The notes under the pieces: generated by a model
The model's input: only the letters and a program-made list of their open reading frames with translations
Told to the model about the DNA's origin: nothing
Database searches by the model: none
Assembly: GCA_000708835.1 (NCBI GenBank)
Contig: DF237070.1
Span: 62,001-126,000, forward strand
Source of the DNA: Klebsormidium nitens
Lineage: Eukaryota; Plantae; Klebsormidiophyceae
DNA: 64,000 bases
Reading direction: 5' to 3'
Shown: piece after piece, positions 1-64,000 of the stretch
How the letters are laid out: every line of letters begins with the position of its first letter
How positions within the stretch are numbered: the first letter of the stretch is position 1
Program-made: the position numbers and the translations under genes

Positions 1-502
1 CGTTGATGGAAAGGATCGGTCTTCCATCAACAAACGCATCAATGCGGAAAGGATCATGCAAGATGCGGAGCTTGTTCCCCCCCAGAGTCAGCCAGGTGTC
101 CTTGCTCGAGCGCGCAGACACAATTGGACTCTTCTTAGAATCCAAACCTTCATCCAAAACATCTGGCACCTCAAAGCGCTTCTTCTCAGGAACCTCCGTC
201 ACTTTAACCCTCACAATTCCATCCCCATACGCGGAGATCTCCAGGGGCAATTCTACCCCCGGGAAGTCTTTGTTGATCACAGTCCCTGAGAGCCCCCCCC
301 CAGCTGCCTGCTGCAATTTGCCCCCCAGAGCAAATGTGCTCGCACCCGGCTCCTTGGCCCTATTGCGCCGGCAGAAGGACGCCTCATGGCACTTGCGGAA
401 CTCCTCTGATTTGACAGCGAAGGCGCATTGGCAGCTCAGAAGGAGGCAAAGAGCGAAGCCAATCAGCGCGGGAGACATCAGCACCTTCTCTCCACCCCCC
501 AT
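1..502 (-). CDS. GANAB: Glucosidase II alpha subunit (GH31), first exon; gene runs off the left edge
   Basis: Not in the ORF track (no stop inside the window). Manual minus-strand translation from ATG 502 (or 478): MGGGEKVLMSPALIGFALCLLLSCQCAFA-VKSEEFRKCHEASFCRRNR...EISAYGDGIVRVKV...KRFEVPDVL...LRILHDPFRIDAFVDGRPILSIN. This is a signal peptide followed by the N-terminal motifs of glucosidase II alpha (FKxCxxxxFCxRxR, RFxVPDVL, HDPF). Confidence 0.9.
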   Translation of the reverse strand, partial: MGGGEKVLMSPALIGFALCLLLSCQCAFAVKSEEFRKCHEASFCRRNRAKEPGASTFALGGKLQQAAGGGLSGTVINKDFPGVELPLEISAYGDGIVRVKVTEVPEKKRFEVPDVLDEGLDSKKSPIVSARSSKDTWLTLGGNKLRILHDPFRIDAFVDGRPILSIN

Positions 503-1037
503 CGCAGCGCACCGAGTCTGGTCGCCTCCTCAGAATGCAACTGATCCACCCGTTGTTCAGAGGTGTTCAAATGTGGGGATGGTGTCCTCCAGGCTCCGCC
601 CTGACCAGACGGTTGCTGCGTTGCATGCAGTTCGTGGCGTGGACGTGTGTTCCTGCAAGAGGGACAGCTCATGCAAGTTCTGGGGCACAGACACTCTTCC
701 TCTAACAGGGCCTCTGGAATCACAGGCAGAGTGAGTGGTGCTCAGCTCAAAAGTGGAGGCCTTGTCAGAGGTCCTATTGACAACATCTTGAGACTGGAAC
801 TTGTGGAAGTCGTGAACCTCTCTCGGAGGAAGAGACAGTTCTTGCTGCACAGGACAAAGTAAAACGTCAGAAAATGGTTATGACGCATGAAAGCGAAAGT
901 ATTTGTCAGAGGGAAGGCGCTCTGCTTGTAAAAGCATGCTCTTTGATGGCCATCGTTTATTTGTAGTGTAATGCCGCAGGGTTTCCTACACCGTTGCTTT
1001 TGTGAAAGCACCCCCGCCGCTTCCTTTTGAGACGCCG

Positions 1038-4000
1038 ATGGCGGTGAAAGGTAAGGGTGCTGCTAAAAAGTTCCACCACCGCCGCCCGAAGCAACTTGAC
1101 CGAGACTTAGAGGAGATTGCATTTTTGGAAGCAACCATCAAGGCGGGAGCGCCCCCATCAGGCTCAAACCCACTCGCTTCTAACCCCTTGAAAGATGGAC
1201 AGAAGGCTTCTCAAGCATCAGAAGGCGCGTCAGAACTCCAGCCTTATGCAGGGGTCCGAGCGTTCGACGAGCTGCCGATATCAGAGAGGACGAAGAAGGG
1301 GCTGAAAGAAGCGAAGTATGTAAGCATGACAGCGATCCAGAGGGCCGCCATTCCGCACGCCCTGGCAGGGAGGGATGTGCTGGGGGCTGCTAAAACGGGG
1401 AGCGGGAAGACGCTCGCTTTTCTGGTGCCTACGCTGGAGAAGCTGTATAGGCTGAGGTGGGGTCCAATGGATGGGGTGGGGGCGCTTGTGATCTCCCCCA
1501 CACGAGAGCTGGCGCTGCAGGTTAGTAAGTTTTAGGGTTTTGTTAGGAGCCGAATGAGGAAGCATCGGGACTATTTGCAATGCACACTAAAATGATCTTG
1601 AAGACTAATGCTGTGAATTATTGGATTCTTTCTGGATGGTGGTGTGGATACTTGCAGTGGTCAATAATATTGCAGCTGGTTGATAATACTTTCAGGGTTT
1701 GGATGACAATGGTGGTAACGATGGTTCAGACTTCCTGATTGGTGGTGCAAACTTCTTTGTGCCTTGTCATCTCCGGATTTAATACTTATTACCACCTCTC
1801 AGAAAGAATTGGCAAATGTCCTCCAAATAATCTTTGAACTTTATACCAAAGAAAGACTTTTTACCACCACCATTCTGCACAACGCTCCAGAATTTTTTTG
1901 GTCATCTATTGTATCCTCATTTGTTTCCTACTTCACGTCTATCACCCATGTACTTACATCATCAGCAGCCTAAATGATTTCACCAGGACAAAGTGTCGGA
2001 AGCTAGAAATTTTCTATGCTGAAATGCTAGGCCTTTGAACAGTGAATCCATTTTGTCCAGATCTTCAGCACGCTCAAGACGGCTGGCAAGCACCACAACC
2101 TGAGTGCGGGGCTGCTGATTGGAGGCCACTCAGTGGAGCAGGAGAAGGAGCGCATAAATTCCCTCAACATCCTAGTTTGTACCCCGGGGCGCTTGCTGCA
2201 ACACATGGACGAGACGCCCAACTTTGACTGCTCCCAGTTACAGGTAAGAGCTTGCTTTGATTGGAAGGGGTAGCTATGAGGTCTGCAATCACAATGTGTG
2301 AGAAATGTCAGGATTATATATGGTGGTCATATGGTCTAGTCGCTGAATATTGTGCCAGGTTTGATTTGGGACAGGAAGTGGGTGGCTACAAGGTCTGCAA
2401 TCACAATTCCTGAGATTCTCAGGATGCATCCGGTGGTCAGAAATGTATCTGCTGTGATATCCTGCCAGGTTTGATCCGTGACAAAGAGCATAGTTGTAGT
2501 AAGCCATAAGATTTCACGATTTATTTCAAAAAGACAGATGAGAGCATGTTCGAAGCATACCTAGAGACAGACCGAGATGGTTGAGCTGAGAGGTTCTTAG
2601 GAAAGGTTCTTCGAGACTCCCAAGGTTACCAGTAGGGCTGTTCAGACGCTATCTGGATTCCTCCTAACATCCTCCTTTACAGAGTCCGCTCCAGTGAGGC
2701 AGACCGCATCTTTGGTCAGCCTGTTCTCTGCGCCCTGAACGCACCCAGACAGTTGCCCATTTGATATCTAAACGGCTCTCTCAAGAGTCCACATCCGTCC
2801 AAACTCCTCTACAGGTCCTGGTTCTCGACGAGGCTGACCGCATCCTCGACATGGGTTTCTCCGCCTGCGTCAACGCAATCCTCCGCTTCCTCCCCAAGAC
2901 CGGCCGTCAGACTTTCCTCTACAGCGCGACACAGACGAAATCCGTGCGTGATCTCGCACGGCTGAGCCTGAAGCACCCTGAGTATCTGAGTGTTCACGCG
3001 GAGGCGTCGGCAGCAACCCCCCTGAAACTGCACCAGACGGCGATCATGTGCCCGCTGGAGGAGAAGCTGGATATGCTGTGGTCGTTCATCAAGACGCACC
3101 TCAACACCAAGACGATAGTGTTCTTGTCGACGTGCAAGCAGGTGGGTGCTGGCGAGACCACTTTACGAGCCGGTTTCAGGTTGGAGCGCTTTAGGCGCTG
3201 GGGCGTTGGCAGTCATGAGACATGGATCTGAGGCCAATAGGCAGGTCGTTGTTGAAGGGAACCAACAAGGGGAATCGTCTTTTTACGTACAGAAGAGGGA
3301 TTTCTACGAATCTCGACAGGAACTTTTTCGAGGTATGGTTCAGTTCTGGTGGCAGGTCCGTGGCCTGTGGGTCAAACAGATTGGCAGTCGGGCAGAGATT
3401 GGCTCCGTAAAACGATGGCTGGGCTGCTCACCGCCAGCAATACACTCGGGTCCACAATGCCTTTCTTCTAATGTTCTTCGGCCGCAAGCTTATGTGAAGG
3501 GTTTGGATTCTTGCTCACACGTGCCGGGCTCAAGTGCTTAAGGACCGCTCTGGCCGTTACGAAATGATTTCTACGTTGACAAGCTGACAGCTTGAGGGAA
3601 TGCTTACGGAGGAGTAACAGTACCTTATCCTGATCATTGCCATTTTGGATCAAGGTCTAGTTTGTGTACAAAGGTTTTAAGCATCTACGCCCTGGAACCG
3701 CTTCTGTTACGGCGAATCTGGACAGCTGAAGGGAAGGAAACCATCTCGTTATTTATCTGAACTCCCTGTGTCGTAAAATGCAGGTCAAGTTTGTGTACGA
3801 GGCGTTCAAGCACCTGCGCCCCGGCGTGCCGCTCAAGGCGCTGCACGGCAAGATGAAGCAGGCGAAGCGGATGCTCGTCTTCCAGGAGTTCTGCGACTCA
3901 AAAGCCGCGGTGCTCTTTGCCACCGACATCGCCGCCCGCGGGCTCGACTTCCCGTCCGTCGACTGGGTCGTGCAGGTTAGTGTCAACTTTGTTGAGATTC

Positions 4001-7000
4001 AGACCCCTTGAGCTTGGGCATTCTTGAGGTTGTCAGGTTGTGAGGTAGAAGGGTAGGAAGAAGGTGTGCTTTGCCACGTAAGAGTTGGAAACTTTGGCGC
4101 TGGTAACAGCGTACGGACTCGATGTCCAGTGCTTATTTGGTCGTCCAGGTGCGTCGTCACAACGATGATGTCTTCAGCAGTTCGGCAATGGGATTTTGTT
4201 TGGCACTGAACTGGCAGGGTCTGCAAAGGGAAAGGGAACCTCAGTCTGCAGTTGTGCACTTCAGAATTTTCGAGGTTCCGTGCGTGAGCAAACAATACCG
4301 TCTCATTGCCTGCTTTGTAGTTGGCTAGGAGTTCTTGGTTGCTACCGCCCACTCGCACAGTCGGTAACAAGGGGTGTGGGGATCGAGGAAGCAGGCACCT
4401 TCTACCTATGTATACTGGTCGACACAGCGTTCTTAAACACGTGTTTGTCCTTATGCGGATCAGCAATGTGCTCTCAATGAGCTGCTTTTGCCTGAGCTGC
4501 TTTTGCCAGACGACTTTTTCCCAAAGAAGCAGAATGCACCAGTGTGCTCGATCACTTCACTAAAGCTTCATCAAGCAGCAATGTACAATCTGATGGATAG
4601 CTTGATCATGTAATCGATATTTTTTTTTTCGTTGTAGGTGGACTGTCCCCCGGACGCTGCCGAGTACATCCACCGGGTCGGGAGGACCGCCCGGTACACG
4701 AGCGCCGGGCGCAGCCTGCTGTTCCTGCTGCCATCGGAGCAGGCTATGGTGCAGCAGCTCCGGGATGCTAAGGTACACAGCACGCCCACCAACTCAAAAT
4801 AGTGCTCAGAGGACTAACTTTTGCTGCAATGATCTTCCAAGCTCTTTCCATTGCGGCTTACTTCGTTTCCGAAGCAACAAAGGAAAACACAGAAAGATGG
4901 TGCACGTGGTTGCGCGAAACGCGTGGATATGCCGTAAGAGTGGCTGCGTGCTGTTTGTAATGGGACAGCAACGCTGACAAATGTTTGTCTCTCCAGGAAC
5001 ACCCAGGAGTTGGTGACGTTTCCACTGCATGCAGGAGCCTCTGTGTTGACCTTTCGCGCACCTTCCATATTTCCCCTTTGAAGATTTTGAAACACATTGG
5101 CGTAATCCTCGCAGGTGCCTGTGAAGGTGATAAAAGCGAACCCGACCAAGATCCAGTCCACCTCTTCCAACCTGGCTGGGGTCCTGTCTCAAGACCCGGA
5201 ACTCAAATACACCGCCCAGCGCGCCTTCGTCTCCTACCTCCGTTCGGTTAACCTCCAGCCTAACAAGGAGGTATTCGACGTAACCCGCCTTCCGATCACG
5301 GAGTTTGCGGCTTCGCTAGGGCTGCCAAACGCGCCAAGGATCCGGTTTAGGAAGAAGGGCGCGGCAAAAGAGGAGGGTTTAGGGCTCAGCCCGAAAGTTA
5401 ACCCGGAGGAGAATGGGGGAGGGGAGGAGAATGGGAGCGAAGAGAACGAGGACGATGGGAAAGCCGGTGGTGTGAATAAGCCGGGGATGAGCGGGAGAAG
5501 AATCGCGGAGAACGGGCGAGGTGACGTGGATGATGACGTCACGAAACTTAGAACAAACGAAAAGGGAGGGAAAGAAACAGCTTCGGAGGGAGCGACTGAA
5601 AGCGGAGGATTGGTTGGGGAAGCGAACGGAGACACGGCGAAAGAAGCGAAGAAGCGATCGAAAATGGAGCGCCTCTTCGGGCGCAAGAACGCCGACGTGC
5701 TCTCGGACGCGTACCAGAAGCTGCGCGCGTCGGACGATGACGAGGCTGCTGACATCAGCGGTGACGAGGCGGGGGATCTGCTGCGCGTGAAGCGGAAGAA
5801 CCACGGGCTCGACGGAGAGGACGGGGAGAGCAGCAAGGGGGCGCTCGTGAAAACCGCGAGGTCAGTTCTGCGGTGCTTAGAGTTTTCGCATTCATCCCTT
5901 GCCCTTCGTTTCTTTCTCTGTGCACACTCTGCATTACAATGCAACTTTCTTCTGTTTAGCTGGTGCTTCGATCTTTCACGGATTGGTGAGGACCAAGAGA
6001 CCCTGACGGCCGCTTGCGGCTTTGCGGACTGTTCTTCTTCTTTTTCCCAGCATTGAATCGGTGATATCCCCTCTAATTCTTTCCAAGCCTCCACGAAAGG
6101 TGGACCAGTGACGGCTGACAATAGGCGGAACATTGTGCTGGCAACGCGTCCTGCCATGTACCCACTCAAGGCGGTCAGAGGGTCTTCCTTCTTGGCGACG
6201 ATGACTGCTTCAGAAAGCAGCCACCTCTCGTGCAGGAACTCAGAACCTGACGCAGAAATTCCCCTTCTTCCTTTTGCAGCAAGAAGAAGCGGATGAAGAT
6301 CGATCCGGGTGCGGCGGGCAACAATCGGCTATTGTACGACGAGGAGGGGAACACTCTGGACCCTCTGGCAGCGCTGTCGAGAGACCGGGACGAATCGGGA
6401 GTCGACAACCGGCAGAGGACAATGAATCTGACGGCGGCTGAGAGGTGGGACTGATGCAGAAGGATCGGAAAGGGAGACGGTAATTGCTTGCATCGATTCG
6501 TTGCTTGGTCAGTCCTCGTGAAAACATTTCCTAGCAGACCTTTGGGGATTGCCGTCTATCTGGACGGAAATCCTCCTTTTGAATCAGTTGAGGTTGTTGC
6601 TCGGTGTCAAACCAGGCGTCCTCCCATTTGCCGGTTCTTCTGACAAAGACGGAAAGAGGCAAACGTAATGTGTACCGTCCTATCAGCCCTGCACATTACC
6701 CAGCACGAAGCAAGGTCTCAGGTTCTGCAGTGCCCGCACGATGCATTCCGCTTGTTCTTTTCTGCCAAAATTCATCGAAAAGCTCACATCCTGTTCTCCC
6801 CACAGGTTCAAGAAGCCGCTAGACGCAAGGAGCATCTGTACCTTTTCTCTTCAAAACTGTTGCAGGGGCAATTCGCTTGAATTTTCGACTCAGTTGAGTC
6901 CACTCCATTGATGCTTAAAGGAAGCTCACATCCTGTTTTCCACAGGTTCAAGAAGCTGAGAGAGGAGATGAAAGTGAAGGACGCGGAAGATAAGCGGCTA

Positions 7001-7474
7001 GAAAAGGAGCGGTTGCGTGCGCTACGGCTGCAGAAGAAACGGAAGGAGAAGGTCCGCTCGGGGGATGCCGAACGGGAGGAAAATGCTGCGGGAGCGCAGC
7101 TCGGGGGGGCGGAAAACGGGGGCGAAGAAGGGGGGTACGGCAGTGAATCTGACGGGGCTGCAGGTAGTGAGAGCGACGGCGACCAAAGGAGTGATGGTAG
7201 CGAGGGAGGGGTCGCTGGGATTGGGGAAGGGGAAGTGGGTCTGTCCGAAAGTGATGGAGAGGGTGATTACGGGGATGAGGAAGCAGGAGGTACTAGCGAT
7301 GCGGACGAGGATGTAAAAGAAGATTGTGGAACGGGCAAGGGAAAGAGGAAACTGGGCTTGCATATGAATCCAGCGGGGACACCGAGCAAGAAGGTGCGGA
7401 GGAGAGAAGCTGAGGATTTATCGCTGGCCGACCAGGAGGCTTTGGCTCTTAAGCTGCTAAGTAGTCGCCGTTGA
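1038..7474 (+). CDS. DDX10: DEAD-box RNA helicase DDX10/DBP4 (18S rRNA biogenesis), 8 exons
   Basis: Exons 1038-1520, 2061-2243, 2815-3141, 3784-3975, 4638-4772, 5115-5860, 6280-6444, 6946-7474 with GT-AG boundaries and compatible phases. Motifs: Q motif (MTAIQ), [60 protein letters not shown]4-type [11 protein letters not shown], and a long charged C-terminus. Confidence 0.95.
2279..2490. repeat. Degenerate two-copy tandem repeat (period 112 bp) in DDX10 intron 2
   Basis: aggtctgcaatcacaat at 2279 and 2391, each followed by similar '...caggat...ggtggtca...tgccaggtttgat' sequence. Confidence 0.8.
2672..2722 (+). repeat. Decayed copy of acceptor + start of DDX10 exon 3, inside the intron
   Basis: ctcctttacag-agtccgctccagtgaggcagaccgcatc versus the real ctcctctacag|gtcctggttctcgacgaggctgaccgcatc at 2804-2844. 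Confidence 0.65.
3652..3696 (+). repeat. Decayed copy of acceptor + start of DDX10 exon 4
   Basis: aag gtc tag ttt gtg tac aaa ggt ttt aag cat cta cgc cct gga versus the real cag|gtc aag ttt gtg tac gag gcg ttc aag cac ctg cgc ccc ggc (3781-3825). Confidence 0.85.
6780..6816 (+). repeat. Near-identical copy of acceptor + start of DDX10 exon 8
   Basis: aagctcacatcctgttctccccacaggttcaagaagc versus the real aagctcacatcctgttttccacag|gttcaagaagc (6922-6956). Confidence 0.9.
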
Positions 7475-10309
7475 GGACGTCCTCTTGAGTGCGACACCTC
7501 GCAAATGCAGTGCAGTTTTATCGGTTTAAGGCTGCTTGTATCTTGTCAATTCCATGTGCTCTGTCTTTTACGTTTGTCTCATCATCGGCACCCACTAGGC
7601 ATCCGACCCGCAAATGTGAGTATGTCAACCTACTGTAGTTACGCAATGCGCGGGCCACCGCGGCGGAGGTCGCCCAGCCGGACGTAGACGCGGTTTCCGT
7701 TTTTCAATCATTAAGCAGCGGCGAATTCAAGGTAAATTGAGCTGTTTAACTAACCGCATGTAGCCGGCCTAACTTTTTTTCACGCCCGGCAGGCCAGGCA
7801 CTATCTATGTTCTATAAAACGGGAGCTTTTATCACGACAATCAACCAGCATGCTCAATATGATGAAAATTATTTTGCTGAAATAGAAGCAATTAAACTTG
7901 GGCCACTGAGCATGAAGCATGATTCGTTCACAATGGGAAGTGCGAGCACCCTCATTATAAATGGAGATAGAGGTGTGAAAAAGGAAAAAGAACTGCCAGA
8001 GTGCTGCAGACTGATTGAGCGACTGCAACCAGCTAGGGCAGATATTTGTGTGCAAATTATGATCTTGTGGCGCTCTGGCATGATCATTACCATTCCAAGA
8101 CATGCTATGGGATTGCATGCACGAGGAGCGCGATCCTCGCATGATTTCTCGAGACATTGCATATAAGCAGAGGGTGGTTCAAAGGCTATGGAAAGGTGGA
8201 AGCTTCGCGATAGAAGGCCGCTTCAGACCATTCATGCAGAATTCAGACTCGTGGCATAACAGGAACGTTACGGGGTGTTGTGACCTACTTCGACGGGAAG
8301 AAAGCCGAAGATCCGGCGAAGACGAAGATCTAGAATAATAATTAGTTACAGAGGTAGATAAATAGTGTGCTGCGGATAGGCATAGCAATAAATAATGTTT
8401 GCTTGGAAAAAATGGATAATCGATGACTGCATTCGACAAAGTCTCAGGCATGAGATATTATCGAACTTATCGAGTAATTCGAACTATAAATTGGGCGGAA
8501 TCCGAACATCGAGCATCTGAGAATAACTTAAATAAGAAGTTGTCGAGAGGCTAATTCCGACGCGTACTGAGCCCAAATCGGAGCGCCTCTTCAGCTCGAA
8601 GCGAGAATTGTTTTATGGATGTTAGCCCGGTGGGGATAATGGGGAGAGGCGGCCACTTCCCCAGATGGTGGAATATAGCCGCGTCTGCTTCATCGAATCA
8701 AGGACCCTATTCTAAAACCCCTTCTAGTCACTTTTGACCCCTATTCGTAAAAATCAAAACTCTTTTTCCCCACCCTAGTTTCCCTCACATGCATGCCAGG
8801 CTTCTACTATTCAACAAATTGTTGAATACGGTTATATCAACGTCTTGGCGAAGGTCTGAACAATCATTGGCAAGCTTGTTGCTGGGCTTTGATGCCTTAT
8901 ACACCGTAGACAACCAGCCAGCAAGAGGCTTGCTTAGCTGCTTATTACAGAATCTGCAGAGCCCGGGACAATTGTGGGGCCCCTTTCTGCCCTTTCGTAA
9001 AACCGGCTGGCATTTCAATGCCCCTATATCTGAAACGGGCCTTTTATCTTGGCTGTGATTTTCGAATCGTCAAATCGACGCGGCTCTCTTCCAAATTTGC
9101 CAACCCTTTCCAGGGAGTGACCGCCTTTCCCCTGGTGGGTGTATTATTGAGCGGTGCGCATCCACATCTACTGCAATCTCGAGTCTAACCGGGACAAGTC
9201 CGAGGGTCTCTGAATCATGGGATCTCGAATCCTACTCTACCACGAGGTATCTATGGGGTATCTATGTTAATTGTTAATTGTTAATTCTTATAATTTTTTA
9301 TTGACGTCGGTTCGGAGCCATGACAGGCTTAGTCGACGATTGTCCTATTTAAGACCTCTGCGCGTCTTAACGTGCACAAATGGACAAACTTAGCTACCGC
9401 AAATTGGTCCTCTTGATTGAGAAAGCTCTTTAGGTTTCTCCAATCATTATGCTCGAAAAGTAATTGGAAGGGTAGTCTAAGGTCACTGAACGCTGTGCTT
9501 TCGAAGATGAAATGCGCTTCGTCCTCCAGTACCCCTGACCTGCAGAGCTTGCTTCTATGTCCCTGATGTCACTGCTGCTCTATACACAAAGCCCCACGGA
9601 CCACTGAGCGGACGAGGAGGATCACTCTGCAAACATCATGCCATGATACTCAAAAGATGTGCAGAAAAGAAACATGCAGGCATGTTTCATTTCAGCACAT
9701 ATGACAAAAGGGAAAGACGAACAGATAGTGTGTACTGTGACGTCCCATCGCGGAGTGACAAAAATGCCGCTCCATCCAAAGCGCGGGCAGCGAACAACGA
9801 AACGACATGGAAGTGGAGTAGGTGCCAATGGAACAGCAAGGTAGAAGTCAGAAAAAGTACCTATAGCACCCAGACGTTCAGTGGAGTTAGGTAATCACAA
9901 GTAGGTAGGTATCGTAGCCCAATGCTTGCAGAGCTCCTCTTTGCCTGTAAGGGGGGATAGCTTATGACGCCTGCATTATGCACTGATCAGTGGCTCCGAC
10001 GGTCCCGACTTGCAGTTACTACAGTGTAGAAAATGTTCCCGGTTCGATACTCTGTAGATGTCCCGGCGTGTCACCGCAGCTCGATTCAGGCCTCCCGATC
10101 GTGGAGGGGCTAGCTAGCCAATTGAGCATTGTCAACTTAACCGTCGGCCCGACTAGCTGAATCTGGTCAAAGGATGTCAAAGGGGTGCGCTGCTGTGATT
10201 GGCTCGGTTCCCGTGCCCCGGTTCGCATCCGTCGAAAAGCACGCGTAAGGCTGCATGTGGTGGGTGCTTGGTGAGAAGCGATATGCCGGCACGTAGGAAT
10301 ACTAAGCTC

Positions 10310-10400
10310 AAACCAAACACTAAAAATCTAACCTATAAAAACTACCCGCTCCGCACCCGTACCCACCCTAACCCCCAAACTAACCCTACCCGTCCCAGGC
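10310..10400 (+). repeat. Dispersed repeat core with CCCTAA-like motifs, same family as the interior of the MITE at 48348-48538
   Basis: gctccgcacccgtacccaccctaa (10348-10371) is an exact 24-nt reverse complement of 48424-48447. Flanking taaaaa(t/c)ctaa and aacc(c/t)acccgtccc are also shared. Confidence 0.85.
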
Positions 10401-10720
10401 TGGTGATGTGTCGCTCCCTAGCTCCGACCCAATTTTCTGCCGAACAGCATGTTGACATCAGGCAGAAGTGCCAGCTGGCCTCCGCCGCCGGGGCCCGGGG
10501 GCCGCCGGGGCTGGGGCCCACTGGGTGGATAAGTTCAACATTCGTACGTCAAAGCCAATCACTTGCAAGGAAGAAATGACTACGACTGATGCAGTTTACA
10601 AGACGCCACATTCAACCATTCATTGCGCCAGCAAAGGGGATGATACTTGGAAGCAATTTGCAAGCAGACGTAGAAAGAGAAGAACGAAAGGCAGCTTGCT
10701 GATCCATACAACGGGACAGA

Positions 10721-13700
10721 ATGGCGTGCAGCAGCGCTCTCCCCCTCAGTGTTTGCACCTCAGGCTTGGTGCCGAGCTGGTTGCCTGGCGCGTTTCACTA
10801 CAGTGTCTCCTCAAGGTGGACCCTCCACGTCTCCCAACGAACAACTAGAGTCGGCGCGGGTGCGAGGTCCCAGCAGGAACGGCATCACAGTACTGAGGCT
10901 GAACATGACGGAAAGCGGCCTGCGTGGGTTCCCCACCCCGACACGCTCAAGTACGGCCACAAGCGCGTCTTGGCCCTCGATGGAGGGGGCATCCGGGGCA
11001 TCATCCTGGGTACGTGAGGTGCTGCACCGATTGGATGTAGCTGGATATGCAAGCTTATTATGTCCTTCAATTCTCTGGTTTTGCAAGAGTACAATGTGAG
11101 GGTGCAAGCTGGGGATGCAGAGGCTGGAGATGGTTCCAACACACAGTGCTCAATTATGCAGCAAGGAGCTGGCTTTCTCAGCGATCTGCACCAGCTCTCA
11201 CGTTGCCTCAAAGCTGTCGACTTTTTGGTTCCATTCTATGCCAGCCACATGATCGTGACGCAGCCTTTCAATCACCAACATCTTTGGTCCTGCTGTTGTG
11301 CTCTGGTCTTGCTCAGACTTGTTTTGAATTGCTCTATTCAGAGGGACGTTGTATGCCGCCCAAAGTGAAACAAGTTATAGCTGGCTTGTATTGCCTTTAC
11401 TCTAGAGAGAATCAGGGCCAGTCCATAGCCAAAAGCTGACAGCTTTCTGCCTTTTCATTACAGGAGTGGTTTTAGAGTACCTGGAGGACACCATCCTTGA
11501 GGTTCTGAGGGAGCGGCATAAGAACGAAAATATTGAGCGAAAAGACATCTACCTGGCAGGTAGGGCAGCAGCCCCACCAAGAGCTGATCAGAGAGGCTCA
11601 GAACCAACTCGATGCCCTTCTTCTTGTTAAGCCACGTTCATTCCTGCGCACTGGCCTCCTTCATCTGATCGAAGGCGTGGAGGTTGCCAATCCTGCCATC
11701 CCTTGTAGGCATGAGTTTGTTGTCCTCTAAGTCAGTCTCAGGGTCTAGTTTGCGCCATGTGCAGAATTCTTTGACATCATCGCTGGGACCTCCACGGGGG
11801 GCCTGCTCGCGCTCTACCTGGCGTCTAGGGGCCGGACTTATGACACCCTGGGCAAAAGCAGGCTGGGCCTCACAGAAAAGGAGAGGATGATGATGGAAGA
11901 ACCAAACAACAAAACCTACCACCGCAAGGTGAGGCCGAGAGTTCTAGTGACGGAGGGCACTTGCTATCACGGTGCATTATGGAGAGGGGGAATCTGGACA
12001 TCTAACTTCCAAGTGTTGGTTCAGTACATGCAGGAGGGAGAGTGGCAACAATTCATTGTGGAGCTACTCTCGAGCTGGGCTGATTGCTTTGAACTGCATG
12101 CCCTTAATGTGGGGTAAAATGAGCTTCTTCAAACATAGGAAGGTCTACGGCTGGAGGAACAAGCAAGCTAGGCAGGCATTGTGTCTCTTGATGCTCCATT
12201 GCGGGCAGTGTTTATTCTGCAGGGTGGCGCAACAGCAGCTCTTCAAATGTATCGGGCCAACGCGTCGAACATCTTCAAGCACACGGTGCCAGGCTATCTT
12301 CGCTGGGGTGAGTCCAGGGCCCAGTCTGTCAAGCACTATCTTTTGCAAGGACCCATCTTATGCTCTGAGGTCCCTTGCATCGATCTTTGAGAGATCTTTG
12401 CTGGCAACCTATCAGCAACTGTGTAGAAGGGATCACACAATGGTGAGGGGCTCTCTCAAAAGCAGAAGAAAAATGACCTAGGCGCGCTATCTGACATACA
12501 CGTTCCACCTTGTGCAGCTCCCGTGGAGTGGATCAGTGAAACCTTCTTGAGGGCTAAGTATGGCTCTAACGGCATTGAGAGTGTGCTGCAAGACGTTTTT
12601 GGTGCTGACACCCAGTCTAAGAAGAGCCCGATGCTGACTCTCAAGGACCTCTCGGTGAGATAGCGAAGCATTTCTGCCCACAGCCCTGCGTAGCTTGCTG
12701 CTACGACAGCACGCCCCTGTTTAGGAGCGGTTGCACCTATACACTGCCAGAAGGAAAGAATCCTTTGGCTCGGAGCCTTCTTCAATAAGCAGCACGTGCC
12801 GATGCGATGCGGGCGTAACTTTTGCAGTGCATTGCTGAGGCCAGATCATATGTCCCCATCAGAACATTAAATCGAGACCCGCTTTTAAGTACGCTTTTCA
12901 GTATGGCCAGGGCGAAATGAGTCCAGCACCGAACTGAAAAAGGAGACTTTTCAGTCGATACTGATCTTACAATTGGGAGCAGAATTTCACACCGCGTATG
13001 GTCTTAGAAAGGGGACTTCTCAGACGGAAGCGTCCTTAAAGTCGTTTCAACATCGAACTCAATCCTAGTCCTGATTCATAGTGAAAGCTGGCGGCTCCTA
13101 CTCATCTGGCTTCACGAGGTGCAGGCCTCCGTGGTGATCCCCAGCTTCAATACCAAGGAGATCTCGCCCTTCACGTTCTTTTACAACTCGTGCGCCAACT
13201 GCCAGCGGCCCGGCTTCACGTTTGTGGGCAACAACCCAAAAGACAAGTACGCGTCCGACGAACTGTGCACGTTCACCGCCAACTTCCCGCTCTGGCAGGT
13301 GGCACGTGCCACCTCAGCAGCGCCGACGTTCTTCCCAGGTTCGTTCTCAGGAGCGGGCCCTGTTCAAGTCAGGTCTAGGGGATCCAGGTTCGTACAAGAA
13401 TTTCAACAACGAGGAGGTATCGTGCCAATTCGGTAGTGAAGCTGGTGCACCCTCGTGCTTCGATAGGAGTGCGCATGGCAGACGGCCCGTTTGGATGGGT
13501 GTTGTGACTTGGCTCCGTGCTCTGCTCCCGCCTCAGATACCAAGCTCTCATGCAAGTATTTCCCCAAACTCCGTCTTTCTGTTAGGTCCCGACTTTCGGC
13601 ATTTGCTTATGCAGTTGCGTTTGTTGAGCACGTGGGCCCTGATCCGAAGAATGACGAAGGCGTGAAGCCACCCATTGAGCCCCTGGAGCTTATCGATGGA

Positions 13701-15201
13701 GGCGTTGCTGCCAACGACCCCGCATTCCAGGTATGCTGAACGTCCTGAGACGCGGCCAGAGCAGGATTCAGCACGGTGCAGGTGCAACGGAGGGATGAAG
13801 CAGCTAGGGTTCACGTAGCAGCGCTTGTTGGCTCCCACTAGTGCTTGGTCATTTGAGACGCCAAAGAGTTTTTGGTATGCTACAAGACCTTTTGTCGGGA
13901 CTGCTTAGAGTGGCTCCGATCGGAATGGATCGGGCCTCCTTTTGATACAGCTTTCTAAATCTGCAAGCAGCTTGTTACCTTCATTCAAACCAAGTCCGGA
14001 ACGGCTCATAGGACTCGGGGTTTGTTTCACGAGCATTCACATCTTTCTTCGAAGTGCAGTAATATTCCACTTTGTCCCCTATCGCCCGTTTCACACATTC
14101 GGGCTCACTACCCTCCAATGCCCTCCGCAGGCCGTCCTGCTCCAGGGCAAGATGTATGGTGCGTCTCTGAAAGCCGAGAATAAGAAACCCAATTGGTTGC
14201 TGCCCACGGATTTCGCGATCCTGTCCCTCGGCACGGGGACGATCAAGACGGCCGCGCCTCAGAAAGGCGGCGCTAAGCTGTCGGTGGTGAGCGATCTGGT
14301 GGGCAAAGTGCTGATGGGCAGTGCCTCCGACCTGGTGCACAGCTACTTCAAGGCCATGATGGTGAGCCCAAAAACTTCCCTTCTCCTAAGCTGCTTTTTG
14401 CGGTAACGCTTGGCTCGACGCGCGACACTGATGAGGCCACTTGCGTCTCGTGCTGCAACTTGCAGCGGGTTGGGCGCGAACTTAGAAAGCGTCGCCAATT
14501 TTCCTTCCGTTTGATGCTCAACATGCGAAGTGAATCTTGCCGGTGCTTGTTTGTGGAGACGGAAGAAGGTAATCAAGTCCTTCCATGGCATCGACCGTCC
14601 GGTCCTTTGCACGTTTCCGTCCATCGCCCTTTGAATGATCCTCTTTACCTTGCTAGCTAGGGAGCTGCCAACCGGCTTTTCCCGTCCACTAAAGGTTGTC
14701 GGTAGGCAGACTCCTTGACAGAATAAAAAAGAAGGGGACGAGACAGCACCGCCAAAGAGGATCCGAAGAGGCCAAAGAAAGAGCTCTCGGTTTCTTGATA
14801 CGGCTTCCCTTGCTGACGTAACTCCGTCTGTGCAGGCCAACCTGCCCGAGGGGGAGGGGCACAAGCCTGAGATGGACCGGGAGCCGCCGTGTCCGTACCT
14901 GCGCATCCAGAAGACGGACACCAGCTCGGACGATAAGAAGGAGATGATCAAGCTGGCACAAGACGTGCTCCAGAGGGCGGCGACGGATGACGAGAAGCAG
15001 CGCTACAAGAACTGCCTCAACATCATGGATGACGTCAGCGAGGCGAACATGAACATGCTGGAGCACATCGGGGAGTTTCTGGGGCGCCACATCACGGGGC
15101 GGGTGGCGCATGATGAGGACGGCCGGAAGCACCGGAACCTGTTGAGGGACTACGTGGTGGAGTACGTGCTGAAGCCTGCTGAAGTAGCAGGTAGCAACTA
15201 G
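10721..15201 (+). CDS. Patatin-like phospholipase / lipid acyl hydrolase with putative plastid transit peptide, about 8 exons
   Basis: Exon 1 10721-11009 ends with RVLALDGGGIRGIIL. Later exons give EFFDIIAGTSTGGLLA (GxSxG nucleophile, about 11764-11928), WQVARATSAAPTFFP (about 13125-13338), LIDGGVAAND (about 13614-13730) and FAILSLGTG (about 14131-14362). The last exon ends at TAG 15199-15201. The N-terminus is Ser/Ala/Arg-rich and acid-poor. Confidence 0.92.
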
Positions 15202-15413
15202 AGCGGGCCTTCTTTTCAAGGGTGGGAGTTTTGGAGCAGCGGTGAAGAGAGTGTTGATGAGTTGCACGAGAGCCGCGTGGGACTACAATCGACCGCCAAT
15301 GCCGCCTTGCTTGCGAGCACTGCTGAGTAGCGGGTACGCTTGATTGTCATCGCGCCCATCATTGGGGAGCGAAAGGTTACAATAGTGTTGTGTGTTGTTC
15401 TGCTACGTACTGT

Positions 15414-15799
15414 TATCTGGGAGCAGAAATTAGTTATTTAGGTGGTTGCAGAAACCAGCAAACCTTGACTTGTATTGGTATCGCCTTTGAGGACCATAGG
15501 CGCTGTAAAGTAAAATGAACGATAGTCAGCCTACAATTTGCTTGAACCTACTGTAGCCTAGGTTACGAACGAAAAATGTGGGTGTACTTTACCAGCTGCT
15601 ATGTTTTGGTATCTGGGATGAGCAGAAATTAGTTATTTAGGTGGTTGCAAAGATCAGCAACCCTTGACTTGTATTGATATTGCCTTTGAGGACCATAGGC
15701 GCTGTAAAGTCAGAAGAACGATAGTTGCAGCCTACAATTTGAGCTTGAACATACTGTAGCCTAGGTCACCAACGAAAACTTGTGTGTGCTTTACCAGCT
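15414..15799. repeat. Two-copy tandem duplication, unit about 200 bp
   Basis: gagcagaaattagttatttaggtggttgca...cctttgaggaccataggcgctgtaaagt...ctgtagcctaggt...tttaccagct occurs starting at 15421 and again at about 15620, with scattered substitutions and small indels. Confidence 0.92.
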
Positions 15800-16474
15800 T
15801 TGGTGTTGCTTGAAGTGTTGCCTCTGTATAAGTGTGGAAGATTTGTCCTCTACGTGCACGTCGGAAAGTGCTGATTATAAATGGACTATGCATGTAACGA
15901 TGCGGTCAGCAACCGGACGCAGCAGCTATGGTCATACATGAAGCTGAGTAGTCGGCTATCAAAGCACACTAGTAAGTTCAGCACGGCAAGCTTTCCATTG
16001 TCCAAAGCCCTCGATCGATCAACTATGAAGCTGCCGCCGTTGACATAAGGTGATTTTGTAGACTAGCTATTCCAGGCCATCTCGACTCGAGGCTCCACCT
16101 GCAATCACATCGAGTATTTGTGACTGTGGAGAAGCGCTCAATTTCAAAGTACTATAGCTCTGCTTTAGAGCTAATCACGGTTTGAAGTATTGAAAGCAAT
16201 CCGCACCGTCAAGCTCGACACTTTGACGGATCCAAGTTCATGTATCTTGTCTGTCTCGTTCGACCGCACACTGCTGAACGATTCGATCGACTGCACGAAC
16301 GGGAACCTGCTTCGATGTACTTCAAGGGCCCCGGTCTGTCCGTGCGGTATCACCGAGAAGTGTCTGTCCGGTTGTGTTCAAACCGGACTCTTGACTTGCT
16401 TATAAGTGTCCTTTGGCCATAGAATTCAATCACGTGCAGCACTGAGACGGCGGCACGATTTCTTGAATACCATC

Positions 16475-19400
16475 TCAACTTACGACCTTGATAGATAGTT
16501 CCTCTAATTGCTTTGGATCCACGCTCGAAGGAGCCCGAGTAAGAAGGTCTACTGCTTGTGTGGTTTTCGGAAAGGCGATTACGTCTCGTATACTGGACTC
16601 CTGTGCCAGCAGCATAACTAGTCGGTCGAGACCATAAGCGATGCCACCTGCAAAGTAGTAACAAAGGAAGGTGACGATCGTGCCGTATTTCTGATTGGCA
16701 AGCGTTGCCCCGTGAATTCAACAAGATTTTTTTGGAGGGTTTTCCAAGCACAAGAGACGCTGATTGACTTTCGCTCACATAGAAGCCCCTGATTGAGAGC
16801 ATTACGTCGACGTGCTCTGTGAATCTTCTTCGGTGTCACGAGAAAGGTTAAAAGTTCTTTATCGGAGTTGGACATCGAGCGGCACATAACGCATCCCGAA
16901 GGAACCAACTAAGGCAACCTTTTGCAGAAAAGAGATCGGTGGATATACCGTGAGGTGGGGCGCCGCAGTCAAAAGCTTCTAAAAGGTACCCGAACTTTTC
17001 CTCCGCCTGCACAGCAGAATAGAGTAACGTTCAATTTCCGCACTGACTCATTCAGAAAGCGCGCTCGATTATGCGGAGGCAATACGGAAAGGTTGCAGCT
17101 GTAAATACCGCTTCCCTAGTTCGACAAAGACTCTGTCCAGCCCTTTTCAGACACTGTCGTCCGGTGTCTTCTACTTTCATTGCCACAAGCAGCGGAACAA
17201 CCCTAAGCACTTTTCTAGAGGTTTTTTCCAGAGAAGGACTAGGTCCGAGGACTGTCCAAGAAGTCGTCAAATTTGACTTTACCTGCTCTGGAGAAAGGCC
17301 AATGAGCTCAAACATCTTCTCTTGGAACTCCCGCCGGTAGATGCGCAGACTGCCGCCGCCGATCTGCATGATACAAGACGAAGTTCACCCTCCGCTCCCT
17401 CGATACGCAAAGCAGTCCCCCAGCGCAGCCAGGAGATCACCCCGTGCCGCCACAGAGAAACGAACAATCTTAGGACGACAAATCGCAAAGGCTGTGATTC
17501 TTGGAAGTTTCCAAGCGTGCAAGCAGAATCTGCTGTAAAAGAACCCACGCAATCTATTCACGATGCCGTCACCCTGTCCTACGCCTCAAGGCAGAGGCGA
17601 GAAGGCCATTCAACGTACTCGACTCAATTGTTCTCTTTGAACGCCACTCAAACCTCTGGGAAAAACCGACAGGCTATCTGAATAAATCCAGATTGTGGCG
17701 CAATCGCAGTCGCATCCTGGCGTAGACCGATTCCCCGATTGCCAAGACGAGAGGGTTGAAAGGTCAAAGGGGTTAAGGAGTTAAGGGAGGGGTTAAGCCC
17801 CACCTCCGTCCCGTTGTAGACCATATCGTATGCGAGCGCCCGTCCGTTCCGCAGATCGTCCATATCGTCCGGATGCGGCGCCGTGAACGGGTGGTGCAGC
17901 GCTTCCAGCCGTTGCTCCTCCTCGTTGAACTCGAACAGCGGGAACTCGGTGATCCAGAGGATTGCATGTGCGTTCTGCTCAACAAGGAATATGTCGGAAT
18001 CACTCAAATCATCCAAGAAGTCGTCCGGGATCGGCGCAGTGAACGAGCAGTCCAGTGAAGTAAGCCAAACCCCCAAGCTGACTCGCTAATCCCCCGTGCT
18101 TCGCGTTGTTATGATACGGTTCCTCGATCACAAACTTTGTGACCATTGAGTTGCGGCGGATGGCGTCGCTCGCTCTTTTCTTTGACCATAAAGAAAAGAA
18201 GTTCCTTCGTCCGTTGACCCCCACCTTGACTATGAGGCCCAGCTTGTCTCCCAAGTAATTCCGCAACCGATCCAACACGCGCGCCACCAACGGTTGAGGC
18301 CCCGCCGCGAAGAGGATGAGGTCGTTGGGTCCCGCGCCGCACCGCTCGAGAAGCGCGGCTTGGCCCTCTCCCGAGAGACTGGACGCAACAGCCGGAATGG
18401 TGTCGAGTTCACCTGCGTAGTGGGACCAGAAAGAAAGTTTGCTTGAGAGATTGGCAGAGTAAAGTCGTCCTCAATGAGACGTTTGGAGGGCATGTCGATG
18501 GAAAAATCGATGGCCCTTAAACAGTGAGCCGAGTCTCGCGAACTGGAAGCGCGGCTTCGCCCTCTTCCGAGAGACCAGACGCGACGGCCGGTATGGTGTC
18601 AAGTGTACCTGCGCAGAAGCAAAGCCTGATTCGAAGATTGCCAGAGAGATAACGTCCCTTGTGGGGTATACGAAGGCATGTCGAAGACTTAGTCGAAAAG
18701 CATTAGAAATGTATTTTGAATTGGAAGCGCGCTTTGGCTATCTTCCAAGAAACTGGACGCGACAGTCGGTATGGTGTCAAAGTACCTGCACGATGGGACC
18801 GGAAGGAAGGCTGGTTAGGAGCTGGTGAAGTACAATCGTCCTTAGTGGGAAGTTAGAAGGGCGTGTCGACGACTTAACCAAAGGTCTTTTGTTCGTGATC
18901 CGAATCCTCGCGCACTGGAAGCGCGGCTTGACCCTCTTCCGAGAGACTGGACGCACGCGCCGGGATGGTGTCGAGTCTACCGGCGCGGAAGCAAAGCCTG
19001 TTCGGGAGCCTGTCGAAAGAAGGACTTTCAAGTCGGCTCTTTGAAACGCGTTTCAAACATTTGATCAAAGGATCTCTTAGACCGTGACCCAAGTGAGGTA
19101 GTACTGCCGGTGTGCCTCAAAGTATTGGTCACCTCGAGCAGCGTCTCCTGGTAGATCCGCCCGAAAGCAACTTTTCGCTCGAATTCTCTTTTCCCGAATG
19201 CACCTCTTTCAACCGTCGAAAGTGGCTAGTGCGCTTCTAGGGACGTGGAACTTTGAAGGGGGACGCGACTGGCCGGAAGCTTGACAGCCCACTGACATCG
19301 CGCCTTTGATTCACCTTTTAACAATGGGCTGGAAGACACCCTTCACATCCTGGCATACACTCGAGCGATTATTGACCTTCTTGATTGACCATGTTACGGT

Positions 19401-22400
19401 GTTCGCTCACCTCTACCGTTGATCCCGGATTCTCGCTTGCAAGCTTTGCAAAAACGACTAACTTCAACAGATCGCATATTAGACTCTATGCAACGTCTTT
19501 CATGCCTTTCAGAACCTTGGCTTTCAGAATCGGGCCAGGAAGGTCTTAGCGCCAAAGAAAGGCAGGACTATGTACGCACCATCCTTGAGCACCCGGATGT
19601 ACGCCAGCCCCTGCGCTCCCGCGCTCACGGCTTGCTCCAGAACGTCGCCCTTTTTCAGCCGCTGTTTTGAGATGGACTCCGCGCCCCCAGTCACAACGAT
19701 CGCCCTGACAGCCCCGCCACTCGCTATTGCTCCAGAGAACACCTGGCAATGAGAAAAGCTTCTCATGGAGCTCCGGTCTTGAAGTTCGTTCTTAAAGATG
19801 TTCGTTGATTAGGAGCCTACGCAGGATGCGCCACAGCTCTTCCCTGGTTACAATTCTCCGGAGCCAACTGGAGCTGTCTCCATACAGGCAAATTTATTTC
19901 GTAAGCTGTGCTTCACAAGGATTTCCAGATTGCTCCTCGACCGTTCCCTTACGAGAACCTGAGACACGGAAGTTGGCGAGAATCATACACAGAGGCGAAT
20001 GATTCTTACTCAAGCTCCAACCTATCTGCATCTTAAAGCGGATTTTTGACCTCACTGGCTTCGGTGTTCTCGTGAAAAGGTGATATGGTCTCATTTAGCC
20101 AGGGCCAACGACCGATTAGAAACTCCTTCCTGAAGCCGTCACACCTACAACACGATTTCACAAACCAAACATGAACCGGTGTGGGACCCCCTGCCGAGAT
20201 TACGTATGCCGACATGTAATTTGGGCACCATGATGTAGGATCTAGAATATCGGATTGCGACAACTGGAAGAGCTATGAGATTGAGTTGCCACGTGTTTAA
20301 TTCAAGGCGCCTACCCGTGACGCGTGTCGTGATCAGGGGGCCCACCTTGAAGCTCGAGTCCGCAACTAGATCCGACATGTCCTTAATCTCCATCCCGAAT
20401 CGGAGGTCCGGTTTGTCGCTCCCGAAGCGCGCCATGGCGTCAGCATACGTCAGCCGCGGGAACGGCCTCGGCAAGTCCACCCCCCGAATTTCCTTGAACA
20501 CCTGAGGCCAGCGGTTTGGGGGCCGGGTTTGCAACGAGTTAGCGTTCTGGTTATCGACGGTTAAAAACGACCAGGAGGATTTTTCGGGTTGCTTAGAAGT
20601 TGGTTAGTGGTAGACCAGACTCATACTCGCTCCGATTAGTTTTTTGACAGGCGACAGGGATATCGCACAGGCCCAAAAGATGAGAGTTGAGCCGTTCTTA
20701 AGGGTCTCACAGTGACGCACAACCGTTTCGTCGAGGAACGGGCTCGGAGGTCTGCAAACGGTCTCAGGTCCGACACAGGGTGCCAAGTAGACACCAAACC
20801 GGACCGTTGATTCCAACCTCTGACAAGACCAGCAAAATTAGAAGCGCGAGCGTGTATTAACTGTCGGTAATCTTTTCCATGCAACAAGACACCTTTGTGC
20901 AACCACGTACAGCTTTGACAATGCCAGGATCACTAAGCGGTTCGAAACTGACTCACTTTGCGGATCAGGTCCTCGTTGAGCTGTAGAATGTCCTCCTGCG
21001 TCATGAACGACATCTCCATATCCACTTGCGTAAACTCGGGTTGCCGGTCGGACCGCAAACTCTCGTCCCGGAAACACCTGCGGTAAATCACGGGGTCAAA
21101 GTCGGATTGGCGCGGTTTTCCCTTCTCCTTCTTCTGCAGCCTTACGCACACAGAGAGATAATCTGCACACAATGATCGCAAGCGTCGGACCTGTTCGACT
21201 CAAGACCCTGATCCCTCCTGATCACCATCTGATATACTCCAAATGACCCTTTATCCAGATTCAACATGCCTTACGTCATCCCCTTACCTTGCAATCTGGT
21301 AGTACCGGTCGAAGCCGGAGACCATGAGCATCTGCTTGAAGAGTTGGGGGCTTTGGGGCAGGGCGTAAAACTCGCCCGGCTGCAAGAGAGAAGGTTTGTC
21401 CTCTTTTAGCTTTTCCGGAATTCAAAGAGAGTGTCGACGATTCTCCTCCGGTCGATGAAACAAAGTGGCTTGTGTAGACTCGACGGGGGTGCCCAGGTTT
21501 TAGGGTCGACGGTCTAACCCTTTGCTTATGTCATCTGCGGCTCTTTACTGCAGCTCTTCCGCAGCTTTTGCAGAACGCAAGGCTTTACACGTGGCCTTCG
21601 TCTTCCAAGTCCCTGGGATCAAACTCGGCTCCCGCCGTCAAATGAGCGTAGCTCCTGCAACCGTTCGCACAAGCCCGTACTATAGATAGCACATCCGATG
21701 CAAACCCGGTAGGTCTGGCAAGTCCGAATTTTCCATCCCCAGGTAACCCACGCACTGCGCACCTGTACGCGGCTGGGCACGAGGTAGTCCCGCGCGCCTT
21801 CGGGCGTCGATCGCGTCAGAATGGGCGTCTCGATCTCGATAAAGTTGTGGTCGTCCTCCAGGAAACGCCGCATGCACTTGACAACGGCGTGGCGCATGCG
21901 CAGGTTCGCGCTCATCTGCGGCCGCCGGAGGTCCAGGTGGCGGTACCTGAGTGGTTAAGAATGGAGAAATCACTTAATCGATTACCGAATGCGGCTTTCC
22001 AGGTATAGATCAAGGTAGCCATGTTCGGCGGACCCAACAAAAAGGTGGCGGTACGTGATTGGCCGATGCGAAGTTGCCTTGAGAAGGAGCTTTCAATGAC
22101 TCGTTTCGTCTACGGACTCTTCGCAACTTCGAAAGGATCTTTCTAGACTTCTGTAGTAGAAGCTATTGAGCCGTGTTTTCTGAAGGAAAGCATACGGAAT
22201 CAAGGAAGCAGGGAACATACGGTTGACCAGGGCTAAAGGGACGGTTCAACCGCTTGGGCGCTGATGGACACCGATGCAAGCCAAGACATTAGCGCTTCGT
22301 TATGAACCAAATACCGGCATCAGTAATGTAAGCATTCCGCTCAGATTACTGATTACGAGGGCAATATGTGCAAAAGCTTGAACTTCATGAATTGTTTTCT

Positions 22401-24474
22401 GATCTTGCCGATCCTTGATACACAACCTCAAAACAGAGCAATGATCGAGCCCCTGCCCTTCCTATCACCGCAACGAACCTGGTCCAATCCTAACAGCGGA
22501 GTTTCGGGCGCTTGCCTGAGCCTCGTCTCCTCTCGCGCTTCCTCCTGTTCCTCAGCGACCATCACTTGCAGCGGCAGCGCTCCCCTCACCGGATTCAGCA
22601 GCTGCAGGCTCTCCGCTACGACCTGTACGAAGAGATTCTTGAGCATTCAGTAGCGTTAGAATCTTGTCAAGCTACCAGTCGGATATGCAGGTCGAAAACA
22701 GGCTTTCGTGAAGGTATGCCCTAGGTAACCAAAAGAGAACTTAATAGGAACCGCAAAAACTTTGCGAAAGCAAAGAACAGCAAGAGCGATTGTGTAGCCG
22801 AAGGTTGAGGCTCGTAGTGACAATCACGAGTAGCCAGGGGACCATTAGCAAGTTACTACAGGCCCGATAAATCAGATCTGCAAGCTTGGCATTGTCGTAC
22901 AACTGACAGGGAATATTGAGCTTCTTGCTCGACGAAACATTAGAATTCTATCTTTCGATAGTCCTGGACAAGTTCCTGCTGCCCTCAGACATGGTGCAAA
23001 AGTCGAAGCACACACCTCGACCTCCCCCGTTGGCATGTTTGGATTGACCATTTCGTCCGGTCGCGGCTGCACTGTGCCCTCCACAACGACCACGTACTCT
23101 AGTCGCACCCTCTCGGCGGCCAGGTGAACCGCAGCAAAGCGTGTCGGGTTTGACACTATCTGCACCAGCACAGTTGCCAACTGTCAAACCACTGCAGGTT
23201 TACTTTCTGTACAAGCGACGAAAGGAGGAACGACTATTCTAGTCGCACCCTGTCTGCGGCCAAGTATTTATGCCGCAAACAGCCAGATAAGAGACCTAAA
23301 GCTTGAGCATGTTCAAAGGTGCTGTGCTTAGTCGTTGGAAATGTTTCAAAGTCGGCGAGTTTGAACCACATGAGGAGGCAAGTAGCCCAAGTAGCGGGGT
23401 GTTATGCAGGTTCTGATCACGCTCCGGCAAAAGGCTCAATTTTGAGGACCTTGAAGGGCACTTCTCGAACTCAGAGAACAGGATACACACATCACTCCAT
23501 AATCAACCCGTGTAGACAACAAACGCAACATTTGATTGTGTTTTTTGACTCCAAAATTGGGCCTCTCAAGGAACATTGCAGATGAGTCGTCTGTGTCAGA
23601 TCAGAGCAGAGGTTCCTCTTTGTCATCTCTCTTTCAGCTCAAGAACAGCAACAGGTCGCCAAGAATTGAAAGGCACCACTTCTGCCCTCAAGATTCACAG
23701 AGTCTGTCATTTCCATCCAGGTTTGGCCCTCCTATCATGACGCTGGTTGTATGAAGAATCAACACGGCAAGCACGATTTGGAGATTCAACGGACAGGTTT
23801 GGGCAACCACCACCACATCATCGCTGTCAACTTGTCACCAACGCTTACACACTGTTTTGGGCAATTGATACACACTTTTTCTGAGAAACCAGGTGATCAG
23901 GAAGGATAATCAACATATGTGACAAAGCCACAGCACTGCCGACCTGGATGATCCCTGTGTGATCCCTTAGGTTCACAAATGCCACCCCCCCATGACTCCT
24001 CTGCTGTGCCACCCACCCACAGAGCCTCACGCTCTTCCCCACGTCCGCTTTTGTGAGCTGTCCGCACGCGTGCGTCCGGTTCGTCCAAACCAGGCCCTCA
24101 GCCAATGGCAGCGGGTCTGCATCTCCTGATGCATCAGCGGTCTCCAATTGTTGTGTTTCTGCAACGGCCGCTGCTCTGATTTGTTGTCTCCCTAGTTTCT
24201 GGGGGGCTTCATTGTGACGAATCGAACGCAAAGCCTGAGAACAACCACTTAAAAAGGACCGGTGCATTTGGGGCCCGAGATTGGAAGCTGATGGAAGGTT
24301 GCATTTGCTGAGACGTTTGTGCCTGGAGCCAACTAAGTTTGGAAGGGCTTGGACGATGCCACGGCATTGTAGACTTACTTCACATTGTGTGGCCCAGCTA
24401 GCACTTTGATGGCACTTCCTCAAGACTGATTGCAGGGCCGGCCGCTGAGCAGAGAGAGAAGCCATGCTGCCCAT
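16475..24474 (-). CDS. aspS: Aspartyl-tRNA synthetase, bacterial-type organellar (plastid/mitochondrial), multi-exon with transit peptide
   Basis: Exon 1 24474-23944 (...WTNRTHACG...[29 protein letters not shown]), then [104 protein letters not shown]-domain exons, [64 protein letters not shown]. Stop TGA at 16477-16475. Confidence 0.96.
18345..18995 (-). repeat. Array of 3 decayed copies plus the functional copy of an AspRS acceptor/exon start (periods 196, 177, 195 bp)
   Basis: Real acceptor CAG at 18415-18413 ([21 protein letters not shown]). Copies: 18611-18609 (CAG; [21 protein letters not shown]), 18788-18786 (CAG, frameshifted) and 18983-18981 (CGG; [21 protein letters not shown]). 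Confidence 0.92.
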
Positions 24475-25129
24475 GGCGGCCTCGTCTGCTATCCAAGCGG
24501 CAGAAAGTATTGCCTGCACCACTTTGGTGATCACCCAGACAAATCTTCCAAGTTCCAGAACAAGAGATTTTAATGAAGGGCATTTGAAATTGAAGGGAAT
24601 GACATTTGAAGAGAATTGTGAATGGCAATTGGCCGAATGGGTCTTCGACGACGAAACCGTTAACGAGGGCGGTAATGGTTTTGCTTGGGGGGTAAACTCC
24701 AGAAGCATATGTTCTGAGGTACATGACAAATCCAGCAGCCTTCAATGTTTCCAAATCCGGTTTGGAGCAGCGTCGAAGCAGGGACTCAACCATGGAAGTT
24801 CCGAAGCTCTGTGATCGGTCCCACTCAGATAGGGACATGGACATAAAATCCGCCATTTTGATTGGCCCGCGTGTCAAAAAGACCACCGGGGTTCAAGTCA
24901 TTGGAAATAGAATATGTTGCAACGTCATCTGTTCGTCATTTGAATGAATTTAGTGAGATCGGACGGTCAGAGTGAATCAATCACTGTATCGAACGGCCTC
25001 GTGGGGACCATTTGGTATTCCTGATTTTGTCGTATATCCGCTATAAGGGCGGGCATACACACCCTCATATCTCCTTTTTTCCCCTCATCTTCTTCTTTTT
25101 TCTCGTTTCTCTCTGCCTATACTACCTAA

Positions 25130-25520
25130 GGCCGCCCGAATTATATTTCCGGTTTCCTGTCCACCCCCTCCGGGGGTGGGTCGGTCGGTCGGAAGATTAT
25201 GATAAATATTCCTCAGAGAATGGTAAGGGTTATTCCGCCCAATAGCAGCGTTACCAGGCTCGTTTGACTGTCATACGGGTTATCCCGGTCCGTACCAACC
25301 ATCTGTGCTTAGCTTGGTATCAACTTGGACTGGATACAGAGGTACAGACCTTTCAGAGCATCAGCGTTGACCAAGTGCGTCTTATTGTCAGATGCAGAAC
25401 CACGTTTTTGTTCGACAATCGTCGTTTTTGACCTCCAGAATCCAGGAATATTATATCAGCCGACTCGGTTATTTCTCAAAATTCGGGTCGGTCGGGGACG
25501 GCAATCAAATTCGGACGGCC
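25130..25520. mobile_element. PIF/Harbinger (Tourist-like) MITE, 391 bp
   Basis: TIRs GGCCGCCCGAATT (25130-25142) and AATTCGGACGGCC (25508-25520) match at 12/13. Flanked by TAA on both sides (25127-25129, 25521-25523). Subterminal ggtcggtcgg motifs are present and there is no ORF of note. A 3-bp TAA/TTA TSD with GGCC-starting TIRs is the established Harbinger/Tourist signature. Confidence 0.8.
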
Positions 25521-25832
25521 TAATAGTAAAAAATTTCCCGGGCTGTATCTCTTGGCTGTGAGTGGGACCCCACCTGTGATTCTGAAAAGGAAAATGACAA
25601 AGACCTTACAATCTTCCTGATAGGAAGTTCAAAATTTCCAATCCTTTGAAGGGGCCTTGGAGCAGGTTTGCCTGCGTCGTTCTCGAGTGAACTGCTTCAC
25701 TCAAGCTATTGCTCTCTCACAACCACCTTGAGTGGTCGCCTCTGTGATTGTGCACCTCTCTTCAATAAGAGCTTTGACAAACTGAGCTGAAGAAACAGTT
25801 TCTCGGGAAGTGCAATCTGTTTAGCGAACCAA

Positions 25833-27485
25833 ATGAGCCGTGCTAGGAAGCACGTATCGGCCCGGGCACTGGGTGAATGTCCGGAGCTGGGGCCAAACGA
25901 GCGAATCATGCGGGTGGTAGCACCACGAGGGAGCAACCTGATTGAAGTAAGCGCTGCACTCGGCCAACTTGCAGAAATGCACTGTGATAGGCCAGCAGAT
26001 TGCAATGTGCTAATTATAGATAGTGTGGTCAGAGTGTGTTGGTATGCAGTGTGCTGATTGGAGGTGGTTGAGAAGGACGGTGGGGTGGTAGAGTCAACCA
26101 TCGGTTCATGATTCATGAGGCGACAGCCAACTTCACGTCGCCCACGCTGCCTTCTACAAGCAGTTCCGTGAGTGATCGTCTCAGATGTTTGACGTCAGCA
26201 ATGTGGAACACCAGGTTTGTAGTAGGGTGTTAGGACGGGCAAGTTGCAACAGTTGCTGTCTGGCATCATCCTGACCGGAAAGTTTCTGGGTTGCAGGTGG
26301 AAGATCCAGCTGGAAAAAGCACGCTCGCTCTCTTGCCTGCAAAGTTCCAAAAGATGCTCTGGGTTCGTCGAGGTAAGGCCTGTGACATGCTGTGCTCATA
26401 ATGTGGTGGTGGTGCAGCTCAGAACTGCAAAGCCCCTCTAACCAGGGTCATCTACTGGGTTAGCAAGATGTGACGGCGGCTTGTTGATTACTTGGCAGGA
26501 CGCAATCTTGCGTTTGCTGGATAAACCTAGAAGGAATTGTGCATCTCAAACTGTCCCTTGACATCCATTCTTTTTCCTATGATCAAAAACTTAGATCTTG
26601 TGCTCTAGGTGACGCGGATGTGATCGATCTTGAGGACTCGAATTGGACATTGAGCAGAGTTGCCTGTATTTTCTGATCCTATATGTGGAACTTTTTATGC
26701 GCAGGGAGTTTTGTGATGGTGGACGAAGCTGACCGGGAACGAGCGGAAGAAAGTGGGGGGAAGGTCACAGGCACCATATCGTGTGTCCTCTTTCCAGACC
26801 ATGTTCGCGAGCTGAGGAAACGGGGCAGCTGGTGAGTAGCATACAATTGACTGCTGTGACAAAGTCGTGGAAGCGTTACATGATTCTTTAACATGGAGGC
26901 TTATGGCCGTAGTGTCTACTGGTGAGGGCTTTAGAAAGAGGAAACCTTCCTTGAGCACTTCGATTTCATCGCTGTCACGATCAGAAGTGCATCAGCGCTT
27001 GTGGCACTACTCAATAGTCCAGGGACTCTCAATCGCTCTCAGTCCTCATGTGCGCTTTTGTTAGTGGTGCACAAAGCATGGTTCGTGTAGTGACTTAACC
27101 AAACAACGCAACTCGTTTGTGTTTCATCTGCAGGCCGGCAGCTTTTGACACGCTGGGGGCGGAGGAAATGTGTGATGCTTCGGAGCAGACGGTTTTAGAA
27201 AGGGCGACACATGCATTGGGACAAACAAGTCTAGAGAGGACAGCTGAGGCAACCAGCCTCGAAGAAAAGGATGCACTAAACAGCGAGAATGTTAGAGGAA
27301 CCAGGGCAGAGTCAGAGCCTGATTCTGAGGGGAGTGACGATGAGGGGCGAGCGCCATTAGAACGAAACCCCAACCATGGCAATAGACCAGGAGACGACTG
27401 GCAGAGTTCGTCTGAAGAGTCGGATGATGAGAAGGAAGACGAATTGCGAAAGCTGCCTAGCACAGCACTAAGGACGTCGAGATAA
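25833..27485 (+). CDS. EIF1AD: EIF1AD-like (eIF1A-domain, S1/OB-fold RNA-binding protein), 4 exons
   Basis: Exons join to MSRARKHVSARALGECPELGPNERIMRVVAPRGSNLIE|VEDPAGKSTLALLPAKFQKMLWVRRG|SFVMVDEADRERAEESGGKVTGTISCVLFPDHVRELRKRGSW|PAAF...acidic tail. RGSN-x-x-EV, LALLPAKF-x-K-x-x-WVRRG and WP-x-x-F are EIF1AD hallmarks. Confidence 0.9.
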
Positions 27486-28238
27486 TGCTCCGTTATATTG
27501 AGTCCTTTGGCCATCGGATCAATCAGAGAAATGTGTCTCTTTTGCTGGTACACATGCATTGAAGTCATTCAATCTCAGTGCCTATCCAACAGGGCACTCA
27601 TCAACAAGACAACGCTCAACTGACTATTGGAAGCATTGACAATCTAATCTGCTTTGATCATCAGAACATACATTGCGCGAGCGAGAGGAGTGCATTACAT
27701 GAAGACAATCATGGGACCGTCAGATGCATGGGCAACGTATTTATGGCCATCACATACTCTGCATGGGCCAAATCTATTTACTTGACTTGATCATGCTCGT
27801 ATGCCTTTCTGGCCGACCTGCAGGCAGTCACTCTCCGCACACACAATGGCTGATGCTTGCATGACTGTGCACTTAGTCAGTCAAGCGATGAAAAGATGTC
27901 ATGCAGCGTCATTGCCAAACTCTGAGTCCGCGCCTGTCAAGACATCCGAGTGCCAACCATCAATCGCTGTGGAAAGCTTCAAACGGCAATCACAAAGAAA
28001 AGGTTTGATTCCCCCATGATTTGCTGTTCATGATCAGTCAAAAGCTGGTCAAACATTGTTGATTGCCGTTTGTCCAAATTCTGGTCAAGAAACACAACGG
28101 CTGGAAGCAGGTGCTTTTGCTTTTGAGAACGAGTGCGGTGCTTCGACTGTCGGCGAGCCTTTGCATGTTTTGCGAAGGCCTTTTGGCAACGACTTCGCTG
28201 GAGAGGAATCGTAGGTTCGATTAGACTACTGAAACCAC

Positions 28239-29037
28239 CTGCAAGGGGAGAAGAAAACGATTGACATGCTGCGAGCTTCTTACATAAGGACGCTGTCTTG
28301 TCTTTCCAAATGCCAGCTCCTCAGGGAGGTATAAGATGGAACGTCTGAAACTAGTCAGTTGTCTAAGTCAAAAACTCTTTTACACCTTCACCATGGGGGG
28401 ATGCACTTCAAACAAGATTCTTGTCCAGCAGACACACGTACAGTCGCAAATGAAAGAAAGTCTACAAAAGCAGCTGGTATGTTGCCCGAGCAGTAAGTTA
28501 TGAGATGTTACAATCGTCACATAAGGCCAAATAAACATGGAAGAGGACCCTCTGAGAATAATCAAACCTTGTTTACTGCGGCAACGAGGCAATCCTTGAG
28601 AAAGTATAGTGCGTACACTAGATTTTGGGCCTTGGCAACGAGATGTAGCTTCAAAGAATGCTCAAGTCCGTTTCCCATATACGCACCATCAGAACTTCCA
28701 CAAGCTAGCTCGCAGCAAGCATACAAGCTGTAGGAGAGCAGTGATGGCAACTAGGGAGTAAAAGGAGACTCTCCGGAAATATTTGCCCAGGTTGATCAAG
28801 AGAATGCACTTTGCCCGGCATGTCTGTACTTGGAGCAGGCTTCCATAATTTGGTCAGGTGCAACCACCGATTAGACCGCGAGTAGAATCCAATGCAGAAG
28901 CTGGCGCTGAATGCACTTGCTGAACTTACACTGACAATCAAAGAGATGCAAGTCATCTCAAACAGGAACCTTCCAATCGGATAGGCACCCTAATAGAACC
29001 TAAGAAATTCCTTCTCATGCGAGGAGAGGGCACTCAC
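28239..29037 (-). other. Putative 3'-UTR intron of NDUFB7
   Basis: Donor TTG|GTGAGTG begins 3 nt after the TAG stop. Candidate acceptor ccccttgcag| at 28248-28239. Confidence 0.45.
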
Positions 29038-29040
29038 CAA

Positions 29041-29286
29041 CTAATGCTGCGGAGCTGCTGTGCCTGCTCTTATTGCATCCATCTTTTTCACCCGTTCCAA
29101 AAACAGCTCGTACTCACACGCCTCGTAGCCATGCCTTTCATCAACACACTTCCAGGGCAGGTACATTGTCTTTCGTCGGCACTGGTTTAGGGGGATCAGC
29201 AGATGTGCGCAGTGATCTCTGGACTCCAGCTTAATTTTCGCTTTTTGCATCTCTTCCTGCGTCGCGATCATCTCCCGTTCCGCCAT
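29041..29286 (-). CDS. NDUFB7: Complex I subunit NDUFB7 (B18), single coding exon
   Basis: MAEREMIATQEEMQKAKIKLESRDHCAHLLIPLNQCRRKTMYLPWKCVDERHGYEACEYELFLER: twin Cx9C pattern with RD-x-CAH-x-LIPLN and LPWKC-x-x-ERH-x-YE-x-CEY. The second ATG (29286) is preferred over 29316. Confidence 0.95.
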   Translation of the reverse strand: MAEREMIATQEEMQKAKIKLESRDHCAHLLIPLNQCRRKTMYLPWKCVDERHGYEACEYELFLERVKKMDAIRAGTAAPQH

Positions 29287-29840
29287 TGGGCCGTCTCTCC
29301 AATCAAAGTGCCCCAACGTCCTGGGACGATTCGATCAGGAGGTTTGGGAGATACTTGTGCTCCGGCTCCTCTATATCAGAGTTGACGGACCACTTGATCG
29401 ATTTAGGAGCGTGTGACCCTGAAGAGCGCCCTGTTTGTCAAACACCTTTCTTTTTCAGTGCTCAGGATTCCCCTAGCTTTCCCTCTGCCACTGCTCTGGA
29501 CACCTTAGGCTTCCGACTTCAGCTTCCAAGTTCCAGGCTTTCTTCACATTGGTTCTGCTGCCGGTTCTGGTCAATCATGCTGATTGCCGAAATCTGTCGG
29601 GTTCGATTGCAAACCCTGTCAACAACCCACAACGCATGAAACAGAATTGGGCTCGAGCCATTCCAAACCAACCAAGGACCTCGACCTTATTCTTGCCCAC
29701 AGCAAAAATGGTAAACTTAACCCTATGAGTGCTCAGCTCGCATACGTAAATCCTTACTTCAATGTCTTTGGAATGTGGAATGTGGGGATGAGCTCAAAGC
29801 AGAGGTGGGATGCGCTCAAATCGGTCACCGCGTCAGAGCA

Positions 29841-32800
29841 ATGGCCAGCTCAAGGAGCCTCTCTCAGAGGCCTTCTTGTGCTTCTCAGGCTGCTGTGTAC
29901 AGAGAGATTAGCTCGCCGGAAATTAGGCCATCGACAAAGGGTCTGCCTCGATGTTGGGGTGCAGACAGGCGAACATGCTTACAATCTTTTTGCGCAACTA
30001 AGCACAGCGCTTCCTTGCATGCTCTACACGTACAATCTGCAAAGGTTCCATTGAGAAGCCACCGCTTAGAACTATCAGGGCGCAAGGGTCGACACTGGAG
30101 GTCACATGCTACCACGTCGAACCATGTCGATAGCCTTGCATTGAGTCCTGAGAATCATGCAAAGAGAGAGGACTCTGAGGAGAAGACCTTTGAGACAGAA
30201 GCAGACCTTGAGAAAGACGACGATGTCATCGCTTTTGGTGTCGAGCTCAGCGACGAGGAAAGCACCGACGATGACGAGGGTGCGGAGAGCACTCTGGAAG
30301 ACGGTCCTACCGTACTCGCACGGCAAGCGCACCAAAAGGCGCTTAGGGCCGCCAGGGATCAGAGGTGGAGACTGGCGAGGCGGCTGTTTGAAAAAGGGGT
30401 GACAGACTTCCCGGACAATGCGCGCATTCTGACGAGCGCTGCAGTCTTTGAGCAGAAGCAGGGGAGGTATGCTGTCTCAAGGGAGTTGTTTCAGCGGGCG
30501 GTGGCAGTGGATTCGAAGAATGTGGTCGCCTTGCAGGTGAGGGTGTCAGTGTCCTCAGGTTTCTAGAAAAGTTGGTGAGCGTCTGCTGGGTGCATCAGTT
30601 ATGGGTCCTTTGCTCAGTCCTCTACCCCAACAGGGAGTTTGCCTGACTTTGAAGCTTCTTTTCGATCATTTAGTGGTGTAACAATGGAGGCGGCAATCGT
30701 GCCATACGGGGTATCTCTGCTACAAACACTGGGGTGTCTTCCCATCTGTCGTACCAATGACCAGTGATCTTCTGACTGAAATAGCATGCCTTCAATGCAG
30801 AACCCCCTTAGCACCTCTCCCGAATCTTAAACACCCAACTTTTAACCACGCAACCTTTTACCCCCTGACCGACTTCAACCCTTTTACCCCCATCTAACCG
30901 CCCCTATACCCTGCCCAGGCCTGGGCTCTCATGGAGTCTCGCTGCTGCAACCCCAGTTGGCGCCGCCGCGTGCGCTCGCTCTTCGAACAAGCCACGTCAG
31001 CAGACCCCTCGCACGCCCCCGCTTGGCAAGCCTGGGCCGTCTTTGAGTGGAAGCAGGGGCGCGCCGCGCTGGCCCGCCAGCTGTTTGAGAAGGCGACGTC
31101 GGCGAACCCGAAGCACGCCCCAAGTTGGCAGGCTTGGGCGCTGGTAGAGAGCAAGGCGGGGCAGTGTGAAAAGGCTCGGGCCCTGTTTGGGAAGGCGCTG
31201 GAGGCGGACCCTGGGCATTTGCCTGCGATTCTGGCGTGGGCAAGGGTGGAGTGGGGCCTCGGAGAGATGGCCAAGGGGCGGGAGCTGTTTGAGAGGGGGG
31301 TGAAGAGGGCGGGGAAAGCGTCGCTGGCGCTGTTGCATGTGAGTTTCTTTAGATCTGAGAGCTCTGCAAAACCACAGAACGAACTCAGAAAACGGGCTCT
31401 TAAGCCCTACTGTGACTCTTGGAAGAACCTCTTGATCGGGCAACTCCAAGATTGGTCTCATATTACCAAGATCGTCAGATGTAGACACCGGGACTGCTAC
31501 ATGCGAAGCTGTTTCAGTGGTCCTTCCCCTGCTCACCCATCAATGACACCGCCGCAATGTCAACAAAGAGGAGGGAAACGTCCACATTAGAGACAACAAT
31601 CAGGAAACGGCCGTCGAACGTGATGGTAATCTGTAAGGCCCTGATGAGGGCTCCAAGGCTAGCTTTAAGTATCTGATTCCTTTTAACAGGACTGGGCCAG
31701 ACACGAGGCACGCAGCAAGCACTTCGGACGCGCGCGCCAGCTGTACCGCAAGGCCGCGGATCTGTACCCCGGCGCTCCGCAAGCGTGGCTGTTGTGGGGC
31801 AAACTAGAGCAGGAACTCCAAAAGTACGACCGCGCCCGGGAGCTCTTCACGAAAGGCCTGCATGCGAGCCATGGCGATAATGAGATCATGTCGCATGCTC
31901 TTGCGATGCTCGAGAAGGTAAGCGATCCTATTTTTTAAATTTCGCTCCCTGGTCTGCAGGTCCTTGGTTGTGCTTGCAGGCAGCGCGGCTCAGTCGGCGG
32001 TTGCTGAGACCTGTTTCCAATTACATCGATTTGCTTCCCCGTATGTTTCTCAACTGTCTCGTAAAAAATCCGAGAGCACCGTTTGAAATTTTGGAGACCT
32101 CCGGTCACTTTGCAGGGCATTGTTCTAGCGCTAGAGGGCAATGGTTCTGCTCTAAGTCGTCAAGACCGCCAGGCATGGCCCCATCAACCGTTGTAACCTC
32201 ATGAAGCAAGTTGATTCCAACTCGGTTCAATGCTAACGCACGCGAGACGGCAAGGAGCCACGGGAATCATTCTCGAAGCCGACCCTCCTTCCGTGATCAC
32301 GCTTGAGTGGTCAGACTCCCGCAGTCAGGCAACGAGTGACGACTTCACTTCCTAGATTCTGATCCCCAGTGACGTCCTCCTGTGCCGTCCTCAGTTTTCG
32401 GGCTTTAAGTCTCTCAGATACTCGCAATCAGGCAGCGGTTTACGACCCCAGTCAATCTTTCTTTACTCGAGACGTTCTCCTGTTGCCAATCCCCGGAAGC
32501 TGGCACTTCAGACCGCACACAGCGCATTCTGGCGGAGATGGTGCACCAACCGGGGCAACATTGATGCGTGGTCAAGTCACGCAACCAGGCAAAACTTGAC
32601 GACTCGGTTTTTGATTCTCCTCAACCGGTGACGTCCTCCTACTGCCGTCCTCAGGAAGCTGGCAACCCGGACCGCGCGCAGCGCAATCTTGCGGAGCTGG
32701 TGCAGCGCGACCGGGGCGCTTGCACGTGGTCAGATTACGCAATCAAGCAAGAGTTGATGACTTATCCCCTCTGGGTTTCTCGCTTGATGACATCTTTCTC

Positions 32801-35135
32801 CTGGTTCTATCTTCAGGAAGCCGGCAACCCGGACCGTGCGCAGCGCATTCTCGCGGAACTGGTGCAGCGTGACCGGAGCAATGCGCGCGCCTGGCACAGC
32901 CTGGCGGACCTGTGCGTGCGCAAAGGCCCGCCCAAGTGGGACCGTGCGCGGGAGTGCTACCAGAACGCCGTCGAATTGGGGCCAAGTCAGGTGAGGGGAT
33001 TCATTCACACTCGTTGCGAGGATGGGTGGGTGGGGGCAGGTCAGAAAGCGCTCACAGCAAGTACCCGCTCATGTAAAACGTACACGGAACGTCTCGATAA
33101 AGAGCTTTCCTCGACTTAGTTACCTGTCCCCCCTCGTCTCACTTTCGTTGTTCGAACCCAGCTACTAGCTGGCTTGAAAGCAACTCTCGATGCTGATATC
33201 AGCTCGAAAGTCTTTTCTCGATGGCCTACTCTCGAGTGTTCTTTCCCCATAAGGTAGCTGATAACCCTCGCAGGACAAGGAGGGCCGCGCCGGGACGTTT
33301 GTCGCCTGGGCGCAGCTCGAGGCGATGGCCGGACGTAACGACACCGCACGGACGCTGTTTCAGCGGGCGGTAGAACTTGTCCCGGGAGACGCAGAGCATT
33401 TGCGCAAGTGGGCGCAGTTCGAGAAGAAGGCGGGACAGGAAGCGGACGTCCGGGCGATCTTCCAAAAGAGCATCGAGGCGGGGCCAACGGTAAGGGGTTC
33501 GAGAAGGTTTTGAAGTAAGGTTCTCGCGTCGACCCGAGTTTGCAAAAGGTCCAGCAACGCGTCCTGGTCTGAGTACAGTCTCGCTTCAGCAAAAGCATGT
33601 ACCATGTGTCCACGCTAAGAACCGGGATCGGATGGAGCGTCCGCTCCTTGATTCAAAGGACCGTAGGGAACCGTCACTCTTCCTTGGTCGACTCGGAGTA
33701 CAGCCCATCCAGAACATGACCTATTGAGATTGGTCAATCCGGCCAGGTCGCCAGATTTTGCTTCGTTCATGGTTGCCATTGCGTCCCGCTTGGGCTCTGT
33801 ACTTCAGAGATTTGCACAACTCTTCCGCGTGCCTTCTCGTGAACGAACGTCCAGCTTATCAATATCATTTTTGGTAAGCTTAGCTGTCGCACCATATTCC
33901 TTTTCTGTTCGATTTGAAAAGGGTTTCTGGGTGCCACCTGCAGACAAAACGGCTTACATTAGGAACGGGTAGCTAATGCACATCTTATTAGACTTGAGCT
34001 GGAAGATCAGGGGCGTGCAAAGTTGCTGGAAAGTCGCCGGAAAGTCGGGTTGGAAAGTGCTATCGAGAAGACTCCGCATTGCAGGCGCGCACGTATTTGC
34101 TGTGGGGCCAATGGGAGAAGCGCCTCGGCAACCTAGACGCCGCCACCCAGTGCTTCGAGAAAGGCATCTCCGTCGATCCGGAAAACCCGTTCAACTACGT
34201 GGCCCTGGCTGCGATCCACGTGGAAGACGGGCGCGTGTCAGAGGCACGTGACGTGTACAAGGCGGGGACTGCCAGCTGTCCGACGTACACGGCACTGTGG
34301 ATGGAGTGGGCGCTGCTCGAGGTCCGCCAGGTGAGGGGTCAAGAACTTGGTTTTGCCTATCATCTTGGAAATATTTGTGTCCATCTTTGTGAGATCAATC
34401 GTGTTCTCAACCGTTCTGCTTTGTGAAGTTGCTCGAGTCGGGTCCGAACGTTATCCCGTCTGCACTTTCTTTGCGTGACGTTTCCCAACAGTAAGAGGGC
34501 ACTTTGCTGTGAACATTTGTGTCGCTGTTGATGGTGCTTTAAAAGAGGCGAGAAGTGCCTCTTCAGAAAGAGCGGGGAATGGTTTAGGAGTTCTCCAGAG
34601 GGTTTACTATGCTCGTTGCCGGCGCAAATGATTGCGATTGAATGAGTGCGATGGCAGAGCTGGTTTGTTTGAAGCAGCGCCACGACGCTTTTGTCGGCCA
34701 TCTCAGCACGCTCTCTGTTTTTGCAACTAGGATGGCGGTGAAGGGATCCAGCGTTCCCGGTGGTTGTTTGCTCGGGGCAGCCGGTTAGAACCCCCCCACA
34801 TTCCCTTGCTTGAGGCCTGGGCGACCGTCGAAGAAAGCGTTGGTGACGGGAGGGTCGCCCTCAAGCTCAGAGCAAGAGTCGAAGAGATTGAGGCCCAGCG
34901 GCAAGGTGCGGAGTCCGAGTCTTCACCTGTAGAGATCAAGGGCAACGAGATCAGGATAGACGAGGGAGCTGTAGACGTTGCTAGCGGTGACGAGGTCGAC
35001 AATATAAAAGTAGGTGGCGCTTTGAAACAGCGACGGTCACCATTAGATATACGAACGCCGAGTATAGGAGCGGAGGTTGGGCGCATCGAGCGGACGCAAA
35101 AAGTCGACGACCTTATTGCGTCCTTACTTACATGA
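29841..35135 (+). CDS. HAT/TPR-repeat protein, HCF107/Mbb1-like plastid RNA-stabilising factor family, 7 exons
   Basis: Transit-peptide-like N-terminus (MASSRSLSQRPSCAS...), an acidic linker, then at least 10 half-a-TPR repeats (e.g. ARQLFEKATSANPKHAPSWQAWALVESKAG, ARALFGKALEADPGH, ARTLFQRAVELVPGD, ATQCFEKGISVDPEN). Exons start at 29841, 30919, about 31690, 32817, about 33274, about 34085 and about 34731. Stop TGA 35133-35135. Orthology within the family cannot be fixed by eye. Confidence 0.85.
32369..32729 (+). repeat. Three graded copies of the acceptor/exon start upstream of the HAT-gene exon at 32817
   Basis: gtgacgtcctcctgtgccgtcctcag (32369-32394); ...ccggaagctggcacttcagaccgcacacagcgcattctggcggagatggtgcac (32469-32555); gtgacgtcctcctactgccgtcctcag|gaagctggcaacccggaccgcgcgcagcgcaatcttgcggagctggtgcagcg (32628-32729). 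Real: cttcag|gaagccggcaacccggaccgtgcgcagcgcattctcgcggaactggtgcagcg. Confidence 0.9.
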
Positions 35136-35876
35136 CCTTCTTTGACAAAGATAGGTTGGTTGCGCTAGATGTCATCGAATGCGTCCTCAAAGCTCAAGCC
35201 CATACACCCGTTGACTGATCAATTAAACATGGTTTTGATAGTAGGGTACTTAGGACCGACTTTGCAGTAGCTTGCATGCGTTTGCCTCCAAGACTGCATG
35301 AGTCCCCCGCTTCTGAATATGGTTGAACCCCCTCGGCGCCGGCGGGGCGTGGGTTCTCTTTTCGGTCGATCGCCTTCACCGTCATGTCCCAGCTCGTTTC
35401 GTTTCCATGATCCTCTATATTTATGCCCTACACGACGATCCCATTCGCCTCAGCAAGAGAGCGGAATTGCACTGGCTCGAAGCGGCAGCATGAATTCATT
35501 GTTTTGCATATGTGCAGATTGCTGGTCGGATTCTTATGCAACTCTTGTAAAAAGTGAGCGCGAGCGCCGCGCGCCAGAACATGGTCAGACTTGTGCTATA
35601 TACGTAGCAACGTCCCAGCTTCACGTGTCACGCCAACGGCTGAGATGCTCCATCTCTCCACCGGTGGACGGCTGCGATGAACAGGCTGCGGTTACCTGGG
35701 TGTTTGCAACAGCATTGCTAGAGCCTAGCTGGGGAGCTTTGTAATCTTTCTGGAGGCAGCTCGAAGACTGTGAAGGCCCGCCCTGGCCTCAGGCTTGTTT
35801 GATGGGCGCCACAGCTGATGTCAGACTACCTCAATACGTATCAATCTAGCGGGTAAGGGAGGAGAAACAGACGCCC

Positions 35877-38800
35877 ATGGCTGAAGCAGGTTCATTGGAG
35901 GACCCCACGATGGAGGCGGGGTTGGCCCAAGAAGAAACAGAGCCCCAACAAGTAGGGGAGGCAGAAGATGCTCCCCCCCCACCTCAGGAGGCAATTGAAC
36001 AGCCTGAGGAGGCAATTGAGCACTTTGAGGATGCAACTGAGCAGCCAGCAGAGGCAAGGGAGGAGCCAAAATACCGAGAGATGGGTACAATGACTTCTGA
36101 TTTTGAGGAGTTGGCGGGGATGGTGTTTGTGCCAGCCCCCAAGCCTGACGCTCAGGAGAACGGAGGCGAGGAAACCATGCTGGCAGAAGAAGAGACTGAG
36201 CCTGAGCAGAAAGACGAGGAGCCAGTCAGGAAGGTGTCGTTGTATGTGGAGGCGGTTCCGCCTGCGGCTGAGCTCGAGGGAGGGCGGCAACTAGCGGTAG
36301 CGGAAAATGGAGCACCAGTGGAGGGGACTGAGGAGGTAGCTGCTGCGGATGAGCAGGCAGAGGGGCGGGAAGTGCTCGCGGGGAGCTCTGCTGACGCCAA
36401 GAAGAGAAGGGGCCTGCGGTGTGAGGTCTGCAAGGTGGGTAATATGCATAATCAATGGACTCTGCACAGTGGGACATGTTCGTACAGCATCTGAAGCTCC
36501 TGATTTGAAATTCATCGTTTTTGGGTGCATTTCGGCAGCTCCAGTGGACGAGGTGGATTAAAATAAGGCTTTGGAGGATCTATAAAGATGGGGTAAAACG
36601 TATCTGGGGTACCCTGGGTAAAGGCCCTTGGTCATCTGTTTTGCTCTTCCTCTCCAACTTATCTTTGGGTCCCTTATGCTGACGCTGGGGTGGAACTGTA
36701 TCGCTGCTCTTGATTGCATAGATTCCTTTATGCAGAGCGTCTAAGCATTTAACTGGTTGAAGTAGAACCTTCTTGGAAATGGCAAAATGGAGCCCTAACT
36801 CAATGTGAAACCCTAAAGGCCGCAAAATGTCAAAACGTTTTTAATTATTGCACGCCACTCTTAAGGTTGCGGCAAGTGATCATTGGGATGTGAATTTCAG
36901 CTGAACAAGCGGACTGGAGAGTCTGCTACAATCAGTGCATAGGATGGTGTGCCTCCAGTATGTGCTCAAGATCTGGTTCATCAAAAGAATGTGGTTAAGG
37001 AGCTTGAAAACTGCTGGGGAGTCAGCCTAGGCTGAGAAAGCCAACAAGGCATCCCTTTTTTTCCACTCAGTTACTCAGCAGATACGACGTCCTTGCTAAA
37101 TGCTCAATCAAGGATGATATGTCTCCGCATGTTGACCCTTGATCCATCGTCTACCCTCGTCTCTGCTTGGATCAGCCAAGCCAGGCACTTCAGCTGGGTT
37201 TACATACTTGCTAATGTCAGTCAGCACATGCCTGTCTCTTTGGACTTGCATCAAAAGAGCTCAATAGAGAGACAACCTCCAAGTACCTGTCTGATTGCAT
37301 CTATTATTCAGCCCCCCACGTCACTTTGCGGGGAGTTCAAAATCGAACATTAGGGTTTCTTTTACCCGCACATCAGTTTTATTCAACATGGTCCTTCCCT
37401 CCTAAGGGCATGGTGCAAAGATACACGAGTACAAACAGTCCACTCGTTCCCTCTTCCTTTGTGTATGGGCATCACGTGCGTAGGATGAACTTAAACCGGG
37501 CCTTCGCTTTTGACTTTGAGGGGCACACGAGACACCTGTAGTGTTTTGAAATCACCTTTCCCCGCTTGGAACCGCGGAAATGCCGGCTTTGGTTCCATCA
37601 TGGCGCTTTATGGCCCCCAGTTCTCCCCACTGATCTTAGCCCCCCTCTCCTTTGCAGACGGGAAAAAGGCAGGCTTTGGGGCGTTTGCGCTTTGCAGGCA
37701 ATCGCGCCTCCTTCTGATAGAACCTTCCACGCTTCCGCTTCCCCTTACGTTCACACTAGTTAGTAGCGACCCCCTCTGTTGCAGAGGGTCAGGAGACTGG
37801 CTGCGGCACCAGCAAGGCACACACTTGGTGCATTCCCAACCCCCTTCCTCACACGTTGTCTTTTTCATCAGGATGCGCTGTCTGCGCCCTCTAATCCACT
37901 GACTCTTTCCCCCCCGCTGTCTTTCCAGGAAGTGAGAAAGGTGCTCTCCCCCCCTTTCTTTCCACTAGATTTCGCCCTCATGCCTTTATTGGAGGTGAAA
38001 AAGGCGAGCTGCGGCACTTACAACGAGCACCCGTCATAATCCACTCACTTCTGTATCGACACTTTGCATTGTTGTTACAAAGTGCTCTTACTCCCCTCCT
38101 TTTTACCAACTTTTACCCCGCCCTTTTCCTTTCCAGAGGGTGAAAAAGGCGGGCTGCGGCACCGACAGCGCGCACCCGCGCTGCGAGCGGCGTCCGAACG
38201 GCGACATGCCGGCGGTGGCGCAACTCACTGTGGAGCACGTGATGAAGCTCAGCGCCACCGACGAGGACGAGCGCGTCTCGCTCTGGTGCCCTGCTACCGG
38301 GGCCCGGCTGAGCGGAATGGCGGCGCCGATGTTGAGGAATCTGCCGGCGTGGCTGACGGCGCATCCCGGTTGGGAGCCGGTGGAAAAGCCGCCTGAGGGA
38401 ACACCGTGAGTGTGGGCATCGGGGACCTCGTCTTTGCTTTATTTAAAGAAAAGATCATATCTTCGTCCTTTTGTCTGCATCGCTTAGAAAACGATTGGTG
38501 TTCTTGCAGGGAAGCAGCAATTGAAGTAAGGTATTTTGAAGACGTTAACCTCCGCATGAGAGAAGGATTAATTGCAAGTGTCGATCAACTGCATAGGGCA
38601 TCAATCATTCTGCATCGCCTAACAACCATCAGGATCCGGCTTGCTTAGTGTGTGTACCGGTAGGTTCTTAGAACCTCTTGATAAAGTATCCACGACCTGT
38701 ATCACCTATTGACTTACGCACCTTTTCTTCACACAGAGCGCGGAAAAGGAAACGTGCCCCGGCCGCTGCCCCAGACCATCTCCTGACGGCCACCGAGTCC

Positions 38801-40886
38801 GACGGGTCGGAGCATCCATCTCCTATGGCAAACCCTCCCCAGACACCAAACCCTACGGGGAGCCCCCCCGTGTCTGGCACCCCCAGCCAGGCTAAGCCGT
38901 ATACCCCCTCCAGGTTAGCTATCTTTCTCAACTGAAGGATTCACTTTCTCCAGTCTTGAATCCTTTGCTGGTCTACCAGTTTCTCAGCCTGCCGCGTAGT
39001 GACGTGATATTTTGCTCAACCCCTCCCATCAGCTTCGCCCAGGGGCACTGCAACATAGACCCTTTCTTTATTGCAAAGACCCTCGAGGACTGCACATTCC
39101 TACCACCCCCCCCTCACCTCCTCCTGTCGGGCTGGGGACAGAGATCCCTAAGACGGAGGACGATCCGAGCGGCAGGCGGAGGGACGGCAGGAGCTGACGT
39201 GGCATGCTTTCCATCACGTTCTCTCAGCTTTGCCTCTGTAAGTCACAACTCAAACCCTTCCTATTCTCCCTGTTCTCTCGACACTTGTGCAATCGCTTCT
39301 CCCCCCCCTTTTTAGGCTGGGGACGGAGACCCCCATGACGGAGGAGGAGCGCGAGCGGCAGGCGGAGGCGCGGCGGGTACGCAAGGAGCTCGGCCCGCGC
39401 TGCGAGGTGTGCCAGGTCATCAAGAAGGCCGGGTGCGGGACGGAGGACGCCAACCCGCGCTGCCTGCGGCACCCCCGCAGAGGGGAGCCCGGTCTGCTTG
39501 AGGCCGCGGCGTCGCCCCCGCAGGTGCGGGCTCGCTGGCTGGTTTGTGTTATCAGTGTGACTTCTATACGTGTCGGTCAGTCTCAGGGGAGGGCTCGTTC
39601 TGCAAATGAATTGCAGCGTCCTTTGATTTTGTGAACGCGTTTTCTTAGAAATTTGACTGGATTTTTGGAGACCAGTGCAAGGTGACTATGCTGCGTGAAG
39701 GCTGTAACGAGTGACCGATCTGCGCCTGCCAAATGTTGCTTCATCGGTTAAAGGTGACAATGGGGGAAGTGACGTTCGCACAGCAAGGGGCTTAGAGGAG
39801 GATTGGCTTCAATTTCGTTGTGCCGTTGACCTCACCGCTTATGCAGGGATCGTTCTAAGTTAATCGGTGGGTTTTGCAGCTTTGGTATGTGACTTTAGTT
39901 CTTACCTTCTGAAACGCCGGCGCGCCTTTTTTTTGGGGATTCCCTGGTCCCTTCTAGTCCCGGATTCTTCTCACCCAGATCATTGCCAGTCAGACGATTC
40001 CTGAGGGACATGTCACGGAGGCCAGTAAAAAAAGTCACAGGCAGATGTTTCAACGGAATGCAACTCAGCAGACCCACATCGTTTCTCGAGACAGCCCAAA
40101 CTGTGCTACCTTCATTGAGCGCTAATGCGTTTTACATGTTGCCAGGTGCCTGCGGAGAAGAGGTCCGTCGAGAAGAAGCCGCTGTTCAAGTACGAGGGGG
40201 GTCGCTGCGAGGTCTGCACGACGATCAAGAAGGGCGGGTGCGGGACCGAGAGTGCGCACCGGAGGTGCTTGAAGAACCCGCGGGGGCCGCAGTCGGTGGG
40301 TCGTCCCCGGGTCCCTTCTTGTCCTGGAAATAGTTGTTTCTTCTCAGTGAGGTACATCCTTGTAAAGATTGATCAAGGCTCTAGGTACTTGCGGTGGAAG
40401 ACGGAAGATTTGTAATAACCAAAATCTTTGCATGGCAACATCTTTCGGGCCTCAGTCGGCTTGGATGTCGCTTCCGACGAACGCCTTGCCTTTCTAAGGA
40501 ATGTGCTTCTCCTGAGCGCTTGCTTATCGGACCTGCTGTTTGGTGAGATTGGCCGGGCCAAGTTTGGCGCATCCCTTTCTCAGAGTCCTCGAGCTCATTG
40601 TGTCAAGCTTTGAAACGTGCAGTCAATGAGCCCCCTGAAGGCGCTACCCGGAAACGAGAACGACGACAATCAGGAGAACGAGGGCGAGCAAGGTCCCATG
40701 CTGATAGAGCAGCAACGAGTCACGCTGTGGCACCCGGAAAAGAAGCAGAAGCTCTGCGGAATGGCCGCTCCCATGTTGAAGAACCTCGAAAACTACCTAA
40801 AAATGCATCCAGGCTGGGTGCCAATCCAGAAGATTGATGAAGCCGTAACTGCGTCGCCCGCCGAAGAAGTGATTGAAGCAGAGTAG
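35877..40886 (+). CDS. Uncharacterised putative nuclear protein (541 aa): acidic N-terminus, three C-x2-C-x7-C-x8-C motifs, two BRK domains, basic NLS-like patch
   Basis: Exons 35877-36434, 38137-38405, 38737-38913, 39316-39523, 40146-40295, 40623-40886 are all GT-AG and phase-consistent (1626 nt). Motifs: CEVCK|RVKKAGCGTDSAHPRC, CEVCQVIKKAGCGTEDANPRC, CEVCTTIKKGGCGTESAHRRC; BRK-like ERVSLWCPATGARLSGMAAPMLRNLPAWLTAHPGW and QRVTLWHPEKKQKLCGMAAPMLKNLENYLKMHPGW; RKRKR. Confidence 0.85.
37651..38033 (+). repeat. Four decayed copies of the acceptor/start of exon 2 of the BRK-domain gene
   Basis: tttgcag|acgggaaaaaggcaggctttgg (37651), tgttgcag|agggtcaggagactggctgcggcacc (37777), ctttccag|gaagtgagaaaggtgc (37921), gaggtgaaaaaggcgagctgcggcacttacaacgagcacccg (37992). 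Real: ctttccag|agggtgaaaaaggcgggctgcggcaccgacagcgcgcacccg (38129-38178). Confidence 0.8.
39131..39188 (+). repeat. Decayed copy of the start of exon 4 of the BRK-domain gene
   Basis: tcgg-gctggggacagagatccctaagacggaggacgatccgagcggcaggcggaggg versus the real ttag|gctggggacggagacccccatgacggaggaggagcgcgagcggcaggcggaggc (39316 onward). The acceptor AG reads GG in the copy. Confidence 0.85.
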
Positions 40887-41853
40887 AGGCGGCCTTCTAA
40901 GGCGCCGTCTAGGTGTAGTATTGATATCCCTGCTACTTGGAAGAACACCTTGTTTGAGTAAGTAAAGGTTGTATAATGTATAATCGATAAGACTGATTGA
41001 CACACTCTTGTGAGACTGGATGCCCATGCATCACCAACGACTTCGAGACTCGGGTGTTCTATGTTGCTTAAGCCTGCCCCTAGCAACAAAAGAATATGCG
41101 AACCTCGATGACTATGTTGCGCATGGCGGCCCGGCCAGCCGGCTCCATTTCTCTGGTTGAGCGCAATCTAGGTCGATCATGCATTGTGCAGTTGCAAATT
41201 GGGAGCTGTACGCGCCATACAGTGCACATGTCCATTCTCGGGCACATCTTGGCATCAACATGATATATATAGACGCGATATATATGGTATATGTACGCAG
41301 ATTATAGGCGTATAGGTCATATGACTTGCACATGTCCATCAAACTTTTGTTCTCAAAATATATATACTCGGTACAATTCGTCTGGATCAGACACGCGTGT
41401 GCTGTAACCTAGTATAATGACGTGACGGTTCAATGCACCGCGTGGGGCAGCCATAAACCAGGTTTAGTAATGCACCATGTCATAAGCACAGCCGGTAAGA
41501 CATGATTCAAGCCGTTGTATGCACGGCAATTCCTGACTGTCAGGAGTTGACGTTCAGAGACAGAGACGCATGCACCAGGTAAGGCATGGATTCTAGTATG
41601 CAACTTGTCTGTGCATATGCCTACTCTATCACGTTCAGGTTCGCTGTCACGCTGATCGATCAAAATGAGCTGGGCCTGCTGCGGCGACCAGAAAAGTTAG
41701 GACGATATATACAAACGTCGATATAATTCATGGTGAATCCGGCCCGACTCAGTTCCTGCAAACTCCTGGTTTGCAACTCCTGATTTTGATTTGGATTGCT
41801 GTTAGTTGTATATTTCGTCGTCAATACTCGTCACGAAGAACGACACGGGCTGG

Positions 41854-44475
41854 CTATGCGTTCTCCTCGATACATGGCGGAGAAAAGACCTTGTCGTTCA
41901 CGCCAGCTCTGAAAACCTGCAATGGGGCGTCCACGTGTCCGTTGGACGGGGCCGCTTCAATAGAAGCGGACAACTCGAGGGGCGTCTCTGCCGGCAGGAA
42001 GAACACGTCTCCCTTCTTCACGCCAAAAGCGCGCTGCGCATTGCCTTGGCCCTGAGTGGCGAGCCCGACCCCACTTTGCACGAGGACGATGGAAGGGCCG
42101 GGGATGAACGGGAGCTTGTACGAAGTGCCCTTCGGCACTTCGATGCTGTCGATCTCGAACTCTTCAAATGGCGGGATGTACCTCCGGGTGTGGCTGTCTA
42201 TCGGCTGTCCCTTGAGGATCTCGGGCTTTCCCTGCAGGAGCCAAACGGGAGTTGTTGAATATGAACGAGCTCTCGAGGAACAAAGCCAAACCTTGTGCAT
42301 CAGCTTCGATGAACAGGCTAGTAGGCGAAAATAAGAAGCTCACTTGCTTGCGAACAGGTTCAACCATGCCTCATATTACGGGGGCCACCGGCAGCTTCTT
42401 CACGGTGGAGTGTCACAGAGGCAAGAAGGATCTAGAGGGTATGGAAGTTGTACCGAAGAACACCAGATGTTTCACAAGGCAGGATGATTTGCCGGGTCGC
42501 AGGTAGTCGATGCAGACTCGCACTTACAAGGGCTGTTGTTCGTTTCGAGTGGCTTTGTGCATCCCTTTCAAGCTCACAGTCGGAAGCTGCTACACAAGAA
42601 GCCAGGTCTCAGGCCGAATCTGAAAATAACTCACTTGATTGTACGTGAGCATTGAGCACAGAACGTCAGTGTCTCGGAGCTTTGGTGTCAGCCCGGCACG
42701 CACAACGTTATCTGATGTCGCCATGCACTCAACGCACTCTCCAGACAGGTAGGCGTGAGGCTCGTTTGCAGCAAGGTAGATGCTCTCGCCGGGCGACAAG
42801 GTGATGTAGTTGAGGAAGTATGGGCAGAACACGCCAACATCGCCAGGGTACTGCTCGTTGAGCCGTAGGATGAGCTTCTCAGTGCTGCTGGGGTCTGGGA
42901 TCTGGAGCCAAATAGACCCAGATCAGGATAAAAAAGAGAATAGTCCGCTATAGGGAGGGATACTTGTAGAATGCACACCATCAAAGGGCCAACGCAGCCT
43001 CCTCTTCTTTCAAGGGTATGCCTGTTATGCTTCTACAGCGATACTCCACTGTATAATTGGTGAGAAGATGCTGGGTAGCATGCTTGTATTCTGGTGCCTG
43101 AAGACAGACGCTTCTGTCAGCCTCCTGTTTGTCCCATAAAGAGCTAGCATCAGATAAAAACGGCACAGTTCATATCAAAAGAACTAATGTAAACTCCTTC
43201 AAATGGCATGCCCTGCACGCCAAGGTTTCGTGCTTGATTAGTCTCACCTTGCTCAGTCTTGAAACAAGCTTGGTCAGCGCCGCCTCAACGGCAGGCTTGT
43301 GGCTGGTCATCAGTGCAGTGAAAGCCGCTTTCAGACCTTCTTTTGGATCCTTGGCAGAGAGAAAAGCTTTTACAGCAGCATCTCCAACAACCTCAGCAAG
43401 CTCAGGAACAGCCTCCAGGTTGCTCTTGAGTTCCTGTGAAGGGACAGACAAATCTGCTTAGAAGAGCCTCAAGTCAAATCATATTCGAAACATGTGGCAA
43501 AACACTAGTGCACCCAATGTGCTTAACCTCAGATACTCTATAACAGTTCTTTAGGCCTATACAGAAACCTCGTTGACAATAAAGCAATTCTACTTGCAAG
43601 CAGAAGACTTTTGAAGCTGCTACACGTAGCACCACAGCTTCATAACAGGCAAATGATGAGCTGATAAGGAACGCACTTCTGTTGTAACGAAGCTGCAGAG
43701 CGTCTCAAATTCTGTGAGCGCCAAAGCCATCTCCGGCTTGTGGTTGTCGTCTTTGTAAACATTTGGCCTCTCTGCGTGCAATGCTTCTGCCAGCTTCTTG
43801 TCGGGATGCGCTTGAATGGATAGTGCGGTGTTTACAGACAAGATCTGGAGACAAGAAGGGTGTGACATCAGGAACTCAAATTCACTTATGAAATGCAGGC
43901 AAAGAGCTTCAAGGGCAAGCTACATTTGGCATTGATGAAATCATAACCATCTGGCAGAGGAGCTGGACAGTGAAGGCCCTAATGGATTATGCACCGATCC
44001 ATCTTGCAGCCTCTCAGAATAGACACATTGGAGATGGCTGAGCAGTCAACTGTTGCTGAGCAGATTAAGAATCTAATCATCTATCTAAATTCCAACCCAG
44101 AAGAGTAGATTCTCAGAGTCGGACTACTATAATTGGGAAAGTCCACCTTCACCTCCTGCTTAGGGATTGCTGCTGTACCTTGAAGAGAAAGGGCAACTCG
44201 CCATGCCATTTGGTTTGAGTTGCACTTCCCAGTGCCTGCGGATGCTGATGCAACCAAGAAGAAAGAAGCAGCTTGTTATCTGCAGCACCTGCTTCATCTG
44301 ATGCGAAGGAGACCAAGGATGGTCCACTAGGATGAGTCCCCATCCATAGTTCTGCATACGGCGTAGCTGCAGTCACAATCGCACCCGTCCCGGATGAGTG
44401 CAGCTTAGCGACTTCGCTCTCCTTTCCCAGCCTCCCCCAGGCATAGTTCTGTGCCACACAATGCAACCGCAACAT
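41854..44475 (-). CDS. PMI: Mannose-6-phosphate isomerase (type I PMI), multi-exon
   Basis: [15 protein letters not shown]...[15 protein letters not shown]...LPFLFK|[16 protein letters not shown]...[23 protein letters not shown]|...[16 protein letters not shown]...[37 protein letters not shown]...LCSMLTY|...YIPPFEEF...GPSIVLV. Confidence 0.97.
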
Positions 44476-45098
44476 GTTTGCGTCCTGTCTGTAGGACTGC
44501 TGTTGGTGAGACACCGCCTGCGAAAGGATCCGGGCAGCGTATTGCACAGATCACTGAAGATCGCCCTTTCAGATCACAGCAACAAAGCAGAAGAGCAAAG
44601 AGGAATGTTTTGATTTCAGACAAAAGAATGAACCTTGATCCTTTTCTGATTCATGGTCAACCCTGAAAATTTTGTTCCGTGCTTATTGTCGGCCGAAACT
44701 TACGGAAGTGTAACGCAGACGCTTGTTCTGGCCGCAATGTTACATATCCGGACTTTGAGGCGAGAGAGGGACCCCCCTGGACCTCAGCAGAAGAAGCTCA
44801 ATCGGACTCACGTGCAACTACCTACTTGCAGTGATCCAGCACTCAGGCGTCTAATATTCTCTGGATTTGGTGGCAGCGGCGCTTCAAGAAGCGTCATCTT
44901 TCAGAGGATATATCCAGATATATCGTGCTGGGAAACTGAAGCAGGGCCGGTGGTAGAGAGTGCGCAAGGAATGCCTGTAAAACCTTGAGAAAAGTTTGGG
45001 GCACATCACATAACCAGAGGATAACTTCGACCTGTTTACCCGGTGGTTACTTCTCCGGTGCAGCCTTTTAACCATCCAAGCTACAAGGGAGCTTTGAT

Positions 45099-45106
45099 TA
45101 GGGTTT
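45099..45106. promoter_or_regulatory. Possible telo-box (TAGGGTTT) just upstream of the DPH5 ATG
   Basis: Exact AAACCCTA reverse complement ending 15 nt before ATG 45122. Telo-boxes are known in plant translation-machinery genes, but an 8-mer can occur by chance. Confidence 0.3.
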
Positions 45107-45121
45107 GGGTGGCCAGGCGCA

Positions 45122-48006
45122 ATGCTGTACCTCATTGGCCTCGGTTTGGGGGATGAGAAGGATATCAGCCTGCGCGGTTTGGAGGCAGTCAAACGATGCG
45201 AGAATGTTTACTTGGAAGCATACACATCAATCCTGTTGGTGGAGAAGTCTAAGCTGGTAAGTACGCCAACCGCTGATAACAGTTGTTTGTAGACTGGTGA
45301 GAATGCTGCCAGATCTAATTTGGTTCCTTGCTCAGCCTCGTAGAGGGCGACAAATGCATGACTATATCATTTACGAGACGGCACCAGCACAATCAGAGCA
45401 CCAGCAGGATACACGTGTCCTGAGCAACCTTAGAGCGAGCTTATCACCACAAACTTTCCTGGTGGTGGTGGTGGTGGTCAACTATTTCCTCGGAGTCCCT
45501 TCTACCCTTAAGGATATGCTTGCCAAGCAGCACTTTCGTGGCTTGCAGACCGCCAACTTTCTTGAAAGAAATCTGTGCTTTCAGGGCTTCTGCAATTTTG
45601 GCTAATACGTGCATCATCTTGCTCAAGGCCTGTACTTTCGCTAGTGGCATACTCAAAATTACCCGAGCTGCTTTCATTAACATGACTTTGTGGTGAGTTG
45701 ATCTCAGGAGGCGCTCTATGGCCGGGAGGTGATCGTGGCAGACAGAGAGATGGTGGAGCAGGGAGTGGAGAGCATACTGGAACAAGCCAAGACTATGGAG
45801 GTTGCCTTTCTGGTGGTAGGGGACCCGTTTGGGTGAGCTTTCATGTCCAAAGTACTGACGCGCATAGTAGACAAAGCACCAATGGTTCAGGTTGCACCGA
45901 GATTACAACCCCTGATTTTGTAGTGCTTGTGTAGATCTGGGAGTTTGATCGGAGGGGTACTATAGCGGGTCACTGTCGCTTGCCCAATTGGATGCCTGCC
46001 CGGTCAGACTTTTGAACGTCATCGCGCGGGACAATATCCAGAGTTCTTCCAGCCCGTGGAGCCAACACAGTTGTTTGCAGCAGAATGGCAGCCTGGGGTT
46101 GTGAAGGCGTGCACATACTTGGTTGAATGTGCCCCATGTCTGGTCGTACACTGGCAGCCACATTGTCTGAAGTTGGTGGAGAAGCAACAACGAACAGAAG
46201 GGCGGGCAACTCTGGCTACACTTGATCTGGTTAAAAGAACCCAGGCAGTGAAACCCTGTTTTGCTCCCTTGCTTGCAGGGCCACCACGCACTCCGACCTA
46301 CAGATGAGAGCCAAACAGCTTGGTGTCACAGTCAAGGTCATTCACAACGCATCGATCATGAACGCCATCGGCGCATGTGGTTTGCAACTCTATCGATTTG
46401 GGGAGACGATCTCCATCCCCTTCTTCACAGACACGTGGCGCCCTGACAGCTTCTACGACAAGATAAAGAAGAACCGCGACATGGGGTTGCACACGCTCTG
46501 CCTATTAGGTGAGGCTTTACTCCTTCAAAAATAAGGCCACTCCGACGGTTTCTGGTCAGTCTGGTCAGACTGGGTCACAAGCCTATCCAAGTTGGGTTTG
46601 GCTTCAGGAGGAGCGACGGACGTTGTCCTTCCTTGGGCTTCCCGTTTTGTATCAAAACGTTTCTTGTTGAACCTTGGCTGACGTCAAGAATGTTCTCCTG
46701 ATGTGTCCTCCAATGTCCTCCAACAGAGACCGTGCCACAAAAAAGCAGGAATCTGCCTGACTGTACCTGAGAGAATCGGAGATGCTTTTGTACCAGAAAA
46801 TGTGGCTGGCGTATTACACATGCACGCTGCTCAACAAAGTGCCTGATTTCAATAGTTTGTTAAGGCTACGGCACTCTTGTTGCTCTCCAGCTTGCTTCAT
46901 AGCACACTCTCAACTCTCCGTATCAATCCCTTTGTGTCCGTCAAGCCAGGTGACTCGCTGCAATAGAAGACCAAGAACTCGCCAGCAAACCATATCCGAT
47001 TTTAGACCTGTGACCCTAGACGACCTGGAAGAGACGCCGGGATGGATATTGTTCTCGCTTCGCTGACGTTTTCATCTTGAATTGCCAGATATCCGGGTCA
47101 AGGAACCATGTTTTGAAGCGCTCGCGAGGGGGAAGAAAGTGTACGAGCCGCCGCGCTACATGAGCGTCAACACGGCCGTGGAGCAGCTGCTAGACATCGA
47201 AGACAGGCGAAAAGAGGGAGGTACGCAGACTTCGCCTGTTTCTATTTGGAGTCGCTTTTTCGTCCATGATCGAATGCTCTTCACTTAGGCTTCAATTTGG
47301 GTTACCCTAACCTTGTTTTGCACAGTCTGTGAAGAGGTCCCTGCTCGGAACACGCGTTTGGATTTGAGAGGCCTGGTGAAGGTGCATCTACTGTGAAGGG
47401 CGGAGGATGCGCAAAGCGTGTCGAAGTGTCTATTCGTCCGGCTCTCGGACGCTCCCTTTGTGTCCTCTCCTCACCAAAGCATTCGCACTGGTTAAACAAT
47501 CTGAAGCACTTTGAATGCACGGCTTAAGACTCATGCAGAGGAATTACCTCGAAGCTGCTCTCTGCTAGTCATGTTACGGAAGCCACTCCGATCGGGTGAC
47601 TTATCGAAAAATTCCCATCAGCACAAGTACCGCTTTCTGACTCTGCTGTGATTCTTCCTCCTTCCTCCCCGGATTCATTCCAACGAACTGGCGGTATGCC
47701 TGATTCTTTGTGAGTCCTGGCAACGCTCTGAATATTTTCTGACTGCTTCATCCCTTGTTTGCAGTCTATGGTCGGGAGACCACCGCTGTCGGAGTGGCGA
47801 GAATAGGAACCGATTCGCAATGCATTATCTCCGGCACTTTAGAAGAGCTCTTAACCGTCGATTACGGCCCTCCCTTGCATTCGCTCGTTGTCCCGGGAGA
47901 GTTGCACGTAATGGAACAGGAGCTGCTGGCGACCTTCGCTTGCAATGAAAGCACTCCGCGGATACAAAAGGACTTGATAATCGACGAGGAGGACGAAGAG
48001 CCATAA
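45122..48006 (+). CDS. DPH5: Diphthine methyl ester synthase, 5 exons
   Basis: [38 protein letters not shown]|...VADREMVE...[10 protein letters not shown]|GATTHSDL...[31 protein letters not shown]...SFYDKI...GLHTLCLLD|IRVKE...[17 protein letters not shown]|...GVARIG...[10 protein letters not shown]. Confidence 0.97.
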
Positions 48007-48347
48007 AGATGAAGAACAACCGTCATATGATCTCACTTATTTAGCTATTGAATGGTCCTTACCTCTTCTTGTTTACTGCCAACCGCACACCGAACGATGC
48101 GTGTGGCTTTCCGACTGCAAGCTTGACGTCATGTCCACGTCAAATCTCGAAAGTGGTGGCTTCAGATCTGAGAGACCACTAAGCCTGCCCCCTCCAAGGG
48201 CCTCAATCACACTGAAGCATCCGGCATAGTCCGGGTGAAGCTAGCATGCACGCGCTGCATCTGATTGTATAGTGGCGCAATCCGTACCGTTAAGTGTCAT
48301 GGCGATTCATAAGCACATGCTTCCCCGGCGTGTGCTGAAATGAAGTA

Positions 48348-48538
48348 GTGTCGATTTCATGTTGAGTTACGGCTATGTTGAGCTAGGTCATGCCCGGGGG
48401 ACGGGTGGGGTTGGTTCGGGGGTTTAGGGTGGGTACGGGTGCGGAGCATGTTAACTTTGGGTTTAGGTTTTTAGTTTGTTAGCGCCCGGGGTACTGATCT
48501 AAACTCAACATACACAGAACTCAACATGAAATCGAGAC
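48348..48538. mobile_element. TA-TSD (Tc1/mariner-type, Stowaway-like) MITE, 191 bp, with telomere-like interior
   Basis: Left TIR GTGTCGATTTCATGTTGAGTTACGGCTATGTTGAG versus right TIR reverse complement GTCTCGATTTCATGTTGAGTTCTGTGTATGTTGAG (30/35 identical). TA on both sides (48346-48347, 48539-48540). The interior is rich in ggtttaggg-like motifs. Confidence 0.85.
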
Positions 48539-49161
48539 TAATCTGAAATGAGTACAGATTCTCCGAATACCTAGATGGTGAGCAGACCAGCATGAATTGG
48601 TTTTTACTCGGATCTGTTCCGGAGTGGCCTTCTTCATGCTTGATTGCGTATAGCGTTCACCGTTTTTTCAGGCAGCAGGCTTCGAATCTGATGCATCATG
48701 TTGCATATCAAGTTTATATAGGCTCATGATCAGGCACATCAAGAGTCGTCCTTCTAGCTCTCTTCTGCACAGTACCATCATTCCCTGTAATGTGATGCCG
48801 ATGTCCACGTACTCGACTTTGCACTAGGAGTCCCTTTCAGCGTGGATTAGCCATTCAAACAAATCTGGCACAGACAATATCCGACAAGAGTATATCGGCA
48901 CACATTTTTGGCTTCGTTTCCGTTCTTTCGCAATGGCGTAGTGCAATGTTCGTGGTCGACAATCTTTCAAGAGATTAAAGAGTCACTGACACGAGTAGGA
49001 CGTTTTCCAAGTCATTAATCAACAGTGAAACTTTGTCCAAACGCAACGATACTTGACAAAAAGGGCCCGGCAGCGTCCTCAAAACCCCCTCTTTCACACG
49101 GACACTGTTCTTCCAGCAAGGAAGTGTTTGTACGTTCACTATATGAAGCTAGCACTACTTT

Positions 49162-50982
49162 TTATACGTATACGGACGTTTTGAACCACGAAGTAAACAT
49201 GACCTCAACGGGACTCGACCTGCTGTTCCTGTACTGTCCAGCTTTTGTCAAAGTTCCGGCCCAGACTTTGGCAACCCTTCCCTGCTCCTTTGGCGGTAGA
49301 GACAAGAACAACGTCTCCGTCAAGCCTTCAAGCTTCGTGACCTCCATCAGACCCTCTGGAGATGTCCTAGTCAGGTTGCAGATTGCTCCCATCCACTTAA
49401 CCAGAAGCTGCGACTTGAGATCAACGGATACTGGGTAGCCACACCCTGCAGCCGCTTCAAAAATCTTCCACAGGGCAGCATTTTAGCCCGAGCTGCACAG
49501 GTTGGGCTGCTCCTCTAGTTGATTCCAGGATCCGATGAGCTCCGGAACCAGCTCCGGGCAGCTTCGAGTGAACTTAGACACTGCCTCTGAAAGTTTCCTA
49601 TTCCCGAAGCCTCCTTTGAGATGCATTCTCATGAGGACCATAGGATCACTCGCTCCAAAGTTTGTCGCCTCAGTCCAAGCAAACTTTTGCACCAGGTTGC
49701 CGGATGAGGCGTCGGTCTCTCTCAAGGCAGCCCACTCGTGCCTGCAGACGTCTTGATCTGCTTCACTGAAAGAAACGAAGAGATCCTTGGCAACCTCAAA
49801 AAGGTTCTTAGTACAAGACGCCAGGTCTTCCGTGTAGCCCGTGAAGTTTCCTAGACATGCCCCCGCCAAGATCCAGGCTCGTGCTATCTGTACTTTCTTT
49901 TCCTCTTCTAAGCTTGTGCACTGTATCAGGGTAAGCACATTGGAGATGAATCCAAAAAAAATTTCCGCGCTTGCCTGATCCGAGCAGTGTCTTCCCATAA
50001 CCGCGCTGAATCTGGGAGCAAACTCGGGCTTCGCAACCGCTTCTATGGCTTCGCTGTGACAGACGCCGTGCATCAGACAAAACCGGAGGAGCTGCGAGAC
50101 CAGAGAAAGATTGCCCAAGTAGAACGCGCGATCGTAAGATAAACCTCCATATAGAAGCCTTCTAAACTCGCCATTGACCTCCACGATCTTCTTGGAAAGT
50201 GCATCCTTCACGAATTCCTGGGATAGACCTTGCCACTCTAACTTGGCGTGGATGCTGATAAGGTCTTCAGCCGTCTCATTCCCATCCAGCATCCCCGATA
50301 ACAGGGTCTCGAAGAGCGGCTCCAAAAATTCCGCATCCGCCTCAAACTTTGCCAGCTTGTCTGCCAACGCCTTGACAACTTCTGAGCCGAGTCCCTTTAC
50401 AACCTCTTTGATAGTGTCAGCTTCTTCCCCAGACCAAACCGCAGCGTTCAAGTAGTCACAGCAGGCTTGAATGGAAGTCTCGCATCCCAAGAAGCTCGCC
50501 GCCTGCAGGACTTCCACAGCCTGCTTTGTATCTTTGAAAGGGAGAGGCTCATTTCTCTTTCCTGCACCTTCAGACGCGTACAGAAGCCGCAATGCATGTG
50601 AACAAGCACTCAGGTCCTCGCAATCAACTATGAGCTCCGGCAGTTCGCAGTCGTTTGATTTCTTTTCCCCAAAGCTTCCCGCTTCCATGTTCCAACGAGA
50701 AAGTTTGGCTTCAAAGTAGGCTGATCCATCTCGCAGCCTGCTTGTATGCAGACGGAGTTTCATCTCTTCCTGCTCACTCTTGTTGTCTGCTGTTCCTTTT
50801 GAGACATCTAGGGAGAAGGCACTTTTCCTTCTCTTACGCCCCTCCTCGGTGTCCTGCCAACCAGGCACAGTTTCAAGGGCTGCGGAAGCAGTCTCTTGCT
50901 TTGTCCTACGAAGCACGACGATGATATCTTTTGCAGTGGCGGGGTCATCAAGAGCCATGTCTTCGCTCGCAGGTTGCGCCAT
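49162..50982 (-). pseudogene. Intronless BTB/POZ protein (At3g05675/At1g63850-like family), copy 1; in-frame TAA at codon 500 of about 606
   Basis: The 499-aa ORF has LRLHTSRLRDGSAYFEAKLSRW, CSHALRLLY and VLQAASFLGCETSIQACCDYLNAAVW. After TAA (49485-49483) the same frame continues with NAALWKIFEAAAGCG...KLEGLTETLFLSLPPKEQ...VMFTSWFKTSVYV*, which matches the family's C-terminal LE-x-x-x-x-T-x-LTLP-x-x-x-Q...F-x-x-W motif. It may be a truncated but expressed gene. Confidence 0.8.
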
Positions 50983-52049
50983 TTCTCAAGGCTCTCTTCC
51001 CTATTGCAATCTGAACAAACTCGCACTGGCATGGAACCGTGAGTCCAGGCCGCCGTTGACGTCGCGGCCGCGGCCGCGGCGCGCTACTCCAAATGATGGA
51101 GGCCGGGTTTGCAAGTTGATCGTCGGGGCACTGAAGGCCGCCCGCGAGCTTGCCCGGCCGCGCGAAGATTATGCTGCCGCCAGTCGCCACTGAGCTCCCC
51201 GCTGTAATCTGAGCTGCGCTTTCAACCTGATCTAAGATTCACCAACTTTTGCTTTTGGTCACTTTCGGCAGTACATTGACTGTGATTTTGCGGGAGAATC
51301 AACCTTCCCACTCGCTGACAAAGCATCAACAGGGGAAGTACTCAACAAGCTCGACAGAAAGCTGCAGCAGACATCATGAGTCGAAGAACGCGTGGTGACG
51401 GGACTCGAATGAGCTGGCTTTTTTATGGTTGGGGGAATTAACACCCTAAGATTTCTTTCATTACCTGAGCAACAAAGAAGTTATGCGACGACCTGTGATT
51501 TCTTACGGCTGTTGCCAATCTTTTGGCTTGCACATCTTGCTTTCAACTTCCAGTTTGCGAGAAGCCTGAGATCGACGGCGAGTGATAGACCCGTTTCGAG
51601 TAGAGATTGTAATCTGTTGTGTTCATCGTCAACATGCAGAATCGATACGGTTTAGCATCTGGGAAGATGTGTCCGACAAAGGCTAAAAGGTCCGAGGCTG
51701 AGTCTCCACAACCCTTTTCTGAGAGTGGGAACGGCAAGCTAGCTTTTCTTGAAAGTTCTTACGAGTTTAGGACATTCTCGTGCTCGTTCTATGCTGCATT
51801 TCCATTGGGAGGCCGGGTGAATTTTCACAGAGGAAACACACGTGACAGTGTGTGGCCCTGTGATAACATGATTCGAACGAGGCCACTGCTTTAGCATGAA
51901 CAAAAGAGCCGCTCCCACGTTTTGGCCAATCGATACGGTCTCAAATTTAGAAGGCCTACTGAGAACCTTGATATGTCCAAAACATCCTTTCTCACATGGT
52001 TCTCATGGCAATTGCTTAAATATGTGACTTATGAAGCAAGCACTATTCT

Positions 52050-53903
52050 TTACTTGTAGACAAACTTCTTGCACCACGATGTAAACATAACGTCAATGGA
52101 CGAGCTTCTGTCCTTGTAGGTTCCAGATTCTTCTAGAGATCTGGCCCAGGCTTTTGAGACTTCTCCCTGCTCCTTCCGCGGTAGAGACATGAACAACGTC
52201 TGTGTCAAGTATTCAAGTTTCTTCACCTCTAACCCACGTCTGGACTTCCTACAGATCTCTGTCATCCACACTTCCAAAAGGTGCGACTTGTGCTCTATGG
52301 GTACTGGGTAAGCACACCCTGCAGCCGCTTCGAGTATAACCAGAAAGGCAGCCTTCGGACCCCAGCTGGACAGGGTAGGCTCCTCCTCTACTTGATTCCA
52401 TGATTCGATCAGCTCAGGAACAAGCTCAGGCAGCTTTCCACAAAAGCAGAGAGTGCCCCTTCAAGGCTTCTTCTCTGCAAGCCTCCTTTGAGATGCATCC
52501 TCATCAGGTCCAGAGGCTCACTCGTTTTCTTGAAGTTCCTTGTCTCAGGTTTTACGAATTCTCCGAGTAGGTTGCCGGACGAATCGTCGATTTCTGTCAA
52601 GGCCCACACATGCCTGCAGCAATCTTGGTGTGCTGCACTCAAAGAGAAGAAGACTTCCCCGGCAGCTTCAACAGAGTTCTTCAAGTTGGTACAAGCCGCC
52701 AGATTTACTCTGTACCCAGAAGTTCTCAAACTGGCCCCAGCCAAGATACACGCCCGAGCGATTGGGACCTTTTCATCCTCCTACAAGGTTGTGCTTCGTA
52801 TCAAAGTGAGCACATTGGAGAGGAGTCCAAATACTGCGTCGGCGCTTGCCTGATCTTCCAAGCCTTTCCTGTCAGCAAGCCTGCTGAAATCAGCTGCGAG
52901 CTCCTCGGGCTTGACGAATGCTTCTGTCGCTTCGTTGTGGCAAACGTCGTGTGTCACACAGAAACGGAGGAGCTGCGCCAATGCAGAGATCGTGCGCGAA
53001 AAGTGCTGGCTAGAGAGTTCCAAGCCTCCATGCAAAAGCTGTTCAAACTTGCCTTGAAGCTCCACAATTTGATAAGAAACTGCATCCTCAATGAAATCCT
53101 TGGGAAGACCTTGCCACTTCGACTTGGCATGAGTGTGAAGAAGTTCTTCCGCCGTCCCACTTTGAGCGAGCATCCCCATTAACAGGATCTCGAAGAAAGG
53201 CTCCAAGAACGTAGAGTCCCTCTCAAACTCTGCCAGCTTCCCTGCCACAGCCTTGGCAACCTCGGAACCGAGCCCCTGTACAATCTCTTTGATGCTGTCA
53301 ATGTCTTCTTCCGGCCAAACCGCAGCGTTCAAGTACTCACAACATGCTTGGATTGGATTCTCGCACCCCAAGAAGCTGGCCGCCTGCAGGACTGCCACAG
53401 CCTGTTTTGTATCTCGAAACGGGAGAGGTTGCTTTCTCCTATTTGCACCTTCAGACGTACTGTACGTCAGCAGCTGCAATGCAAGTGAACTAGCACTTGC
53501 GTCCTCGCACTCAACTATGAGCTCCGGCAGTTCACAGCCGCTTGAACCTTTCTCTTCAAAGCCTTCGGCTTCCAGGTTCCAACGGGACAGTCTGGCTTCA
53601 AAGTAGGAAGATACCTCTCGCAGCTTGCTTGTATGCAAGCGAAGACTTATTTCTTCAAGTTGCCCACAGATCTTGTTGTCGACTGTCGTGTCTGGATTTG
53701 CGGAAGAGGAGATGATACCACTCACGGTACTTTTACTTTTCTGACGTCCCTCCTCAGTAACCCGCCAAAAGTTGGGACCGCCTTCCAGGGCTGCGGAAGC
53801 AGTCTCTTGCTCTGCCTTGCTTGGCGAACGGAGTACAACGATGATATCTTGTGCTGCAGCGGAGTCACCAAGAGCCATGTCTTTGCTCGCAGGTTGCGCT
53901 CAT
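52050..53903 (-). pseudogene. BTB/POZ paralog, copy 2, pseudogene with three lesions
   Basis: Colinear with copy 1 along its length. Lesions: an extra A after the first ATG (ATG-A-GCG CAA CCT versus ATG GCG CAA CCT) at about 53900; TAG at 52783-52781 where copy 1 has Glu; a 1-nt deletion at 52429-52430 (TGC CT GAG versus TGC CCG GAG). The remaining C-terminus (...KLEYLTQTLFMSLPRKEQ...FTSWCKKFVYK*) is still recognisable. Confidence 0.85.
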
Positions 53904-55118
53904 ATTTTCAAGTGCAGTTTTTTTCTTAGCTCTTCTGAACAAACTCGCAAGGACTGTTCAGAGTCGGTTGCATCTTCTGACGTACTCAGACGTACTCGAA
54001 CCTTCCAAGCTATTGCCGCGGCCGCGGCGCGCTGCCACAAAGGATCGGGTTTATCAGGCGCGGCTTTAACTTACTGTGCAGTGCCAGGTAAGTTGGCCGC
54101 CCGTGAAGCCGCGCCCGGCTGCGCGAAGGGCGCGCGCGGCTGCGGCCGCCAGCCGGCCGCCGCCCGGCCGCGTGAACTGTACTTTCAAATTCATGCAAGT
54201 TTGAGCGCTCTAAACACCACCAGTTTGCTGAAATTCGCTGCATTTAGCACGTATGTCATCCATAACACCGTCATTTTTCTGGTTCAATGATCGTCGATCA
54301 GCTCTTTCTGCAAACGCGTGCAAACATTCAGAAATAGAGATCGAAAGTCCGTCTATAAAGCTGCACATAGTATGTGACGCGACGGACTCGACTCGGATAA
54401 ACGGATAAGTTCATGCTGCACGGACCTACGTACATCGTGCCTAGTTGTATGTATAAAAGTATTTCTTCCAGGCCCGTCGTCACTGTGCCAAAGACGTACC
54501 TTTTTTGCAAAAGGCTGCGCGCCGGGTTCCATTGAGATCAAACCCAGGCTGGCTATAGGTAAGTACGTCTTATGCTCTTACCGTCAGAACATAGTCCATC
54601 GGACCCTCGACCTCAAGCTATTGGCATATGCACCGTCACAGCTAGACGTATGCAAGCGTCCTACTGGGCGCAACATGGCGCCGCCAGATTTTGAATATGC
54701 GGCCTCGGACCGGCGGTTTCCTTTTGCGAGCTATTCGTAGTCGCAACTATTTATTGCATGATGCATATAGCAATTCCGTCTCGGTTCTACAGCAGTCGGC
54801 TGGGCCCATTAGAAGGACCATTAGACTGAACCGGATCCGAGATCAGCTTAGCAATGATCATCCGGCGGACGCCACTTCTGACAAACCTCTATGGTTGCGG
54901 GATAGTGGACTCAAGAGTTGAGCATCCGCATCTTGCTCATGTGCAACACGTGTCCTCCGACAATGTTCCAAGAGTTAACAAAAGAGTCGAGGAGCTCAGT
55001 ACAAGGCAACGGCTATGTTACAGTAGATGCATTCACTTGAAGAGTTAGAGGACACAACTTGTGGGAACAAGCCGCGCAGCGTCTCAGCAGATCAGACCGT
55101 TTCGATGATATTTGGATT

Positions 55119-58100
55119 TTAGTACTCTTCGTCCTTAAAATCTGGCCGTGTGACAGGAATCGCCCATCGGCCTAAATGCGCGGTGTAATTGAGACACCGC
55201 ACGACACCCCTGCCGGATGGCCCATCCGGAAAGTCGATCACGCTAACGCTTCCCGTTTGTAGGTGAAACCTGTCTAGGTAGTCGGGCGTTAACCCAAGGC
55301 AATGGCTGATCATAGCAACATGTGTCGACTCGTGTCCCACTACCAAGACGAGCTTATCGCCCTCCTCCCCGCTGTTTTCCAACACTTCCAACACCTTTTT
55401 CCACGCTCGGCCCGCCTGTTCCCAAGCCTCGTTCAATTTTCCATTCCCGTCCTGGCTGAGTGACTCCGCCGACTCTCCCTGTAAAGAATCGGATGCAGAA
55501 AGTAGAAGTGAGTCTCACGAAACAGCGTGCGGAAACGGAATTGAACACTGGCAAATCAAGCTTCAGTTCACTGTAGCGGCCAACATTCGATCTTCTTTTC
55601 GAGATTAGTTGATGAATCCAGGTCGAACACCATGAACCATCGGCTTAGCATCGCTTCGAAAACGCCTCAACTGGACCATTTTGCCATCCGCGTGAATTTC
55701 AAACCCTGCACGACTCGTCGCCACACCATACGCCTTTCTCAACGGTCCATTTGATCGAAGTTTGGCCTGTCCAAAATCCATTGCGCCTGATCTTTGCCTT
55801 GTCTGTGCATCCAATCCCCAGATATTGCACTGGACAAATCCAGCCGACGAGCTAAGTCTTGAAGAGAAACCCCCGAGTAGACCAGCCTCGTCTCCAACTT
55901 GCGAGAGCTGTGGTGACAGGGCTCGGTTGCAGATCGGCACAGAAAACACTGAGCTAAGTTTCGACCGCAGACTCCATAGAGCTTCCCAGTTTTAGGGACT
56001 GCAAACGGAACGACCGACGGGAACCTGGAGGACTTTTCTGCAGAAGTCAAGCTTCAGTCCATAAATGGTGGGCACTTAAAGTTTCAAGAACCATACTTGG
56101 TTACGATCTGAACGTCAAGGCATTCCAGGATTTGCGGCTTACCTCGGGAATCTGGAGGTTCAGGTCCTGCAGCTCCGGCACCTCGATGGTGTCAACAAAG
56201 CGCGGCTCGCAGTAGTCCTTTAGGCAGTACGCGTTCTCTTGCAGCTGGAAAAACCGACACACAAGAATGACTCTGATTGTTCAGCCCCAGAAAGAATGAA
56301 TGGGAAAATGCATCTCAAAGACTTGAATACCAAGCGTCTTTCTCAGACGGCACGACTTGGAGATTACTTCTTCTGTGACGAAATGGATGCGACTCTTTTC
56401 TTTTGCCGCATGGAAGGCGAAGGACATCGAAGAGTCCTGGGGAGAAAAACGAGAGCCGAAGTCAACAGTCCAATTTTCCTATCGCAACCAACGTAGGCCC
56501 AAGATACAATGAGAGGTGAATGACGTACCACTCGTATCTCTTCTGCAGCAGCAACGGCGCGCCCCGTGGGGCTGGTGACGATGGTGTCGATAGTGACGTC
56601 CAGCAGCAGCTCTGCCGTCTTTCGGGACTGCAATTGATTTACATCTATGTTTCATTTCTTTCTTTGATTTGCCATCCCATTTAGAAGCGTCCGTTGAGAA
56701 CGTAACCCTCTGAAACCAAACCCGAAATCTCGAAGTAACCGGCTATAGAGCTCCCATAACAACCAGTCAATAAGATGGAAGGACAAAGTCTGCTTTCCTC
56801 AAAACTAGGCGTCACTGTTTCAGAAACCGACGTGTAGACACCACTATTTTTAAAACGGTCATCTCGAAAGGCACCAAGCCTTCTTACAGCAGACACATGC
56901 TCTTCACTACAGCACAACCTAAAGCCTTCGGAACCTGCTTTTCGGAGTCTTCCAAGTCTTTCCAAAAACAGTAAAAAGATGGTTGAAACTTACCTGAACG
57001 ACTCCCAGCATGTTCATCGGTTCCTCCTGAGTAGCTGGTTTCTTCCCCTGCAAAGGCAGAAGTACGTCCTTCTGAGCGGAGCGGACCGAACGGATTGGAC
57101 GGAACACAAGGGGCGGCTCAGGTGCACCTTCTTAGGAGCAGCCGTCTGCGCATCTTGTGTCCGAAGAATCGCACATAAGCGTTCCGAGTTATTGCAGATA
57201 CGATCTACAGACCCTTCTCGAAATCACGCCAATATTATACCTCGATTGGCTCTGATGGTTGCTATCCGAAGAGAGGGCTGCCCAAAATTTGCTATCAGCA
57301 CATGTTGTCATTTCCGCCACACCGTTAGTAGATACGCAGTGATGCACTTTACTAAGTGACAATTGGTGGCGCAAGAGGAGGTTGCTCTCCACAACACTCT
57401 AACAAATGGCAGATACGCTCTCCCCGAGCCTGTCAACGTCAGTTCTCATCATCAAAAAGAACCAAACAAAGGCCCCCTACATCTGAAGTACAAGCTCCGT
57501 TACAACGAAAATCAAGACATACACTCACATCGCCTGCTAGAAAAGTCCACTCGGCTCAAAATGCTCCAATCTCACTACAAGACTGGTCCGCTTGTATCTG
57601 ACAATCGACTCAAGACAAGGACATGCCAACGCACCACAATAGCCGGGGTCTATGGGACCGGCTAGTCACTTCCTAGATAAACGCATAATCCGTACCTGGA
57701 GTGTGCTATCTGTCGCCCCGTGCCGAACGAGCACCAACCGGCACTTCGCTTTCCGGCCCGCGGACGTTCCCGCAGAAGCGGCGATCGGAGGACCAGGCGT
57801 CTGTAGGCAGAAGGAAATCTCGACCTTGCGTTAGCGACTGCAAAAACCCCCATGCGATGCATATTTTGACCGGCTTAACGGGCATAACGCCATCCAAATT
57901 GGAGTCGCGAACGAGCCGCGTGTCCTGGCAAAAACTTGTTCTCTGCTTGCGTGTCAGCACCAACAAGGGGATGGCCCAGAGTCCTAAACAAAGAGGAACG
58001 AGAAAACATGTCCCGATGCTTTCTTTGACTGCCAGGAAACTGGGGAGGCGAAACAACGATCGGTTCACAGTTGTTCACGGATCACCAATCTTCTGTCCTT

Positions 58101-61007
58101 TCTCGCCAAAGGCCGTGGGATTGCCAAACTTTAACACGACAGCCTCAAGCTCCGCTTCGACACGCCGCCTGCGCCTCACCTGGTTCAAGCGTTCCAGAGA
58201 CACCTTGGGGGGGCCGTCTGGGTCGGCATTGGGGGTGAAGTCGAGCACGCTGACCCCGCAATTGCTCTGAAGTAGGAGCCGGAAGTATATGGGGTCCAGG
58301 CCTGCGAGCAGGAGATCGATGCAAGTCATTCCCTGAGATTCCTTCTCTGCTGAGTACGGTGCAAATAACAGGGCGCCCCAACTAGAGCGGTAGCTATGAA
58401 ACCTGTCTCATGGTTTCTTGGACTCCCAGAACACCTGATTATCCAAAAGGTTGCTCGAAACACCCGAACTGGGGGGCCAGGATACTTCTCAAGAGACCGG
58501 AAATGATTGCTGGCAGTCAACTTGAGCTCCATTTTCAGAAGCGAGAATGATTGTGACGCGGATGCTGGCAGTGGCCGAAGTGAGACCGAGACATGTACAT
58601 GCATACTGAAGGCAATTTTGAGAGGTCCACCGTCGGTCCTGTTTGGGGTCGTCCTTTCGCTGGACTGCCTACGATAGAAATTGCGAGTACTTTTCAGGAC
58701 CTAAAGTGGTTGTCTCAGTCAAGAGACAATTGTCAGCTTCCATCGATGGCAAAAGAGACGGGAAGAACAAGAACCATTGACAATAGACGGCAGACGGGGC
58801 ACATTACGAAGCTACAAACCATGCAGAAGAGAAGTTCTCCTGCTGCGTGCATCCCGTCAGGACTGCAGACACAGCGACAGGGATATGCCAGGGACGCTTT
58901 TTGAGCTTCAAATGAACCAAGCAACTCGAGATGCGAGCCATTGGAGATACGAAACGATATTGAGAGAAACGAAGAAAAGACAGCGCAGAAAGGGGTATAA
59001 ACAAAGTCTTTGTTTAGTCGCCCCACCTGTTGCTGTTGCCACGAGCGCTTGGTTGACCGCGTTATGCGCCACCACAAGTGCCGACCTGCTCTTGTCCTTG
59101 AGAATCAGGTCCCAGCAGGAGCGCGCGCGCGCCCAGAGCTCGCGCACCGGGTAGTGCCCGTCGATCTCAAAATTGGCAGCGTCCTTCTGCCACATTTTGT
59201 ACTGCTCGCCGAAGCGCTCTTTACCCTCCTCCTTGTACAGGCCCTGCGCACGCCAGGGCATCTTCCCTTTACCTTTGAGATGTTTGCAACGTCAACGTTT
59301 GTTGCAACCTTTGTGTATCTGCTTGTTTGCTTCGCTTTTCCAATTTGTTCTCCTTCCATGTGCTTATTCAAAGCTGTGTTAGTAGGGCCTGTTATTCCAT
59401 GTACAGGCCTTGCAACGGGCAGATTCTCTTATCTTCATTATTACGTCTGGTGAGGACGTCAGCATGAGGTCAGCAGGGTTCTGGGACTCTTGAGCTAAGA
59501 CAAGGTCCTGACTCCCCATGGAGCTGCCGGCCTTTCCAGGGATGTATGTTGTAAAGCGAACCGCTGTAATTTGACGCTCTCAGCTTGCAAGCGAAGCTGA
59601 GGGGTGACTTTTGCAGAGGCTACATTGAAAGCCTGTTTTTGGAGCTTTGAGCGTTCTTCTATGCAGAGAATGCTGTGAAGAAATGCAAATGTCAGACGCC
59701 CCATAGGTGCAATGACCTCTACATCAAGCAGGCTTTTCACCCTTGGGAGCAGGTCACGCTACTCCAGCAGAAGGGGAGTTTGATCAGCTTTTTGCCAGCA
59801 ATGGCCGTGAGTCCGCATAGTTACTGCGTACTATCTCGTTGCTGGTTCTTACAAATATTGGGGGCCGTCCTGTCAGAAGTTGTCTTCTATTTCCCCTTTG
59901 CCTCAGAAACAGGTCGCACAAAAGTGTCAACGAAGAGATTATCTGGAGCCATGGCCAGATGACCCACTGTTTCTGGACGACATTTCTGCCGTAGAAAATT
60001 TACTGCGTGCTTTGAAGTTATCTCTTCAAGCTTGCAGAGCTCACCTGGAACGCATACAGATCAATCTCTCGAAGGTCGTCGACCGGGTACACTGGCCCGG
60101 TGCGCTTGTCCCAGATGATCTCGGCTGTCCGCTTTGACCGGGCCAGAGGGCTGCAGAAGCATTGGGAAAGGCAACATGAAAACAGCTTGAGGAGAGATAT
60201 TTGTGACCACTTGTGTGCTAACAAGTTCCTAACCTTTCACCCTCTTCTCCTGGCGGGAATGAGTGGAGCAACTTTGGATCATGCCTGGCCTCAAATGGAA
60301 ATGCAAGACTTTTGGCAAAGAAAATCTAGTCTGCAGTGTGAATTCTTCTTTCCTGTTCATAAAACTGGTCAGTTGTCTCCCTTAGCTTTCCTTGCTGATT
60401 ATGATTATAGCTTGGCAGCAATTGAAGCTACATGTCATCAGCAGAGATATAGATAAATGAATTGTCTGAGAGAATCGCACCTGTGAAATAGAGCATCAAA
60501 GTTTGCATCCGCCAGCATTTGCCTGCTGGTCTCAGCCTGAATGATCCCCTTCTCCGTCAAGACAGCAAAGTCGGAGCTGCCCTGGATGCGCCCTGCCTGA
60601 TTCCATGTGCTCTCCCCATGCCTTACAAGAACCACCCGCTTCGCTTCCTTAATTGGTGGCAGAGGCGAAAACTGGCAGTCAGGGGTTTGTGCAGACAATT
60701 TGGGAGGACTGGGGACAGGCTGCTGCTCTACCGTTTTGCTGGTTTCAGTAGCCACAGCCATAATGTGGCCCCTCCGAGCAGTGGGGAAGAAGGGAGACCT
60801 TGAATAGGTGCATTGCTTAAGGAGTTCCTTCAGAAGACGCAACTCTGTCCGCCTTTTGCACTGCTCGTGACGGCTTCCCCATGAGGACAGCTTGATGGGC
60901 ACAGCATTTGCATGAGCGAGATTGTTTCCAAAACCGGAGAGGCACCCATGATAAGAACTGGAAGGGGACAGCCTCTCCAACGTGCAACCTACAGAAGAAA
61001 CTGCCAT
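55119..61007 (-). CDS. Plastid phosphoglycerate-mutase-superfamily protein, probable 2-carboxy-D-arabinitol-1-phosphatase (tandem PGM domains)
   Basis: Transit peptide, then AKRVVLVRHGESTWNQAGRIQGSSDFAVLTEKG|SPLARSKRTAEIIW...DLREIDLYAFQ|GLYKEEGKERFG...IDGHYPVRELWARARSCW...LVVAHNAVNQAL|...YFRLLLQSNCGVSVLDF|...MNMLGVVQ|SRKTAELLLD|...FHLQTGSVSVIDFPDGPSGRGVVRCLNYTAHLGRW. This matches the plant CA1P phosphatase family throughout. Confidence 0.92.
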
Positions 61008-61174
61008 AGCAAGGTCAATTTGTCAGCTGGAAGGCGCCCTTCCTTTCCACAGAATTGAATTTGAAGGTTGTCACGCAATGCAACGTAGACTCTAGAGCGC
61101 GTGCGAATGGCCTTTTGCCAGAACCCTAAATTCGATCAACGCGCGCGAGCAGCAGGCCAACCGCGGCCGCACAC

Positions 61175-61194
61175 CCGCGACCGCGCGGTCGCGG
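61175..61194. repeat. Perfect 20-bp GC-rich palindrome within a CpG-rich patch upstream of the CA1P-phosphatase gene
   Basis: ccgcgaccgcgcggtcgcgg is its own reverse complement. Confidence 0.8.
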
Positions 61195-61312
61195 CCCGGC
61201 GGCTCACATTATCGTCCACGTGGCATTATGTTACGTACTAGCTAGGACTCATGATGTCACCGCACCCTGCATGCATAGTAGAGATATCTGAGCACCATAT
61301 GAAAAATGTGAA

Positions 61313-61764
61313 ATGGAACCTTTTGCACTGAAGACGGTCCGACGGAAACATATACCATCCGCACCTAGGGTTGAGCCTAATGTCGCAAGTTTAAGCCCCA
61401 GGGAGTGTATCGTGGAACTCTATGTACGCAAACGACGTATCATGAAGAAACTGAATCAAAGCAACAAACCACGTAAGTTCAATAAGGATCACAACCTCGC
61501 TACATTTTATGCACAGGTAGGATCAGAAGGACGGTTCCATTTAAAGTGCTGATCTTGTACATACATTTATTGAGCTGCTCGTGCGTGTTTGCCTGATTCC
61601 TGTCCCAGTTGCGACCCAACTACAATATGTACATCTACAGTGGTTCACTTGACAAGCAGCTCTCTGAAAGGGAGGTTGTACAGAGCGGTATGCTTTGTAC
61701 ACAGCATGAAACCCCGCTGTATTACCCGTTGCATAAGAAAGGCCTACGGACTCGGAAACTCTAA
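61313..61764 (+). CDS. Candidate small orphan gene (119 aa, one 92-nt intron)
   Basis: 61313-61516 (CAG|GTAGGA) joins in phase 0 to 61609-61764 (cctgattcctgtcccag|). Product ...LYVRKRRIMKKLNQSNKPRKFNKDHNLATFYAQ|LRPNYNMYIYSGSLDKQLSEREVVQSG... No family recognised. Confidence 0.25.
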
Positions 61765-61864
61765 AGACTATCGTAAACGAACCCGACCTGGTACATCAAA
61801 GTAAGGGCAGCCGACATCTCCTCAGAGCGCACCCACTAGAGGACATCAAAAGCGGGCCACGGCT

Positions 61865-63588
61865 TCAACTGACAGTCGACCGCCCATCTTCTGCGTCTAC
61901 TGTCAGCCACTCGTTCCCGCTTTCGCTGTTGGTCCGGCTCCCGCCGTGATTGCTCGCGCTCGTCGCAGCGGGCGAGCTTGGGCTGCCTTCTCCGCTCGTC
62001 TCCTCGTGCTCCATATCACTGCTGCTGCTCACCGTTTTCAACCCCTGGCTCGCAGTTCGGTGCAACTGCACCCATCCCGCGCCCCGTGCAGGGTCCGAAG
62101 ACGACCCCGCCGAACGGTTATCGTCCGCTACTCTCGTGCCGATCGGCTTCAAAACCGGGACGACGTCCTGGCTGGCCCCCTCCTCCTCCTCCTCCAACTC
62201 GCTGAACGACGACTCGTCCTCTTCGTGGGGGTCGCTCTGCCCCTGCTCGCCGCCCCCCTCGCCGTCGTCGTCCAACCAATCATCCACGTCTTCCTCGTCC
62301 GCCCCCTCACGAGGCCCTGTTTGAGCAGGGCCCACCTTCCCTGCAGCCGCTGATCCGTCCCCGGCCTCTCTTTCCAGAGCCTCAGACTCCACCGCTTTTG
62401 CAGCGCTCACATCGGTCTGCTTTGTTGCTGGCCGGTCGCCCGCCTGCGAGGCCTTGTTTGCCGGCGTGTCGACAGTTTCCTTAGATGCTGGTGAACCTTT
62501 TACCGGGTGAAGGAGGGCCTGTTCAGCTGCAGGGCCTGGAACCCCAGTCTCGAAATTGTCGTCCGGCAGGGGTCCCCTTTCCTTCCGCAGCTTTTCCAGG
62601 AGCAGCTTCCGTTCCGTCAGGATCTGCAAGAAGGGTTGAAAGAAAGCAATTACTTCAGGACTGCCGGCATAACAGCGACAAATCCTTGCTAATGGAACAC
62701 CTTTGTCACTTCTACCCTTTCCGTACTACTGCAACAAGAAGCCTTCTCCCCCCAGAAATGGCGTTGGCTTGTAAACCTAGCTTGAGCTTGTAAACTGGAC
62801 GATCGAGCTGAGACAGGACGACGTAAGAAGAACGATTGGAAGGAATGTCTTTCGAAGTCAATCCCAACTACGTTTCAGTCACAGCAATGACTGTTCGCAA
62901 TTGCCATCGTACTCCTTGTAGAATGCTTGAAGATGCATGACAAGAGATGCCTGACTTGCTCAAATGAAAAGACTGGCTGTACTTCAAAAGAGCAACTCAG
63001 TTTGAAAACCGAAGGCACCTGAAAAAGGCTCACAAGGAGTTATGTCAACACCACCGGTGATTGGAAAGGCTAGGGATTCCATACGGGCTAAGAGAAGAGA
63101 AGCGGCAACCGGAAGGGTGCAACTACAGAGGCAGCCATATCCACTTGTGTTGTCCTTAGAGGATGAAAACTTTATGTTGTGAAAGATAAAGAGGTCGGAG
63201 GGCTGGGAAGCGTGTCTACTCAACCAAAAGCACGACCTGTGTGCTAACAGTAAGTAGGAACGAAGCTTCAGGGGCCAAGGCAGCAGCAAAGACGACTTTA
63301 CTACTTGCTCTGGTGCGGCGTGCCTTGGTGAAGATTGAGAGATGCACAAGTGTACAAGAGAAACGACAGGCTGGCAAACATGACGAACAAAGATAGGCAC
63401 CTCAGGTGTCAGTAGCTGTGCGGCGCCCGTGGTCCCCAGCCGCGAGGCGAGGAGCACAAAGTACACCCGCCAGAAGCGCTCCTCGGACATGAAGGCCGGG
63501 CAGAGCTCCGTTCGCATCGCTGCGATCTGGGGGGCTTCTTGCTCCAGGACGTAGACGTGATCTTCTTGGAGCTCCGTCAACGCCAACT
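61865..63588 (-). CDS. BSD-domain-containing protein, 3' exons (5' part lies beyond or near the right edge)
   Basis: Exon 63588-63401 encodes ELALTELQEDHVYVLEQEAPQIAAMRTELCPAFMSEERFWRVYFVLL (BSD core with LCP-x-x-MSEE-x-FW-x-x-YF). Final exon 62623-61865 encodes an acidic low-complexity tail with DVDDWLDDD and EWLTV. Confidence 0.88.
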
Positions 63589-64000
63589 CTGCACCACAAA
63601 AATGAGGCTTTCTTGATCAGAGGGTGGGGGGCAGGGAAGGGCTGAACTTCAAAACATTCCCTACTCGCAAAGAGGCCCTAACAAAGTGAAACTTGTAGTG
63701 CAAGCTGTGAACTGTGCGTAAGCACAGCCTTTCCAGAAGGGGACTGCCCATTAGCAACTAGTCAGCTTGCTTCACACCCTATCATCTTCTGAAGGGGGGC
63801 GTAGGAATGAAAATACCAGTCCAGTGTTGGGACTCGATCTCTTGATGAACACCAGAGCATGGGCATGGCAAGTTCGCTATACAATGAGTGATCAAAACTG
63901 CTAATTTGATTGTTCCGAGAACTACTAACTTCATCTCCTTCAGATAATCTGGATAGAGCTGCAGTTGCACAGAAGAAAATAGAAACAGAAGCAGCACTTG

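Follow-up and report, generated by a model that had tools for sequence, protein, structure and literature searches.

The BRK domain has been argued to be a peptide-recognition module, and it is present in the disease genes CHD7, CHD8 and SMARCA4; a ligand has not been established for these or for any other BRK domain (PMC7096718). The strictly conserved positions in BRG1, used here for reference, are V617, V619, G625, K626, L628, A633, P634, W642, L643, N/H646 and P647 (PMC7096718). In land plants, ATXR3 carries a GYF_2 domain instead of a BRK domain (PMC13132833, PMC6986063). The locus described here, bp 35877–40886 (+) of the window (the whole 64,000 bp stretch of Klebsormidium nitens contig DF237070.1 that was analysed), is gene KFL_001210100, whose product GAQ82716.1 (P0152) is annotated as a hypothetical protein. 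This 541 amino acid protein has the order acidic N-terminus, Cys4-1, BRK1, RKRKR, Cys4-2, Cys4-3, BRK2, in which Cys4 denotes a four-cysteine motif that is present three times. The gene model and the domain finding are both well beyond chance. The parts of the gene are as follows:

35743..41074 (+): transcribed unit; approximate mRNA ends from transcript contigs
35877..36434 (+): exon 1, aa 1–186; acidic N-terminus with two conserved islands; its 3′ end is the first C-E-V-C of Cys4-1
37637..38039 (+), intron 1: four decayed tandem copies of the exon 2 acceptor plus first ∼50 nt (families D1–D3, 61–80% identity)
38137..38405 (+): exon 2, aa 187–276; rest of Cys4-1, linker, BRK1
38737..38913 (+): exon 3, aa 276–335; basic RKRKR and Pro/Ser/Thr-rich linker
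39117..39191 (+), intron 3: decayed copy of the exon 4 acceptor and start, lying 185 nt before the true exon (77–88% identity)
39316..39523 (+): exon 4, aa 335–404; Cys4-2
40146..40295 (+): exon 5, aa 405–454; Cys4-3
40623..40886 (+): exon 6, aa 455–541 and stop; short acidic stretch, BRK2, acidic tail

The original prediction of six exons encoding these domains in this order holds in full. The 1626 nt coding sequence has 541 codons, a stop and no internal stops, all exon borders are GT-AG, and the spliced translation is identical to GAQ82716.1 at 541 of 541 residues. The predicted joining of the exons in one transcript is likewise seen directly, as transcript contigs in four runs, which come from four studies, lack precisely the five introns; two of these, X11 (1948 nt, bp 35743–41074) and X9 (1929 nt, bp 35787–41072), each contain all six exons and none of the five introns in a single contig. 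Because the transcript ends at about bp 35743 and 41074 there is no room for an SNF2 ATPase/Helicase_C, and a Pfam scan of the 541 amino acid protein finds BRK alone, with no SNF2/helicase, SET, SDG2_C or other catalytic domain, in agreement with the predicted absence of an ATPase. Rfam gave no match over 33–44 kb, and no tRNA genes were found in the window.

The decayed exon copies in introns 1 and 3 might be taken to mean that the model is an annotation artefact built from exons of separate transcripts, or that the gene is itself decaying. The chance of this is practically nil; it is refuted by the single contigs that carry all six exons in four studies, by the intact frame, by an orthologue of 546 amino acids (94% identity) in the Klebsormidium subtile transcriptome, and by dN/dS values of 0.06–0.20. 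The intron 1 relics are not spliced in (no transcript joints lie there), and a comparable exon-copy relic is present in L001, a metagenome relative. Full-length orthologues are found only in Klebsormidium (K. subtile) and L001. All six exons, and nothing but the exons, are conserved in L001, with no similarity between its introns and those of KFL_001210100; the dN/dS values come from exons 2, 4, 5 and 6 of this comparison, in which synonymous sites are near saturation, and the value at BRK2 is 0.06. Word-indexed protein searches with the Closterium cassette discussed below, the Cys4 region and the full protein returned near relatives only, and are uninformative on distant ones. The protein features are:

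aa ∼65–85 (+), exon 1: conserved island 1, KYREMGTMTSDFEELAGMVFV
aa ∼115–128 (+), exon 1: conserved island 2, EEPVRKVSLYVEAVP
36420..36434 (+): first half of Cys4-1 (C182-x2-C185-K), preceding intron 1; splice junction transcript-confirmed
38137–38184 (+), exon 2: second half of Cys4-1, to C202; whole Cys4-1 is aa 182–202, split by intron 1
38260..38379 (+), aa 228–267: BRK domain 1 (Pfam PF07533, E 3.2e-12, 46.4 bits)
38741–38755 (+), aa 278–282: RKRKR basic stretch (ARKRRK kept in L001)
39401–39463 (+), aa 364–384, exon 4: Cys4-2, C364–C384
40206–40268 (+), aa 425–445, exon 5: Cys4-3, C425–C445
40713..40820 (+), aa 485–520: BRK domain 2 (Pfam PF07533, E 6.3e-9, 35.8 bits)

Both predicted BRK domains score above the curated gathering cut-off of 23 bits for PF07533, and the whole protein matches this family in two stretches with 73.5 bits (E 1.1e-20). 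In phmmer alignments BRK1 pairs with the BRK chains of CHD7, CHD8 and BRG1, and BRK2 with those of BRG1 (6sy2) and CHD7; the strictly conserved BRG1 positions are matched at 8 of 11 sites in BRK1 (V, G, L, A-P, W-L and H-P retained, L at the V619 position) and at 6 of 11 in BRK2 (V, L, A-P, L and H-P retained, L at the V619 position, Y for W, and G625 and K626 not retained). WD40 proteins among the phmmer matches (P0019, P0034, P0039 and others) are spurious and reflect "VRLWDPATG"-type blades, and CTCF/C2H2 rows for BRK2 are chance matches added up. The agreement with CHD7 and BRG1 folds that was expected of these domains is found in a model of a homologous Closterium cassette (P0020:262–378) with K. 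nitens exon 2 in its alignment, so that the β-β-α-β BRK fold is a predicted one, assigned via that cassette and not from the K. nitens domains themselves. In this model the BRK part has pLDDT 81–84 and the Cys4 part <50; Foldseek ranks 1–6 are all CHD7, CHD8 and BRG1 BRK domains (probability 1.00), and four of these six superpose with an rmsd of 1.0–1.5 Å over 37–40 columns.

The Cys4 motif, R-C-E-V-C-x3-KK-x-G-C-G-T-x2-A-x2-R-C, is basic and accounts for 12 of the protein's 14 cysteines, and its flanks contain 26–33% K+R. The three copies share 42–48% identity over 48 amino acid segments (the motif itself is 21 amino acids), and Cys4-2 and Cys4-3 are 56% identical over a tighter segment. Thirteen aligned copies, taken from Klebsormidium, Closterium, marine loci and an SDG2-like locus, all have the spacing C-x2-C-x7-C-x8-C, the four cysteines, the glycine that follows the third cysteine and one alanine without exception. 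Exons 4 and 5 match nothing in Pfam at E values up to 10; PDB profile searches with Cys4 alignments gave nothing significant (chance-level Arp10/11, rubredoxin and MYND only); and a scan of viral contigs found no relatives. A model of Cys4-3 has a core pLDDT of 75–85, and Foldseek and VIA-align found no match for the 48-residue Cys4 model, which is probably too short a query for such searches. The ESM Atlas, queried by features with the Cys4 region and the whole protein, gave no usable match, its own model having a pLDDT of 0.45. The CXXC zinc finger (PF02008), which is found in CFP1, MLL, DNMT1 and KDM2, is similarly small, basic, cysteine-rich and located in chromatin proteins, and it is superficially alike in starting with R-C-x-x-C and ending with K-x-G-G ... 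R-x-C. However, a CXXC finger is defined by its HMM and by two CGXCXXC clusters with eight cysteines in all; Cys4 has four cysteines per unit and neither a Pfam nor a PDB-sequence match, which rules out membership. Cys4 appears to be an undescribed and unnamed module.

Outside these domains, residues 1–172 contain 28% D+E and 5% K+R and are probably disordered, and the two islands within them show few or no differences in K. subtile and L001. The RKRKR stretch is likely a nuclear localization signal.

Proteins with two or three BRK domains and no ATPase are present in the red algae Pyropia, Rhodosorus, Hildenbrandia and Porphyridium, in Rhodelphis and in many unnamed marine eukaryotes (by exhaustive search), and BRK is found also on SET, HDAC and bromodomain plus PHD proteins; the original prediction's view of BRK as a feature of animal SNF2 ATPases does not survive these observations. 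The Cys4-linker-BRK cassette also recurs. It is present on Closterium SET-like proteins (SET match 19.3 bits, under the Pfam cut-off of 22.4), and a divergent version lies upstream of SDG2_C-matching ORFs in an SDG2/ATXR3-like gene on a contig of another organism (L002), the one place where the Cys4-BRK/SDG2 pairing is confirmed. In Chlorokybus, P0139 has BRK, SET, SDG2_C and GATA domains, with its BRK lacking Cys4. Conversely, Cys4 without BRK is found in marine metagenomes at the end of an SNF2 ATPase and of a Myb protein, and in marine loci in a DUF5832 protein; the ESM Atlas places the Cys4-ending marine SNF2 ATPase near ATRX-like clusters. The partner domains found with BRK or Cys4 (SNF2, CHD6-9, SET, HDAC, bromodomain, PHD, Myb and GATA) are all related to chromatin or DNA.

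A BRK tree of 52 columns, mostly weakly supported and not long enough to decide orthology, pairs the red-algal B1 clade with the B2 clade (89/92) and keeps Klebsormidium BRK1 and BRK2 apart, so the two-BRK layouts may have independent origins; the deep forks are weak. BRK1 shares one side of a weakly supported split (78/77) with the SDG2-like and Closterium BRKs, the SDG2-like rows being long branches.

The original prediction of a candidate undescribed adaptor does not hold for the BRK content, as the gene was already annotated and UniRef automatically names GAQ82716.1 "BRK domain-containing protein"; this content had thus been recognized. The description as a new adaptor stands in part: our literature search found no paper mentioning KFL_001210100, and Cys4 is undescribed, but BRK was annotated and BRK without an ATPase is common. 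Similarly, the full-length architecture was found in Klebsormidium and L001 only, although the Cys4-BRK cassette, Cys4 and multiple BRKs recur elsewhere. Judged from sequence, what is new here is the Cys4 motif and its pairing with two BRKs, and Cys4 is not private to this gene.

The reading favoured here, held with an evenly balanced confidence, is that the product is a non-catalytic nuclear chromatin adaptor; we infer its nuclear location only from the basic stretch and the association with chromatin domains. Each Cys4 unit would bind one zinc ion and, with its basic flanks, could hold DNA or nucleosomes; the BRKs, with a GYF-like β-β-α-β fold and conserved groove, would grip short linear peptide motifs of partner proteins; and the acidic tail and conserved islands might recruit more partners or histones. 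Since SDG2/ATXR3-type H3K4 methyltransferase-like proteins also carry this cassette, a shared ligand or shared sites are probable, and the free protein might bridge or compete at these.

Other roles can be considered for the same parts. The acidic tail and basic stretch, together with repeats of a basic, putative metal-binding motif, amount to a classic activator layout, and Cys4 also lies at the end of a Myb DNA-binding protein, so the protein could be a sequence-specific activator in which the Cys4s read DNA, the acidic N-terminus activates and the BRKs recruit a co-activator. This seems unlikely, as the copies of this 21 amino acid motif are so modestly identical and the specificity is wholly conjectural, and with Cys4 also present on SNF2 and SET-like enzymes, a general anchor to chromatin or DNA is the better fit. 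RNA is a frequent ligand of small, basic zinc knuckles, and Cys4 could be such a knuckle in a cytoplasmic RNA- or protein-binding scaffold with no chromatin role. BRK belongs to the GYF fold class, many of whose members act in mRNA control (PMC7096718; PMC13132833). Against such a scaffold, which is very unlikely, stand the classic basic RKRKR stretch and the fact that every partner domain of BRK and Cys4 is chromatin- or DNA-related.

The protein could also derive from the targeting module of an SDG2/ATXR3-type H3K4 methyltransferase, as an offshoot without catalysis that acts as a decoy or regulator competing for the same ligand. The cassette common to the SDG2-like locus and the Closterium SET-like proteins, the BRK on Chlorokybus SDG2, the position of BRK1 in the tree and the remnants of locally duplicated exons within introns 1 and 3 all argue for it; the short, mostly weakly supported tree with its long SDG2-like branches and the purely conjectural nature of the competition argue against it, and it is quite unlikely. 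A wider reading, equally doubtful, joins these threads: Cys4 might be a new green-lineage zinc-binding chromatin or DNA anchor, Cys4-BRK the module that ancestrally targeted the SDG2/ATXR3 enzymes of streptophytes, functionally replaced in land plants by the fold-related GYF_2, and KFL_001210100 a free-standing copy that regulates placement of H3K4 methylation. If this were true, the gene would be a minimal system for the long-sought BRK ligand.

More generally, a small, well-expressed, ATPase-free protein with two BRKs could be a simple bait for BRK ligands. Cys4 is shared among proteins of the SNF2, SET-like, Myb and BRK kinds; those of known organism come mostly from green algae. With a name and a characterization of the motif, algal chromatin proteins would be better annotated. 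Current views are not overturned, as BRK beyond animals and ATPases was already in the databases.

The K. nitens BRKs are of the same family by HMM as those of CHD7/CHD8/Kismet and BRG1/BRM/Brahma (2ckc, 2v0e, 2v0f, 2cka, 2dl6, 6sy2). However, the protein lacks their SNF2 ATPase, chromodomain and HSA, its host is a streptophyte alga rather than an animal, and each of its BRKs is preceded by Cys4, which is absent from the matched animal CHD/BRG1 proteins. Its top matches outside Klebsormidium, 46–58% identical over BRK, are the red-algal and protist multi-BRK proteins, such as Pyropia KAK1868834.1, Rhodosorus KAJ8903043.1 and Rhodelphis EP00736_P012637, which have two or three BRKs in low-complexity proteins of 360–800 amino acids with no enzyme domain and, unlike KFL_001210100, no Cys4. 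The streptophyte SDG2/ATXR3 H3K4 methyltransferases, whose algal members share BRK with KFL_001210100, have a SET domain followed by SDG2_C, and KFL_001210100 has neither; early-diverging streptophytes have BRK on SDG2/ATXR3 where land plants have GYF_2, a hint that the domains were swapped in the H3K4me3 machinery as plants evolved.

The gene KFL_001210100 lies at positions 35877-40886 on the forward strand, and splicing and translation assign it six coding exons:

35877-36434, forward strand: exon 1
38137-38405, forward strand: exon 2
38737-38913, forward strand: exon 3
39316-39523, forward strand: exon 4
40146-40295, forward strand: exon 5
40623-40886, forward strand: exon 6

These segments total 1626 nt (541 codons and a stop) with no internal stop codon, all five introns are of the GT-AG type, and the product is identical at every residue to GAQ82716.1 (our P0152; "hypothetical protein KFL_001210100 [Klebsormidium nitens]"), which UniRef entry A0A1Y1I1U6 labels "BRK domain-containing protein." Assembled contigs of four runs, each from a different study, were aligned with positions 35600-41200, and in this interval the five predicted GT..AG introns are precisely absent from the contigs of each run. 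That these runs are RNA is a guess; since their contigs lack the introns, any other origin is very unlikely. Individual contigs (1929 and 1948 nt), spanning ∼35743-35787 to ∼41072, include all six exons, so the exons do not belong to separate transcripts, and the six-exon structure of the original prediction stands. It is excluded that this is not a real gene.

Full-length orthologs are present in K. subtile (P0156; 546 aa, 94% identical) and on a 103-kb metagenome contig (L001), which carries the six exons in the same order with the same boundaries and resembles the window gene at the DNA level only in exons. The dN/dS values against this contig, at a divergence where synonymous sites approach saturation (and in exon 1 reach it), are 0.20, 0.40, 0.14, 0.19, and 0.06 for exons 2 through 6, respectively. 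KFL_001210100 is an expressed protein under purifying selection that has no enzyme domain; its parts are two BRK domains (BRK1 in exon 2 and BRK2 in exon 6), three units of a 21-aa four-cysteine motif (here called Cys4), an acidic tail that includes two conserved islands, and the basic sequence RKRKR. Genes near it are of ordinary housekeeping types (helicase, synthetase, and TPR/HAT), and the window also holds two unusually long open reading frames:

5115-6056, forward strand: SPB4-like C-terminal extension of a DEAD-box helicase
23845-24729, reverse strand: OB-fold anticodon-binding domain of an aminoacyl-tRNA synthetase
29775-31590, forward strand: TPR/HAT-repeat protein
49483-50982, reverse strand: 499-aa open reading frame, no Pfam match at E 0.01
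52781-53878, reverse strand: 365-aa open reading frame, no Pfam match at E 0.01

Both BRK-like segments are indeed BRK domains. Pfam BRK (PF07533, curated cut-off 23 bits) matches exon 2 with 46.4 bits (E 3.2e-12) and exon 6 with 35.8 bits (E 6.3e-9), and it is the sole Pfam family found in the whole 541-aa protein (73.5 bits, E 1.1e-20), in agreement with the predicted absence of an ATPase. In a phmmer comparison with PDB sequences, both domains align with the BRK chains of CHD7, CHD8, and BRG1. The structure modeled was that of the homologous cassette (Cys4-BRK) in a Closterium-type protein, with exon 2 of the window included in the alignment; the BRK part of that model (pLDDT 81-84) has a strand-strand-helix layout, and the six PDB entries ranked highest by Foldseek are without exception BRK domains, four of them with an rmsd of 1.0-1.5 Å over 37-40 columns. 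The BRK fold is GYF-like, and peptide binding by its conserved groove is a prediction, the ligand being unknown (PMC7096718). Of the 11 core and groove residues termed strictly conserved in BRG1 (PMC7096718), BRK1 keeps eight and BRK2 six; the V619 position is leucine in both, W642 is tyrosine in BRK2, which also loses the G625/K626 positions.

The Cys4 units hold 12 of the protein's 14 cysteines and are located as follows:

aa 182-202: Cys4 unit 1
aa 364-384: Cys4 unit 2
aa 425-445: Cys4 unit 3

Their consensus is G-x-R-C-E-V-C-x2-[IV]-K-K-[AG]-G-C-G-T-[ED]-x-A-[HN]-x-R-C, their flanks are 26-33% lysine plus arginine, and intron 1 interrupts unit 1 behind C-E-V-C-K. Across 13 aligned copies, drawn from K. 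nitens, K. subtile, contig L001, Closterium, a further locus (L002), and marine loci, the four cysteines, the glycine next after the third cysteine, and one alanine are invariant. Searches with the motif drew a blank in Pfam (E up to 10), found nothing significant among PDB sequences, and yielded no usable match in the ESM Atlas. A model of unit 3 (core pLDDT 75-85) contains a single short helix after the first C-x2-C, and neither Foldseek nor VIA-align found a solved structure resembling it. From the ligand pattern alone, we take Cys4 to be a putative one-zinc, knuckle-like mini-domain.

Intron 1 contains, at 37637-38039, four decayed tandem copies of a stretch made up of the polypyrimidine tract, the acceptor, and ∼50 nt from the start of exon 2, corresponding to the KKAGCGT half of Cys4 unit 1 (61-80% identity); one copy still translates as EVKKASCGT...EHPS before a stop, and no use of these relics was seen in the transcript contigs. 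Contig L001 has one comparable relic of the exon 2 start (7656-7754). In intron 3, the acceptor and beginning of exon 4 likewise have a degenerate second copy (39117-39191), which lies 185 nt before the genuine one, is 77-88% identical to it, and has lost its AG. Together the relics in introns 1 and 3 suggest that the gene was enlarged through local exon duplication. Within exon 1, an in-frame 21-nt tandem repeat (35982-36057; 3.6 copies, 74% matches) encodes acidic heptads similar to P-E-E-A-I-E-Q.

An exhaustive phmmer search of 1.84 billion cluster representatives with exon 2 gave 144 matches at E ≤ 1e-3, some of them spurious WD40 proteins. The Cys4-linker-BRK cassette is also found in Closterium proteins of 890-946 aa, whose SET-like region scores under the Pfam cut-off, and the Leptophrys vorax transcriptome contains a Closterium-like copy that probably derives from algal prey. 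A diverged version (C-P-V-C ... D-C-G ... C) is present in protein P0058, whose locus, L002, runs on into open reading frames matching the SDG2_C domain. Other BRK partners among the matches are HDAC, a CHD6-9-type remodeler, bromodomain plus PHD, and SET; the protist set P0075/P0142/P0089 pairs BRK with a histone deacetylase domain (protein of 2504 aa), with bromodomain plus PHD (1024 aa), and with SET (1510 aa). ATPase-free proteins with two or three BRK domains and no Cys4 occur in red algae (Pyropia, Rhodosorus, Hildenbrandia, and Porphyridium), Rhodelphis, and many marine eukaryotes. The original prediction's premise, BRK as an animal trait linked to SNF2 ATPases, finds no support in these proteins, in the protist combinations with SET, HDAC, and bromodomain plus PHD, or in PMC9113485; BRK is a promiscuous chromatin module that extends far beyond animals.

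The Cys4 alignment, used to scan JGI metagenome contigs, identified ten marine loci with long intron-free open reading frames (GC 60-65%, one 53%), in which Cys4 terminates an SNF2 ATPase, a Myb protein, or a DUF5832 protein with no BRK close by; the ATPase falls near ATRX-like clusters in the Atlas. The viral contigs scanned contained no relatives. Four of the marine loci (L006 at 2839-3302, L007, L011, and L012) are 97-99% identical in DNA over only their last ∼280-445 nt, namely the Cys4 unit, basic tail, and 3′ flank, and differ upstream (SNF2 ATPase, DUF5832 protein, and Myb protein); either a 3′ module has spread recently or the assemblies are chimeric.

The original prediction is confirmed as an observation and partly supported as an interpretation. 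Databases already list the gene under an automatic BRK-based name, and none of the papers searched mentions it. Novelty is confined to the Cys4 unit as a conserved module without a name, and to the arrangement Cys4-BRK, Cys4, Cys4-BRK, which was encountered in Klebsormidium and a single relative only.

The chances are about even that the product is, taken as a whole, a non-catalytic chromatin adaptor. Such a protein would be nuclear, its BRK domains would hold partner peptides, and its Cys4 units would bind zinc and anchor it to DNA or nucleosomes, a role suggested by their basic character and their occurrence alongside SNF2, SET-like, Myb, and BRK modules. Since SDG2/ATXR3-like proteins share the cassette, their sites may also be those of the adaptor, which would serve there as a bridge or a competitor. 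A sequence-specific activator is a less probable reading of the same parts; somewhat less probable again is a decoy descended from the targeting module of the methyltransferase, and a cytoplasmic scaffold for RNA or protein seems the least likely of all.

Early-diverging streptophyte algae have SDG2/ATXR3-type proteins with BRK (Chlorokybus P0139, 1923 aa; L002, 722-9702). The Chlorokybus atmophyticus protein combines BRK, SET, and SDG2_C with an extra GATA finger and lacks Cys4, whereas land-plant ATXR3 is reported to bear GYF_2 instead (PMC13132833; PMC6986063). SCOP places BRK in the fold class of GYF_2 (PMC7096718), and it is an attractive idea that the SDG2/ATXR3 family may have exchanged BRK for GYF_2 within one fold class.
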